Positions 1 to 64,000 of a stretch of DNA of 64,000 nucleotides are shown here, piece by piece. The notes below the pieces were generated by a model. It did not search any database. It was not told where the DNA came from and saw only the letters and a program-made list of their open reading frames with translations. The stretch covers positions 26,662,001-26,726,000 of the forward strand of contig NC_086108.1 of NCBI RefSeq assembly GCF_963921235.1. The letters run 5' to 3'. Origin of the DNA: Mobula hypostoma (lineage: Eukaryota). The position numbers were made by a program, and so were the translations under genes. Each line of letters opens with the position of its first letter. Within the stretch, counting starts at the first letter, position 1.

Positions 1-2562
1 TAGAACTGCAAGGGTAAAAAGACCCTGATGGGAGTTATATATAGGCCTCCAAACAGTAGCCAGATTGTGAGCTACAAATTACAATGAGAAATAGAAAATG
101 CATGTCAAAAGTGCAAGGTACGATAGTCATCGGGGATTTCAATATGTAGGTAGTTTGGGAAAATCAGGTTGGTACTGATTTTGAATGCCGAAAGAGAATT
201 TAAAGAATGCCTATGAGATGGCCTTTTAGAACAGTTTAAGGTTGAGCCCACTAGGGGATCAGCTATTCTCAATTGCAAGGTGTGTAATGAATCACATTTG
301 ATTAGAGAGCTTAAGGTAAAGGATCCCTTAGCAGTGATCATAATATGATATAATTCACTCTGCAATTTGAGAGGGCAAAGCTGAAGTCGGAGGTATCATT
401 ATTTCAGTAGAGTAAAGGGGATTACAAAGGCATGAGAGAGGAGCTGGGCAAAGTTGATTGGAAGGAGACACTAGTACGGATAATGGTAGAGCAGCAATGG
501 CTAAAGTTTCTGGGAGCATATTGGACAGTGCAGAATAGATACGTCCCAAAGAAGAAGTATTCTAATGACAGGATGACACATCTGTGGCTGATAAGGGAAG
601 TCAAAGTCAAAATAAAAGGAAAAGAGAGAATATATAATACTGCAAAAACTAATGGGAAGTTAGAAGATTAGGATGATTTAAAAAAAGCACCAGAAGGTAA
701 ATAAGAAAGCTGTAAGGAGGGAAAATAAGAAATATGAAGGTAAGCTAGCCAATATTATTAGAGAAGATATCAAGTTTTTTTCACGCATATGAAGAGTAAA
801 AGAGAGGTAAGAGTAGATATTGGACAACTGGAAAATGACACTGGAAAGTCAGTAATGGGAGACAAGGAAATAGTGGATGAACTGATTAAGTATTTTGCAT
901 CAGTATTCACTGTGGAAGAGACGAGCAATATGCCATATGTTTGAGAGTGTCCGGGGGCAGAAGTGAGTGCAGTTGTTACTACTAGGGAGAATGTGCTTGG
1001 GAAGCTGCAAGGTTTGAAGGTAGGTAAGTCACCTGGATCAGCTGGACTACACCTGAGGGTTCCGAAAGAAGTAGCTGAAGAAATTGTGTTGGCACTGGTA
1101 ATGATCTTTCAAGAATCACCACATTCCAGCATAATTCCAGAGGACTGGAAAATTGCTAACGTCACTTCCAGTCTTCAAGAAGGGAGGGAGGCAGAAGGAA
1201 GAAAATTATATGCCAGTTAGTCTGATTGGGAAGACGTTGGAGTTGATTGTTAAGGATGAGGTTTCTGGGCATTTGGGGGCACATGATAACATAGGCTAGA
1301 GTCAGCATGGTTTCCTTAAGGGAAAATCTTGCCTGACAAATCTGTTGGAATTCTTTGATGAAATAACAAGCAGGATAGACAAAGGTGAATTGGTGGATGT
1401 TGTGTACTTGGATTTTCAAAAGTCCTTTGACAAGGTGCCACACATGTAGTTTCTTAGCAAGATAAGAACCTATGGTATTACAGCAATGATAATAGCATTG
1501 ACAGAGCATTGGTAGATTGGCAGGAGGCAAAGAATGCAAATAAAAGGAGCCTTTTCAGATTAGCTGCTGGTGTCTAGAGGTGTTCTGCAGGGCTGGTATT
1601 GGCACTGCTTTTTATGTTGTACGTCAATGATTTGGATGGCAGAATTGGTGGCTTTATGGCCAGTTTGTAGGTGATATGAAGATAAGTTGAGGGCAGGTGG
1701 TATTGAGGAAGCAGGGAAGCTACAGATTAGGAGAATGGGCAAAGAATTGGCAGATGGAATACAGTGTGAGAATATTTATGGTCATGCACTTTGGTAGAAG
1801 GAATAAAAGTGTAGACTATTTTCTAAAAGAGGAGAGAATTTAAAAATCTGAGGTGCAAAGTGACTTGGGATTCCTTGTGCAGGATTCCGTAAAGATTAAC
1901 TTGCAGGTTGAGTCTGTGGTGAGAAAGGCAAATACAATGTTAGCATTCATTTTGAGAAGACTAGAATATAAAGGCAAAAATGTGATGCTGAGGCTTTATA
2001 AGGCATTGATGAGGCTTCCTATGGAGTATTGTGAGCAGTTTTGTATCAGTATTCTGAGAAACGATGTGCTGACAATGGAGAGGATTCAAAGGAGGGTCAC
2101 AAAAATCATTCTGGATTGAAATCCTGATTCATTGAGGAGCATTTCATGGTTCTGGGCCTGTACTCGTTGAATTTAGAAGAATGAGGGGGGATCTGATTAA
2201 AACCAATTGAATGCTGAAAGACCTGGATGGAGTGGATGTGGAGAGGATGTTTCCTCTGTGGGTGAGTCCAGAACCAAAGGACACAGCCTCAGAATATAGA
2301 GACGTCCATTTAGTGCAGAGATGAGGAAAAATTTATTTAGCCAGAGGGTGGTGAATCCGTGGAATCTGTTGCCACAGGCAGCTGTGGGGACCAGATTACT
2401 GAGTGTATTTCTGACAGTGGTCGATATATTCTTGATAAGTCAGGGTAGAAAGGTTACAGGGAGAAGGCAGGAGAGTGGGGTTGAGAGGAAAATAGATCAG
2501 CCATGAACAAATGGCAGAGCAGCCTGGATGGGTCAAATTCTGCTCCAAAGACTTGTGGTCTT
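1..2562 (+). mobile_element. Degenerate CR1 LINE (endonuclease-RT region and 3' UTR), truncated by the window start
   Basis: Fragmented ORFs with CR1 ORF2 motifs (KSPG..GLH.RV.KEVAEEI..AL..IFQES, EDWKIANVT, VYLDFQK.FDKVPH, RKN.FSQRVVN.WN.LP); many stops and frameshifts. Confidence 0.9.
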
Positions 2563-2569
2563 AAAGACC

Positions 2570-3560
2570 CCAACTCCATGCAGCTTTTCACCATTAAATA
2601 AAAATTCTGTCGCATTCTTATTACGTCAAAAATAGATGACCCCACATTTACCTAAAATAAAACAATTTTGTCCGTTTCCCCTTTCACTTGGCCTGCTAAT
2701 ATTTCGAAATAATATCATGCTTTCATCAATGCTGCCCAATGTCCCAGTACATTCCCCTGTCCCCCCCCCCCCCAACTACTTCTCTCTTCTATATGTGTCA
2801 TTGGAAAATTTCGACATGTAGCTTTCTATCTTTTCACCTTATGGGTTATAATGCATAGTTGTTCCCTGTTCTCTAACATTAAATGCAGTTTGCAGGATTC
2901 AGAAGCTTATCCATCTTGAAGGCTGATAATTTCTTTCACAGCCAATTCCTTTTGCACATTATCTCTAGCAATTATTCTGTATCATTTGCTGGTAATCCTA
3001 TGTTCTCATTTTAGCTACTCTTTCTAAAGCTGCATACAGGGTATTAATGTTCTATCTCTGTCATGCAATTCTGCTTCATTATTAGATGCTTTATCCCTGA
3101 GCAATACTATCCCCATGAACAAGTCTTTTCATCTTCAAATGCTCAGAATTATCTATTCAATTCCTTTGTTATCATCCCTTTCATATTCGCTTTTAGCCAC
3201 TATAATCTTTACACTGACCAACTTCTTCATTTTTATTTCAAAAATATGACCCTTAACTTTCTCAAGCACTTTGTCCCAAATTCACTTTCGACTTATCCAC
3301 ATAATCACAAACTTTGATGCATTCTGTTTTCTGTAACAGGAGTTTAGACTTACTTTGTACTCTCCTTTGAAACTTTTCTGCAACTAATCTGTTATTTCCT
3401 GGCTAATTTGGATCTAATCCCATTTCACAACTCAAACTTTTGACTGTTGGCAGTCTGGCTCTCTTATCTTTCTCTTTTAATGATTTTCTTGTATTCTTAC
3501 AATGATAACAATGTTGTATCGAGATTAATCAGCTACCATCTAAACAATTACAGTAGTTGG
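2570..3560 (-). mobile_element. Very old CR1-like fragment
   Basis: Minus-strand remnants YMSKFSNDT (cf. SKFADDT) and KCGVIYF...EFLFNGEKL (cf. KCEVIHFG..Y.LNG) near 2580-2820; rest heavily decayed. Confidence 0.5.
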
Positions 3561-3674
3561 TCCCATTTTGATTTTCCAGAGCTAATATAACGAGTATGTT
3601 TTGGAGATAGAGCATTATAGGTTTATTGACTGAACTGAGGAGTTTGAGTTGATGGACAGTGACTGTTTCTTCTG

Positions 3675-6600
3675 GAATGATCTTTCAGAGATGTATAAAA
3701 TCATTAGTGGGGTAAATAGGTTAGATAGTCACAATCTTTCCGGTTGTAACTGTCAACGAAAGCCAGCAAAGGGACATGCTGCTGGTAGTATAAAAGACTT
3801 CATTCAGCACACACAAGCTGATAGTATTTGGAATCACTCTGGAGAGAGACTTCCTGATTGAACATTACATCACATTTTTATATGCTAAAGATCAAAGGTA
3901 ACAGCAAGACATTTCTTTAGTGAGAATGCAGTCATAATGCTTCAATTGAGTTACATATAATTTTCAAACACCTAGATCTTCACATCAACATTCCAGTCAC
4001 CCTAAACTGAATGATAATCATCGCTCCCTCTGAGCCTGCATTCATGCATATGCAAACATCTCAGGTAAACAGGGTGTTTCCTGGTTTACAGTCGACCCCA
4101 GTCTGTAGCTCCAAGAGGACCATTGATCTGAGTTGGATTTTAAATTCAATCTGCAATTCACATTCTGATCTGAAGATTGGTTACTGATGAAATTAATATT
4201 TACTATATTCCATAACTCCAGAATATGCCCTAACAGGAAAGACCAAACTTTAAGGAGGATCTAATGAAGTAGAGCAGCAAAAATGCCCTGTGCTTTTGAC
4301 CCTTTTCCCAATTACCTATCATATCTCTATCTGTGTATACATCTACCCTATCATCCCTAATGGACTCTTAGCAGAGCTTGTTCTATAAATTTGATCAACA
4401 GCCTTTAAAATGCAGCTTTGTCATTTGCATACCTGTTGACCCCTTCACTGCTGGTTGCGTGTAGTTTAATCACTCTATTTATCTTCACCCACTCATTCTC
4501 TGATAGCTAAAACTCAGCAGTGGCTATCAGTGGTTACTCTCTAGTCAGGGGCATCAGCAAGTATGTGTATCAGGCTCACAGGCAACAGTTCACACACCAT
4601 ACCATGAACAGATGATTGTCAGAATCTGACCACTACTCTCTGAGACCCTTTCATTGATCTACAGGAGGTGTTGGGGTGGTCACTATTTGATGATTGCAAG
4701 CACCTCACCCAGTGGCACCCTGTCCTGGACTGTCCATTCGATTGCTGGCCCACACTTACATGGCCCAAGTCATTTGTATTCACTCCCCATGCAGGCTGGG
4801 TGACTACCTGTGTATTATCTTCTCTTTCTCAGTCTGCCACACCATTGATGTTATGGAACCTGATGTCTCCACTGAAAACTTGGATCCCCTCCCTTCTATT
4901 TTTTCCCAACACCTTTCTATTCCAATGCATACAATTAATCATCTACCTTCAAGAACCAGCCTTCATTACCGAGTACCGTTACCATTACACTTTAACATGC
5001 CTTTCACAGCTTGCTGTCCTGCTCTCTCAGTGTCTTCTGCATTTGTGTATGCTGTGGGTGTGTTTCTGTCAGATCTGATGCTGGTGTTCATCACTTAGAT
5101 TCACTGCAATGATATGGTTACTGTTTACACGATCTCTTGCTCTGTTTGTGAGGGCAACAAGAAGGTGAGTCATACAGTTTGACCTGAATCCAGTGTTTCC
5201 ACTGGCTATCTTGTTGGGTCTGCACACAAACACAGGTACCATTTGTCAGAAGTACCGCCTGATGTCCTATCCGTCTGGGACCAAACCCAGCTCTCTCACC
5301 ACCATGACCTGAGCACCCGCCTGTGGGAGGACTAGTTTTTCTCCCTCCGACTCTCTGTTAGTAAGATGTTGCTGTTGTTTTGCTTTGTCCCTCAATGCAT
5401 TAACCTGATTACAATGGTCCTTCCCATCTCCATATTGTCTTACAAAATTGGTTCCAGTAATTCTTCCTCTTCAATTTCTGTTATCTGATGTTCTCCTGTT
5501 GCTTCCTTTGCCCCATGAGGTGCTCACTCATTCTCTTTCTGCACCATACTCTCCCCTTTCTGGTGCATCTTTTCTTTAATAACTGCTGTCTCTGCAGGCA
5601 ACTGCACAACTTCTGACAGCTCTTCACTGTGTTTGGCCCCAAACCTTGGGACCTCCTGACATGATTCACAATCATTGCCCCGCCTTCTACCCTGGATTGG
5701 GGCTGCTGTCTACCCATGAGCCATGTTGTCTGGGGGTGTAGATTGTAGATGTTCGCTGTTCCTGTCTTGTCCTTGTTATTTCTCTTTTTCCTGAGTCTAT
5801 AATAGCACCTGCTTTACTTAGTATGTCTATCCCCAGGGGGGAATCCTTATTGTTTGGACACACTCAAAAATCTACAAAAAGCTGCACTCTTCTAACACAA
5901 GAACCTAAGGCTCACTCAACTCGGCCCTCACTTGTTTCGCCTCCTGCACTGGTAATGTAAATCACCTCTCCAGTCAAGGGCAGGGTAGATCACTTATTGA
6001 TACTGATGACCCTGTGTCCACTACTACTTCACATTGCTGACCCCCTAATAAACTACGAGCAATAAAGGCTGCTGCCAGCTGTTTTTGTCTGAACTGATGC
6101 TGACCTCACCAGCACTATAATCTGCATTCATGCATGTGCGGACATCTCAGGTTAATGGCGTGTTTCTTTGTAAATGGGGTGTTTCCTGGTTTGCAATCAA
6201 CCCCAGTCTGCAACTCCAGGAAGACCATTGTTCTGAGCTGCATTTTAAATTCAATCTGCCATCTGCATTCAAATTTGGTTGCTGCTGAAGTTAGTATTTG
6301 CAATATTCCATAACACCAAAATATGCCCTAACATTTCCCCAAGTAGGGCTGTCTAAAACTAGAGGGCATAGGTTGAAGGTGAGAGGGAAAATATGTAAAG
6401 GAGATCTGAGGGTACATAGAACCAGTTGCCACAGGAGTATACCTTGTGTAGGTGCACACAATTTCAATGTTCAAAAAATATTTAGATAGTTACATGGACA
6501 GGAAATGTTTAAAGTGATATGGCCTAAATGCAGAAAAATGGAACTTGCTTAGATGTGCATCTTGGTTGGCTTTAGTGTGTTTAACTCTGTCACTCCATGA
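3675..6600 (+). mobile_element. CR1 3' end fragment split by the LTR element at 3742-6333
   Basis: gagatgtataaaatcattagtggggtaaataggttagatagtcacaatctttcc (to 3741) resumes as tttccccaagtagggctgtctaaaactagagggcatagg (from 6334), a contiguous CR1 3' sequence. Confidence 0.75.
3742..6333 (-). mobile_element. Degenerate internally deleted LTR retroelement (Gypsy- or ERV-like)
   Basis: Direct repeats ~4035-4235 and ~6120-6333, both ending gccctaaca; TTTCC at 3737-3741 and 6334-6338; minus-strand protease motifs VVDTGSSVSI (~6000-6035) and LGIDILSK (~5815-5840); integrase-like QSNGQ (~4730-4750). Confidence 0.75.
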
Positions 6601-6689
6601 TGTCAACTCCAGTTTGCAGAGGATAGACATAAATGAGCTTCTGTTTGAGGCATCAGAAGTCATGGATTTTCTCATAATCTACAATCAAG

Positions 6690-8090
6690 GACCAAAGGTC
6701 AAAGATCAACTTTATTCATCATATATATTCACATGTATTAGGAATTTCAGTGATGTGTTGGAACGACATGAAATAAAAACAAAAAAATCACAATTTTGAG
6801 GATAAAGAATTATATAAAAGTAATCTTTGAGGTTAAACTACGATATCGAATAAAAATGTGCTTAAATAAATACTGTAGCCCCCTCACTGGGCTGATATGG
6901 AAACGGTTCATTAGCCGCTCTGCTAATAGCCACGTGACCCAGCGGTGAGAAGGCCACCTTTCACAGACAATATATATCTAGGGTTGGTATGATTTGAGGT
7001 TCAATCAAACAGGAACGTCGTAATGTACCGATTAACAAAACCTCAATGTGAGTGAATGCTGTGTAAATACTGCCCATACACAATTGTCGGTTGGCAAGAA
7101 ATAACAGATCATATACCATATAAAATTATAAAGAGAGTGTATTTACTAATTTCAGTTTTATCAAAGAGTTATTAAGAGAAAGAAAAGAAATAAAGGGCCC
7201 ATTACAGTTAAACCGGTCTAATGTACACTTGGCGTTGGAGCTCGTATTGTCCAAAAGCTGGTTACTCACGGCACTGAATTCTCATCACCAATCACCAGTA
7301 GAGCTTCCCATCTTGGACACCTTCATCTTGTAAAGCATTCCTCTCAATCTCGTCTTCCTGTTGGTTTGAATCTTATGGCTGTCTCTCCTGATTTTCTCTT
7401 CTCTGCATCTCCTGTCATAAAAGGACACCGAACCCTACCAGTGTCTGTCACAAATCTCTCTCTGCCTAGCTTTCTCTTGAACCTCCTCCCAATTCCACCA
7501 TCCTGATTGGCTGACACAATATTCCTAAGTTAAGCATCATAGCCACTTGTCTTTAGCCAAAACCAAAACATTTTACCAGCAGGACATACTGCTTTTACAG
7601 AAGGCTACTAAAATGAAATACCCACAGAATTAGTAATAGAAATCTTAACCTGGGCATTACAATGCTAGCATTATTTACAATATAAACAACATTACAAAAA
7701 GTAGTTTAAAGTTTTTACAGTGTAGTACAGTGACTAAGGTAATAGATTTGACTAGAATGGTTAATCAGAATAACTGCTTGGGTGAAGAATCTTCTCAGAT
7801 GGTATGAATTTTTTTTCTGTTTTATTAGCCGTATGCCACTTTCCAGAAAGGAGCTTTTGGTCCAGGTACTTTGCTGGATGGGAAGTGTCTGTGATGATTT
7901 TTGTGCCTGCTTCTTTGTCCTAGACACATACAAGTCCTGCAGTGATGATAGATTGGTAAATGACAGCCAAAGACTTTCAGCTGACCTGGCATTTTGCTGT
8001 AGTTTTTACGTATTGAGAGAGGATGCTACACTAAACCAGACAGTAATGGCTAATGTGAAGATGATCTCCATGATGGCAGTGCCCTAGCAC
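6690..8090 (-). mobile_element. Rex1/Babar (L2-related) LINE 3' fragment interrupted by a solo LTR
   Basis: C-terminal motif FLESGIRL...RRFFTQAVILIN (cf. LLPSGRR...SFFPQAIRLLN); 3' tail with minus-strand AATAAA near 6705. Confidence 0.65.
6874..7661. mobile_element. Solo LTR
   Basis: Begins TGTAGCCCC, ends GGGCATTACA (imperfect inverted termini); flanks ATAC / ATGC; removing it rejoins the host LINE tail. Confidence 0.7.
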
Positions 8091-8659
8091 GTTCCAGGGA
8101 TGATGGAATGTTACCAACAACTTCATATTTCCAAAGTTAAAGAATTCCTCAGTAATTCCAGCTTTATCATTCCAAAAACAATGATCTCATGTAGATGAAA
8201 CTTACCTTAACCCAGTGTGGCAGTATTGCAGTCTTTTCCAGATATTTTGGCACCCATTGAACAGCAAGGATGGAGATACTGTGACGTGCCACTCAACAAT
8301 ACCTGATGAAGATATTCAAAATAATGAAGGGCTTTTAGTGAGGTGAATGGATGAATCTATTTCCACTAATCATTGGATAGTGAAAATATAATTTTAAGAA
8401 GTTACCAGAAGAAAAGTTTGCTGATTATAGGATAATAAGGAAATGGAATTCTATACCTGTGGCATAGCAGTGGAATCTATAATTAGCTACAGAAAAGAAA
8501 GTGAGGACATATTTGATAGAAAAATATTTAAATTAATGTATAAATCTTTAACAGAACAACCACGTATAAGATAGCAGTAATAATCTCAGTCTGTGCTAAA
8601 TATATTTTGTTCCTTAATTTGATTGTTTATTATTATTAATTTTTTTCTTCTTTTCTTTC

Positions 8660-9225
8660 CCACTTTCTTGGGACCAGTGATACTTTGCTTCCAGTCTGGC
8701 CTTGTGGGTTTGGAGTTTACAAGTGAGGCCAATGTGAGAACTGCAGACTCTTCGGCAGATGTTTAGGAGGGGGATAGTTTGTGTAGCGTTAGGCACCTTT
8801 CACCACTTACAGAGGGGCATTGGATGCTCCTGATCATAGACTCAAGGTTCTCAATATCATAAACAAATGCTCCTTCCCCACTTTGAGCATTCATGGGCCA
8901 GAAGTACCCAAGAATGATCAAAGATGATGCACCTCTTCATGGGAAGCAAGTACATCTTTGAATCTTTTCTTCTGTCCACTTGGCAATCCCTGCCTATGGC
9001 AGAGCTCAATATATAGTGTTAGGTTTTGGAAATCTTGCGTTGCACAAGCAAACAATGTGTCCTGTCTAAAATAACTGAATGTGCCCGGTGCCTCAGTGCT
9101 AGGCATGTTAGCTTGGGAGGGGATGCTGATACATGTTTGCTTATTCTTCAAGTAAATTTAGTGGATTTTGTGGAGACAATGTTGGTGATCTTTTTTCGGT
9201 GATTTCATATGCCTGCTGTATTACT
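8660..9225 (-). mobile_element. RTE/BovB-like LINE 3' fragment
   Basis: G..SGQKKRFKD.L motif and C-terminal CRRVCSSHIGL..KLQTH zinc-finger-like motif. Confidence 0.7.
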
Positions 9226-12200
9226 GTTTACTACACCTTTGTTGATTCTGTAAGTTCAGAATCAAGCTTTTAATTTCTCTTTTGGAGTTCTCTGCATGCT
9301 TTTTATCTGATCTGTCAGTTCTTTTCACTATTTCCCAGTAAGCAACAGACTTATCTTTTGGTGTTTTAGTTTTGATTAAGTCCCTGGTTTTGAATCCTGT
9401 TTCTTTTGTTCTCATATCAATCTCAGCATTTGCAGCGCCATTCTACAATATTTCTCCTTGATAGAATAAATTCCATTTCTATAAATCACCTGATTTTATT
9501 TTCTGATTTGCCATTCTATATTCTTAATCTGGGCCAGCTCTATTTTTATCTAATTGTAAACTATAAATATTTTGCCAGTAGATTCCAATGCTCCTTTCTT
9601 CACGTTTTCCTTTCCAAGGAGGGAAGATGGTGTCACGTTCAGGTGGACTGGTCACTCAGGATCCAATGGTGTATTTGTTCATCCTGTACATTTTTTTTTA
9701 TGATTGCAAGTCATTGCTGGATGCTAAGAACATCAAGCACTGCAGGAATATCCCACCAGCGAGTTGCTCGATAGTGATGGAGCTGGACGTATTGCGCACT
9801 GTTGTTGTGTTGTCGCCCAGACCATTGTGCCATGTAAATGTGCAGTGAGAGTGATTGTCTTGGGCATTTTTACTGAGTTTGCGAAACCCAGTTGAAAGTT
9901 GGTAATGTAGTACTGAAAATTTGGTTCATTGGTGAGACCGATAGTGGGGAAACTATGTTGCCTTGCTTGTGGCGAGGGTTTAGCTGAAGCCGCAGACTCA
10001 TCTGGTATAGATGTACAGGACAGGAGATGCCAAGGTGCTGTGGGAGAGCCTCTGTGGAGTGTGTTAGAATCTGTACTGGTTTAGGGACAGGGATCTCCCA
10101 TCAGTGCTGCTCTCCAGTATTCATTCGATGGAAGAACAAGCTGGACAAAGAATACATTCATGCCACTCAGGACTAGGGATATATATATATTTTCTTTATG
10201 ACTATATGTTTTTCTGAAATTATAACCATATATGCTATTGGTGCAATGTGCTATGGTAATGAGTGTTACACCTTGGCCATGGAGGAACACTGTTTCGCTT
10301 GGCTTTATTTGTGTATAGTTGAATTTGAACTTCATTCTTACCATTGATCTGTAACATCCCCAGTCTGTTCCACTAATATCTTCAATAAGGAAAACAATCT
10401 CCTATTTCTCATTGAAAGAGCAACAAACCAAAGAAAATCATCTTTAACACAATGAAAATTTAAAAAATCTCCCCTTTCTCAACATTTAGCTGTTCCATAT
10501 TCCATCTGAATTTTTTTTCTCTTTTGGTATAACTGAGATTTCCTCCAATTGTGAATTAATAAATGAGTAGCTTTGAAGTTCTATTCAAAACTTCTTTTCA
10601 TTGTTGAATCATTTTCTGTAAAATCTGGCATTGTGAATGATTTCTTATTTCTTTTAATCAAAAATTGCTTCATGTGTATTTTTCCATCTCTTTTCACATT
10701 GTAATGAAACTTAAAATAGTGTACATTTAAGGCTGTAAAATATCCTCCTCAATATTACATAGTATGATTTATTTTACCTGCAGTATTGTTCACCTGTGAT
10801 CATGTTGAATGACAATGCAGTTTTGTGAGGATACATGGATAGCCTACATCTGCTCCTCTTTCTTACATCCTTGTGTCATCTCCAATGCTATTGGTGCATA
10901 AAAGTTCCACAAAGGACAAAAAGAATTGCGAAGGGATTTCAGCTAAGCTACCACTGGTAGCATCAGAGACTGAGGGGCAGGTTCCTAGAAATGGTTTTCA
11001 ATCAAATAAGTGGTGATTCAGTTTACTGTTAACTAGTTATCTGGGAGTGGATGCAATGAAGCAACAAAACATGGTCAAAAGAGCTAAATACCAGAGGTAC
11101 GGTGAGAGTGATAGCCCTCAACATCAAGACAGTACCTACACCTCAGGGAATGCAGCGGCTCAAGATGGCAGTTCATCACCACTTTCTCAAGGGCAACTAG
11201 GGATGGGCAATAAATGCCAGCTTAGCTGGTGATCCTGTAAATGAATATATTTTTTTTAAAATTTCTAATCATTTGTAATTAGGTCATTGTCATTTAACAG
11301 CATTTTATCTCAATGTGCAATCTCATGACAACATTGGCTGCTGAGACTAATAAGTTAACTTAATGGTGTGCAAACTTTAATTTTAGATTTTTTGAGTAAT
11401 TTTTATAATTACAATTATAATCTTTAGTCACCTAATTATCACACTTTTAGCTGGTCTGCCCTTTCTATTGGAGCCTGTCCTTATCTACCCTAACTCTTCA
11501 AGTTTGATTTAGAATAATCGGACACCGACTATTGTTTACAGTTCAGACTTCTTATTTATTTGATTAACTTTTTGATGTGCTCAATGTCTCAAAACTATGA
11601 TAATGCAGAGGAAAATAACATGACCCTGATTTCCTTTGGAGCAGTTTTTCTCAATCCCTTTAACCCTGATTGGTTCCCCCGTGATATTTTACGGTAAAAA
11701 AAAACATTCATCTGAAGCATTATCCCAGCATCTTGGAAGGAGAAACTTGACATTTTGCCCATGAGTCCTTGATCCATAACCCCTCTACTTAGATACTTGT
11801 TTTTGTGGGAACACATGGCTTGCTTCATCTTAAACATCTAACAAGGCTGCAATTTTATTAAATATTGTCTTTGTCACGGTCCTCCATATTATCTGAATTT
11901 GGTGCTATCTGGAAATGCTAAAATTATACATAGAATTTTTAAGAAGACAAGAAGTAGAAACTGAAGCATGTCACATGGCTTCTTGAACCTAGTCCAATGT
12001 TTTGTAATATTAAGGTTGGTCTGTGCCTCAACTCCACCTTCCTACCACTTCACCATATCCCTTCTGTACCCACAAAAATCTACCAATCTTAGTCTCAAAT
12101 ATATCAAGCAATTGGACATAGCTTCTCAGATTTTCAAAGACTCACGGTGCTCTCTGCAGTAATAAAAAAGTTTTCCCTAACTCCAAGTAAATTGATTGAT

Positions 12201-12684
12201 CCCTCATTGTGAGGCCATCTAGAATTTGGCATCTAGCTTGTCAACCCTTCTCAGGTGAGTGGATCTCAACACAGCCTAATCTTATTCTTTTAAACTCCAG
12301 AGAGTTCAGGTCAAGTTTCCTTGAGCCCTCTCAACCCAAGAATCTAATCTTCTCTGTCTCCAAGTCCTTATTTCCTGCTCCATGGACTGAAACTGACAAT
12401 GAAACTCTTGCACTGATTGTTCATTATATTTATTTTCTAGCTGAATTATTTCATCTACATTTTGTGATTTAGAATTCAGTATTCTTTGGACCACCGAATA
12501 CATATTCTGTATGCTATGTGTTATCTCTTTAAGTACAGCAATCACAGTCATCTGACTAAGGCAGTGAAGATCTTTGAATCCCTCTCTAGTCCACTCTTTT
12601 CCTCTACATATAATAAGTGCTATTACTAAAAGTGTCTTCCCCATTATTATTCCATATTTTTCTTCATGAGAACAAAAGCTCAAA

Positions 12685-13497
12685 GGTTCAATTTAATGTC
12701 AGAGAAATGTATACAATATACATCCTGAAATGTTTTTTTCTTTGCAAACATCCACGATAACAGAGAAGTGCCACAACGAATGAGCGACAGTTAAACATGA
12801 GAACCCCAAAAACCTCCCCCCAGCTCCCCCCCACACATAAGGGACAGCAAGCAACAATTCCATTACCCCCCCCCAGCAAAAAGAAGTGCACCCGCTACCA
12901 AGCACAGGCGTGAGCTAGGCGATAGCAAAGACACAGATTTGCAGTTACCCCAAAAACTATCGCATTTCATCTGGCATTTGACAAACCACAGGTTCTCTCT
13001 CTTCCTAATAAGGGAGAGGGAGGTGTCCCCCATTTTCACAGCGAGCGGGAGACATAACAACAACCTGCTGGTTTACGATGCTAAAAAGTCCATTTCATCA
13101 CTTTTTACGAGCTCTGTGCCTGAAGATCACAAAGATCTCGGGTCTTCGGGTCCACAGCAAAAGATTTTCTGGCCTCCGATGACACGACACACCAGTCTCC
13201 TGCTGTGACACCGACCCTTGACCCGCCGTCTCCAGAGCCCCGAGACCTTAGGCTTCCAAATACAAGCGAGACTCTCAGGCTGAACCTGTGGCATGTCGAA
13301 TAACAATGGCTGGTCCCAAAACCCAGAGAATGGGTCCCATTCCCGCAAAGAACCGAAGTCTGCGTGTAACTCTAAGTCAGGGTCTTCAAAAGAACCCTGA
13401 AAGGGAAAAATAAAGATATTAAAGATGGAAATGAAGCTGTTTCCGAAGAAGCAAGCAAAGGAGTCGCCGTTTAGCGCCATCTTAAGGCCACCTCCAT
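12685..13497 (-). mobile_element. Short non-autonomous element with Rex1/L2-type ends
   Basis: 5' end AAGATGGCG (~13483-13475, minus strand); 3' end ...ctgacattaaattgaacc typical of Rex/L2 tails; no RT coding between them. Confidence 0.55.
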
Positions 13498-13611
13498 AAT
13501 AATGTTTGGCTTTAACTACTTTATGATTGACTTTTAGATCTTATATCTCTTATATGATTATATTATATTATTACATGGTTTTATATCTTTATATCTTTAG
13601 ACTACATTTCC

Positions 13612-14135
13612 ATCAGAATCAGATTTAGTATCACCGGCATATGTTGTGAAATTTGTTAACTTAGCAGCAGTAGTATAATGCAATACATGATATTTTAGGA
13701 AAAAATAAGTAAATCAATTACAGTAAGTGTGCACATATATATGTTCATATTAAATAGTTAAATTAAAAAATAGTGCACAAACAGAAATAATCAAAGTGAG
13801 GTAGTTCAATGTCCATTCAGAAATCAGACAGCAGAGAGGAATAAGTTGTTCCTGAATTGCTGAGTGTGTGCCTTCAGACTTCTGTATCTCTTACCTGATG
13901 GTAACAATGAGAAGAGGACATGTTCTGGGTGATGGGTGTCTTTTCCAAGGCACTGCTCCTTGAAGATGTCCTGGACACTACGGTGGTTAGTATCCAAGAT
14001 GGAACTAACTTTTTGTAGCTTCTTTTGATCCTGTCCAGTAGCTCCTACACCCCCCCCCACCCCCCAATACTAGACAGTGAAGCAGCCTGTCAAAATGTTT
14101 TCCACGGTACATCTGTAGAAGCATTCAAGTGTTTT
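13612..14135 (-). mobile_element. Rex1/Babar-like LINE 3' fragment
   Basis: CFYRCTVENILTGC and HVLFSLLPSGKRYRSLK...FRNNLF motifs; gattctgat-type tail. Confidence 0.8.
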
Positions 14136-14139
14136 AGAT

Positions 14140-14625
14140 CGCACACTCTCCATTTCTGTATTTCCATTGTGTCCCTCCCCTTCTATCACAACCCACCTCC
14201 TCTGTAGCTGCATCAGACCTCCGTAACTTGAACATCGATTTCTCGAATTTCTGGGAATGGTCTCCACTGGTCCTTTCACCTTTCCCCATCCCCTTTTCTC
14301 TCTCTCACCTTACCTCCTTGCCTCCCTCTGGTGCTCCTCCCCTTTTTCTTTCTTCCATGGCCTTCTGTCCTCTCCCATCAGACTCCCCCCTTCTCCAGCC
14401 CTGTATGTCTTTCACCAATCAACTTCCCAGCTTTTTACTTCATCCCTCCCCCTCCCATCACCTATCACCTCGTGTTTCTCCCTCCCCTCCCCCACCTTTT
14501 AACCCTACTGTCAGCTTTCTTACTCCAGTCCTGCTGAAGGGTCTCGGCCCGAAACATTGACTGTACTCTTTTCCATGAACGCTGCGTGGCCTGCTGAGTT
14601 ACTCCAGCATCTTGTGCATGTTACT
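14140..14625 (+). mobile_element. Penelope-like 3' end with decayed hammerhead
   Basis: NIDFSNF C-terminus, pyrimidine-rich UTR, cagtcctgctgaagggtctcggcccgaaacattgactg (hammerhead with core and cleavage-site substitutions). Confidence 0.8.
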
Positions 14626-16408
14626 CTGTGACTTGCCTTTGCCAATATGAATAGAGCTTTAGAAATAACTGGGTTGTTTCAGCCTTCACATTTAATGCAT
14701 AATGTATACAGTATATTCCAACATATAGCGACATTATTACTGTTATTTTGTTGATTTGTAAACAACACATCATCAATCATTGTATCAGATGGCCTTCCCT
14801 TGAGAAATGATTCTAATGTAATACATAAGATGGACGGACCTTTTGATGGAAGGGAAGTCAGTGTGGGTGGCTCCAGATATCACCCTTTTACAGACTATGT
14901 CAATGCATTTATAAAAGCCTTGTTCAATAGGGCCAAGCTATTGAAATCCATCAGCTTTCTCTCTGTCAAATGCATTGTAATGGATCCTTACAGGGTGATG
15001 AACTATTCATTGTTGCTACATAACTGCAATACACGATCACACCCACAGGAAAGATTTGTTTGCCAAACACTGCTCACTTCACTTGCAGAAAGCAATGAGA
15101 ATATTGGCTCCTATCATTTATTTACAAGTCCTTGATGCTGCTGTTCCACTAGCAGCTCCTGAGCTCCATTCAGTGTTTTCTTTTGCTGTGGTCTTCTAGC
15201 AAAGATTGCAGACTCTCGTTGCTAGTGCCTTATTGGAGTGGTGCTGTCAGGGACCACCGACTGCTGAAGCAGTGAATACTGGTCATTATTTATTCGTGTA
15301 CCTAATATTGTAATATTTACTTTTGTTTGACAGTTTTCTTGGAGTGAAAATGTGTTTAAGACAGTAGGAAGCACAATAGCCATGTTTGACTCTGGCTGAT
15401 CACAGTTGGTCAGCTGAACTCAATCATCAATTACTGGGATCAAAGAGGCCAGTTAGCTTTCTGTCTGCTCATCTGTCTGCCTATCCTCCTGACTTTCTGT
15501 TCATCTGTCCGAATGCCTATCTGTCTCTGACTGCCTGAAAGAGTTTGACAGACTCAGCGGAGCACCAGACAACTTGCCTTCTCATCAGGCTCTGGCTCCA
15601 CGCATTGTGGATTATTCAGCTAGAAAATAGATGTTTGTGTCATTTTCTGAAAGTTTTAACAGGACGAAAACCATTCTCCATTGAAATCTGTCTAACTTTT
15701 CCAGCTCAGCATTATTCAAAATTTACTGGTGTCCTTTGCACAGATAATGGTAGCATCAACATGTGTGAGACTCCCCTTTGCTGGACTCTAAGAAATTAGA
15801 TCAAAGATGTGCATCTATCATCATAGTTTTCAATTCACAGTGGGAAAGAGCAAACCTCACTTTATGCCCCTAAAGAAACATGAATTAAAGGGTCTGGTTA
15901 TCAATGTGTAGCTAACTGCACCAACCTACCTTATTTCTTAAATGTTCTGCATATTTCAAAAATTATTTCTGAGTCTTACTCGGTTTATAATTTGAATGCA
16001 AATTATTCAGCAATCCTGAAATAAAACCAAAAGTGCTCAGCATGTTGAGTAGATGAAGAGGACCAGAGTCAACCGTTTAGGTCAATGATCTTTCTTCCAA
16101 GCTGAGAAAACATAGAACCCCAATATGTTTTGAGTTGCAGAGAAAAAGGACAAGTGAGCTATCAGTTAGTTTTTGTACTTTTACACAGTACTTTTTGCAG
16201 CTAAGCACAGCATTGACAACTGTTGTGATCCCAGCATGGGGGAGGTACCTAGGCCTCTCAGTAATTTGGGGACCCACAACAAGATGGGACTGAATCTGGG
16301 TGAGTTATGGCCTTATGCACTAAGCACACTAAATGATGAAGCCACACTCAGGTTGGAGAAACAACACCTTACATTCCATCTGGGTAGCCTCCAACCTGAT
16401 GGCATGAC

Positions 16409-17907
16409 TTCAAAACTCGTTAGATTCTGGACTAGTTCCTGAGGATTGGAGGGTGGCTAATGTAACCCCACTTTTTAAAAAAGGAGGGAGAGAGAAACCG
16501 GGGAATTATAGGCCGGTTAGCCTAACGTCGGTGGTGGGGAAACTGCTGGAGTCAGTTATCAAGGATGTGATAACAGCACATTTGGAAAGCGGTGAAATGA
16601 TCGGACAAAGTCAGCATGGATTTGTGAAAGGAAAATCATGTCTGACGAATCTCATAGAATTTTTTGAGGATGTAACTAGTAGAGTGGATAGGGGAGAACC
16701 AGTGGATGTGGTATATTTGGATTTTCAAAAGGCTTTTGACAAGGTCCCACATAGGAGATTAGTGTGCAAACTTAAAGCACACGGTATTGGGGGTAAGGTA
16801 TTGGTGTGGGTGGAGAATTGGTTAGCAGACAGGAAGCAAAGAGTGGGAATAAACGGGACCTTTTCAGAATGGCAGGCGGTGACTAGTGGGGTACCGCAAG
16901 GCTCAGTGCTGGGACCCCAGTTGTTTACAATATATATTAATGACTTGGATGAGGGAATTAAATGCAGCATCTCCAAGTTTGCGGATGACACGAAGCTGGG
17001 TGGCAGTGTTAGCAGTGAGGAGGATGCTAAGAGGATGCAGGGTGACTTGGATAGGTTGGGTGAGTGGGCAAACTCATGGCAGATGCAATTTAATGTGGAT
17101 AAATGTGAAGTTATCCACTTTGGTGGCAAAAATAGGAAAACAGATTATTATCTGAATGGTGGCCGATTAGGAAAAGGGGAGGTGCAACGAGACCTGGGTG
17201 TCATTATACACCAGTCATTGAAAGTGGGCATGCAGGTACAGCAGGCGGTGAAAAAGGCGAACGGTATGCTGGCATTTATAGCGAGAGGATTCGAGTACAG
17301 GAGCAGGGAGGTACTACTGCAGTTGTACAAGGCCTTGGTGAGACCACACCTGGAGTATTGTGTGCAGTTTTGGTCCCCTAATCTGAGGAAAGACATCTTT
17401 GCCATAGAGGGAGTACAAAGAAGGTTCACCAGATTGATTCCTGGGATGGCAGGTCTTTCATATGAAGAAAGACTGGATGAACTGGGCTTGTACTCGTTGG
17501 AATTTAGAAGATTGAGGGGGGATCTGATTGAAACGTATAAGATCCTAAAGGGATTGGACAGGCTAGATGCAGGAAGATTGTTCCCGATGTTGGGGAGGTC
17601 TAGAACGAGGGGTCACAGTTTGAGGATAGAGGGGAAGCCTTTTAGGACCGAGGTTAGGAAAAACTTCTTCACACAGAGAGTGGTGAATCTGTGGAATTCT
17701 CTGCCACAGCAAACTGTTGAGGCCAGTTCATTAGCTATGTTTAAAAGGAAGTTAGATATGGCCCTTGTGGCTACAGGGGTCAGGGGGTATGGAGGGAAGG
17801 CTGGGTTCTGAGTTGGATGATCAGCCATGATCATAATAAATGGCGGTGCAGGCTCGAAGGGCCGAATGGCCTACTCCTGCACCTATTTTCTATGTTTCTA
17901 TGTTTCT
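16409..17907 (+). mobile_element. Young 5'-truncated CR1 LINE
   Basis: Uninterrupted RT ORF, CR1 3' UTR and (TTCTATGT)n tail at ~17888-17907. Confidence 0.95.
16453..17811 (+). CDS. CR1 ORF2 reverse transcriptase domain, 5'-truncated (452 aa open)
   Basis: NYRPVSLTS, QHGF, YLDFQKAFDKVPH, GVPQGSVLGP, KFADDTKL. Confidence 0.92.
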   Translation: MANVTPLFKKGGREKPGNYRPVSLTSVVGKLLESVIKDVITAHLESGEMIGQSQHGFVKGKSCLTNLIEFFEDVTSRVDRGEPVDVVYLDFQKAFDKVPHRRLVCKLKAHGIGGKVLVWVENWLADRKQRVGINGTFSEWQAVTSGVPQGSVLGPQLFTIYINDLDEGIKCSISKFADDTKLGGSVSSEEDAKRMQGDLDRLGEWANSWQMQFNVDKCEVIHFGGKNRKTDYYLNGGRLGKGEVQRDLGVIIHQSLKVGMQVQQAVKKANGMLAFIARGFEYRSREVLLQLYKALVRPHLEYCVQFWSPNLRKDIFAIEGVQRRFTRLIPGMAGLSYEERLDELGLYSLEFRRLRGDLIETYKILKGLDRLDAGRLFPMLGRSRTRGHSLRIEGKPFRTEVRKNFFTQRVVNLWNSLPQQTVEASSLAMFKRKLDMALVATGVRGYGGKAGF

Positions 17908-19067
17908 CTAACTTCCGCTAAGGCTCTACCTCCCCCTCGTACCCCATCTGTTACTTATTTTTATGCACACATTCTTTCTCTCACTCTCCTTTTTCCCCCT
18001 CTGTCCCTCTGAATATACCTCTTGCCCATCCTCTGGGTCCGCCCCCCCCTTGTCTTTCTTCCCGGACCTCCTGTCCGATGATCCTCTCGTATACCCTTTT
18101 GCCTATCACCTGTCCAGCTCTTGGCTCTATCCCTCCCCCTCCTGTCTTCTCCTATCATTTTGTATCTCCCCCTCCCCTTCCCACTTTCAAATCTCTTACT
18201 AACTCTTCCTTCAGTTAGTCCTGACAAAGGATCTTGGCCTGAAACGCCGACTGCACCTCTTCCTACAGATGCTGCCTGGCCTGCTGCATTCACCAGCAAC
18301 TTTGCTGTGTGTTGCTTGAATTTCCAGCATCTGCAGAATTCCTGTTGTTTACACTAAACCCCTCTGCATTTTTGTTCACACTCACAACAGTTCTATTGTG
18401 ACTGATTTAGAAAGAGCATTTTAAAGCTAAGACCCATTTCTCATGCACTGAGTATTGTTTGAAAACTCTCTTGTGCTACTTTTCACTGAGAAAATTAACT
18501 AGGGCAGAGGTACTAACAATTTGCCTTTATTAAAGGCAGTCGACTGAAGCAGTTATTGCACAGACTCAGAACTTACTGTACATGCAACACACACGTCACA
18601 GGGAGGGGTGATGGTTTATTGTCTTAGAAAATCATCAGGTTTTTTTCAGAAATCTGAAACTATTGGAAAATGCATTGTATTTTCTATGTATTACAGTATT
18701 TACTCAAATGTACACATTGTATTTTCTATGTTTACTATGTAACCACTGCTAGCTGAATAGAAGGTATTCACTATGTAGCCATGACTTTTGACCTGATCAC
18801 TATTAATTCATGAAGAGAACTAGAATGAAACCAAGTAGAAAGATAACGGTGGAGAGTAAGGTGATGAAATATGCTGCAGTATGTCAACGCAAGACTAATT
18901 AAGAAATAACTGTGGTTAGGGATGAGAGGACATATGGTCTAAAATGTAAACTAGGACATAATTAAGTTGGGGAGTAAAACAATAGTGGAAAGTCGAGAGC
19001 AGATATATTGATGATATGTAATCACAGGCCGACTGGATATGATAATGTAGCTAAGATAAGAAATTGC

Positions 19068-19074
19068 TATAAAA
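19068..19074 (+). promoter_or_regulatory. TATA box of the ERV 5' LTR
   Basis: TATAAAA at the expected U3 position; the 3' LTR has TACAAAA at the same site. Confidence 0.65.
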
Positions 19075-19150
19075 AATACTGTATACAAGTTTCATACATC
19101 AAAGTTGCTGGTGAACGCAGCAGGCCAAGCAGCATCTATAGGAAGAGGCG

Positions 19151-19188
19151 CAGTCGACGTTTCAGGCCGAGACCCTTCGTCAGGACTA
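19151..19188 (-). ncRNA. Minimal type I hammerhead ribozyme (Penelope-associated), core intact
   Basis: Minus strand reads AGTC-CTGACGA-AGGgtctcggCCT-GAAAC-GTC-GACT: stem I, core, stem II, palindromic stem III and GUC site. Confidence 0.8.
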
Positions 19189-19480
19189 ACTGAAGGAAGA
19201 GTGAGTAAGGGATTTGAAAGCTGGAGGGGGAGGGGGAGATGCAAAATGATAGGAGAAGACAGGAGGGGGAGGGATAGAGCCGAGAGCTGGACAGGTGATA
19301 GGCAAAAGGGGATACGAGAGGATCATGGGACAGGAGGTCCAGGAAGAAAGATGGGGGGGGGGTGACCCAGAGGATGGGCAAGAGGTATATTCAGAGGGAC
19401 AGAGGGAGAAAAAGGAGAGTGAGAGAAAGAATGTGTGCATAAAAATGAGTAACAGATGGGGTACGAGGGGGAGGTGGGGC

Positions 19481-21804
19481 CTAGCGGAAGTTAGAGAAGT
19501 CAATGTTCATGCCATCAGGTTGGAGGCTACCCAGACGGAATATAAGGTGTTGTTCCTCCAACCTGAGTGTGGCTTCATCTTTACAGTAGAGGAGGCCGTG
19601 GATAGACATGTTGGAATGGGAATGGGATGTGGAATTAAAATGTGTGGCCACTGGGAGATCCTGCTTTCTCTGGCGGACAGAGCGTAGATGTTCAGCAAAG
19701 CGGTCTCCCAGTCTGCGTCGGGTCTCACCAATATATAAAAGGCCACATCCGGAGCACCGGACGCAGTATATCACCCCAGTCGACTCACAGGTGAAGTGAT
19801 GCCTCACCTGGAAGGACTGTTTGGGGCCCTGAATGGTGGTAAGGGAGGAAGTGTAAGGGCATGTGTAGCACTTGTTCCGCTTACACGGATAAGTGCCAGG
19901 AGGGAGATCAGTGGGGAGGGATGGGGGGGACGAATGGACAAGGGAGTTGTGTAGGGAGCGATCCCTGTGGAATGCAGGGGGGGGGAGGGAAAGATGTGCT
20001 TAGTGGTGGGATCCCGTTGGAGGTGGCGGAAGTTACGGAGAATAATATGTTGGACCCGGAGGCTGGTGGGGTGGTGGGAGGATGGAGTGAGAGCAGATGT
20101 ACGTGAAATGGGGGAGATGCGTTTAGGAGCAGAGTTGATAGTGGAGGAAGGGAAGCCCCTTTCTTTAAAAAATGAAGACATCTCCCTCGTCCTAGAATGA
20201 AAAGCCTCATCCTGAGAGCAGATGCGGCGGAGACGGAGGAATTGCGAGAAGGGGATGGCGTTTTTGCAAGAGACAGGGTGAGAAGAGGAATAGTCCAGAT
20301 AGCTGTGAGAGTCAGTAGGCTTATAGTAGACATCAGTGGATAAGCTGTCTCCAGAGACAGAGACAGAAAGATCTAGAAAGGGGAGGGAGGTGTCGGAAAT
20401 GGACCAGGTAAACTTGAGGACAGGGTGAAAGTTGGAGGCAAAGTTAATAAAGTCAACGAGTTCTGCATGCGTGCAGGAAGCAGTGCCAATGCAGTCGTCG
20501 ATGTAGCGAAGGAAAAGTGGGGGACAGATACCAGAATAGGCACGGAACATAGATTGTTCCACAAACCCAACAAAAAGGCAGGCATAGCTAGGACCCATAC
20601 GGGTGCCCATAGCTACACCTTTGGTTTGGAGGAAATGGGAGGAGCAAAAGGAGAAATTATTAAGAGTAAGTACTAATTCCGCTAGACGGAGCAGAGTGGT
20701 GGTAGAGGGGAACTGATTAGGTCTGGAATCCAAAAAGACGCGTAGAGCTTTGAGACCTTCCTGATGGGGGATGGAAGTATATAAGGATTGGACATCCATG
20801 GTGAAAATAAAGCGGTGGGGGCCAGGGAACTTAAAATCATCGAAAAGTTTAAGAGCGTGAGAAGTGTCACGAACATAGGTCGGAAGGGATTGAACTAGGG
20901 GTGATAAAACAGTGTCGAGGTATGCAGAAACGAGTTCGGTGGGGCAGGAGCAAGCTGAGACAATAGGTCGGCCAGGACAGGCAGGTTTGTGGATCTTGGG
21001 TAGGAGGTAGAAACGGGAAGTGCGGGGTGTGGGAACTATAAGGTTGGTAGCAGTGGATGGGAGATCCCCTGAGCGGATAAAGTCGGTGATAGTGTGGGAG
21101 ACAATGGCCTGGTGCTCCTTAGTGGGGTCACGATGGAGGGGTAAATAAGAGGAGGTATCCGCGAGTTGTCGCTGTGCCTCGGCAAGGTAGAGGTCAGTAC
21201 GCCAGACTACAACAGCACCCCCCTTATCAGCGGGTTTAATAATAACGTTAGGATTAGTGCGGAGGGAGTGGAGAGCAGAGCGTTCCGAAGGAGTGAGGTT
21301 GGAATGGGGACAAGGTGCGGTGAAGTCGAGACGGTTGATGTCCCGTCGGTAATTAGCGATAAAGAGATCCAGAGCAGGCAGAAGACCAGAGCGGGGTGTC
21401 CATGAAGAAGAGGAGGGTTGAAGACAGGAGAAGGGGTCATCGGTGGGGGTGGAAGAGTCCTTGCCGAAGAAGTAGGCTCGGAGACGGAGACGGCGGAAGA
21501 AAAGTTCCGCATCATGGCGAACATGGAACTCGCTGAGGTGTGGGCGAAGGGGGACAAACGTGAGGCCCTTACTGAGAACAGAGCGCTCTGCCTCCGACAG
21601 TTGAAGGTCGGAGGGGATGGTAAAGACCTGGCACGGATGAGAGCTGGGATCAGAGGGGGGAGGGGGGAGGCTGGGGGTGTCAGTGGAGAGGGGAGGCTGG
21701 GGGTGAGAGGAAGATGGAGCCTCTGAGGGCCCAGGAGTTGACGGTGGGATCTGAGGAAGACGGGGCTGCGGAGTGGTGGTGGGGGAAGGGGAGACGGGAG
21801 TCAC
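19481..21804 (-). pseudogene. Penelope RT plus GIY-YIG endonuclease, frameshifted
   Basis: 666 aa ORF (KPADKGG, MDVQSLYTSI, GVAMGT, RYIDD) and separate 108 aa ORF (GVIYCVRC..C...YIGET.R.L..RF.EH); 39 bp and ~4 bp deletions relative to the right arm. Confidence 0.9.
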
Positions 21805-21942
21805 AACAGCAGCACATAAAGACCCAGTCTGGAGTTCAAGGCTGGAGTCGCAGTTGGTGGTTGCGCAATCGCTGTGAAGGTGTCCATGGTCGTTGCTGGA
21901 GTCCGGGTTTTGAATATGTCCTGAGGTGTTGGAGCCGCCGTC

Positions 21943-24474
21943 ATGTTAGGCAAAGATCGCAAGATCTTACATCTACGGACTCCAGAGCCTGCCGGCCCCG
22001 ACGCTAGCAGGCATGAACTTTCAATTGCGGCCTCTGCCATTGATCTCGGCGGCTCCAACACCTCAGGACATATTCAAAACCCGGACTCCAGCAACGACCA
22101 TGGACACCTTCACAGCGATTGCGCAACCACCAACTGCGACTCCAGCCTTGAACTCCAGGCCGGGTCTTTATGTGCTGCTATTGTGACTCCCGTCTCCCCT
22201 TCCCCCACCACCACTCTGCAACCCCGTCTCCCTCAGATCCCACCGTCAGCTCCTGGGCCCTCAGAGGCTCCATCTTCCTCTCACCCCAACCCTCACCTCT
22301 CCACTGACACCCCCAGCCTCCCCCCTCTCCCCTCTGATCCCAGCTCTCATCCGTGCCGGGTCTTTACCATCCCCTCCGACCTTCAACTGTCGGAGGCAGA
22401 ACGCTCTGTTCTCAGTAAGGGCCTCACCTTTGTCCCCCTTCGCCCACACCTCAGTGAGTTCCGTGTTCGCCATGATGCGGAACTTTTCTTCCGCCGTCTC
22501 CGTCTCCGAGCCTACTTCTTCGGCAAGGACTCTTCCAATCCCACCGATGACCCCTTCTCCTGTCTTCAACCCTCCTCTTCTTCATGGACACCCCGCTCTG
22601 GTCTTCTGCCTGCTCTGGATCTCTTTATTGCTAACTGCCGACGGGACATCAACCGTCTCGACTTCACCGCACCTTGTCCCCATTCCAACCTCACTCCTTC
22701 GGAACGCTCTGCTCTCCACTCCCTCCGCACTAATCCTAACGTTATTATTAAACCCGCTGATAAGGGGGGTGCTGTTGTAGTCTGGCGTACTGACCTCTAC
22801 CTTGCCGAGGCACAGCGACATCTCGCGGATACCTCCTCTTATTTACCCCTCCATCGTGACCCCACTAAGGAGCACCAGGCCATTGTCTCCCACACTATCA
22901 CCGACTTTATCCGCTCAGGGGATCTCCCATCCACTGCTACCAACCTTATAGTTCCCAAACCCCGCACTTCCCGTTTCTACCTCCTACCCAAGATCCACAA
23001 ACCTGCCTGTCCTGGCCGACCTATTGTCTCAGCTTGCTCCTGCCCCACCGAACTCGTTTCTGCATACCTCGACACTGTTTTATCACCCCTTGTTCAATCC
23101 CTTCCGACCTATGTTCGTGACACTTCTCACGCTCTTAAACTTTTCGATGATTTTAAGTTCCCTGGCCCCCACCGCTTTATTTTCACCATGGATGTCCAAT
23201 CCTTATATACTTCCATCCCCCATCAGGAAGGTCTCAAAGCTCTACGCGTCTTTTTGGATTCCAGACCTAATCAGTTCCCCTCTACCACCACTCTGCTCCG
23301 TCTAGCGGAATTAGTACTTACTCTTAATAATTTCTCCTTTTGCTCCTCCCATTTCCTCCAAACCAAAGGTGTAGCTATGGGCACCCGTATGGGTCCTAGC
23401 TATGCCTGCCTTTTTGTTGGGTTTGTGGAACAATCTATGTTCCGTGCCTATTCTGGTATCTGTCCCCCACTTTTCCTTCGCTACATCGACAACTGCATTG
23501 GCGCTGCTTCCTGCACGCATGCAGAACTCGTTGACTTTATTAACTTTGCCTCCAACTTTCACCCTGTCCTCAAGTTTACCTGGTCCATTTCCGACACCTC
23601 CCTCCCCTTTCTAGATCTTTCTGTCTCTGTCTCTGGAGACAGCTTATCCACTGATGTCTACTATAAGCCTACTGACTCTCACAGCTATCTGGACTATTCC
23701 TCTTCTCACCCTGTCTCTTGCAAAAACGCCATCCCCTTCTCGCAATTCCTCCGTCTCCTCCGCATCTGCTCTCAGGATGAGGCTTTTCATTCTAGGACGA
23801 GGGAGATGTCTTCATTTTTTAAAGAAAGGGGCTTCCCTTCCTCCACTATCAACTCTGCTCTTAAACGCATCTCCCCCATTTCACGTACATCTGCTCTCAC
23901 TCCATCCTCCCACCACCCCACTAGGAATAGGGTTCCCCTGGCCCTCACCTACCACCCCACCAGCCTCCGGGTCCAACATATTATTCTCAGTAACTTCCGC
24001 CACCTCCAATGGGATCCCACCACTAAGCACATCTTTCCCTCTCCCACTCTCTCTGCATTCCGCAGGGATCGCTCCCTACACAACTCCCTTGTCCATTCGT
24101 CCCCCCCATCCCTCCCCACTGATCTCCCTCCTGGCACTTATCCGTGTAAGCGGAACAAGTGCTACACATGCCCTTACACTTCCTCCCTTACCACCATTCA
24201 GGGCCCCAAACAGTCCTTCCAGGTGAGGCATCACTTCACCTGTGAGTCAACTGGGGTGATATACTGCGTCCGGTGCTCCCGATGTGGCCTTTTATATATT
24301 GGTGAGACCCGACGCAGACTGGGAGACCGCTTTGCTGAACATCTACGCTCTGTCCGCCAGAGAAAGCAGGATCTCCCAGTGGCCACACATTTTAATTCCA
24401 CATCCCATTCCCATTCCAACATGTCTATCCACGGCCTCCTCTACTGTAAAGATGAAGCCACACTCAGGTTGTAG
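21943..24474 (+). CDS. Penelope RT-GIY-YIG polyprotein (843 aa open), probably defective
   Basis: PLE RT motifs, C..C..C linker and GIY-YIG domain; catalytic motif reads YIDN; TAG at 24472 where the left arm has Glu. Confidence 0.88.
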   Translation: MLGKDRKILHLRTPEPAGPDASRHELSIAASAIDLGGSNTSGHIQNPDSSNDHGHLHSDCATTNCDSSLELQAGSLCAAIVTPVSPSPTTTLQPRLPQIPPSAPGPSEAPSSSHPNPHLSTDTPSLPPLPSDPSSHPCRVFTIPSDLQLSEAERSVLSKGLTFVPLRPHLSEFRVRHDAELFFRRLRLRAYFFGKDSSNPTDDPFSCLQPSSSSWTPRSGLLPALDLFIANCRRDINRLDFTAPCPHSNLTPSERSALHSLRTNPNVIIKPADKGGAVVVWRTDLYLAEAQRHLADTSSYLPLHRDPTKEHQAIVSHTITDFIRSGDLPSTATNLIVPKPRTSRFYLLPKIHKPACPGRPIVSACSCPTELVSAYLDTVLSPLVQSLPTYVRDTSHALKLFDDFKFPGPHRFIFTMDVQSLYTSIPHQEGLKALRVFLDSRPNQFPSTTTLLRLAELVLTLNNFSFCSSHFLQTKGVAMGTRMGPSYACLFVGFVEQSMFRAYSGICPPLFLRYIDNCIGAASCTHAELVDFINFASNFHPVLKFTWSISDTSLPFLDLSVSVSGDSLSTDVYYKPTDSHSYLDYSSSHPVSCKNAIPFSQFLRLLRICSQDEAFHSRTREMSSFFKERGFPSSTINSALKRISPISRTSALTPSSHHPTRNRVPLALTYHPTSLRVQHIILSNFRHLQWDPTTKHIFPSPTLSAFRRDRSLHNSLVHSSPPSLPTDLPPGTYPCKRNKCYTCPYTSSLTTIQGPKQSFQVRHHFTCESTGVIYCVRCSRCGLLYIGETRRRLGDRFAEHLRSVRQRKQDLPVATHFNSTSHSHSNMSIHGLLYCKDEATLRL

Positions 24475-24847
24475 GAACAACACCTTATATTCCGTCTGGG
24501 TAGCCTCCAACCTGATGGCATGAACATCGACTTCTCTAACTTCCGCTAAGGCCCCACCTCCCCCTCGTACCCCATCTGTTACTCATTTTTATGCACACAT
24601 TCTTTCTCTCACTCTCCTTTTTCTCCCTCTGTCCCTCTGAATATACCTCTTGCCCATCCTCTGGGTCACCCCCCCCCCACCTTGTCTTTCTTCCTGGACC
24701 TCCTGTCCCATGATCCTCTCGTATCCCCTTTTGCCTATCACCTGTCCAGCTCTCGGCTCTATCCCTCCCCCTCCTGTCTTCTCCTATCATTTTGCATCTC
24801 CCCCTCCCCCTCCAGCTTTCAAATCACTTACTCACTCTTCCTTCAGT

Positions 24848-24885
24848 TAGTCCTGACGAAGGGTCTCGGCCTGAAACGTCGACTG
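24848..24885 (+). ncRNA. Minimal type I hammerhead ribozyme (Penelope-associated), core intact
   Basis: AGTC(24849-52) CTGACGA(24853-59) AGG..CCT GAAAC GTC(24878-80) GACT; predicted cleavage after C24880. Confidence 0.8.
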
Positions 24886-25047
24886 CGCCTCTTCCTATAG
24901 ATGCTGCTTGGCCTGCTGCGTTCACCAGCAACTTTGATGTATGTTGCTTGAATTTCCAGCATCTGCAGAATTCCTGTTGTTTGCGTATACAAGTTTCAAT
25001 GGGCGGTCAGCTACTAGCTTTCTGATTGTCTCAGCTTTGATTTGCAA

Positions 25048-25053
25048 ATTAAA
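25048..25053 (+). terminator. Candidate LTR polyadenylation signal ATTAAA
   Basis: Present at the same position in both LTRs, downstream of the TATA box and upstream of a GT/T-rich U5. Confidence 0.55.
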
Positions 25054-25788
25054 GTTTAAAACATCTTGACGAGTTTTCTGCGTCTCCTTGTCGTTTGTGA
25101 GAAACGAGAAACCATGATAAAATTGGCCTAACAAACAGAATCGGATAGAGACCTGCGAGGAAGGGAACGGCAGATTGGGATGCTTCCCGGTCCCTCGGGG
25201 ACCCTCACGGGGCTAACAGAATTAAAGGTGCACCCAAAGAAAAAAGGTGAGCGCTTTTTGCGATAATTCGGACTAAGAATTCTGTTGGTTTTGGGGGGTC
25301 TCGGGGACTCAGAAGTGTGAAACAACTGCCGAAGGGTCTCTCCGATCCAAAGAACCTGGCAGAATTGGGGATAAAAGGAGGCTCAGAGGATTAATCAAGA
25401 GCACGGCAGTGGGGGTAAGTACGAATAAAGTAATAATATGTTAAGTAAGAAAATTCCACGTGGTGTTGGTAAGTCCCTGTGGATACCGCTTCGCATGAAA
25501 CGAAGGTCTGAACAGGCAGGGAAGGAGAATTAAAAATCCTCGTGAATACCGCCTTAAGAAGTGTAAGGGAGGTGTAAAAGGAAAAAGTTCTGTGGATACC
25601 ACCCTAAGTAGAGGTCTGCACGGGCAGAACGTAATAAGAGATAAAGATAGTTTAATAGATAATTCAGACGCTGGTGAAATAAACCATAAGGCTAGGCATA
25701 GAAATAGAATTAGAGAAATAGTATTATTAAATAGGCAAGTAGTGAGATTCTAAGAATACCATAATAGAAAAAGGAAAAAGAGAACAAC

Positions 25789-27765
25789 ATGACAGAGAAA
25801 GGAACAGCAGTAGAAATATTGAGCAGAAAATTCCCGGTGTGTAAAGGTAAGATCGCAGAAATTTCAGAAAAATGGGAAAAAAGAACTAAAAAACTGGTCA
25901 CGAAATGGCCAAGAGAAGGAACGTTTGATGTAAGCTTATGTGAGGAAATGGAAGTGCTAATTAAAAATCACAAACCCAAAGATAAATCTAAGAAAAGAGA
26001 GAAAAATGGGAACAAGAAATGGAAGTGTTAAAACTCTTTAGGATGGAGGGAGAAAGGTTAAGAAAGACGGGGAGTATATTAATAGTAAGTAAAAAAGACA
26101 CTGAGAAACGAAAGGAGCAGTCTGATAAAGAAAAGGAGAAGCATAACAGGGGGCCGGCTTCAGCTCTATACCCAGACCTGAAAGACGTAGAGAAACCTCC
26201 TCCCTATTACGAGAAAGAAACCCTCAAGCAGTGTCTGATGATAACAGGAAGAGTGGATCTAAATGGAGAAATTAAAGTCTGGGATACCGAGGAGGAAAGA
26301 AAGAATCACGAGAAGGAGCAGGAGGAACTATGGAAGGTAATAGAAGAAGACAGGGCAAAGATAGAACAGGAGAAAAGGGAAATAGAAGAAGAGATCAAAG
26401 GGTTACAGGAATTAAAAGTGAAAAGGGATGAAGAGAAATCTTTGTTATATGGGAACGGAACTGAACAGGCTAGAGCAGAAGGTAACTTGTCGGGAGAGCA
26501 AGAGTTAAGCAGCGAAAGAGAGGGTGCAGGTGAGTGTAGGTAGAGGATAGGAGATAGGAGCCTTGAAGGGGAAAAAGAGAGTGAAAAGGCAGATATTAGA
26601 AACAGAGGAAGAGATTAGGAAATTACAGCAGAGAATGAATTTCCAACGGGAGTTTGAAGATTTTGCATGGGCTCAAGCAAACGCTAGCTCAAGGCAGAAA
26701 GGAAGAACTCCACGAGGAGGCCAAGGGAGAAAGGAAACCCCGGAAAGAATCATGTGGCAGCCAGTAAAAACGTGCTCAGAAACAGATGGGGAGTCAGGCG
26801 AGGAAGAGAGTCAGGAGATGTGGGAAAGGAAAGGGAGAATGATGCCGTTGTTAGTAAAAGGATTGGGACAAGTACAGTATATTCCTTGGGGATCCCAGGA
26901 CCTGGAAGGGCTGAAAAACACCCTGCCCAGCCTACATGAGGGTGCAGGGAAGTGGATTAGGGCCTTTGAGGAAGAAACCATGGGACAAATGTTGGCTATG
27001 GGAGATTTGAAGGCGCTGCTGATAAGGCTGATGGGAACCTCCAAACTACAAGAGCTGATGGAAGTGGCTGGCATACAGAATGTGGACAGCACACTGATTG
27101 ACGGGGCCAGATTTGACACAGTGTGGCAGAAGGTATGGGGGGCCCTCAGGGAGCTCTATCCACCCAAAATGGACCCCAAAGCCATGAAAGGGGATCCACT
27201 GGGAGACACTGAAAATTCAGCAGCCTATATAGAAAATCAGTTGAAAAGGTGGAGACTGGAAACTGAACAAGAAGTGGAAGGCAACCCGTTTATGACCTGG
27301 ATGTTCCAAAATACCGTTTTGGATGCAATGCCTCCCCAAGTTAAGTCTAATCTTGAGGAAGTGGTTGGACTGATCTCAATGACCCCACAGGAATTCAGGG
27401 ACCACGTAGTCCATGCGGTCGAAAAATATAGAAAAGACAAACGAAAGTTGACTGAGCAGAAAGAAGAAGTGAAAAGAAAGCTGATACAAATGCAGCTTGA
27501 AGAGCTTAAAAAGAAGGAAAAAGAAAAAGGCAAGAAGATGCTGCCAGCAATGACCAATTTAAGCACAGCCGTTAAAGTGAATGAAATGCCATTATATGGA
27601 GGGACTGGTCATGCCGTAAGACAGAGCCTGGAAAACCCCATGCCAATAATAAACGTCTTTGGGGGAGCTTTTCTGCAAATGCTCTATCAGGGACAGGATA
27701 AATTTAAACAGCAGCACAGACAGGACTAGAAATCCCAGGGAGGGGGGCAGAGAGGTTATGGGCAG
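25789..27765 (+). pseudogene. gag: Retroviral gag, disrupted
   Basis: Consecutive ORFs 25789-26031, 26019-26543 (ALYPDL, PPPY late domain) and 26563-27729 (capsid-like YIPW...DL..LK..LP...GAGKWI..FEE); position between PBS and env. Confidence 0.8.
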
Positions 27766-27865
27766 GAAGGACCCTTTACAGTAACCAAAGCATCACCCAT
27801 CGCAGTTCAAGTAGAAGGACGCTCCACCTGGTCTATCATCTCAGTCACTGCACTAGAGCAGTTCC
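27766..27865 (+). pseudogene. pol: Integrase C-terminal (GPY/F) remnant of pol
   Basis: EGPFTVTKASPIAVQVEGRSTW / YHLSHC. Confidence 0.75.
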
Positions 27866-28023
27866 GCAGGTACAGTCAGGTGGGCCACCCGAGGTAAGTG
27901 GTGAAGAGGAACAAACAGTAGAGGACAGACAAGAGCAACAAGAAGCTGATACTGAACCATAGGAACTTGACCAAGTAATAAGGGAAATTTTTAGTCCTGA
28001 GGACAGGCCAGAAGACCCTAAGG

Positions 28024-29655
28024 ATGGGGTTATGGATGGTAGTACTCTTTCAGATAATAGGGACAACTTGAGGGCGACAAGTCCTGCGCCCCGGGATGAT
28101 ACACTCAGATACTCTCGTGCAGATTTGGAGACCATTAATTTGGCAGATGTGGCATGGGACTGTTAGGATCCCACAAAACCGGAGAGAAAGGAGTAAGAGG
28201 AGCACAACGGTTACCTCCGTACCATGGTACCAGAACATGTGATACCAATGGGCAAATTATACAGCAGGGATGATGAAGAGACAGAATTGTTATCTATGCT
28301 CAAGGGCAAGTCTGGTGCAATATGTAGTCCCCATGCCTTATAACTCCTCCTCCTGCACGCAATGGCGAAAGGAGTGGAGGGGGCAGTGTGCGCAGCAGTG
28401 TCCAAGTGTAGTCAAGACCTGCAGCATGGGAATTTGTAGCGGGACGGATCCTTGTTATCAGAAATGTATTGATAACACCCCATATTGCCCTTATTGGTGT
28501 ATGTTATACCAGGCTTCCTCGCAGTTTGATCAAAATAAGCTTGCCTCTAACTGTAATTACAGCAGACCGTGGGCTATAAATAAAATAAGCCAGACACCCA
28601 CATTGGGAAAGCTTAAAATGCAGGAACATTTGAGTTATGAACGTTTCACGCGGACAGGTGACCTCTCGGTTGGGCATTTCAATGGCAACTGTGTTAAGAT
28701 TTGGGATGTAACCCCAGGCCGAAGATACCAGACAGGTGCCCCTCTGCCCGAGGGTGCACTGAACTCCCAGACCATCCCATTAGGAGATACCTGGTGGCTG
28801 TGTGGACAGGAGGGGGGTCTGAGATCCACGCTTCCCTGTAATTGGGCGGGTACATGTACGCGTGTTATGCTGATTCAAAAAGTTGTAGTATCCCCTGAAA
28901 TACAGTTTGACACCTCGAGGCAACAGACACTAAAACAGAGGAAGAGAAAATATGAGCCCGACCTGACGATTCGGATCAATAGTATAGGACAGCCGAGGGG
29001 TATACCTAATGAGTTTAAGGCAAGAAATAAGATTGCTGCGGGCTGGGAAGCACTTATACCTGTGATAGGGGTTAGCAAAAATGTTGAATGGATAAATTAT
29101 ATGTATTATAATCAGCAGAGATTCATTAACTACACCGATGATGCACTAGAGGCTTTGAGACAGCAGATAGATGCAACCAGTAGAGTGGCGTGGCAAAATA
29201 GACAGGTACTAGACTGGCTATTGGCAGAGAAAGGAGGGGTTTGTGTAATGTTTGGGGAACAGTGCTGTGCTTTTATACCGAATAACACTAGTCCGGAGGG
29301 ATCATTTACCAGAGCAATGAATAAACTGAAAAATCTAAGAAAGGAAGTTAATCAAAATGCAGGGTTTGGACACCAGTTCTTTGACTGGTTAAATAGTAAA
29401 CTAGGAGGATGGGGAGCATGGCTGACTGAGATTGCAGTAACCATTGGTATTGTATTACTAAGCTGTGCGGTCATTCTGTGCTGTTTTCTTCCATGCCTCA
29501 AGTCGCTTGTAGTGCGAGCTGCAATGAAACGGTTTCCGATGCTTCTGGAAATTATTGGGTCGAGCCCTATGGAGAAGGAGGCACCGATGATGTATTCGTA
29601 CAGTCTACGAGACACGCAAGACGAACAGGAGAGAGATGAAATATGTGGGGATTAG
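28024..29655 (+). pseudogene. env: Retroviral envelope (gamma-type); open 28270-29655, with two in-frame TGA upstream
   Basis: Signal-like MGLWMVVLFQII at 28024, CYLC, RKRK furin site, IGQPRGIPNEFKARNKIAAG fusion region, QNRQVLDWLLAEKGGVC immunosuppressive domain, CX6CC, TM helix. Confidence 0.9.
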
Positions 29656-29885
29656 ACTGTGAAGGCTCCTGAGTCTTTTTCCCTGTCTCAGATACGAAGG
29701 GATGGGTTTTTGGCTCAGCGGCCTAGGGAGGTAGGAAGAGAACACTTTGAGTCCTAAGCGCAGGAAACTATAGTTTAACCCAAATTTGGGAGTAAATGCG
29801 GGGCTTTATTTGAGCTTTTGTGCATAGACTGTCAGTCCTCTCTCTCTCTCTGTATGAGACCCTGTGGGTCTCAAAAGGCAGATTA

Positions 29886-30448
29886 TATTGGAAAATGCAT
29901 TGTATTTTCTATGTATTACAGTATTTACTCAAATGTACACATTGTGTTTTCTAAATTTACTATGTAACCACTGCTAGCTGAATAGAAGGTATTCACTATG
30001 TAGCCATGACTTTTGACCTGATCACTATTAATTCATGAAGAGAACTAAAATGAAACCAATTAGAAAGATAACGGTGGCAAGTTAGGTGATGAAATATATG
30101 GCAGTATGTCAACACAAGACTAATTAAGAAATAACTGTGGTTAGGGATGAGAGGACATATGATCTAAAATGCAAACTAGGACATAATTAAGTTGGGGAGT
30201 AAAACAATAGTGGAAAGCCGAGAGTGGATATATTGATGATATGTAATCACAGGCCGACTGGATATGATAATGATAATGATAGCTAAGATAGGAAAATTGC
30301 TACAAAAAATGCTGTATACAAGCCTCACCGGGCAGTCAGCTACTAGCTTTCTGATTGTCTCAGCTTTGATTTGCAAATTAAAGTTTAAAATGTCTTGACG
30401 AGTTTTCTGCGTCTCCTTGTCATTTGTGAGAAACGAGAAACCACGACA
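29886..30448 (+). repeat. ERV 3' LTR
   Basis: tattggaaaatgc...gaaaccacgaca; preceded by aaaaggcagatta. Confidence 0.92.
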
Positions 30449-30773
30449 AAGGCTCATCATCTTCAAGAAATGTGAGTTGGGAGAAAATACATATTCTGTC
30501 TATTTTCTTTTTCGTTCACGCAGTTTATGCGCAAGTGAATTTTATTCCATATCTTAAGTTTTTGGCTAGTGACCTATAAAGTCTGTGAAGTTGAATTTCA
30601 GTAATCTGAGCAGCTGTAATGTGGGGGTCACCTGTACATAATAGGTAGAGCTCTTAAAGGTACATATACACACTTGTCTAAATATATTATGAAAAAAGCA
30701 AACCTGTGGAAATAATGACAATCCACATCTTAAATTACACATTTGTGAAATTCTACAATTAAATAATTATTAC

Positions 30774-32726
30774 TATTGTGTGTTTCATATTTCGGTAGTA
30801 TTTGAATAATGTTGTAAATATATTGATTAAGCATTCTTGTTTGTTTAAATAATTCATTCCATATTATATGTAAAATTATGTGAATTGTATATGTCATCAC
30901 ACCACCATATGACAAAATATCTGATAATGATGAGAGTGACACAGGACTATGTAACCTTGAGGTATACAATGTAAAAACTAACAATAGATGAGCAACATGG
31001 CTTATACCAAAGGTGAATGGAAAATTAATTAAAATGGAATTGGACTCTGGCTTGGCTGTATCAGTCATTCCACAAAATTAGTTTGAACAACATTTCAAAG
31101 GTACTGAATTGAAGCCAGCAGATATCAAACCAAGAACTTATGTTGGAGAAAATAAAATTCCTGTGGGAATGACACTCATAACAGTGAAATACAACAACCA
31201 GCAAGCCACATTGGGCTTGTATGTGGCAAAAAATAGGAGGGTTACCATTATGGGGGCATGATTGGCTGAAGCAACTACAACTTGATAGGACATTCATCCA
31301 CCATTTGCATGCCACATCCCCTGCAATAGAGCTAACTGAAAGCAAACTAAGGAGTGTGCTGAGTGAGGCCGCAACTGTCTCCATGCCGAACACCAGGAGC
31401 TATTGCCTAACAGAAGGCAAACAGATGTTGGTGCCAACCTCCGTGCCTGTTTGGAAGGCATATTGGACCAAGGAAGGACCATGCTACTCAGAGTCAAAAT
31501 GAAAGTAATTTAATGAAAGCAGTGGTCCAACTACAACAGTTTTGTAGGCAATATTTCTTAGAAAGCTTCTGATAACCAGTCAGTTACTTGTGAAATGCGG
31601 ATTGCTCTTAAGCTGGAAGAGAGTTCAAGGAGCTTCAGGAAAGTTGCAAGCATTTGGCTTTTGTAAGTATAAAGATCCAGAATCTACTCTGCGTGCATAA
31701 ATGATATTGCATGAATTTTGAGTGGGAAACAAAAAGCTGCTTGTAAAAGTAGATGCAAAGGCAAAATCCCAGCTGGATGAATGGAAGGCCAAAAAGAAAA
31801 CAGAAAATAGTCAATGGAGATTAAAAAAGATAAGTGGTATGGATGAGGAAGTCAAGAGGAGAGATCAGATCATAAAGGGACCAACAGAAGGATTAATAAG
31901 AGAATACTCAGTGAACTGAATGCACTTTCCCAACATCAAGATGCATATCATTGAAAGAAGAAAAAGGAAAAGAAAGAAGAGGACTTAAGTGCTATGAAAG
32001 TGGAAGAGGATAAAGGAGACCTTTGCATACAGAGTAGATTCTGGATCTTCATACAAAAGCCGAATTTGTTGATAAACTGGCAAATTCAGAGATACTCACA
32101 AGTAACTAAAAGAAATAGGAAGGCAAGAAAAAGCAAGAGAAGAAGTTGAAAAGGAGGGAAGCAAAGATCAAAATAGATCCAGAGAAAAAAGTTGAGAAAA
32201 GGAGAAGAGTGGTGTCCAGAGCTGTCAGAACCACTTCCTGCAGTCTCAGCGTCAACTCGTATGACCACTACAGAGGAGGACCCAAAACTTGAGATTGTTT
32301 TCACAGCCACAAGTCTCATCTGCCAAGCAGAGCGACCTCCCTTGTTAGGAAAGACATTATCCCACAAGAGTAAGAAATACTCCACAGTGATGCTGTGGAT
32401 GTCTGTGTTGTCATTGTAATATATAGTGTACTGCATACATAGTTGAGATGCATTCTGAGTTTATAGCTAAGCAGGCAGGAATGTCCAGTATTTAATATTT
32501 CAGTAATGTTTGAACAATATTTTCAATATATTGTTTGATTAAGCATTCTTGTTCATTCAAATAATTCATTATGGGCTATATGTAAAAATAAGTAAATTGC
32601 ATAGATCATCACACCGCCATGTTACTTGTGCATGCCTTATTTAAAGTAAGCACAAAGTTAGACTCACATTTTGGATTCCCAAGTCTTTCTTTTAATTACT
32701 TTAATGCTGTGAAGTTATAAAGCACA
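30774..32726 (+). mobile_element. Internally deleted Gypsy LTR retrotransposon carrying a host cDNA fragment
   Basis: LTRs 30774-~30915 (partial) and 32482-32726; ATTAC on both flanks; PPT-like aagcaggcaggaa; protease motifs MELDSGLAVSVI and LWGHDWLKQLQLD. Confidence 0.85.
31420..32190 (+). pseudogene. RBM25: Processed (intronless) RBM25 fragment: RRM through the start of the ER-rich region
   Basis: Frameshifted matches to RBM25 as recalled: MLVPT..RHIGPRKDH, GPTTTV.VGNIS.KASD, KCGLLLSWKRVQGASGKLQAFGFC.YKDPESTLRA, KKLLVKVDAKAKSQLDEWKAKKK, DEEVKRRDQIIKG..EGLIREYS, KFRDTHK. Confidence 0.9.
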
Positions 32727-34304
32727 ATTACTAATGACATAATCTTGATAGCAATTTCTACCCTACCATCTTAACACAAAATTACTACAATATCTATCCC
32801 AGTACTGATAACTCCCATGGATCCCTCCTTCAGTTAGCCTTCATAGATGACTATGCTCATATTCCATAATACAGTTGGTTCCTCAATTATGCACAAATGT
32901 AAATACATTGTTTGCCAAATTGCATATGAAAAACAAACAGTACACAGTCTAGAATGCATTAACTACTACATTCTTTGAAGTATATTTCTAAATACTGTAA
33001 ACCAACCACATCAAATTTTTATTTTCATTCCTTCTTAAGGATCCTTATTTTTATGGTCAGTGGCCTCACTCGGTCTCATATCTTAATTCCGTAGGCACCA
33101 CACCTTTTCGCTTCTCTGCTGTCTCTCCTGAAGTTAGAAAGTAAATGCCTTGGAAATTTCCTCTGTGGACTGATTCCGAGTGCTTTCAATTTGATGCGAT
33201 GCTTTGCAGTCTCTCCTGACCGCGCTGTGTTGAACAAATGTTAGTGAGTCCAGGCCTGTGGCTTTCACTCAGGGGATGGTCAGAATTTTAAATTGCCCAG
33301 GTATTGCAGTGCATTTCTCCCTCAGGTTATCCAGCTCAATCTGCTCTTGATTTTGGCCAATCAGTTGCTCTGGGAGAAAAGAAAGGCCGTTGGGCTTCAG
33401 GCCCTCCTCTTTACCGACTGCATCATAGAGAAGAAAGGATACGAGCAGCTGTCTGAACAGTCAACAAAGTCTTTGGAACTGTGTCTTTAGTATCCTCTTT
33501 AGAAGAAAAGAGGTGATAGAGCATGAAAACAAGCTCTTCAGCCCACCTATTCTGTGCTGACCATCAAACATGGTTTTTCACTAATCCTATCCTAACGTAT
33601 CCTTTATTCCCCCTACCTTCCCACCGGGACAATTCATTGTGGTCTACCAACTCACTAATCTATGGGATGTGGGAGGAAACTGGGGTACCAGGGAAGATGT
33701 GTAGCTGATAGCAACAGAGGTCAGGATTGTACCAGGATCATTGTAGATGTGAGGCAGCAGCTCTACTAACTGCATCACTGTACTGTCCTGCAAAATATAT
33801 TCTTCACTGATCTTTTACTAACACACACTACATCTGGGGCTATCATTTTTCTATATGATTTCACTACTGCCTTTTACTCTATATAAGTAACTTTACCATC
33901 TTTCAGTCTTCTTGGCATGTAATCATTGAGGGTGCTGGCTCAACTGGCTTACCCTGTCAGAAGTACTTCGTATTTATTTGCTTAGCCTCGGTTCCATATT
34001 CTCAATGACCTCATATTGTAGATCAGCCTACAGCTGCCTTTAATAAGAATAGCTTTTGTGTTGTGAAGTCCTAAGTTGTTTTCTATTGTCTTTGCAGATA
34101 GCAAAATAGAAATGGAACTGATATCTATGTTTGACAGAGTTCTCAGATTTTAGAAAATGGAAACTGGCCCTTCAGCCCTTAGTGATCAACAACCATCCAT
34201 TTACGCTAATCCCATTTTAATTCTTCCCATTTTTCCATTTGCATCTCAGCTCATATTCTACCATTTACCTACACACTCAGGACAACTTATAGTGGCTAAT
34301 TATC

Positions 34305-37300
34305 AATCCAAATTCAAAGTCAAAGTAAATTTTATTATCAAAGTACTATACATATAGGTCACCATATGTAAACCTGAGATTCATTTTCCAGTGGGCATAC
34401 TCAGCAAATCTATAGATTAGCAACTATAACATGATCAATGAAAGATCAACCAGAGTTCGGAAGACAACAAGTGCAAACATAGGTAAATAACAATAAATAG
34501 TGAGAACATGAGATCACAAGATAAAGAGTTTTTAAAGAGAGATCATTGGTTGTGGGAGCATCACAATGGATAGGCAAGTGAGTGTCGTTATCTTGTTATG
34601 TTTGTTCTTAATAAAGGACAAATTTAGCATGGGTAAATCCAACACTTATTTATTTACAGTAAAATGACATCAGCTTGACATGAGTGCATGCAACCAGCTC
34701 CTCAACAATGATATTTAACTTTAATTGTAATGATCAAGTGCAGCCATCTACTTTCAATCTGTCTCTGTGGTGGTTCAATGATCTGTTTTGGTCTGCTATG
34801 TGTTTCCACAGATATATTGCCTTCATTTGCTGTTACAATCTCTGATCAACATGTTCATTTCTTTCATATTCTTCTGTCTAGATCCTATCTGTTCCTCACT
34901 GTTCTTGTTCTTGCTTTTCAGTTTTAACTGGAAGTTGATAAGAGACAGATTTTGAACCAATGCTGCATAATATAGAAGCATGACTGGCGACTCCATATGT
35001 TCCCTCAGCACTGGCATCCTGACTGTCATGCTGGTGCAGCTGGAATCTATGTAAAATGGAGTTTTTGTGCTTCTCTTGCATAATCCCTTTGGAACTCTCA
35101 TAGATGCTGTTACGAGTTTTTTGAGTTTCACCTGGCAGGCATCCAAACCTCTCAAAGACATCTGCATACTCTTCCATAAGTGGAATAAGGTCACCTTTGG
35201 TCTGTGAAGCCACTACGAAAACTTTTTTCACCAGGTTGAAAACTTCTTTCACATGCACTCACATCTAATATTGACTGTATGTTCTTTTCTACAACTCAGT
35301 AACTGTTCCTTTAGGTGTTGCCTTTTGTGCTGGAAGGTCACTATATAGCCCCCTTTTACTGGAACGTTCTCTCACGTATAGCCTGTCATGTTTAACTTCA
35401 CAGGGTAAATTCTGCTCTTTAATTTGAGAGTCTTGTAATCATCCATGGAAAACAGATTCATCTGGGCTCTGGTGTCAAACTTAATTGGAATTACTGTCTC
35501 ATTCACAGTCACTGGAACAAACCATTCTGTTTTACCAGCACCCGCAGTCTGTAGAAGTCCAGAAAGACTTCCTCCATTTCCTCAACAACTGTGTGTATCT
35601 TTCTGCTTTGTAGCCCCAGCTTTGCAGCACTTTACAAAAAGATTCTTCATCCCACAATTATTGAAGGATTTTCCATAAGCAGAACATGTCTTTGGGATGT
35701 GCCTTTCTCCAGATTAGCTGATTTTGCTGTTTGAGTCCATGTCTTTGCTAACCTGTTGCTCTGGAAAATGCCTTGTACTTTACCCCTCTGTTTTCACAGC
35801 ATACACTATTGTTTATACCCTGTGTTGTTCATTAGCTTGTGATTGTGTGGTCTCTACCACCCTACACATATTTACAGCCTTTTCCAGTGTTAAATCTTTT
35901 TTCATGAGAAGTCTGTCTCCGCAATTTGAAAGCTGAAATAGATGTCCAAAGCATCTTCGCCAATTACGCGTAGAGATAGTAACCTTCAATTTTTCTTCCA
36001 TTGCTTGACTCTACTGGTTGCTAAATATACACTGAATTACTGTTTGAAGCATTATCCGTTATCAGTTAGAATGCCCGTAAACTGCATAAGTGTGGGAAGA
36101 CTTAGGTTATCCATCACAGCAATTTTTGGCATCTCTCACCTTAATCTCTTGGTGATCTTCTGGATATAATGTGCTCTCTCACTTCTCTAGCCATGTCACT
36201 GCATCTTTTATTTCCCCTTCAGCACTAGCATCTCTTTCTCAGTAGTGCATGGTATTCACTTACTCACCCGTGTTTAGCTCTCACAATGACTTCTGACACC
36301 ATGCTATGCTTGTTCTTAATAAAGGACAAACTTATTGTGGATAAAACTAACACATATTTATATACAGTAAAATGGCTTCATCTCAACACGAGCACATACA
36401 ACCATCCCATCAATGTCACTTATGGTTCCGGGTGAACAGCCTGCATTGCACACTGAGAAATGAAGTTCTTTATTATCTACACACATAACACATCCCCTTT
36501 GTTCAAGAGCCTGATGGTTGGGGATTAGTAACTGTTCCTGAACGTGGTAGTGTGAGTCCTGAGCTCATGTACCTTCTACCTGATGGCAGCAGTGAGAAGA
36601 GAGCATGGCCTGGGTGGTGGGGATCTTTGATGATGGATGGTGCTTTCCTGCGACAGTGTTTCATTTAAGTGTGCTGAATGCACTACCTTTTGTGGGATTT
36701 TCTGTTCAAAGGCATTGATGTTTCCAGTGAGGCAACCAGTCAATACGCTCCCCACTCCACACCTATAGAAGTTTGTCAAAGTTTTAGATATCATGCCAAA
36801 TGACTGCTAAGGAAATAGAGGCGCTGCCATGCTTTCTTTGCCATTGCAATTGTATTGTCCAGTACAAGTCCCATAAAACAGTAACACCCAGGAAGTTAAA
36901 GTTGCTAACCCTCTCTAGCTCAGGTCTTCCAATAAGGACTTGCTCATGGACCACAGTTTCCATCTCCTGATGTCTACAATCAGTTACTTGGTCTTGTTGA
37001 CATTGAATGAGGTGCTGTTGTTATGACACCACTTAGGCAAATTTTTAATCTCCCTCCTGTATGCTGATTCATCACCACCACCTCTGATTCTGCCTACGAC
37101 AGTGGTGTCATCAGCAAACTTGAATATGGTATTGGAGCTGTGCTGAGCCACACAGTCATAGGTGTAACGTGAATAGAGCAAGGGGCTACACACACAGCCC
37201 TGTGGCACAATTGTGCTGATGGAGATTGTGAAGGAACTGTTGTTCCAATCCAAAATGGCTGGGTCTTCAAGTGAGGAAATCCAGAATTCAGTTGCACAAG

Positions 37301-37590
37301 GAGGTACTGAAGCCAAGATTTTGAAGATTATTGATTAGTTTCAAGGGTATGATGGTATTAAATGCTGAGCAGTAATCAATAAAGAGTATCCTGATGCATG
37401 CATCTTTGCTGTTCAGGTGTTCCAGGGTTTAGTAAAGAGCCAATGAGAGGGCATCTGTTATGGATCAGTTGCTCTGGTAGTCAAATTGGAACATATCCAA
37501 GTTGCTTCTCAGGCAAAAGCTGATACATTTCATCACCAACCTCTCAAAACAGTTCATCACTGTGGACGTAAGTACAACTAGGCATCGGCT
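34305..37590 (-). mobile_element. Rex1/Babar-like LINE (RT plus 3' end) interrupted by a Gypsy element
   Basis: VVLTSTVMNCFERLV, VPQGCVCSPLLYS, KFADDTTVVG, LTNFYRC.V.SVLTGC; sequence resumes across 34593/36491. Confidence 0.8.
34594..36490 (-). mobile_element. Degenerate Gypsy LTR retrotransposon
   Basis: LTRs 36302-36490 and 34594-~34715; PBS TGGTGTCAGAAG (36301-36290, tRNA-Leu type); gag RLL.KKDLTLEKAVNMCR..E; protease KFDTRAQMNL; flanks TATCT / CATCC. Confidence 0.8.
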
Positions 37591-37989
37591 AAAGTGATGC
37601 CTATTTGAAGCAGGTCTTTGAGTTGTGGGAGGAAACTGCAGTAGTTGGGGAAAATCCATATGGTCACAAGGAGTATGTGGAATCATTACACAGTCTTGAG
37701 GTCAGACAGAAGTTCTACTCAATACTAATAAGCTGTACTCATACTGTATGTATACTGTATACACATGGAAGGTGGGTATCCCTGCTAATGCTTGCAGGAT
37801 TGCCCTTACTTGGCCCTAAACCAAAAAGACACTGGCGCTCATTGGTCAGACTGAAAAGGAATATACATTGGACCCATGAAGATTGGAATCAGAGAATAAT
37901 GTCAAATAGATGCATTAAATTGCCTGGAAATTCTAGACTTTTGAAAACATCTTTTACTTACTAGACTTGGTCGTGTCCAGTGGATACAT

Positions 37990-38112
37990 TCTCCCTCTCT
38001 CTCTCCCTCCCTCCCTCTCTCTCTCCCTCCCTCCCTCTCTTCTTTTCTCTCTCCTCCTTCCACCTCTCTCTCCCTCCCTTTCTCTTTCTCTCACTCTCCC
38101 ACTCTCTCTCTC
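37990..38112. repeat. (CT)n-rich microsatellite
   Basis: Visible directly in the sequence. Confidence 0.9.
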
Positions 38113-38149
38113 TACATGACGACTGGCTTGTTCTCATTCCCCCCACCAC

Positions 38150-38265
38150 TTCTTATTCTGACTTCTTTCCCTCCTTCCTTTCCAGTCCTGAAGAGCCATC
38201 AATGGTTGAATCCATTTCCATAGATGCTGCCTGACCTGAGTTCCTCCAGCATTTTGTGTGTGCAC
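38150..38265 (+). mobile_element. Old Penelope tail remnant
   Basis: ccttcctttccagtcctga...catagatgctgcctgacctgagttcctccagcattttgtgtg. Confidence 0.65.
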
Positions 38266-38961
38266 TCCTGGCCCTACAGCTCTATCCCTTATAGTTTGAT
38301 GGCTTGCAGTGCTGGAATGTTAAAAGAAAAATGACCAGTCATCCAATTGACAGTCACATTTAAGTACTTACTCCAGAATTTGACGGATGGGATCTCATGC
38401 TGAAAGCAACTTATTTTGAAGCTTGGCAGAGTGATGGATGACAAGAAGCGGATGAAAGAACTATCCTGTGCATAATTTCTTTTATTTTTTGATCATTTTG
38501 GAAGCGCTGCTTTACTTGGCATGTCGTTATTTCTCAGCGTTGTCTTTTATGAAAATACCACAATAACAGAAACACATCAAATTCTCTTTACCACAGCATG
38601 CAGTGCATTGTGCAATGACATTTAGCACTCAAACTGTTCTCCCTATGTCTCCAAATCTGACTACTAACACATCTCTAGCCTGGGGGATTGATATTAAATC
38701 AGCTGAGAAAAATGAGCTTTACTGAACACTATTATCAAATGAGATGATATACCTCCACATTCGCATAAAGCATTCTCCTCAGGCTCCAGGCCAGAACAAG
38801 AGGGATTCTTTAGGCTACAGTTTATACCAAGGTGGTGTCATATTTGCAGCCAGAGTAGTTCACTTGGCGATCTCTTCTGCTCAAATGTTTATTCTTTCAC
38901 ACTGACTCTTCACAGTCAGATAAGGGGTTCATCGCAATAGGGAGCAGATTATGTGTTAGAC

Positions 38962-40347
38962 TAGGGGTCGCCAACCCGTCGATTGCGTTCGACCGGTCGA
39001 TCTTTGAGACTTTCCCGGTGGATCCCGAAAAAAATCAAAAATAAATACCCAAATACTGTTGTAATGTGAGCATTATAAAAGTAAGTTATACTGATTAGGA
39101 TAATAGTAATATAGCAATATTTTCGCTACAAAGCTGTTTGTAAAGAGAGATTGTTTCTGGGTTACGGGGTTTTAGTTCCGTTCCTTCTGCCCAGTGCGCA
39201 TGTGTGTGGTTCCCCCGCCATGCACCGCGTTTTCAGTGTAGCCGGTGCTGCGTCAAAGTGACCGATCAGGTTTGATAAGAGTACAGACTGTCGCAAACAT
39301 CAATATACGGCAGTGGTCCCCAACCTCCGGGCCACGAAGAATGCAGTGGTGCAGCGGTAGTCGGGATGCACACAGCACATCTTTAAGAAAAAAAAATGAA
39401 ATAAGCAAGATAATCAATTAGCTGCCGCCTGGCACGTAAATGATGGCCCAGGTCAGAGGCGACGCAATCGGCAATCGCTTGTGATATCCTGATAGCGTCG
39501 TGGAGGTTCCACGAAAGAAGGTGAGAACGTACAAATTCCATCCAGAATGGGAAGAGGAATTTCTATTTACCTTGGTGAAAGACAAGTGTGTATGTATGTT
39601 GTGCCACCAAACACAAGCACTGACTAAAAGAGGGAATCTGGAGTGGCACCACAACACCAACCACCAGGAACTTAAAGACACCTACCCCACAAAGAGCGCA
39701 ATTCATGTCAGGAAAGTTGAGGAGCTGAAATCGGGGTTGAAGGCCCAGCAATCGTTTTCCACAAAACATTCTGCTCAAAATAAGGCTGCTATTGAAACAT
39801 CATTTCGTGTAAGTCACCTTTTGGCTAAACACAAGAAGCCTTTTACAAATGGCGATTTATTTAAGGAAGCAATGGCCATTACCGCAGAGTCTGTTTTTAA
39901 TGACTTTAAAAACAAAAGCGGCATCACAACCGCAATACATAATATACCGCTTGGCTCTGCAACAGAGACAAGGAGAGTAGAGTCATTGTCGGAGGACGTG
40001 GGTATTTTTCACTACAGTTCGATGAATCCCTGGATGTAATGCAAACAGTTCAGCTTGTTGTATTTGTCAGAATGGCTTTCCAGGATTTTACAACAAAGGA
40101 GGACTTCCTCACTCTTTTCCAATTAAAGGAGAGAACGAGAGGTGAGGATATTTACAATGATTTTAAAAAATATGTCCATGAAAATGACATCCCCATTCAT
40201 AAATTGGTGGCAATTACTACTGATGGGGCCCCAGCAATGCGCGATGTGTGCGTTAGCTTTATAGCACTAAAAGTCAGTGCCTACTTCAGGTCAACTTATC
40301 TATGTGAAATTGCATTTTCATAGATGAAAATTATTAAATCTAAGTAC
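38962..40347 (+). mobile_element. hAT (Charlie/SPIN, GTF2IRD2/ZBED-like) DNA transposon relic, internally deleted
   Basis: TIR-like tAGGGGTCGCCAAC after TGTTAGAC; BED finger (EWEEEFLF...CVCMLC...NL..HH..NH); FSLQFDES, ITTDGAPAM; then a jump to STYLCE.AFS.M..IKSK. Confidence 0.85.
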
Positions 40348-40419
40348 TCTTCCATCCCCAGTAATCCAAGATGTAGTATGTGTTGTAATATATGTAATTA
40401 TTGATATCAGTCTTTATCC

Positions 40420-40698
40420 AGTGACACAGCTGTTGGAGCTGGTGCTCCACAGCACCAGAGACTCTGGGTTCCTCCTCACATGTGGGCTCTGTCCTTTGTT
40501 GAGTTGGCATTATTCTTGTAATAGTGTGAGTTTCCTTTAAAAGTTCTGGCTTCCTCCCTCTTCAAAAAGATGTGTGAGTTGGGAGATTAAATTGGCCACA
40601 GTAAATTACCCTTAGTGATTTTGGTAAGAGACAGCATCTGAGAGAAGGTTGCTAGAATATGGGAACAATTTAGAAAAAGGTGGTGATTAATGAAGGAT
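40420..40698 (+). mobile_element. Decayed tRNA-derived SINE (HE1-like)
   Basis: cacagcaccagagactctgggttc B-box-like segment followed by the gagtttcc...ggcttcctcc..caaaaagatgtg body. Confidence 0.55.
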
Positions 40699-40699
40699 G

Positions 40700-41888
40700 T
40701 ATAGAAACATAGAAATCTACAGCACATTACAGGCCCTTTGACCCACAATGTTGTGCTGACTGTGTAACCTATTCCAGAAACTGCCTAGAGTTTCCCTACT
40801 GCATAGCCCTCTATTTTTCTAAGCTCTATGTATCTATCTAAGAGTCTCTTAAAAGACACCATTGTATCTACCTCTATCACATTTGCTGGCAGTGCATTCG
40901 ATGCATCCATCACTCTCTGTGTGAAAAACTTACCTCTGATATCCCCCTTGTACCTACTTCCAAACACTATAAAACTATGCTCCCTTGTCTTAGCCATTTC
41001 AGCTCTGGGAAAAAAACCTCTGGCTATCCACACGATGAATGCCTCTCATCATCTTATACGCTTCTACCAGGTCACCTCTCATCCTCCTTTAATCCAATAA
41101 GAAAAGGCCAAGTTCACTCAACCTATTCTCATAGCGCAAGCTCTCCAATCCAGGCATCATCCTTGTAAATCTCTTCTGCACACTCCCTATAATCTCCACA
41201 TCCTTCCTGTAGTGAGGCGACCAGAACTGAGCACAGTACTCCAAGGGGGGTCTGACCAGGGTGCTATATAGCTGCAACATTACCTCTCCGCTCTTGAACT
41301 CCATCCCATGGTTGATGAAGATCAATGCTTCAGTATGTTTTCTTAAACTCAGAGTCAACCTACGCAGCAGCTTTGACTGTCCTATGGACTCGCACCCCAA
41401 GATCCCCCTGATCCTCCGATCCTCCACATTGCCAAGAGTCTTACCATTAATATTATACTCTGCTATCATATTTGACCTACCAAAATGAACCTCTTCACAC
41501 TTATCTGGGTTGAACTCCATCTGCCACTTCTCAGCCGAGTTCTGCATCATACCGATGTCGCGCTGTAACCTCTGACAGCCTTCTAGACTATCCACAACAC
41601 CCCCAACGTTTGTATTATCAGCAAACTTACTAACTAAACTTGTACTTCCTCAACCAGGTCATTTATAAAAATTACTAAGAGGAGCGGTCCCAGAACAGAT
41701 CCCTGTGGAACACTGCTGATCACTGACCTCCATGCAGAATACGATCCATCTACAACCACCGTTTGCCTTCTGTGGGCAAGCCAATTCTGGATCAATGAAG
41801 CAAGGTCTCCTTGGATCCCATGCCTGCTTACTTTCTGAATGAGCCTTGCATGGAGGGAATTATCCATACACACTACATCCACTGCTCT
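40700..41888 (-). mobile_element. CR1 LINE 3' half, degenerate
   Basis: (CTATGTTT)n tail; VPQGSVLGPLL, WQMEFNPDKC, LVRPPLEYC.QFWSP. Confidence 0.9.
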
Positions 41889-44811
41889 GATTTGTGTAAA
41901 ATGTTAGATAGGACTGTCTGGGCACAAAGATTTGCTTCATGTTCTGCCTCTCTAAGACTCCGTGACAATACTGTATAAGGATAAACCCTTCCAGAAATCA
42001 ACTTTATAGAGTGCTAAATACAAGGCTTTCACTTGGCAAAGACTTGCTGCCTTTAGATACCTGGACCAATAAGATTAAACTGAGGTCAAGATTCCTTAAA
42101 CCAGTTGTAAATTACACCTGAAGTGTTTTGAATTTGTTCCAAAGAGTTGTCAGATTATTTTTGATGCATGGATCCAGTGCTACTGTCCTAACAGAACCAG
42201 ATGATGCTTCATGTAGCATCAACTCAAGAGAAGAGGATGTGGGCATTTAGATTCTCTCTCCTCAATAAGTTGGTCTGGCAGGGATGATTTAAAAAGAAAG
42301 TCATATCCTGAGACGGAAACTGATTTTCTTAGGCAAGGGTTTATACTGGAGAAAATGGAGTTAAGGGAAAAATCAGGAATGATGTATTCAAATGTGCCAG
42401 CAGGAACAATTAGATTGGAAGTGGTTGTTTGGCATATGTTTTGAAGAATCACCACCTCAAAATTGCATTTGTTCTATTCATTTCATTCCATTTCCTGGGA
42501 ATTCAGTGTAAATGATCCTCAGTTCCCAATACAATGAAGCAACACGGCAGAATATAATTTGTCTGCTGTGTCTGTGATTGAAACTTCTTCAGAGTGATTA
42601 TTTCTCCTTATTCCCTCTCTCAAGCTCCATCTGCATTATGTTTATTGTCTGGTCTCAAAAGCAGACAGTCTACCCCTAGTAAGATCATTGATAATCTGTT
42701 CTAACTTCTACCCAAATAGTCTCAGATCTGTGATTACCCCAGGCTAACTCTAACAAGATTGCTCATAGATGAGCTGCTGCAAACTAAAACCTTTACTGAA
42801 AGGAATAGATCTCACAGCTGAAACTAGAATTTGCTTATTTACAATGATCTTTGTTCAAATTCAAGCTACTTTGGGGAAATAAGAAAAGAATGTTGTTTGT
42901 GGTAAAGAAAAGAGGCCAGATGACCCAAATCTTGATTGGGGAAAGGCTGATTTGGCTTTCCAGGGAGAAAAGGATAAGCAGGGAATTCAGAGTGGACATC
43001 AAAGGTGATTGAAGCTACTGCCTTTTACAGGTTCCAGAACAAAGGGAAAATGAACCTTATGGGTTTTTCTTGAGACAGCAACCTACATTTTTCTGTAAAT
43101 AGAACCCCTGCTTAAATTGACTTCACTTAAAAAAAGTAGCCAAGAGGAGATGTTATAAAAGTTATGCAGGATCTGATAGGGTTTTGGAGTGGGAATATTT
43201 CTACTTGAGGGAAATGTTGTTAGGGGCCATCATTGTAAGACAGTCATCCAAGAATCCAATGGAGCAGTCAGAAGAATTGTTTTTACTTGAAGTGTGGTGA
43301 GAATGTGGAAATGACTTCCTGTGGTAGTCACTTCCTGTTGTAATGAACAGCACATTTAGATTTAAGTGGCATCTGGACAAGACTCTATGGGAGACACGAA
43401 CACAGGGATAAGCTGAGGAAATGTGGAGTATGTTTGAGTGGATCATAAACATTATTGGGAAGAGAGGCTATTTGTGGTGATTCAAACAAGTCATAGAGAA
43501 ACCTTCAAACAGTTGTGAATTTGTTACCTGAATACTGCAGGAAGGTTAGTAGAGCCATGATGAATAAGGCATCAGGTGGCATCACCTGGACTTGACTAGG
43601 ATCATTTGTGCTTCCTTACAGACACTGGGGTGAAAATGGTATTGTCGCACCCATGGAGATTGACTGTGGCCATGGAGAGCCCATAGTGGGGGCAGTAGGT
43701 TAATATGGAATTTTCTTGGAAGGGATTGAAGATAGCATCTAGGAGAGAAAAGGATCAAAGGAGAGGTAATGTAAACCAAGGACAATAGGAAATCAGAATG
43801 ATGGGAGTTTGCAGGATGGCTTTACTGGTTTGACCAGGAGATTTTGTTTGTTGTGACCAGTAAGTGGTGGTTTAGACAATCATTTGTGGATTAGAGAAAC
43901 TCAGAGCTGCACAAGACTATTTTCTTTACTACCACACTACTATTTACTCGGCAAGCTCAGAATTACACACAGTATTAAAAATTAATTTGTTCTTTAAAAT
44001 GTACTTGTATAGTAACAACAGCATCAAATCTTACAAGGAAATAAATTTATAATGTGTTTATGCTTGGAAAAGGAAAGGGTATTTTCAATGCGATTTACAC
44101 AACATCTTCCTTTCTCCTTCACATTTTTTCCTTTGCTTTAATATACAGAAGATTTCAAGAATGGAAACATCAATTCAAGTTATTTATTCAAGAATGGAAA
44201 CTGTCTAACTACCAGGAAGTGAAACTGTGGTCTGTTCTCAAATATAATTTCCCTTCAGTAGACCAGGACTTGCAAAGACCTGATCATTCAGAGCACTCTG
44301 AGGATAAAGTCCAAGTGAGTTTAACTTCTAACCATTCAGAATGACTTGTTGCAACTGTACAGGACAGTGATGAGTCCTCGTTTGGAGGACCATGTCCAGT
44401 CCTTGAAGTCAAGTTTGGAAGGAGTGGCAAAGATTAATAAGGATGATAGTGAATCCATGTGCTTGAGTTATAAGAAGAGACTGGACAGGCTGTGGCCTTT
44501 TCTCCTAGAATAGAAGATATGAGACTGAGCGATGATCTTATGGAGGTGTACTGTATAAATGATGAGGCACATAGATAGGGCTCACTGTATTTTTCCTAGT
44601 GTAGGTTCAAATATTCAAAGTATGCATATAGAATACAACTCGAAGAGAAGCATTTTTGACCATTGGTCAATCATGCAGCAGGCTGTATAGAATCTCCTGG
44701 AATATTTGTGGGAAAAGGAGACATTGGGTTCTGTTGGATCGTCCCTGAGTAGACTGACCTCATCATTAGAATGTTAAATACTTTGCTTGTCTGGAAAGAT
44801 GGTCCCTCCAC

Positions 44812-44823
44812 ATGAGAGTGAGC

Positions 44824-44861
<38 letters not shown>

Positions 44862-44890
44862 GAGAGGGAGAGAGAGGGAGAGAGAGAGAG
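44812..44890. repeat. (GA)n microsatellite
   Basis: Visible directly in the sequence. Confidence 0.95.
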
Positions 44891-45739
44891 TGCTGTCCTC
44901 ACCACCAACTCAATCTGCAACCTAAAAATCCAAGTACACGATATCCACTGATTTTCCGTTAGTCTACCCTGCTTGTTATTTCTTCAAAGAATTCCAACAA
45001 ATTTGTCAGGAAAGACTTTTCCTTGAGGAAACCATTTTGATTATGACCTATTCTCTATCCATACTAGTAACTTTCCTGTAATACCATGGGCTCTTTTTAT
45101 GGTTAGTTACAATTTATTAATGTGACATACATCTTTTATGCAAATAGAAGTAAATATTTTATATTAATATGGATGTGCTAGTTTGTAGATAGATAATCTG
45201 TGTGTTCTATGAGTAAAGATTTGGGGAAAGTATGTTTCCATTATGAGCAAGGATGGGAACAAAATGGTTTCGGGTGGATGATCCAGGCACAAAGGGAATG
45301 AAAGACTGAGTATAGGAAGTGGGCCTAAGGGAGAAAATGACAATTGTTTTGGAAATTAGCTCAAGCAGCTACTGACTGAGATCTGTTTCTTTTCTTTATG
45401 TTTGCATGTTCTAAGCAATCCCAGCCTAATCAGAGACATGAGAAACAAGGAGTGGGATGCAAAAGAATTAAATTATTCATTCATTTAATATTTAACTTTG
45501 CAAAAGATGATGGGAAGACAGCAGGAAAAGAAAAGCATTTTATCCTAGCTTCTTGCTTAATAATTCTGTTTATCTATTAGCTACAAATCAGCAATTACAT
45601 AAACCCTAAAGTTTGCAACAGGTATAATAGGTTAAATAAGCAGGATCATGCAAGAGAACAGTTATGCATCAAATTAAATCTCTCTTGGCATCATGAAATG
45701 TTAATGGTCATTCAGTTGGCAGAACAAATAGATAAAGCT

Positions 45740-48700
45740 TCTAGTTTACATGGAGAAACATACCCTCGGGGTTCTCCGAGAGAGAGGGAGAATGATGGAC
45801 CCAATCGGACGGATACAGTTAATTACAGGGAACCACTACAACCAAGAGCTAGGATAAGAGGCTCTGAGTGTCCAGTGTGTTGGTGTGGGAGAGCGTTTTC
45901 CAGCATTAAAGATTTACGAGTCCACCAAGCAAAGTTGAAGTGCTATTCCATCCCAGTGGATGAAGATGAGATTACTTCACCAAGCACAGATGATGTGGTC
46001 TTTTCAACCACTGATTCACAAGCCACAGCGATTCGCTCTGGAGAGCGTCATCATACTCCAGGTCAGACGAGAGACAACTCAGGTCAGGTTTCAGCCCACA
46101 GTACCCAGGTAGATCCTTCACATAATGGCAGTGGTGTGGAGGTAGAGAAGAACAGGAAGGTCAAGTGGCCAGCAATGGCAGATGAGAAGGCTTGGTGTGT
46201 GTTTCATGAGGATATCAGTATGATGTTGGAGAACACACTCAGGGGAACATCAAAGAGAAAGTTGGAAGTGATGGGCGATATGATTTACGATGTTGGAAAG
46301 TACAGGTTTGGTTTGGTTGAGTTGATGAAAGCAAAGCCTACACAGCAACCAAGCAGGCGCCAGAAGGAGATTAGTAGGTTGAGGAGAGAGCTTAGATCAT
46401 TGAGACAGAGGTGGAAGGTAGCAAGTGAGGGTGACAAGCCAGGGCTTGCTGATCTCCGAGAGCATTTTCGAATAAAGTTAGCATCACTCCGTCATGCAGA
46501 GTCACAACGTAAAAAGAGAAAGAAGAGAGAGAAGGCAAGAAAGTTGTTCTTTGAGAACCCTCACGAGTTCACAAAGAAACTATTTGAACAAAGAAGAGCG
46601 GGCAGCTTAACATCTCTCAACAAGAACTTGAGGATCACTTGGCAAGCACTTACTCTAACGAACAGCAGGAGACATTTCAGGGCTTGTGAAGCCTACCAAG
46701 CCAGGAGTGAAGTTCGATCTGTCAGAACCCAAACTGGCAGAAGTCGAAGGGTTCCTCAGAAAGGCAAGGTCAGGCTCAGTGCCAGGACCTAATGGAGTGC
46801 CGTATAAGGTGTTCAAGAAGTGTGAACAGCTGAGGAAATACTTGTGGAGATTGTTAAAGGTGGTGTGGAGACAAGGTGTTGTTCCTTTGTCATGGAGTGA
46901 GGCTGAAGGAGTATACATCCCGAAGGAAGAGAATTCTACGACATTGAATCAGTTCTGACCAATTTCACTCCTGAATGTAGAGGGGAAGATTACGTTTGGC
47001 ATTCTGGCAAAAAGAATACCTTCATTTGTGATAGAGAATGGATTAGTAAATACATCTATGCAGAAGGCAGGAGTACCAGGCTTCCCAGGCTGCCTTGAAC
47101 ATTCTAGTATGATATGGCATACCATCCAGGAGTCAAAAAGGTTGAGAAGAAATCTGGCTGTAGTTTGGCTTGATCTGGCAAATGTGTATGGTTCTGTTCC
47201 CCATGTCCTGATTGAGTTTGCAATGGAATTCCTATGGATTCCTGCTAAGGTGAGGAACTTTGCTATGCAGTACTGCAACAATTTCCGGATGAGGTTTTCC
47301 ACTCAGTAGTTTACAACTAGGTGGCAGAGCTTGGATGTTGGAATCCCAATAGGATGTGCAATTTCACCCATCCTTTTTGTGTTAGCCATGGAGGTAATTA
47401 AAAGGGATGCAGAATCAGTGGGACCAGGTGCCGTACTTGATGGCGGAGGGAAGTTACCACCAAAACGAGTGTTCAGGGATGATCTTACCCTTTTGGGTCC
47501 CAGCACGGAGGCAGTGGAAAATGTACTATCTAGACTTGAGGAGCTAATGGATTGGGGAAGAATGAAGTTCAAGACCAAGAAGTCAAGGAGCCTTGTTCTT
47601 AGGAGAGGGAAGCTGGTTGACTTTCATTTCACCCTTTGTGGAGAGGAGATTCCATCCATTCAGGACCAACCAGTTAAGAGCCTCGGGCGATGGTACACAG
47701 AGGAGCTGAGAGACACCAAGAGGGTTCAAAAGACAGAAGAACAGATCAGCAGAGGTCTGATGTCTGTTGACAAGTGTGGCTTGCCTGGCAATTTGAAGTT
47801 GTGGTGCTTGCAGTACGGACTGATGCCACGGATAATGTGGCCACTAACTGTCTATGAAGTGGCAATGTCCCATGTTGAGGCAATGGAACGGAAGATCAAC
47901 AAGTATGTGAAGAAGTGGCTTGGAGTACCGAGCAGCCTCACCAATGTTGCAATCCACAGTAGCCAGACAAAGCTTACCATCCCAGTGCAATCCCTTGTTG
48001 AAAAGGTCAAGGTAGCCAAGGTAAGATCATTCTTGATGCTTCAAGACTCAAAAGACCCTGTCATCAAGAACACCCAGCCGGATGTGAGATCAGGCAGGAA
48101 GTGGTCAGCCTGTGTAGCAGTTGATGAGGCAGAGTCTATTTGAAGCACAAGGAGACGGTTGGGGCTATCCAGCTAGGCCACCAGGGTCTTGGATGGACAA
48201 CCTACAAGTGGTGGTCATCTTCTACAGGTAAGGAGCGCCGTGAGCTTGTAACACAAGAAATACGAGAGGTAGAAGAGGAGAAGAGGTTAGCAAAAACAGC
48301 TGGTCTGGCCAAACAAGGGGCTTGGCCCCAGTGGAAAGTGTTGAACAACAACATCTATCTTGGACTGTTCTATGGCAGATGGAACTGCATTTCTTTTCTG
48401 TGCAGAGCAGCGTACGATCTGCTCCCAACACCTGCCAACCTCAGCACCTGGTATGAAGGTAAGACAGACAGGTGTGCTGCTTGTGGTGAGAAGGGAACAC
48501 TTCAACATATTTTGAGTGCATGCAGAGCCAATCTTTCCAGCAGCATGTACATTTGGAGACATAACAATGTTCTCAAAGTTGTAACAGAAGCAGTTGACCA
48601 GAGAGTACTGCAGCACAACTTGTCTCATGCCCCATGCTGCACAGAACATCGCATATCATTTGTGAAAGAAGGCTCCAAGTCAAGGGTGTACAGCGCAGGC

Positions 48701-49425
48701 TCATGATCAAGCATACTTTCTTCAGACAATGATTGGTGTGTCAAGGCTGACCTGGACGGGAAAGGCAGTTTCCCGGAGCAAATAGCTTTCACAACATTGC
48801 ATCCAGATATAATCGTATAGTCTGACAGCTGTAGAGAAGTGGTTATTGGTGAACTCACAGTCCCCTGGGAAGACAACATTGATGAAGCCCATGAGCGCAA
48901 GTTAACCAAGTATGCCGAATTAAGATAAGAGTGCAGAGACCGAGGGTGGAAGGTCTCATGCCATCCATTCGAAGTAGGCTGCCGTGGGTTTATTGTGTTC
49001 ACATCCCAGAAGTGGCTGCGTGACCTTGGCTTCACTAGAAGAGAGATCAAGTTCACCAGCAGGGCTGTAGCGGAGGCAGCAGAGAAAGGATCAGCATGGG
49101 TGTGGACCAAGTATGTCCAGAGGGGCAGATAGTCAGACAGCGTATACATATCTTGCAAACCCTTCAGTAGTTGCATAGACACCTGAAGAGCAGACTATCT
49201 GTTGGATGGAAGTGACCAACAACTCTGATAGAGGCAGATGCCAAGTTTTTAAACTCACCAGTGGGAGGTGGTGCTTTAGCACTGTTGGCCCACCACCTCG
49301 AGGGTGTCTTGATCATAAGCGGGCCGAAACTCCTGAAGACAGGTGGCAGATCAACTGATGATCCCACTGGTGATAGTACAGGACAGTTAACATCTTAGTC
49401 CACGCGTATTTTGTAATTCAGCGTT
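45740..49425 (+). mobile_element. Near full-length HERO-type (R2 superfamily) non-LTR retrotransposon with restriction-like endonuclease, disrupted
   Basis: N-terminal CWCG...LRVHQAKLKC finger; RT QKAGVPGFPGCLEH, WLDLAN.YGSVPH, GIPIGCAISP, FRDDLT; CAACG....QHILSAC knuckle; WRHNNVL; PDI...ELTVPWE....AHERK..KY; EVGCRG; ORF ends ~49132. Confidence 0.88.
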
Positions 49426-49544
49426 TTAAATATACAGAGTGGAAATAATAGCATTTGTCATGTATTCGCACTGCAGTGTGTAGGAATTTGTGGGCTGCTG
49501 AACTATCCCTGATGTCCAGTCCATAAGGAAGCCTTCTACCATGA

Positions 49545-49690
49545 GCTTCTTCAGCATCATCTTGATCTGAAACATCAACAGTTTCTTTCCTCCCACAGAA
49601 ACTGTTGATGCTGCTTGACCCATTGAGTTCTTCCAGCAGATTGTTTGTTGCTTCATGTTACAGTATCTGCAGTCCCTTGAGTCTTCATTG
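49545..49690 (+). mobile_element. Old Penelope tail remnant
   Basis: ctgaaacatcaacag...gatgctgcttgacc..tgagttcttccagca...atctgcagtc. Confidence 0.6.
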
Positions 49691-51766
49691 AGAGAGGGAG
49701 AAGAAATTCTGGATGGTTTACTCTTCTGCACATACATGGAAAGTACATAGAGAAAGGAAGATAAGTCTTTGTATGACCCTCTGCAGGGTTCAGAGGAACC
49801 TGGTGGAGCATATGCTGGTCCTGTACATCAGGAACTGTGATGATAAGTACATGAAATCTGAAAATGATTGCCACCCTATTTATCCAGAGCACTGTAACAT
49901 GAAAAGCAGACCAGTAAGGAATCAGAAGACTTGGTATATTCAACAAAACTGTAAATGAATTAAGTCTTATTTCAGAAGGTAGGACAAAAAAATGATGCCT
50001 ACACTTAAGACAAAATTTCTGTGTCCAGATGAATTTTATCCAAAGATGCTAAAAGAAAAGAGACATCAGAGACACAAGTAATATTTTCCAAAATACAACA
50101 AATTAAGAGAATTGTTCCTGAGAAAAGTGATCAGAAAGAGTAATTCATATCTTCGAAGAGATCAAACATCTGCAGAATCTCTTGAGTTTGTGATTTTTAT
50201 TTCCGTTGCCTCGTTGAGGCACTTAACTAGTTAACGGCCTGACATGCTGTCACAGTTTGCTTTCTCTGTTACCTTCCTTAGTAACATAATCAAAATAGTT
50301 TTTGTATTTCAGGCACAAATATACACATCAGACAACATTAACCATGAAAGAGCAACAATAAAAACATTTTTTGATCGGCTACTATGTAATTTCTTGCACC
50401 AAAATTGGAAGAATCAGATTCCAACCCTATCAACACCTTCAAAAAATCTACATACAAGTCACCTCTTCAAACATTGCCCAGAAGTTTGATGAGTATTTTA
50501 CTGCCTTAGGAGACAGGAGGAAGATGAGTTGAATGTGCTGAAAAGCACCTGCTAATTTCTTACACAATTTGAATTTGTGTTTCTAAATGTAGCCTGTGGC
50601 ACAGGCGCTCTGCTAGAAATCCCAGAGGACATTTAAAATTTTAAGATTGATATCTAACTCTTACTCCTCATCTGAACATTGTAATACACTTGGCTATTGC
50701 CTAGAACTTTATTTCCCAGAGTCAGTGAATGGGGATTCAGCCTTTTATTCTTGATTGGATCAGGTCCAATAAATTGTCGACTTGCATAATAGTTTGGTTC
50801 TTAAACCCATTCTGATGATGTTTTTGGTTCTGTTGGAATGCACTGATACCATATGCACACTTACTGTTTTCACGTCTTTGCAATAAGGTTAGAGTCATAC
50901 AGCGTGGAAACAGAATTTTCATTCCAACTCCTTGGTGCAGATCAAAATGCCCATCTCAGCTCGTCTTATCTGTGTTTGGTCCATGTTCCTTTAAACCTTT
51001 CTTAATTATGGACCTATCCAAGTCCCTATTAAAGGTTTTAATTGTGTCTGCCTCAACCACTTCCCTTGGCAACTTGCTCTATGAACACACCACCTCTGTG
51101 GGCAGAAGTTGCCCTTCAGGTTCTTATGAATTTTTTCCTCTATCATCTTAAGCTAGCATTTTAAGATGCCCTCTAGCATTTTGTGTGTGTTACTCCAGAT
51201 TTTCAGCATCTGCAGGATCTCTTGTCCCTTTCCCTGGGACAAAACAGTGCACATTCACCTTATCTATGTTCTGATACACTTCTAGGAGATTACCGCTCAG
51301 TCTCTTATACTCCTTGAAAAAATATTAGATTCTTATTTAACTAAATTCTGTATTGTATTCTGCAATAAAATCAGAAAATAAAGAAGTCATAGATTGAGTT
51401 GACTCCAGAGGCAACAAGTAAGCAAAAATAACATTAACCACACATAGCTGAATTTGTCATGTTGCCTTGCTTTTGAGAAGAGTTGGTCATTGTAATATGC
51501 TAGCTAATTAATCAGTTGATGAGGAGGAGAAGAGGATGATAGGGATAGGACATTGGCATGAGTGTGTTGGTGCCAACAAAGCTGAAGATGCTTGTGGCCA
51601 TTCAACCTTTATTATGGACTTGCACCAAAGAGGGCTGCAAATTAGCATTTTTTCTTTATTATTGGAAATGGCCTGGAAGTATGGTAGACCATCCTGGAAG
51701 ATCTTGCTGAACTTTCTGAAGCTGATGCCTGCATGCATCTCCTCAAGGGATTGTAGTACTGCATCA

Positions 51767-54700
51767 AAACCATAAAGCCATGAGATATCGTGGCAGAATT
51801 AGGCCATTTGGCCCATTGAGTATGCTCTTTCATTTCACCATGGTGTTTCAATTTTCCTCTCAGACCCATTCGCCTGTCTTCTCCCCGCATCCCTTTATGC
51901 CCTGATCAATCAACAATCTATCAACCTCTGCCTTAAATATACATAAAGACTTGGCCACCACAGCTGTCTGTGGCAAAGAATTCCACAGATTTACCACTCT
52001 TTGGCTAAAGAAATTCCTACTTATTACTGTTCTAAAAGGACATCTCTCTATTGTGAGGCTGTATCCTTAAGTCAGGCTCTCCCATCATAGGACACATCCT
52101 CTCCACACCCACTCTATCAAGGCTTTTCACGATTCTATAGGTTTCAATGAGGTTAGGCCTTTTCTTTTGAATTCTAGTAAATACAGGCCCAGAGCCATCA
52201 GATGTTCTTCATATAACAAGCCAATCAATCCTGGAATCATTTTTGTGAAGCTTCTTTGAACCCCCTCCTGTTTCAACACAACCTATCTAAGATAAGGGGC
52301 CCAACTCTGCTCACAATACTCCAAGTTAAGCCTCACCAGTGCTTAATAATGTTTCAACACTACATCCTTGCTTTTATATTCCAGTCCTTTTGAAATGAAT
52401 GCAAACATTGCACTTGCCTTCTTCACCACAGACTCAATTACAAATTAATCTTTAGGGAATCCTGCACAAGGACTTCTAAATCTCTTTCTGCCTCAGTTTT
52501 TTGTATCATCTTAACAATTAGAAAATAGTCAACCCGTTCATTTCTTCTACCAATGTCAATGATTATACACTTCCCGATACTGTATTCCATCTATTTCTTT
52601 GTTAATTCTCCTAATCTGTCTATGTCCTCTGTAGCCCCTCTACGTTCTCAATAGTAACTGCCCCTCCAACTATCTTCAGGTCATCTGCAAACGTTGCAAC
52701 AAAGCCATCAATTCCAGCATCCAAATCATTGATAAGTAACATAAAATGAATCGGTCCCAACACAGACCCCTGTGGAACACCACTAGTCAACGGCTCCCGT
52801 TACGCCAACTCTTTGCCTCCTGCCAATCAGCCACAGCTTTACCCATGCTTGAATCTTTTCTGTAATACCATGGGCTCACAACTTGTTAAGCAGCCTCCTG
52901 TGTGATACCTTGTCAAATACACAACGTCAACCGATTCTCATTTGTCTATCCTGCCTGAAATTTCTTCAAAGAATTCCAACAAATTTCTCAGGCAAGATTT
53001 TTCCTTGCGGAAATCACACTGACTATGAACTATTTTGTCATGAGCCTCCAAGTACCCTGAGCCCTCATCTTTAATAATCGATTCTAACATCTTCCCAACC
53101 ACTGAGGTCAGACTAACTGCCTATAGTTTCCTTTCTTTTGCCTCTCTCCTTTCTTGAAGAGTGGAGTGACATTTCCAAATTTCCAGTCTTCTGGAACCAT
53201 TCCAGAATCTAGTCATTCTTGAAAGATCATTACGAATGCCTTCACAATAGCTTCAGCCACCTCTTTCAGAACTCTGGAGTGTAACACCATCTGGTCCAGG
53301 TGACTTATCTACCTTCAGACCTCTCAGTTTCCCAAGAACCTTCTCTCTAGTTATAGTAACCTCTCACACTTCATGATCCCAACTCCTGGAGCTTCCACCA
53401 TACTGCTCGTGCCTTCCACAGTGAAAACTGATGCAAAATACTTATTCAGTTCATCCACTACTTCATTGTCCCTCATTACTACCTCTGCAGCATTGTTTTC
53501 TAGCTGTCTGATATCCACTCTCGCCTTTTTTTACACTTGATGTATCTGAAGGGACTTTTGGAATCCTCTTTAATATTATTGGCTTGCTTACTTTTGTATT
53601 CCATCTGTACCTTCTTAAGGACATTTTTAGTGGCCTGTGGTTAAATTTTAAAATCTTCCCAATCCTCTAACTTCCCACTAATCTCTGCTCTATTATATGC
53701 ACTCTCTTTGGTTTTTATGTCGGCTTTGACTTCTCTTGTTAGCCAAGGTTGTCTGATCTTTCCTTCAGAATACTTCTTCCTCTTTGGGATGTACATATTC
53801 TGTGCCTTTCAAATTGCTTCCAGAAATTCCAGCTATTGCTGCTCTGCTGTTGGCCCTACCAGTGTTCTTTTCCAATTAATTCAGGCCAGTTCCTCTCTCA
53901 TGCCTCTGTAATTCCCCTTACTCTACTGTAATATTGTTACATCTGACTTGAGCTTCAAGGTGAATTCGATCATATGATCACTTACCCCTCAGGATTCTTT
54001 TACCTTAAGCTCACTAAACAATTCTGGTTCATTGCACAACACCCAATCCAGAATAGCTGATCTTCTGCTGGGCTCAACCGCAAATTATTCTAAAATGACT
54101 CCTCAAAGGGACTTCAGAAATTCCCCCTCCTGTAATCCAGCACCAACCTGATTTTCCAATCTGCGTGCATATTGGTGTCCCCCTTGACTAGTGTAGCAAT
54201 GCCCTTATGTAATGCAGTTTTTATCACTCATTGTAAATTGTAGGCCACATCCTTACTACTGTTAGGGGTTATGTAAACAACTCCCATCAGGGTCTTTTTA
54301 CCCTTGCAGCTACTTAGCTCTATCCATAATGTTTCACCAATTTCCAACCTTATGCCACCTCTTTGTAATGATTTGATTTCATTTTTACTAACAAAGCAAT
54401 GGGTATCCCTGGACATTAAGCTTCCAGCTATAATTCTTCAGCCATGGTTCAGTGATACCTATACTGAGCGCATTCGGAAACAATACCTTCAGTCCTCTAT
54501 TCACAGTTTTCGATTTTGTCACACCATGCTCAAGCTTTTGATTCCTAACTTTGTCTGAGGTCTTACCAATATCTGCCTCCACAACCTCTCCACAAACTGG
54601 TCTGGCACTCTGGTTCCTATCCCCTTGCAACTAGAGTTTAAACCCCACCATGCAGCATTAACAAACCTTCCCGCTAGGATATTAATCCCCCTCCAATTCT

Positions 54701-55560
54701 GATATACACCGTTCCTTCTGTACAGATCCCACATTCCCTGGAAGAGAGTCCAATAATCAAAAAATTTTATGTCCTCCTTCCTACACCAACTCCTTAGCCA
54801 CATATTAAGCTGCATAATCTTCCTAGTTCTAGCCTCACTAGCATGTGGCATGGGTAGCAATCCTGAGATCACAACCCCGGAGGTTCTGCCCTTTAACTTA
54901 GCAACTAACTCCCTGTCCACCTTATGCAGAACCTAGTCACTCATCCTACCCATGTCATTAGTACCTACATTGTCCACAACCTCTGGCTGTTCACCTTCCC
55001 TCCCACTAAAGAATGCCGAGGAATCGACCCAATATAACCCGGACCCTGGCAACATGCCATCTGGGAATCTTGTTTTTGACGACAGAACCTCCTGTCCAGT
55101 CCCTATCTAACAAATACCTTTCTCCCCCATTCCCTTCTGAATCTTAGAGACAGACTCAGTGCCAGAGACCCACCCAACCATTGTGATTTTTCTTTGTTAG
55201 GTCATCACCCCACCCCCCACCCCACCTACAGTATTCAAAATTATATACCTGTTGTTGAGTGGCATGGCCGCAGGGGTATTCTGCACTGGCTCCTTAACAC
55301 TTTTCCTCTTTCTGACTGTCACATAGTTTCCTGTGTCCTATATCTTGTGTGTAACTACCTCTCTGTATGTTCTATCTATCACCCCTTCAGCCTCCTGAAT
55401 AATCTGGAGACCATCCAGCTACAGCTCCAGCTCCAACACAGTTTGGTAGAAGCTGCAGCAGGATGCACTTCTCACAGTTGTAGTGGTCGGGGATACTGGA
55501 GGTCTCCCTGCCTCCCGACATCCCACAAGAGGAGCATTACACTATATTGCCTGCCATATT
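51767..55560 (-). mobile_element. Near full-length degenerate CR1 (ORF1 esterase plus ORF2)
   Basis: ORF1 SGNH-esterase-like VVISGLLP.P.AS..R...I.QLN.WL..WC (54519-54920); endonuclease and RT remnants; 3' UTR near 51770-51830. Confidence 0.88.
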
Positions 55561-57859
55561 TATGTAGTTGAGCAGATCTAAAGAACAGAAGAAAAAAACC
55601 TGAGCTATTCTTTCCTTTGCTTTGAGTGCAGCCTCTCTTTGCTGAAGAATTGAAGCCTCAAACTATTAAGCATAAAACACGAATGAAAAAGGATTTCCAT
55701 ATAAACCATTTTCAACACACAAAAGGATTTCCAAAACATAGGTACCATTCCTATAAACTAAAAAAAACATACACTCGAGGTTCAGACAATCAAATCATCC
55801 ATTGCAGTAACTCAAGCTGGAAGAATATATTCTTGTTCACCTGTGTTTCTTTTAAGTTTCTTGATGTTCCTAGCCCCATTCCTAGTAAGTCTGACATTAT
55901 TGATATGATAAATGATATTATCCATCTGTTTTGCAAGCTTCCTTGAACTAAGTGACTTCAGCGTCAGCTTATCTGTTTGAAACAGCCCAAATTAAACAAT
56001 CCCATGTCTTATACTCTACACGTGAATAATAATAAACCAAGTGCAGTTATTAGCATCTCCTTTGTCATAGACATGATGTCTTCAAAATGCATAGGTTGTT
56101 TGCAAAACTGTTCTATAGAGAGTACTTTTTTAACTTCAAGTTGATTACTGCTTTCCAGTTACATTTTAAGAACTGAAGACTAACTTTCTTTTACAACCAG
56201 AAACTAAGCAAAGGAATATAGTTCTCTTCTTCGGCTGTCCATCAATTTTGATGTTGACTGTAGTTACACGCCTTGCACAGTAATATGACAGGCGGTGTCG
56301 TTTCCCCACCATACAGTCTCTCTGGGCTTCCAGATCTGATGCTAAGAGGTACAAAGGAGCGTAACAGACTTAGCGGATAAGGAAGATGCCCCTCAGTGAC
56401 AACAAACTAGTCTAGTGATGCCATCCGTTGACCAGCACTCTGGTTCCTCCGCATGCCACCAAAGTGGCTGTACCATTGACCCTTTTGGATTCATAGTTAG
56501 AAGTTTATTTACAACTGCTTGTAGTCTTTCAAGTGGCAGCTGCTTATGTTTAGAATGAAAGCTTAGCAAACATTATCAAGAAGTGAATACCCATCACAAT
56601 TTGTGGTTAAATCACTTTGCTCCTTTTCAACTCTTCAGAATTCACATCAACTATTTGCACAGCAGCACCCGCCTATTCCACTTTTGAGTTTCACAGCAAA
56701 GACTCTGTCTAAGGGGAATATAATGATTGCTCCTGGTTGTCAGATATTTTTGCCTGAGCAGAATAATGTTAGCATTACCAATGGGTATCATTCATTATAC
56801 TGAAACTTCCAAAATTATTTTGCATAAAGCCCCTCCTCTCAACTCCATGATAATGCAAATACTGCATCTATAATTCTTGGCCTATCTCATAGTGAGTCAT
56901 ATGAACTAAATAGAGGACAGTAGATTAGACAAAAACTCTTTTAAAATAATTGGTTGGTACAGAAGGGAAAGTGCCATCATTTTAATTCTAGAAAATTATA
57001 TTCGCCAGCTGCATGATTTCACAATATAATTATATACATAAAAATTAAAGATTTATAGAAGTAAGAAAAAATACAGTTCCTTTGTTGAGATTCTGTCTAA
57101 GAGTGAACACCCATTGATACAACTTAACAATATGATACCAATCATACCATTCTAAAAGTTTTTCCCATTTTTCCAGAAAACTTCTACTGAGCAAAGCTAT
57201 TTACTCTGTTCTGTCAGATTATGGGACTTTATCAACCAAATAGGCAAACCATCCTTGCAAATTTCAGGGTGAATTTGATCATATTGTGATCACTTTCCCC
57301 TCAGGGCCATTTTACCTTAAGCTTTCTAAGTAATCCTGGTTTATTGCACAGCATCCAATCAAGAATATCTGATTTCTCAGTAGGCTCAACCACGAACTGC
57401 TCTAAAAAGCCATCTCACAGGCACTCCAGAAATTCCCCTTCTTAGAATCCACTTCCAAAGCGGGTGAATACTGTGACCAACTCTTTTGTTGTGAATCGTT
57501 CTGGTTGTACAACTTGAGGTGAATCATGCCAATCATGTGCTAGACCTCCTTCCTCCATTAAATCCTGCTTTGCCAATGATTGAGAATGGAATTTTAGTGA
57601 CATTTTGACAACATCAACCTCTGCCTTGCACTTATGAACCAATCCTACAACTCAGTTGATCACTTCATCAGCTATTTCAACAATGCTTTTGAAGACATAT
57701 GAACGACACACTTTATTCCAAATCCTACTCACGTTTGTTGACATTACTTTGGACCAGGACGAAAAAATGTTTTTGCTGATATTTTTGTCCTTCCAAAATT
57801 ACTTAAGTCATCCTGTTCCTTTCCTCTGTCGACCGTAAGTCACTGGATTCAAATATACA

Positions 57860-58530
57860 TATACCCCATGTTTAAGAAAGGATATGCTAGGAATGAAGAT
57901 AGTCCAGAAGGGATTTAGTTCTCTAATTCCAGGAATGAAAGAGATACTTAGCATGTTTGGCTGCAATAGTTATATTTGTATTCTTTCGAGAAGAATTTTA
58001 TCAAAACATACAAGATCTATTAGAGCACAGCTGGACAAATGTTGGGACACATAGGACTGCAGGTGCTGAAATATGGAACAACAAATAATTTTTGGAGGAA
58101 CAGCCAGTCGAGCAGCAAATGTGGAAGAAACTGAATGGTTGACATTTTAGATCGAAAGCCTCATGCAGGTGTTAATGTGGGGTTTTGACCTGAAATATTG
58201 ACATTTCATCCCCCCTACCCACAGGATAGATGTTGAGATTTTTTTTATGTCCAAGGCAATCTTTAACAAGGGAACAGATAAGGCTATAAGAATTCGTTCT
58301 AGAAGATTTGGTGACACTCTAAAATTCATGTGCCAGATTTGAGTCGAAGTTAGGTCACTGGAGGTATTTAAAGGGGAAGTAGATATATTTGTGAAAGATT
58401 GGAGGATTGAGGGCTATGGGCTAGTGGCACACAGAAAGTGGTGAGGGCTGAGCAGTTCAGTGTGATTATTTTCCATGCAGGCCAAGGACTCAGGGGCCTG
58501 GTGGCCTACTCCTGCTCCTACTCACTTTGT
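57860..58530 (+). mobile_element. Old CR1 3' fragment
   Basis: aagaaaggatatgctagg...gtccagaagg and ggcctactcctgctcctac 3' UTR motif. Confidence 0.65.
58045..58223. mobile_element. Miniature head-to-head Penelope tail pair
   Basis: Minus-strand tail 58045-58168 abuts plus-strand tail 58170-58223, both with decayed hammerhead sequence; degenerate 12 bp flanking repeat. Confidence 0.55.
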
Positions 58531-59589
58531 ACTTATGGAAAGTTTGAATAAGTGTCTCACATAGATTATACACCTTGAAGGTTATAAGGCCCATTGATCT
58601 ATCGGAATCAACTGTGAAGTTTGTTGGATGGCATAAATGCAAAATTAATGCCCGGTGATAATCAACCAAATATCCAGGATGTTGTGTCAATGATCAGCAG
58701 GATTTTAAAGGATTCTCATGGCCTGGCTGAGAGGCATAGGTGGCAGTAAAACCAGGTCTCAAGTTTGATAATAATAAACTAGGCAGGAAGAGAACATCAA
58801 TAGTTCCATTATGTATCCAAGGATTTTCAGCATTGTACACTGGAAGGGGTTCTCAACTTGCAGTACCCAGATGAACTGCCCCAAGCAACAGAGTTAGACA
58901 AGACCAGGGCATTTTAAGTCCAGCCATTGATTTCTCCTTCACATTTTATTTCCTTCCAAAGTAAACCAGTCTCGACACAATTAACATCTGTCCAGGAAAG
59001 TAACACGCTTTCAGCCGAGACTCTCAGGAATTGATGGCTGCCTTCTCAGCAGCAGCAGCCTCACCACCCACATTACAAAAGCCTTAAAACAATGAAAACA
59101 AAGTACATGGCTGAATTCAGAACAGCTGATACCACAGTCACTATTTACCTAACAGGCATCCATGCAAACTTGTACAAATCACAATTCTTACGTAAAATTA
59201 AATTTTTGGAAGTTGAATTAAATTTGTGCAACATACTATTTAGAATAAAATATGCTTTGACCTTGATGTTCCCATCTTCAACTGCAAGTCTGTACTGAGT
59301 TAATCTCAGCCAAGATGAGGCTGCAAAGAGGACAGAAGAGGTACTCTGAGTATTAGCTCTCTCCTGACCCCTGCTGTAAAAACATCAACTGAGTTTAGAA
59401 GAGTTCTTGAATTTCATGCCTGGGCCATCTGGCTTTATATGTTCACCCAAAGCTTGGCTTTTACAGTGTGGTACAGATGATTGGACTAGTACCAAGGAAT
59501 TGAGCGATTGGGTTATGAGTAATTATGTAAATTGGGCCTAGTTTTTGCTGTAAAAGATTAAAAGATGATATAATTGTTGTGATTGTAAG

Positions 59590-59755
59590 TGTAAAGTGAG
59601 TAGAGCAGGGTGCGAAGCATGCAGCCTTGTAGTGCACCTGTGCTGATGGAGATTGTGGAGGAGGTATTGTTGCCAATCCAAACTGATTGTGGTGTGCATG
59701 TGAGAAAATTGGGGACCCAGTTGCACAAGGAGTTATCTAAGTCTAGGTCTTGTGT
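59590..59755 (-). mobile_element. Rex1/Babar RT fragment
   Basis: LCNWV.NFLT..PQSV.IG...[17 protein letters not shown]. Confidence 0.75.
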
Positions 59756-59964
59756 GAAATTATGGTTCAAGGTGAGGTGAAATTGCAAATTTTGCTTCGA
59801 AATTTTCAATTGCACATAAATTAGGAAAGATGAAACTAGAGGCTGTATCCTCTGGTTCGATCCTTGGAAGATATTTGCTTGGAGTTTGCACACTATCCCC
59901 TTGACTCTGTGGGTTTTATCTGGGTGGTCTGGCTTCCTCTTGCATCCAAAATACATACAGATTA

Positions 59965-60295
59965 ACACACATAAAATGCTGAAGGAATTCAGTAGATCAA
60001 GCAGCATCAATGCAAAAGAGTAAACAGTCGACATTTCAGGCCAAGATACTTCCTTAGGACTGAGAAGGAAGGGGGAAGATGCCAGAATCAAAATGTGGAG
60101 AAGGGTAAAGAGACTAGCTGGAAGATGATAAGTCAAGCCACATGGGAGGGAAAGGTCAAGGGCTGGAGAAGAAAGATTCTGATAGGACAGGAGAGTAGAC
60201 AATAGGAGAAACGGAAGGAGGAGGGGACCCAGGGAGAAGGAATAGGCAGGTGAGAAGAAGTAAAAGGTCAGAATGGGAAATAGAGGAAAGGGAGG
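59965..60295 (-). mobile_element. Penelope 3' tail with decayed hammerhead
   Basis: cagtcgacatttcaggccaagatacttccttaggactg at ~60025-60062. Confidence 0.7.
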
Positions 60296-63200
60296 ACACC
60301 CCTCTAAGTTGAGGCTATATCCTCTGGTCTTAGGAAATATCTACTCTATCATGGCCTTTCACCATTTGATAGGTTTCAATGAGGTCACCACATGTTCTTC
60401 TGAATTCTAGTGAATGCAGGCTCAGAGCCGTCAAACGCTTTTCATATGATCGGCAATTCAATCCAGCAATCGTTTTTGTGAAGCTCCTTTGAACCCTCCA
60501 GTTTCAGCACATGCTTTCTATGATGAGGGACCCAAAACTGCTTACAATGCTCCAAATGAGGCCTCACCAGTGCTTTACCAAGACTCAACATTACATCCTT
60601 GCTTTTTTATTCTAGTCTTCTTGATATGAAGAGTAACATCTCATTTGCCTTCCTCACCATAGACTCAACCTGCAAATTAACCTTTATGGAATCCTGCACA
60701 AGGACCCCCAAGACCATTTGCACCTAGTTTTGTTTTTGTATTTTTTCTCCATTTAGAAAATAGTTATCCTTTCATTTTTTTCTACCAACATGCATGACCA
60801 TACACTTCTTGACACTGCATTCCATCAGCTATTTTTTTGCTCATTGCTAATCTGTCTAAGTCCTTCTATGCCACTCTACTTCCTCAAAACTGTCTGCCCC
60901 TCAACCTACTCTTTGTTTCCTGCCAATTATGCACAGCTTTATCCATACTAGAATCATTCCTGTAATACCATAGGCTCGTAGCTTGTTAAGCAGCTTCATA
61001 TGTGGCAACTACTCAAAGTTTTTCTAAGAATCTAAGTACACAACATCAACTGATTCTCCTTTGTCTATCCCGCTTCTTACTTCTTCAAAGAATTCCAACA
61101 GATCTGCCAGGCAAATTTTCCCTTGAGGAAACCATGCTGACTACAGCCTAGTTTATCATGAGCCTTTAAGTACCCTGGGACGTCATCCTTAATAATTGAC
61201 TCCGACATCTTCCTAACCACTGAGGTCAGAATAACTCTCCTATAGTTTTCTTTCTTCTGCCTCTCTCCCTTCTTGAAGAGTGGAGTGACATTTACAATTT
61301 TCCAGTCTTTTGCAACTATTCCAGAATCTAATGATTCCTGAAAGATCATTACTAATGCCTCCACAATAGTTTCAGAACCCTAGGGTGTACACCATCTGGT
61401 CCAGGTGACGTATCTACCTTCAGAACTTTCAATTTTCTAATAACCTTCTCTCTCTAGTAATGGTAACTTCAAAGACTTAGTGCCTCCTGACACCTGGAAC
61501 TTCCACCATACCACTAGTGTCTTCCACAGTGAAGAATGATGCAAAATACTTACTCAGTACATCTGCCATTTCCTTGTCCCCATTGCTACCTCTCCAGCAT
61601 TGGTTTCCAGCAGTTGGATATCTGCCCTCACCTTTCTTTTGCACTTTATGTATCTGAAAGGACCTTTTGTATCTTCTTGAATATTATTGGCTCTCTCACT
61701 TTTGTATTCCATCTTTGCTGTCTTAATGACTTTTTTAGTTGCCTTCTGTTGGTTTTTCAAAGCTTCCCAATCCTCTAACTTCCCACTAATCTTTCCTCTA
61801 TTATACCTCTCTTTGGCTTTTATGTTGTCTTTGACTTCTCTTGTGATAACAGCACATTTGGAAAGCGGTGAAATGATCGGACAAAGTCAGCATGGATTTG
61901 TGAAAGGAAAATCATGTCTGACGAATCTCATAGAATTTTTTGAGGATGTAACTAGTAGAGTGGATAGGGGAGAACCAGTGGATGTGGTATATTTGGATTT
62001 TCAAAAGGCTTTTGACAAGGTCCCACACAGGAGATTAGTGTGCAAACTTAAAGCACACGGTATTGGGGGTAAGGTATTGGTGTGGGTGGAGAATTGGTTA
62101 GCAGACAGGAAGCAAAGAGTGGGAATAAACGGGACTTTTTCAGAATGGCAGGCGGTGACTAGTGGGGTACCGCAAGGCTCAGTGCTGGGACCCCAGTTGT
62201 TTACAATATATATTAATGACTTGGATGAGGGAATTAAATGCAGCATCTCCAAGTTTGCGGATGACACGAAGCTGGGTGGCAGTGTTAGCAGTGAGGAGGA
62301 TGCTAAGAGGATGCAGGGTGACTTGGATAGGTTGGGTGAGTGGGCAAATTCATGGCAGATGCAATTTAATGTGGATAAATGTGAAGTTATCCACTTTGGT
62401 GGCAAAGATAGGAAAACAGGGAGGTGCAACGAGACCTGGGTGTCATTATACACCAGTCATTGAAAGTGGGCATGCAGGTACAGCAGGCGGTGAAAAAGGC
62501 GAATGGTATGCTGGCATTTATAGCGAGAGGATTCGAGTACAGGAGCAGGGACGTACTACTGCAGTTGTACAAGGCCTTGGTGAGACCACACCTGGAGTAT
62601 TGTGTGCAGTTTTGGTCCCCTAATCTGAGGAAAGACATCTTTGCCATAGAGGGAGTACAAAGAAGGTTCACCAGATTGATTCCTGGGATGGCGGGACTTT
62701 CATATAAGAAAGACTGGATGAATTGGGCTTGTACTCGTTGGAATTTAGAAGATTGAGGGGGGATCTGATTGAAACGTATAAGATCCTAAAGGGATTGGAC
62801 AGGCTAGATGCAGGAAGATTGTTCCCGATGTTGGGGAAGTCCAGAACGAGGGGTCACAGTTTGAGGATAGAGGGGAAGCCTTTTAGGACCGAGATTAGGA
62901 AAAACTTCTTCACACAGAGAGTGGTGAATCTGTGGAATTCTCTGCCACAGGAAACTGTTGAGGCCAGTTCATTGGCTATATTTAAGAGGGAGTTAGATAT
63001 GGCCCTTGTGGCTACGGGGGTCAGGGGGTATGGAGAGAAGGCTGGGGCAGGGTTCTGAGTTGGATGATCAGCCATGATCATAATAAATGGCGGTGCAGGC
63101 TCGAAGGGCCGAATGGCCTACTCCTGCACCTATTTTCTATGTTTCTATGTTTCTATCATATGCCTTCCCAATGCCTTCCAAAAATTCCAGCCATTGTTGC

Positions 63201-64000
63201 TCTGCTAGCATCCTTACCAGCATTCTTTTTCAATCTGTTCTGGCCAACTCCTCTCTCATGCCTCAGTAATTCCCCTTATCCCACTGTGATACTGATACAT
63301 CTGACATTAGCTTCTCCTTCTCAAACTTCTGGGTGAATTCAGTCTTATTATGATGCTTTCCCTCAGGGTACTTTTATCTTTAGCTCTCTAATCAATTCTG
63401 GTTCATTGCACAATACCCAATCCAGAGTAGCCGATCCCCTAGTGGGCTCAACCACGAGCTGCCCTAAAAAGCCATCTTGTAGACACTCTAGAAATGCCCC
63501 CTCCTGGAATCCAGCATCAACCTGATTTTCACTATCTACTTGTATATTGATTACTCCTTCATTATTGTAACATTGCCCTTTTGGCATACATTTTCTGTCT
63601 CCCATTGTAATTTGTAGACCACGTCCTTACCACTGTTTAGGAGACTGTATGGATTTCCCATTAAGGTCTTTTCACCCTTGAAGTTCCTTAGCTCTATCCA
63701 CAGCAATTCAACATGTTCCACCTTATGCCACCTCTTTCTAATGATTTGAGTTCATTTTTTACTGACAGTGCAACACCACCCCCTTGTCTTCCTGTCTGTC
63801 CTTTTGATACAATGTGTGCCCTCGTACGTTAAGCTCCTAGCTATAATCTTTTCTCAGCCATGATTCAATCATGCCTACAATATCATACCTGCCAATCTGC
63901 AATTGTGCTACAAGTTCAGCTACCTTATTTTGCACACTGTACGCATTCAAATATTACACCTTCAATGTTGTATTCACCCTTTTCGTGTTTGTCTGCCTTT
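60296..64000 (-). mobile_element. Older CR1 LINE interrupted by a young antisense CR1
   Basis: IFQESLDSG...[21 protein letters not shown]; collinear with 51767-55560 on both sides of the insertion. Confidence 0.88.
61842..63156 (+). mobile_element. Young 5'-truncated CR1, sister of 16409-17907
   Basis: Nearly identical to 16566-17907; small deletion near 62418 and a frameshift near 62706; (TTCTATGT)n tail. Confidence 0.95.

Follow-up and report, generated by a model that had tools for sequence, protein, structure and literature searches.

Two copies of a Penelope-like element (PLE) lie head to head behind the TATA box of a retroviral long terminal repeat (LTR) in the stretch of 64,000 nucleotides analyzed here (hereafter, the window). 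The locus raises the question of whether this arrangement acts as a natural RNA interference construct or whether it is what these elements ordinarily leave behind when they insert. The original prediction favored the former: activity of the LTR would produce a ~5.9-kb RNA that folds into a ~2.85-kb duplex and could supply small RNAs against the PLE family or serve as edited or sensed double-stranded RNA. Our analysis indicates that the geometry is real, that the origin is ordinary, and that a hairpin function is only potential; taken as a whole, that interpretation is partly supported. The locus comprises the following features, where ERV denotes the endogenous retrovirus that hosts the pair:

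18661–19094, plus strand: U3 portion of the ERV's 5' LTR, ending at the insertion point, delimited by alignment of the two LTRs; TATAAAA at 19068–19074
19095–21940, minus strand: antisense PLE copy (left arm), 5'-truncated at the equivalent of 22047 and without the 42-nt 3' tail
21941–22046, plus strand: potential hairpin loop, 106 nt at the start of the sense copy; ATG (first Met) at 21943
22047–24942, plus strand: pairing part of the sense PLE copy (right arm), delimited by alignment with the left arm
24943–24984, plus strand: one-sided 3' tail of 42 nt, sense copy only
24985–24998, plus strand: right copy of the target-site duplication GTATACAAGTTTCA; left copy at 19081–19094
24999–25123, plus strand: rest of the 5' LTR (presumed R-U5); ATTAAA at 25048–25053
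25124–29885, plus strand: ERV internal region with an env-like ORF at 28243–29655
29886–30448, plus strand: 3' LTR, with TACAAAA at the TATA position, the PLE site empty and ATTAAA kept

The head-to-head pair of PLE copies occupies positions 19095–24984, and the inverted repeat that it forms is confirmed, far above chance expectation. A repeat search resolved the arms into blocks of 1900, 524, 280, 135 and 103 nt with a complementarity of 94–99%. In the gapped alignment, the two arms pair over 2846 columns with 38 mismatches and 6 gap openings (50 gap columns), corresponding to 98.66% identity, and the longest perfect run extends over 399 bp. The central 706 nt of the pair were computed to fold into one hairpin of -704 kcal/mol, compared with -290 ± 7 kcal/mol for shuffled sequences (z = -56). 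Homology between the arms ends at 21940 on one side and at 22047 on the other. The repeat search had suggested a foreign spacer of 62 nt at the center, which we rejected: 21941–22046 is ordinary PLE sequence, and this 106-nt loop is matched at 99–100% by all 40 scored matches, 39 of them besides the window's own locus.

Upon examination of its coding capacity, the inserted element bears out its earlier assignment to the Penelope class. The right arm contains an open frame at 21925–24474 (849 aa between stops, 843 aa counted from the ATG) that encodes a reverse transcriptase (RT) followed by a GIY-YIG domain, and the ORF of the left arm is split into pieces of 713 and 172 aa. Pfam RVT_1 matches residues 365–525 of the right-arm ORF with 19 bits (cut-off 29.6) and GIY-YIG matches residues 777–813 with 18 bits (cut-off 22.6). 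On the minus strand of the left arm, RVT_1 falls in 19804–21945 (23.8 bits) and GIY-YIG in 19481–19999 (21.5 bits). All of these matches lie below the curated Pfam thresholds, but they occur in the order that defines PLEs, and the nearest Atlas clusters (score 0.96–0.97) carry HTH_animal, DUF8422, RVT_1 and GIY-YIG. The element is an EN+ PLE with one ORF, in which RT is joined to a C-terminal GIY-YIG domain, an organization shared with the canonical EN+ PLEs of the Penelope/Poseidon/Neptune type.

Neither copy reaches as far upstream as its relatives do. All 12 other PLE copies that we inspected continue upstream of 21941 with a common 5' segment, which measures 474–476 nt in 21 of the 37 loci examined. 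By this comparison, both copies at the locus are 5'-truncated and stop short of the 476-nt segment. A reading of 21940 as the true 5' end of the PLE, with the 23 nt at 21940–21962 as a built-in stem, was likewise discarded, since other copies extend 476 nt further upstream. The family itself is young, abundant and recently active, and the 5' segment finds at least 1416 first-look candidates at 99–100%.

Among structured RNA families, Rfam gave no match at gathering scores across the whole window, and at E values of up to 10 in 17800–25200 it gave chance-level matches only (sR40, 17.9 bits; mir-345, 17.6 bits; both mirrored by the palindrome). The hammerhead ribozyme models matched neither at the gathering score across the whole window nor at E up to 10 in 17800–25200. 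By eye, we noticed a putative hammerhead-like core without helix III at 24848–24885, in which CTGACGA and one additional base lead into a stem of 4 bp closed by a 4-nt loop, followed by GAAAC, GTC and a helix I of 5 bp. Of 21 family copies, 9 preserve this putative core exactly and the remainder carry single changes; the core resembles the 'min-HHR' form that has been described (PMC4209133).

The host is an LTR element, as had been predicted. Its two LTRs are identical at 527 of 565 positions (93.3%), the env ORF at 28243–29655 matches TLV_coat (57.7 bits against a cut-off of 22.5; 1.2e-15), and the TATA box is conserved: among 29 other LTR copies, 23 have TATAAAA, either complete or with a single-base gap in its A run, and in 3 more the motif reads TATTAAA. 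In an uninterrupted LTR, TATAAAA and ATTAAA lie ~77 nt apart, and it is from this spacing that we assigned the U3, R and U5 parts. The LTR family comprises at least 562 first-look candidates. None of seven plus-strand ORFs gave a gag or pol match at E values of up to 1, and by eye we saw no convincing primer-binding site or flanking duplication of the ERV. We read this ERV as an internally deleted, decayed copy rather than as a non-member of the LTR elements; LTR pairs are ~9.4–9.5 kb apart in family members, so ~4 kb would be missing here. The host also appears to be the older of the two partners. The arms of the PLE pair are 98.7% identical, compared with 93.3% for the LTRs, and both copies of the target duplication depart from the LTR family in the same way (GTTTCA versus GCCTCG), which places the divergence of the LTR before the PLE insertion.

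The borders of the pair point to how it arrived. The 14-bp target-site duplication GTATACAAGTTTCA at 19081–19094 and 24985–24998 brackets the whole pair, and the target site is single and uninterrupted in the 3' LTR and in 29 of 29 other LTR copies. Because an identical duplication surrounds both copies and the site is single in all of these other LTRs, we attribute the pair to a single insertion event. Most likely, one ordinary integration of an abundant, recently active PLE into the 5' LTR of an older, internally deleted ERV accounts for the locus, with the hairpin potential as its by-product. The PLE literature reports that assemblies suffer from inverted PLE structures (PMC8557442, PMC3846280), and a palindrome could in principle be created by an assembly or sequencing artefact such as a chimeric fold-back read. 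For this locus, such an origin is so improbable as to be nearly negligible: 38 substitutions and 6 indels separate the arms, the ORF is broken in the left arm and open in the right, the ends are asymmetric with a tail at only one of them, the duplication around the pair is perfect and its site single in the 3' LTR, and an independent dimer with its own duplication is found on another contig (contig 71).

How could one integration place two copies head to head? Judging from the anatomy of the locus, the GIY-YIG endonuclease would open a staggered break 14 bp wide, and each of the two 3'-OH ends would prime reverse transcription of a PLE RNA, yielding two cDNAs that face each other. Both cDNAs would stop before the 476-nt 5' segment, one at 22047 and the other at 21941, and would then be joined head to head with an overlap of at most 1 nt. 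The product would be an antisense copy, a 106-nt single-copy stretch and a sense copy with a 42-nt one-sided tail, all inside one target duplication. LINE-1 twin priming offers a close parallel: there, too, both 3'-OH ends of a staggered break prime, and the two cDNAs end up inverted relative to each other within a single target duplication. Twin priming in LINE-1 uses one RNA, however, and inverts part of a single copy rather than producing two overlapping copies. The priming from two ends that we infer here is shared with this process, whereas the arms overlap over 2.85 kb and apparently derive from two templates.

The differences between the arms speak to the number of templates. Within 22047–23540, 26 differences divide evenly between the arms (13 and 13), and seven of them coincide with polymorphic sites of the family, of which there are 43 in the 1494 positions that can be compared. 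A linked T-A-C haplotype marks the right arm and is present in seven other copies, and the left arm carries a seven-site haplotype that is present in five others. The contig-71 dimer displays the same pattern, with 6 of its 19 arm differences at polymorphic sites. With a different subfamily haplotype on each arm, the pair was probably copied from two distinct RNA molecules. Differing arm haplotypes are a new observation here, and they suggest that two RNA templates were used in one insertion event. Mutation hot spots or later gene conversion could explain part of the excess of arm differences at polymorphic sites; by our reading of the contexts, only two of the seven polymorphic sites are of CpG type.

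These haplotypes also weigh on a route with a single template, in which one cDNA would fold back and prime its own second strand within the same insertion event. Palindromes are frequent at inverted PLE junctions and have been interpreted as signs of self-priming (PMC3846280). The PLE 5' region indeed holds short palindromes, such as AAGATCTT at 21961–21968, and the contig-71 junction contains a small inverted filler built from the PLE 5' region. A single template would yield identical arms, however, rather than arms with different linked subfamily haplotypes. Moreover, the window junction has no palindrome and only a possible 1-nt overlap, and both outer ends of the pair are PLE 3' ends adjoining the target duplication, as expected if both ends of the break primed. 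We consider self-priming an unlikely origin of this pair and retain priming from both ends of the break as the working model.

The contig-71 dimer is the second near-full-length PLE dimer, with a 13-bp duplication of its own and an extension on the left arm only. We considered it as a segmental duplication of the window and rejected this reading, since its flanks differ and it carries its own duplication. In a genome search with a junction probe of 80 nt, full coverage of the probe was limited to the window and contig 71 among the 40 candidates scored out of 1288. The two junctions differ from each other over ~22 nt, and the inner junctions of the two dimers lie within 5–20 nt of each other. 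Such near-coincidence is not predicted by random truncation and hints at a preferred stopping place.

Inverted partners recur across the family. Among 29 loci found with the 106-nt 5' segment alone as query, an inverted 5'-truncated copy abuts the sense copy in five (L020, L032, L033, L034 and L040), with arms of ~0.8 to at least 1.45 kb. An inverted piece lies upstream of a direct partial copy in two more (L023 and L038, the latter a complex case already counted among these inverted-piece loci of the sample). Direct partial tandems are found in 15 of the 29, where the direct 5'-truncated copy ends at the equivalent of 24984, immediately upstream of the full 5' segment; seven loci have nothing upstream, and one (L026) has only a 74% fragment. 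Four of eight further loci are head-to-head as well, a count that is possibly biased because the query included part of the inverted arm.

This picture closely matches what is known of canonical EN+ PLEs. The family shares with them the partial tandems (pseudo-LTRs, or pLTRs), which are present in most of its copies; the window locus itself lacks a direct pLTR and consists of two inverted copies only. Also shared are the inverted 5'-truncated copy, the one-sided tail (here 42 nt) and the target duplication (here 13–14 bp). According to two PLE papers, an inverted 5'-truncated copy beside a full copy, with a 30–40 bp tail at one end, is typical of these elements (PMC8557442, PMC3846280). What distinguishes the window locus is the length of its inverted partner, which at 2.85 kb almost equals the sense copy, compared with the ~0.8 to at least 1.45 kb of the other sampled head-to-head loci. 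As a structure, the locus is ordinary, another tandem or inverted PLE insertion that happens to sit behind an LTR TATA box. Its hairpin potential would be a by-product common to many other dimers of the family rather than something special. The layout of an engineered RNAi construct is present as predicted, running on the plus strand from the LTR TATA box through antisense arm, loop and sense arm to the LTR poly(A) signal; the word 'cassette' suggests something special, against which it counts that an inverted partner is a standard PLE product and recurs in this genome.

We then weighed what transcription of such a locus could yield. The left arm begins at 19093–19095, 25–27 nt after the first T of TATAAAA (19068), and ATTAAA (25048) lies 64 nt past the last PLE base (24984), both in agreement with the spacing described in the original prediction. 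Placed in this way, the pair would part the provirus from its promoter, and any transcript crossing it, in either direction, would be capable of forming a duplex of ~2.85 kb. The pairing over 2846 columns agrees with the predicted length of this duplex. Three poly(A) hexamers precede the loop on the plus strand (ATTAAA at 19634, AATAAA at 20446 and 20806), so that a full-length transcript of ~5.9 kb is not assured.

From here it is a short step to propose that the U3 promoter drives a 5.9-kb RNA whose duplex becomes a source of siRNAs or piRNAs against the PLE family, or else a substrate for editing or for the sensing of double-stranded RNA, the locus acting as a natural RNAi construct. The hairpin geometry on which this depends is correct, and this LTR retains an intact TATA box, a feature conserved across its family. 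Since both arms lack the PLE's own 476-nt 5' segment, the LTR is the nearest candidate promoter on the plus strand, and the young, abundant family with its open sense ORF means that a target for silencing exists. The U3, however, has a CpG observed/expected ratio of 0.37 at 33% G+C, which would fit long-term germline methylation of an old LTR, and inserted sequence now stands in place of the LTR sequence from the predicted start site onward. The early poly(A) hexamers weigh in the same direction. Finally, the same double-stranded RNA is expected from many other dimers of the family, given that 5 of the 29 sampled loci are head-to-head, and the window locus thus has no special claim to producing it. 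On balance, we regard this function as unlikely.

The proposal has precedents. In transformed D. melanogaster, rearranged Penelope copies yield siRNAs of 21–22 nt that map exactly to the inverted regions, as has been reported (PMC3681739). The idea of siRNAs from the window locus is a reasonable one but is already in print for these Drosophila inverted repeats. Both cases involve the same element class and the same kind of inverted-repeat copy. The Drosophila copies, by contrast, reside in an insect with a dedicated siRNA pathway, where the small RNAs were measured and the context is that of a transgene; the window belongs to an animal genome with ERVs, is known from its sequence, and has an LTR as its candidate promoter. 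For maize Mu killer, read-through from a flanking gene has been proposed to produce a hairpin RNA of ~4 kb that feeds siRNA production and silences the family (PMC3440606). Like Mu killer and the Drosophila hpRNA genes, the window holds a long inverted repeat that could fold back on itself as an intramolecular duplex. Mu killer, a partial inverted duplication, and the window pair are both natural inverted arrangements of transposon sequence behind a foreign promoter, which at the window is only a candidate. Mu killer is a plant locus of a DNA transposon that arose by rearrangement and whose silencing was shown genetically, whereas the window pair would be the product of normal PLE insertion chemistry.

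A broader version of the proposal extends it to the family. If, in this vertebrate-type genome, the old LTR fires and makes the 5.9-kb hairpin RNA, this locus together with an estimated couple of hundred head-to-head dimers could supply small RNAs that restrain the active PLE family, a built-in, self-limiting feedback; in a related reading, PLE integration would routinely use two separate RNAs, each reverse-transcribed from its own end of the staggered break. We put this forward as speculation with a small chance of being right.

Sequencing runs gave a signal of the family rather than of the locus. A screen listed 24 runs, none of them recorded as RNA, the best of which contained 0.52 of the sampled words, with the kind of run only guessed. 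We compared positions 18900–22100 of the window with four of these runs (X1–X4), which consist of short Logan contigs of unknown kind. Summed word depth rises from ~600–1400 near the loop to 180,000–405,000 near the PLE 3' end. None of the pieces listed bridges 19094|19095 or 21940|21941, with 25,491 further pieces lying beyond those listed, and the loose ends at 19095/19096 carry other flanks. Word depth in these runs is a family-level signal and is neutral on transcription of the locus.

The locus has modest value in two respects. The cited PLE papers describe integration as unresolved (PMC8557442, PMC3846280), and the dimers in the window and on contig 71 are clean, young and near full length, which makes them good natural material for studying the integration mechanism. 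In both, the target duplication is intact, the tail is one-sided and the arms differ in subfamily haplotype. Priming on two templates, if true, would offer a concrete model of the PLE transposition cycle, described in the literature as undefined. In addition, given RNA and small-RNA data for the species, the three unique junctions of the window locus and the 38 mismatches diagnostic of its arms would make it possible to test whether PLE dimers, like Penelope in flies according to the published report, feed RNA silencing in a vertebrate-type genome.

The two arms that the original prediction read as a hairpin-RNA cassette form a real inverted repeat. A repeat search of the window finds collinear arm segments of 94–99% complementarity between 19083 and 24953, and in a gapped alignment 22047–24942 pairs with the reverse complement of 19095–21940 over 2846 columns with 38 mismatches (98.66% identity; longest perfect run, 399 bp) and six gap openings comprising 50 gap columns, each of which shortens the left arm. 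The arm boundaries from the repeat search, however, need correction: read base by base, complementarity stops at 21940/22047, which leaves a loop of 106 nt and eliminates the 62-nt spacer (arms reaching 21962 and 22025) that it returned. The flanking signals lie where predicted, with TATAAAA starting at 19068, the antisense arm 25–27 nt after its first T, and ATTAAA at 25048, 64 nt past the last element base.

Features of the Penelope-like element (PLE) pair and its endogenous retrovirus (ERV) host
18661–19094 plus 24999–25123: LTR1, the 5′ LTR, bearing the PLE pair
19081–19094 and 24985–24998: target duplication, 14 bp, identical, GTATACAAGTTTCA, flanking the whole pair
24984, + strand: end of the sense copy, from sequence reading
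position equivalent to 24942–24944, − strand: end of the antisense copy, from sequence reading
29886–30448: LTR2, the 3′ LTR

A search with the 106-nt segment (21941–22046) scored 40 matches among 1416 first-look candidates, and all 40 (39 other genomic loci and the window's own) stand at 99–100%, which excludes a foreign spacer. By sequence, the 106 nt form the 5′ portion of the sense copy and are missing from the antisense copy. The ATG of the long open reading frame (ORF) lies at 21943, and a common segment precedes the equivalent of 21941 in all 12 other copies printed; among 37 loci examined, 21 have it at a length of 474–476 nt. Both copies are shorter than full length. At the other end, the sense copy runs to 24984 and the antisense copy to the equivalent of 24942–24944, so that only one side bears a tail, of 42 nt.

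The right arm carries an open frame of 849 codons from stop to stop (21925–24474), and in the left arm the frame is broken into 713 and 172 codons. Pfam places RVT_1 ahead of GIY-YIG in both arms, with all matches under the curated cut-offs (18–24 bits against 22.6 and 29.6). The nearest animal clusters of the 843-amino-acid protein in the ESM Atlas, at 0.96–0.97, carry HTH_animal, DUF8422, RVT_1 and GIY-YIG. PMC8557442 gives a single ORF with a reverse transcriptase followed by GIY-YIG as the defining architecture of endonuclease-containing PLEs. Both arms also contain, some 100 nt short of the element's 3′ end, a hammerhead-like core lacking helix III (24848–24885, +; 19151–19188, −). In it, a 5-bp helix I leads into CTGACGA and a single extra base, followed by a 4-bp stem capped by a CTCG loop, GAAAC and finally GTC. 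None of the Rfam models matches this core, which by sequence is similar to the minimal hammerheads that PMC4209133 describes in PLEs; nine of 21 family copies have it unchanged, and the others show single changes.

The element landed in an LTR element. LTR1 and LTR2 agree at 527 of 565 positions (93.3%), and an ORF at 28243–29655 hits TLV_coat, a retroviral envelope family, at 1.2e-15; a search of seven plus-strand ORFs at E up to 1 recovered neither gag nor pol families. Other members of this ERV family have LTRs about 9.4–9.5 kb apart, against about 5.9 kb here without the insert, which suggests an internal deletion. Among 29 other LTR copies, all uninterrupted at the PLE target site, the TATA position reads TATAAAAA in 18 and TATAAAA with a one-base gap in the A run in five; the variants are TATTAAA (three copies) and TACAAAA, TGTAAAA and TATGAAA (one each). 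LTR2 of the window provirus has TACAAAA at 30300–30306, and LTR1 and most of the family have TATAAAA. In the uninterrupted LTR, ATTAAA follows the TATA box by about 77 nt, a spacing that would fit a U3-R-U5 layout in which R spans some 50–70 nt. The conserved box and this layout place the PLE insertion at, or a few nucleotides before, the predicted start site, as had been proposed. Both target-duplication copies share GTTTCA where 24 of the 29 other LTR copies read GCCTCG, which indicates that the LTR had diverged before the PLE arrived. LTR identity of 93.3% against arm identity of 98.7% agrees with this order.

The pair is a normal PLE integration product that landed by chance in the LTR. 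A single duplication surrounds the whole pair and element 3′ ends form both outer borders, pointing to one integration event in which both ends of one staggered break would have primed reverse transcription. Across 22047–23540 the arms differ at 26 positions, 13 private to each arm when set against 29 other copies. Family-polymorphic sites number 43 among 1494 comparable positions and account for seven of these 26 differences, where about 0.75 would be expected (binomial estimate about 6e-6). The right arm's T-A-C at 22217/22221/22230 is linked and recurs in seven other copies, and the left arm's seven-site haplotype is present in five. Such differences at linked family-polymorphic sites favour two RNA templates for the two arms. 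Gene conversion or hot spots are a possible source of the same differences, of which only two of the seven are CpG-type; two templates remain the favoured reading. In line with a one-sided tail, PMC8557442 describes 30–40 bp tails frequently at one end only, and terms the transposition cycle undefined. PMC3846280 describes a rotifer PLE of the same layout with a 31-bp tail on one inverted repeat, calls head-to-head the arrangement seen most, and discusses self-priming.

A second near-full-length head-to-head dimer (L071+L072) occupies G000:C71:10524637–10530277, on contig 71 of the same assembly. It is 95.5–97.7% identical to the window dimer, has unrelated flanks and carries its own 13-bp target duplication, ACTAAATTACAAA. 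The antisense arm bears the tail, opposite to the window dimer. Six of its 19 arm differences fall on polymorphic sites. Its sense arm has a 270-nt deletion and its inner junction a small inverted filler; the two inner junctions lie within 5–20 nt of each other and differ over about 22 nt.

Head-to-head structure is not unusual for this family. The 106-nt 5′ segment, used by itself as a probe blind to upstream content, supplied a sample of 29 loci, and the 1.5 kb preceding each was sorted by arrangement.

Upstream sequence at the 29 sampled loci
15/29: direct 5′-truncated copy (classical pseudo-LTR tandem)
5/29: inverted 5′-truncated copy abutting the sense copy (L020, L032, L033, L034, L040)
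2/29: direct piece with an inverted one upstream of it (L023, L038; L023 is also counted among the direct copies)
7/29: family sequence absent
1/29: only an old 74% fragment

In the five inverted loci, arm overlap ranges from about 0.8 kb to 1.45 kb or more, with two of the overlaps cut short by the locus edge. As a rough extrapolation, 5/29 scaled to at least 1416 candidates would give a couple of hundred such dimers. An earlier sample, possibly biased because its query held part of the inverted arm, had four head-to-head loci in eight, two of which look like duplicates of each other. At five of 37 loci (L008, L009, L020, L032 and L040, on G000 contigs 52, 18, 9 and 2; four head-to-head dimers and one plain truncated copy), the sense copy has its 5′ end inside a 16-nt zone 38–53 nt upstream of the 21941 equivalent, which may mark a preferred RNA 5′ end, or start site, of the family.

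The predicted geometry of TATA box, arms, loop and ATTAAA is right, and the functional proposal, a putative source of hairpin RNA, is plausible and already known in kind. As RNA, the central 706 nt are computed to form a single hairpin of −704 kcal/mol (shuffles, −290 ± 7; z = −56). Any transcript through the palindrome, from either strand, would fold. Two features favour LTR-driven transcription: the TATA box of LTR1 is intact, and neither arm retains the 5′ segment of the element itself, which leaves the LTR as nearest candidate promoter. Yet the insertion displaced the original start-site sequence, U3 has a CpG observed/expected ratio of 0.37, and + strand hexamers precede (ATTAAA 19634, AATAAA 20446 and 20806) and follow (ATTAAA 22747) the loop, although these four are not above chance (1.9 ± 1.5 in shuffles). 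PMC3681739 describes D. melanogaster lines transformed with Penelope in which rearranged copies carry long inverted repeats and siRNAs match the inverted regions exactly. PMC3440606 describes maize Mu killer as a partial duplicate of MuDR in inverted orientation; read-through transcription from a neighbouring gene is proposed to yield its hairpin RNA of about 4 kb. On paper the window locus would work like both; membership in the class of hairpin-RNA source loci needs transcription and small RNAs. What the locus chiefly offers is clean material on how PLEs integrate, with two-haplotype arms, a one-sided tail and paired examples; with RNA data it would also serve as a well-marked test locus.

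Transposable elements are densely nested in the window. An older (93%) 5′-truncated copy of the same PLE at 16332–16407 and 17904–18350 (+) spans the last ~535 nt of the element and stops 310 nt short of the ERV LTR, on its upstream side. Its orientation is opposite to that of the left arm (90–95% complementary, 761–1304 nt apart), giving a second, smaller hairpin potential. This copy is split by a 1.5-kb insertion (16408–17903) with a different reverse transcriptase (RVT_1 3.6e-34, ORF 16408–17811), which has a 97–99% identical copy at 61842–63154. A fragment at 14409–14613 (+), 71% identical to the PLE 3′ region (24728–24934), probably represents an older related family. Further repeat families at 1–2300, 44900–45100, 52200–54400 and 60400–63800 relate the window ends to the 52–64 kb region at 70–90% identity in both orientations.

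Follow-up and report, generated by a model that had tools for sequence, protein, structure and literature searches.

The window analyzed here, a stretch of 64,000 nucleotides (nt) of Mobula hypostoma DNA, contains a large inverted repeat that consists of two Penelope-like element (PLE) copies and lies within a long terminal repeat (LTR) of another element. The unit and its surroundings are composed of the following features:

18661–19094, forward strand: left part of the host LTR, 93.6% identical to 29886–30322 over 437 nt
19081–19094, forward strand: left copy of the target-site duplication (TSD), 14 bp
19093–21940, reverse strand: left arm, a 5′-truncated Penelope-like copy without the tail, identified by alignment, with a reverse transcriptase (RT) carrying YIDD
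21941–22046, forward strand: spacer, 106 nt of extra 5′ coding sequence of the right copy
22047–24943, forward strand: right arm, a 5′-truncated copy with an RT carrying YIDN (23491), a CX4CX2C linker, a GIY-YIG domain, and the 3′ repeat
24944–24984, forward strand: tail, 41 nt, on the right arm only
24985–24998, forward strand: right copy of the TSD, 14 bp
24985–25121, forward strand: right part of the host LTR, 92.2% identical to 30310–30450 over 141 nt
29886–30450, forward strand: sister LTR

The original prediction described 19093–21940 as the reverse complement of 22047–24943, and the alignment bears this out, with 2809 of 2897 columns identical. Of the 2848 paired columns, 39 carry a substitution (1.4%; 26 are transitions and 12 are of CpG type), and four gaps of 39, 4, 1, and 5 nt each represent letters absent from the left arm. 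The pair, 98.6% identical, turns around the 106-nt spacer. A single duplication flanks the unit, as had been predicted, but the predicted end at 24943 is too short: the right arm reaches 24984 via its 41-nt tail, giving a whole insert of 5890 nt. Besides the tail, the prediction lacked the host LTR and the mosaic inner segment.

Assignment to the Penelope-like elements is based on several features of the coding sequence. The right arm has a single open frame from the spacer to the endonuclease, with a C-terminal GIY-YIG domain in the same ORF, and an alignment reveals a PLE-type RT with the upstream LSKGL and DKG motifs. Pfam scores were low for both domains (RVT_1, E 4e-5, under the gathering score; PF01541, the GIY-YIG family, E 3e-4, 21.5 bits against a cut-off of 22.6). 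Homologues were retained for 638 of 8000 candidates, with 43–71% identity among the best 120 of the 638. The nearest listed relatives are from Chiloscyllium punctatum (P0003) and Rhincodon typus (P0065), at 71% identity; proteins of Hypanus sabinus (P0123, 74%) and Hemitrygon akajei (P0124, 80%) match over the N-terminal part and share the long Pro/Ser linker with the present family. These four chondrichthyan proteins are annotated merely as uncharacterized, and the comparison was made at the protein level. The relationship points to a ray as the probable host. In the linker of P0123 and P0124, a segment of ~32 residues is tandemly repeated, and the present family has one copy of it. A PDB sequence search returned 0 matches, and a metagenome scan with P0001 gave 116 pattern matches and 0 confirmed relatives.

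Both arms carry the motif CKRNKCYTC between RT and endonuclease. It has the CX2-5CxxC form of the zinc-finger-like linker that serves as the Neptune criterion and is common to Nematis (PMC8557442). Judged from these sequence features, the element would be an endonuclease-bearing, Neptune-type Penelope-like element whose linker fits the Neptune/Nematis criterion. The 3′ repeats contain a further candidate feature in each arm:

19152–19187, reverse strand: putative minimal hammerhead-like motif of the left arm, a pattern match
24849–24884, forward strand: putative minimal hammerhead-like motif of the right arm, read from the sequence

The right-arm motif comprises an AGUC stem I, CUGACGA, an AGG/CCU stem II, GAAA, CG, GUC, and GACU, and the core letters and stems I and II are present in the 3′ repeats of both arms, in line with the minimal hammerhead described for PLE terminal repeats (PMC4209133). 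The Rfam search gave no hammerhead match and a single chance match, and the right-arm motif is absent from the lowest-energy fold of the single strand (z 0.38).

Both arms are truncated at the 5′ end, with ~140 N-terminal codons missing, and neither has a direct pLTR upstream of a full-length ORF. The pLTR occurs in full-length insertions only and these copies are truncated, so its absence shows an incomplete element and not one outside the family. The 5′ end, near which PLEs can retain a spliceosomal intron, is missing in both arms. The left arm has a 39-nt deletion near 20075 and a 4-nt frameshift near 19981, both ahead of the endonuclease, with its GIY-YIG part at 19484–19999. In the right arm, YIDN replaces YIDD, an early stop lies at 24472, and the ORF ends at 24549. 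The prediction that each arm covers the whole RT and endonuclease thus stands insofar as both DNA regions are spanned, but neither arm is intact or full length; as predicted from their reading frames, neither can make the full protein, and the unit is apparently a dead fossil. The 39-nt deletion of the left arm (20066–20075; right-arm place 23912–23950) is flanked by two copies of a 10-nt word, the pattern expected of a microhomology deletion, and the missing letters are present in contigs of the family.

The spacer had been interpreted as extra 5′ sequence of the right copy, a reading that the coding sequence upholds. It encodes the end of the N-terminal helical domain and the start of the linker, and the best of its six frames against the H. 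sabinus homologue is the forward frame that continues the right ORF. The pairing of KDRKILHLRTPE in the spacer with KDCKIFHLQTPE in H. sabinus scores 50, a value reached by 1 of 1000 shuffles, and the spacer region has multi-copy depth in the family contigs. By the score of a 12-residue N-terminal motif, a weak measure and a poorer test than the frame comparison, the spacer ranks 1st of 8054 windows in the unit and 32nd of 70,849 in the whole stretch; an N-terminal profile from 52 long homologues found no match anywhere in the window. In the Hypanus protein the spacer motif falls at residue 144, and in the 52 long homologues it follows a median of 140 residues. The 5′ truncation points of the two arms are 106 nt apart.

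The sequence GTATACAAGTTTCA has two exact matches, at 19081–19094 and 24985–24998, and occurs once with 2 mismatches, at 30314–30327 in the sister LTR. A shuffle control is weak when taken alone (6 of 100 shuffles give at least 3 matches at 2 mismatches); the weight of the TSD call derives from the exact positions at both ends of the unit. The last 2 nt of the left copy (19093–19094) also match the end of the left arm, so that TSD and arm overlap there. The same 41-nt tail that ends the right arm also ends a third copy of the family at ~18311–18350, and at the point where the left arm ends, family contigs continue into tail sequence (loose ends before 19096). As a feature of PLE membership, a one-end tail of 41–43 nt is present on the right arm only, compared with published tails of 30–40 bp, and the outward-pointing 3′ ends of the two arms are 41 nt apart in the family sequence. 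When the reverse complement of the TSD is compared with the start of the tail (24942–24955), 8 of 14 letters match, as do 23 of 1104 14-mers of the LTR; an event of ~2%, it is a weak hint of primer–RNA pairing at the left nick.

The flanks of the unit are consecutive parts of a single LTR, colinear with the sister LTR and not mirrored, and host and sister LTRs differ at 30 of 557 columns (5.4%). With its single target motif, the sister LTR serves as an empty site. The host element extends over 18661–30450, its LTRs being ~5–7% apart, and has an env ORF at 28243–29655 (TLV_coat, E 1e-15). The ORFs at 25992–27729 gave no clear Pfam match and are gag-like in our reading; only ~0.5 kb separates them from the env ORF, too little for a pol gene, and the element looks like a non-autonomous endogenous retrovirus-like element. 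Among the contigs described below, one from organism A matches 18360–18690 with 0 differences and one from organism B covers 18360–18699 with 7 differences. The latter crosses the LTR start, which makes the host element older than the split between A and B.

Contigs from 4 of 24 listed runs (two samples; organisms A and B) were aligned to 18360–22046. The variant display comprised 40 of 186 rows, 30 inside the arm and 10 outside, and some differences are uncounted; depth shares from the contigs are rough, site 21559 giving 21% and 95% in two runs of one sample. Site 19352 was excluded from the count of shared rare letters because it adjoins a poly-C gap, and site 20784 from the lineage count because of a conflict between the two organism-B runs. 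The two arms agree at 16 of the 30 displayed arm sites; at the other 14, the family letter is found in the right arm. Of the 16 letters in common, six account for 0.04–3.9% of the depth in both organism-A runs:

20420–21135, reverse strand: six rare alleles shared by the arms, spanning 715 nt, with right-arm places 22852–23567

Three of the six alter residues away from the family letter (D310H, F442V, and A548V). Sharing of such rare alleles indicates that the two copies were not drawn independently from the family. Minority subfamily letters, too, are found in both arms as far as the 3′ end (19149, 19221, 19282, and 19799). Another eight shared letters make up 20–67% in A and mostly 0.2–6% in B, with one site up to 18%, which suggests that the insertion postdates the A/B split, in a display that favors such rows. 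By contig depth the family is very abundant, and, by a rough estimate, the depth at the truncation points reaches ~2.5% of the 3′-end value.

Differences between the arms are concentrated next to the turn:

21350–21940, reverse strand: inner left-arm segment of 591 nt with 21 of the 39 arm differences; its boundary falls between 21246 and 21350

Divergence is 3.6% in this segment and 0.8% elsewhere (binomial p 5e-6; changepoint score reached in 0 of 10,000 simulations), with a boundary picked after the data had been seen. When clustered changes are merged, the excess is weaker (12 of 27 events, p 0.005; 0.044 after correction for the scan). Three inner changes at 21692–21699 resemble a similar run ~25 nt downstream and may be one slip. 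Arm differences at 21738 and 21559 involve letters that are both common in the family. Rare letters number 0 shared and 8 left-only in the inner segment, against 6 and 4 outside it (Fisher p 0.013). Assigned from family shares and outgroup residues, the derived changes of the inner segment number 11 in the left arm and 3 in the right, with 1 polymorphic and 6 open; outside, they number 5 and 7, with 6 open. The inner excess sits on the left arm (p 5e-5, for a boundary chosen afterwards), and the difference between the 11:3 and 5:7 splits is not significant (Fisher p 0.11; 13 of 39 not assigned). The higher divergence of the inner part points to a second donor or to later conversion. Two readings remain: either another copy supplied the inner part of the left arm, or the left arm represents a single minority lineage along its whole length and the inner part of the right arm came from a consensus-like copy.

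Taken together, the single TSD, the one occurrence of its motif in the sister LTR, the one-sided tail, and the six shared rare alleles argue strongly that both arms were laid down in one integration, as originally predicted, and we hold this with high confidence. Among mechanisms, the best candidate, to which we give roughly an even chance, is reverse transcription from two nicks with one source, the inner segment having a second donor. A Penelope-like element would have inserted into the LTR of the older env-bearing element, with a dimeric RT–endonuclease cutting the two target strands 14 nt apart and both target 3′ ends priming reverse transcription. The right nick would prime at the distal start site and keep the tail; the left nick would prime at the proximal site, without the tail and with a 2-nt match to the target end. 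Both cDNAs would copy the same RNA, or sister RNAs of a single source copy, stop ~0.4–0.5 kb before the ORF start, and be joined end to end, the second strands then being filled in by repair. In one arm, the inner 0.6 kb would have come from another donor, via a template jump near the end of synthesis or by later conversion, and both arms would have decayed after insertion. A more specific scenario is put forward tentatively, namely that both arms derive from one source copy at opposite nicks and that one RT switched, ~0.6 kb before the turn, to an RNA from another subfamily. If so, the inverted arm would be a second cDNA and not a fold-back copy. How PLEs build inverted arms, a step still called undefined in the PLE papers as far as their accessible text goes, could be tested genome-wide and at allele level with the long pairs of this very large ray family.

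Biochemical precedent for two-nick priming comes from an Anolis PLE protein, a predicted dimer that in vitro cleaves both target strands and extends them, starting from two adjacent RNA sites one tail length apart (PMC11167929); the one-sided 41-nt tail found here matches the published PLE tail of 30–40 bp (PMC8557442). Against it, this precedent is a Poseidon-clade element for which no inverted products were made, the truncations are only 106 nt apart although few copies reach that point, which independent RNAs would rarely achieve, and the support from the inner excess weakens in the merged and derived-change analyses. The proximity of the truncation points is accounted for directly by a fold-back, which also explains the symmetry better and is the main rival, though less probable than priming at both nicks. 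The right nick alone would prime on the RNA, the truncated cDNA would fold over a 106-nt loop and extend itself into the left arm, and the 2-nt match would serve to join this arm to the left target end, with the inner 0.6 kb later converted from another copy or mutated during repair near the center. A single step would then account for the near-symmetric turn, for the origin of the spacer as extra 5′ sequence of one copy, and for the rare alleles present in both arms, and self-priming of the antisense strand has been proposed for head-to-head PLE junctions (PMC3846280). At the turn, however, no priming match is visible (cDNA end ...AACATGA against ...TTGATCT; a match of 1–2 nt is possible), and the part made first should be the most alike but is the least, at 3.6%, so that a second event is needed. 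A fold-back also gives no reason for the stop 41 nt short of the tail end, which two RT start sites do.

Two unrelated RNAs could have been used in one event and then homogenized by gene conversion between the arms, the inner 3.6% being the original difference; like the two preceding readings, this is a single integration, and we regard it as improbable. The clustering of the six shared rare alleles within 715 nt resembles a conversion tract, the three residue changes depart from the family letter, and the inner 3.6% is smaller than the 5.4% between the host LTRs. Yet drift of ~1.8% per arm before conversion would lead one to expect, by estimate, 20–30 shared rare letters in the outer 2.26 kb, where 6 are displayed; the minority subfamily letters are shared to the 3′ end; and the symmetry of the turn is left unexplained. 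An artefact of assembly or library, whether a fold-back chimera or misjoined repeats, is very improbable. Such structures do trouble assemblies (PMC8557442; PMC3846280), and none of the displayed contigs bridges 19093 or 21940|21941, an observation neutral on the assembly, most pieces and joints (562,944 and 1396, respectively) being undisplayed. The 39 substitutions, their transition and CpG classes, and the four gaps, with family letters on either side, speak against an artefact, as do the unmirrored flanks colinear with the sister LTR, the exact TSD, and the one-sided tail. Misassembly is unlikely, and errors that would leave no trace are limited to the phase of the inner variants and the direction of the spacer. 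It is equally hard to credit that the site was hit by two separate insertions, or that a single copy later underwent inverted duplication at the DNA level. In favor are the high abundance of the family and the ability of PLE proteins to target their own pLTR (PMC11167929), but the turn has no second TSD or target remnant and both outer ends adjoin the same TSD. Moreover, the arms have rare alleles in common, and the left end coincides with the tail boundary instead of falling at a random point.

In L1 twin priming, both target nicks prime and the product is an inversion within one TSD, its two parts being adjacent, non-overlapping pieces of one RNA. The present unit is likewise an inversion within one TSD; unlike an L1 product, its arms both start at the 3′ end and overlap almost wholly. 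Within the PLEs, an inverted 5′-truncated copy at the 5′ end together with a one-end tail of 30–40 bp is described as common (PMC8557442; PMC8969392), which agrees with the earlier statement that an inverted, 5′-truncated partner is a known layout. In the accessible text of PMC8557442 and PMC3846280, the PLEs described, including Pen2a_Av and Pen2, resemble the present unit in having an inverted 5′-truncated copy directly at the 5′ end, flanking inverted repeats, a one-end tail, one short TSD, and a slightly asymmetric turn, and Pen3/Pen4 form long tandem or inverted structures. Their TSDs are 8–10 bp, compared with 14 bp here, and the inverted copies measured in these sources are pLTR-sized (~180–220 bp), compared with ~2.9 kb for both arms here; unlike the published inverted-repeat insertions, the present unit has no direct pLTR. 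The Poseidon element PAc of Anolis carolinensis (PMC11167929) shares two ends one tail-length apart, an AT-rich target, and a minimal hammerhead upstream of the ends, which here is putative and uncut in both arms. PAc differs in belonging to another clade without the zinc-finger linker, and its inverted product was not reconstituted; in the present unit, RNA and left target end agree at 2 nt (8 of 14 across the TSD). The literature search, with most subscription journals, figures, and supplements beyond its reach, found neither a census of arm lengths in PLEs nor a paper on PLE palindromes in elasmobranchs, and the accessible text of PMC12910113 and bioRxiv 10.64898/2026.07.22.740005 contains nothing on inverted arms. 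Comparable cases may be present in the figures and supplements of PLE papers.

The unit is a long example of a published, ordinary type of PLE insertion, for which the predicted "unusually large" is plausible. In yeast, lengthening the spacer of Alu inverted repeats with 320-bp arms from 12 to 100 bp lowers recombination ~300-fold (PMC10164571). By analogy with these repeats, whose arms are only 320 bp, strong instability of a unit with 2.9-kb arms appears doubtful. A 5.9-kb inverted repeat, 98.6% identical around a 106-nt spacer, has persisted long enough for ~0.8% differences to accumulate between the outer arms. With arms of 2.9 kb, variable sites are numerous enough for templates to be traced, unlike in pLTR-sized inversions; a survey of such pairs could distinguish two-nick priming from fold-back and reveal the frequency of later conversion.

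The window also contains other repeats. The third family copy, at 16330–16407 plus 17904–18350, is short, has the tail and a possible TSD of 6–8 bp but no inverted arm, and is split by a CR1-like RT piece (16408–17907) that is 97–99% identical to 61842–63154. Older 3′-end fragments related to the family, at 71–73% identity, lie at 14409–14613 (forward strand) and 59964–60071 (reverse strand). Old LINE-like copies at 1–2538, 51806–54393, and 60339–63767 occur in both directions with 73–80% mutual identity, the third of them being split by the younger CR1-like piece (61842–63154). A LINE-like element at 45581–48706 has a 403-aa frame without a Pfam match, followed by RVT_1 and zf-RVT pieces. A 184-aa frame at 39485–40039, with a Spin-doc zinc finger (E 1e-5, under the cut-off), is probably the remnant of a DNA transposon.

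Follow-up and report, generated by a model that had tools for sequence, protein, structure and literature searches.

An RBM25 fragment in place of the RT and integrase core of a Gypsy-type LTR element, likely spread as a large non-autonomous family

How a piece of RBM25 coding sequence came to lie inside an LTR retrotransposon, and whether it remained a single accident or travelled on with its carrier, is the question raised by a locus of Mobula hypostoma at positions 30774–32726 of a 64,000-nucleotide stretch (the window, on which all coordinates are based; features lie on the plus strand unless stated otherwise). An initial annotation, made from the sequence alone, proposed that a Gypsy element had captured a fragment of host mRNA. 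The reading favoured here, with a probability of roughly 0.8, is LTR-mediated capture of RBM25 by a Gypsy-type element, followed by growth of the chimera into a large non-autonomous family.

The element is framed by the 5-mer ATTAC at 30769–30773 and 32727–32731, a perfect TSD that had been reported and is real, the local background frequency of this 5-mer being ~0.0014 per position. Likeness of the flanks goes slightly beyond the 5-mer (9/10 bases), which was taken as a coincidence with the LTR start. Its description as LTR-bounded holds in part: the 3' LTR is 32482–32726 (245 bp, TG...CA), while the 5' LTR survives as a remnant of its first 140 bp (30774–30913). The remnant aligns to 32482–32625, which are the opening 144 bases of the 3' LTR; 31 of 140 columns differ (K2P 0.27 ± 0.05). 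Together with the termini of the 3' LTR and the 5-bp TSD, a polypurine tract (PPT, 32469–32481, 11/13 purines) just before the 3' LTR gives the element the hallmarks of Ty3/Gypsy, apart from its 5' end, which reads TA and not TG. The LTR remnant abuts the end of gag at 30913/30914. The remainder of this LTR is gone, as are the PBS and the larger part of gag, and with the PBS lost, this copy is an immobile relic. No second copy of the chimeric element was found within the 64-kb window.

The surrounding window is repeat-rich, with ORFs that we take to be LINE-like, Penelope-like and retroviral. An ERV at 24985–30450 comprises a gag-like ORF (26551–27729) and an env ORF (28243–29655, TLV_coat E 1.2e-15), pol being absent from the interval between the two; its LTRs are 93% alike over their last 137 bp, and another repeat cuts its 5' LTR short. 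As a carrier of the RBM25 piece it was rejected, since it is bounded by a separate pair of LTRs and stops 320 bp upstream. Two back-to-back RT/GIY-YIG copies at 19481–24529, presumably Penelope-like, form an inverted repeat of 1900 bp that is 98% complementary, with a separation of 62 bp. The broken element at 45581–48706, with RT-like and downstream zinc-finger/endonuclease-like frames, is assumed to be a non-LTR element, the two nearly identical, young RT ORFs at 16408–17811 and 61681–63058 are assumed to be CR1-like, and the remnant at 39485–40323 presumably resembles a hAT-type transposase.

Upstream of the RBM25 piece, 30914–31373 encodes the end of gag, an aspartyl protease and the protease-RT linker, interrupted by stops and by a frameshift near 31233. 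The domain profile search gave only E 0.077 for the stretch from ~30920 against gag-asp_proteas, and a word-index protein search with the protease stretch returned 93 candidates, none at E ≤ 1e-10. With phmmer, 528 relatives were recovered at E ≤ 0.001, the best being P0137 (60%, E 1.8e-21), whose own gag-asp_proteas/RVP matches are below or at the cut-off. By tblastn, P0137 covers 30926–31379 and residues 52–199 of a second relative, P0170, cover 30929–31373; P0170 continues with RVT_1 (218–357), RNase H (420–554) and integrase (624–784), giving the order PR-RT-RH-IN. This domain order is also found in Bel/Pao elements. P0137 possesses gag, protease and tail, and matches to RT, RNase H and integrase are absent from it, a hint that derivatives without pol are frequent in its group; P0137 may instead be a gene-model artefact.

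Downstream of the piece, a frameshifted integrase C-terminal tail occupies 32208–32390, with a left boundary uncertain by ~10 bp. Frameshift-aware alignment of this stretch to the C-terminus of P0137 gave 30/67 identical residues, a spurious first stretch included, and the tail resembles the C-terminus of P0170 by eye as well. The flanks of the cargo therefore match parts of a Gypsy-type polyprotein that are ~750 residues apart and normally have RT, RNase H and integrase between them, from which it follows that the cargo replaces ~750 codons. The proposed placement of the cargo between Gypsy protease remnants and the Gypsy 3' region (integrase tail and PPT), on the same strand, is thus borne out, and so is the claim that RT and integrase were replaced and not interrupted, the flanks corresponding to residues 52–199 and to the far C-terminal tail. 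For a copy without an RT or IN core, the label 'Gypsy' is a probable assignment, drawn from the likeness of protease and tail. None of the 286 proteins compared holds both a protease and an RBM25 match.

The identity of the cargo was confirmed as proposed. A protein search with its RRM stretch gave 410 matches at E ≤ 1e-5, headed by the RBM25-like protein of the shark Heptranchias perlo (P0001, 73%, E 3e-43), and every gene-named protein among the best 120 of these 410 is RBM25. The size first given, ~770 bp at 31420–32190, does not stand: the piece measures ~835 bp and extends over ~31374–32207, with a start segment at 31374–31424 and a pseudogenised main part at 31425–32207 that contains the RRM, a lysine-rich linker and the start of the Arg/Glu-rich region. 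Frameshift-aware alignment of 31356–32102 to residues 8–251 of the unnamed protein P0122, which falls into one cluster with P0001, gave 164/230 identical residues with 6 stops and 6 frameshifts. The alignment to P0008 carries the match on to 32207, with a gap of ~64 codons near 32156 in the Arg/Glu-rich region, and the PWI domain (residues 751–816 of P0008) is missing. The piece thus ends before the PWI domain, in agreement with the claim that it stops mid-CDS; the description as intronless coding sequence is correct as to introns and not as to a clean frame, given the stops, the frameshifts, the gap and a 42-bp inverted copy. The RBM25 cargo is pseudogenised, and this copy of the element has no function now.

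The start segment is in frame with the upstream protease-RT linker. Within it, 31377–31424 corresponds to a 16-codon RBM25 segment found in P0001, P0121 and P0122 only among the 286 proteins compared, two unrelated element proteins among them matching just a short motif of it; it is by this match that the cargo begins upstream of 31420. Directly after the segment, the window has the junction of the P0121 type, without the four residues that P0001 and P0122 have in addition. In L001, an RBM25 gene of vertebrate type, the intron at the place of the segment opens with a donor whose own codons are Val-Ser. The segment may be a cassette exon or an exon extension, possibly an alternative exon of cartilaginous fishes. 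The 42-bp inverted copy, at 32024–32065 on the minus strand, repeats 31652–31697 of the same piece (83% over 46 columns) and is also present in the orthologue of organism B. A long stem is predicted for it (z -6.3), and any transcript would contain a long double-stranded stem of RBM25 sequence; the low contig depth at 32024–32065 suggests that the inverted copy is not family-wide.

Evidence for a spliced source was obtained from a metagenome scan, which yielded 7 loci including L001 and two more intron-bearing RBM25 genes of vertebrate type, L002 and L005. In these three genes, introns with GT donors follow LLA, KLQ, xNG, KEE and THK, and by comparison with them the window crosses at least five vertebrate RBM25 intron positions without introns. 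The exons of L002 match the window end to end (31468–31572, 31592–31650, 31643–31808 and 31832–31982), and an exon of L005 matches 31979–32022; around the xNG junction the window shows local scrambling, with just 24 bases between exon matches. The exon-exon junctions accordingly agree with the spliced origin that had been proposed. Judged against vertebrate-type RBM25 loci other than the host's own, the cargo is a piece of spliced host mRNA.

The 5' junction of the cargo lies within 31371–31383, where the window reads AATV, P0137 AADV and P0122 ATTV, so that the window matches each of them at 3/4 residues. The frame 31236–31451 is open across this junction; such an in-frame join is expected one time in three by chance, would arise naturally from the codon-register similarity and is a lead only. 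A word-index protein search with a 70-residue junction peptide gave no candidate at lengths of 38–123. The 3' junction falls somewhere in a purine-rich stretch near 32195–32212, where poly(A) is absent and the longest nearby A run is 6. One 6-mer occurs near both cargo ends (31349 and 32199); it was rejected as a TSD of the cargo, since a 6-mer of this kind turned up in 33% of 5000 shuffles and the one here lies inside element-like sequence. As had been claimed, the cargo has neither poly(A) nor TSD of its own, and the marks of a LINE-made processed pseudogene, namely a 3' poly(A), the mRNA 3' end and an own TSD, were not found, the PWI region being absent as well. Template switching would fit the similarity at the junctions, seen at the protein level and on the 5' side only.

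The same insertion was traced in other genomes. Part of the stretch is contained in 20 of the 24 runs listed, and contigs of four of them (X1, X6, X13 and X22) were aligned to 30460–33100 at 80% likeness. X1 showed zero differences in three pieces and may come from the source sample. X6, from organism B, spans the TSD junction on either side as well as the 3' cargo junction with 22 differences in 1134 bases, and X13, from organism D, spans the 5' TSD junction with 32 differences in 584 flank-side bases. In all, orthologous contigs reach across the 5' TSD in organisms A, B and D and across the 3' TSD in A and B, and the insertion is common to these three organisms. Going by LTR divergence, it would be about five times older than the split between A and D. 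Among the runs listed as containing the stretch, none is recorded as RNA; X22, which we guess to be RNA, covers the element and the cargo and not most of the flanks. An empty-site joint was not seen among 15 of 1800 joints listed, a blank that carries no weight.

That the chimera may have spread as a family, the last proposal of the initial annotation, is supported by the contigs of three organisms. In X1, X6 and X13, at least 92–123 contigs per site carry a letter other than the window's at every one of 8 sites listed between 31457 and 31767, compared with 1–2 contigs at a depth of 8–16 in the flanks; at site 31396, inside the 16-codon segment, 65–73 contigs do so. Summed depth at 31767 amounts to ~3200 (X1), ~1900 (X6) and ~2200 (X13) times that of the flanks, and it reaches 2500–5700 times at two protease sites and 7300–8300 times at one LTR site. 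Summed contig depth is not copy number and may be inflated up to ~31-fold by the overlap of short contigs. Contig depth is high in the integrase tail at 32208–32390 as well. After correction for the worst case of 31-fold overlap, a floor of ~60–100 copies is left. Likely, the chimera was amplified as a non-autonomous family of hundreds or thousands of copies, an estimate from contig depth.

Near both cargo junctions, depth is 15–40 times below that of the RRM, at ~84–119 times the flanks for 31396 and ~78–126 times for 32192. Local decay can explain these values, since the 3' half of the LTR falls as much, to 30–46 times flank depth; with depth this low at both ends, most RBM25-like copies need not share these junctions. 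Record 13 of X13 (31271–31492) spans the 5' junction with 41 differences in 222 bases, and its divergence of 18.5%, against 5.5% for the orthologous flanks of X13, marks it as a paralogue, the one clear junction-crossing paralogue among the 32 contig pieces listed (80,711 more exist). Joints of the RBM25 piece and the tail at other places, such as one from 31909 to 32221, are present as structural variants in 2–3 contigs per run, so that there was more than one switch, or there were later deletions. At all six sense codons tested (two stop codons excluded), other copies read the host residue and the window differs, which argues that the source copies were nearer to host RBM25 and that the present copy decayed alone.

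On the favoured reading, RBM25 mRNA would have been co-packaged with the RNA of a Gypsy-type element. In a first switch, within the integrase tail, reverse transcriptase would have moved from the element RNA onto the RBM25 mRNA; it would have copied this mRNA from the Arg/Glu-rich region as far as a point shortly ahead of the 16-codon segment, and a second switch would have taken it back onto the element RNA in the protease-RT linker. The chimera would have kept the two LTRs, the PBS, gag, the protease and the PPT, and could therefore have been packaged, copied and integrated in trans by autonomous relatives at hundreds or thousands of sites; the present copy would later have lost its PBS together with most of gag and undergone neutral decay. 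A bolder version is doubtful, namely that a master element made an in-frame Gag-PR-RRM polyprotein, that the RRM or the host RNA segment aided RNA processing, packaging or escape from silencing, and that through this advantage the chimera became one of the main branches of a Gypsy family in cartilaginous fishes, with about a thousand or more sets of RBM25 pseudo-exons.

The closeness of the 5' junction to the start of the 16-codon segment, within ~two codons of what is likely a splice boundary, would also suit a capture by read-through and splicing of the oncoretroviral kind, in which transcription from an element in or upstream of RBM25 produced a chimeric RNA that was spliced to one of the RBM25 exons, with a template switch at the 3' junction only. 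This course is considered unlikely: the Thr at 31374, before the boundary, matches the host protein and not P0137, and the in-register likeness of element and host across the junction is what template switching predicts. Capture in two steps, with an RBM25 retrocopy made by a LINE and later recombined, as transcript or as DNA, into an element that then spread, would draw on the LINE-like ORFs abundant in the window and on the internal gap and the inverted copy as signs of extra rearrangement. Relics of poly(A) and TSD are absent, however, the host residues at 6/6 codons in other copies leave little time for prior decay, and CR1 elements generally make no retrocopies according to the accessible text of PMC8232201, making it highly improbable that matters went this way.

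Least probable of all is that a LINE inserted RBM25 cDNA just once, at this locus, into an element that had already suffered its deletion, with the depth contributed by unrelated RBM25 pseudogenes. Internally deleted relatives do exist, as P0137 without RT illustrates, depth is low at both junctions, and a 6-mer is present near both cargo ends (31349 and 32199). Yet this 6-mer is at chance level within element-like sequence, both cargo ends lie mid-CDS, and a paralogous contig spans the 5' junction.

Capture of host mRNA by LTR elements, the reading preferred above, is a mechanism already known. For LTR-mediated retrocopies of animals, the accessible text of Tan et al. 2016 (Genome Res, PMC5131818) describes 18 sites of insertion belonging to nine retrocopies, two of them multi-site, all being young. 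As in those cases, internal ORFs of an LTR element have given way to part of an mRNA that is truncated on either side; the insert lacks poly(A) and a TSD of its own, and LTRs stand on both sides (the 5' one a remnant here). The chimeras in that text can be mobilised anew as non-autonomous elements, as the RBM25 chimera likely was. Unlike them, the RBM25 chimera is a high-copy repeat in three organisms and old (LTR K2P 0.27). The crocodilian CrocERV29 with KIT-ligand and CrocERV31 with nectin3, with nine and six copies in the parts of Chong et al. 2014 (PMC4299795) drawn on, are similarly ancient captures of vertebrate host mRNA by an LTR element, found at several loci and across species, and nectin3 in CrocERV31 takes the place of a viral gene. 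In contrast to the present Gypsy-type case with its broken cargo, these elements are retroviral, and the KIT-ligand ORFs are described there as intact and under purifying selection. The HERV-K/FAM8A1 chimera and maize Bs1, given as single cases in the introduction of PMC5131818, also contain pieces of host mRNA within an LTR element, and that introduction mentions no family of such size for them.

A literature search, mostly of open-access articles, found no published RBM25-bearing element. By title and abstract, no published gene-capturing animal LTR family of this size was found either, and the supplements of PMC5131818 may hold cases of higher copy number. As far as the published cases compared go, in the text available for each, the likely scale of the present family is unusual and far above theirs.

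A piece of a conserved splicing factor appears to have been adopted permanently by a transposon family that has done well in several species. In the accessible text of PMC13320880, retrocopy pipelines drop candidates that overlap repeats by 40% or more, and such families are likely missed by pipelines filtered in this way. RBM25-bearing families could in turn confuse the annotation of RBM25 and the mapping of reads. The family copies would preserve an ancient RBM25 isoform carrying the 16-codon segment, and with many copies dispersed in the genome, dN/dS on internal branches would show directly whether RBM25 is a passenger or a selected cargo of the element.
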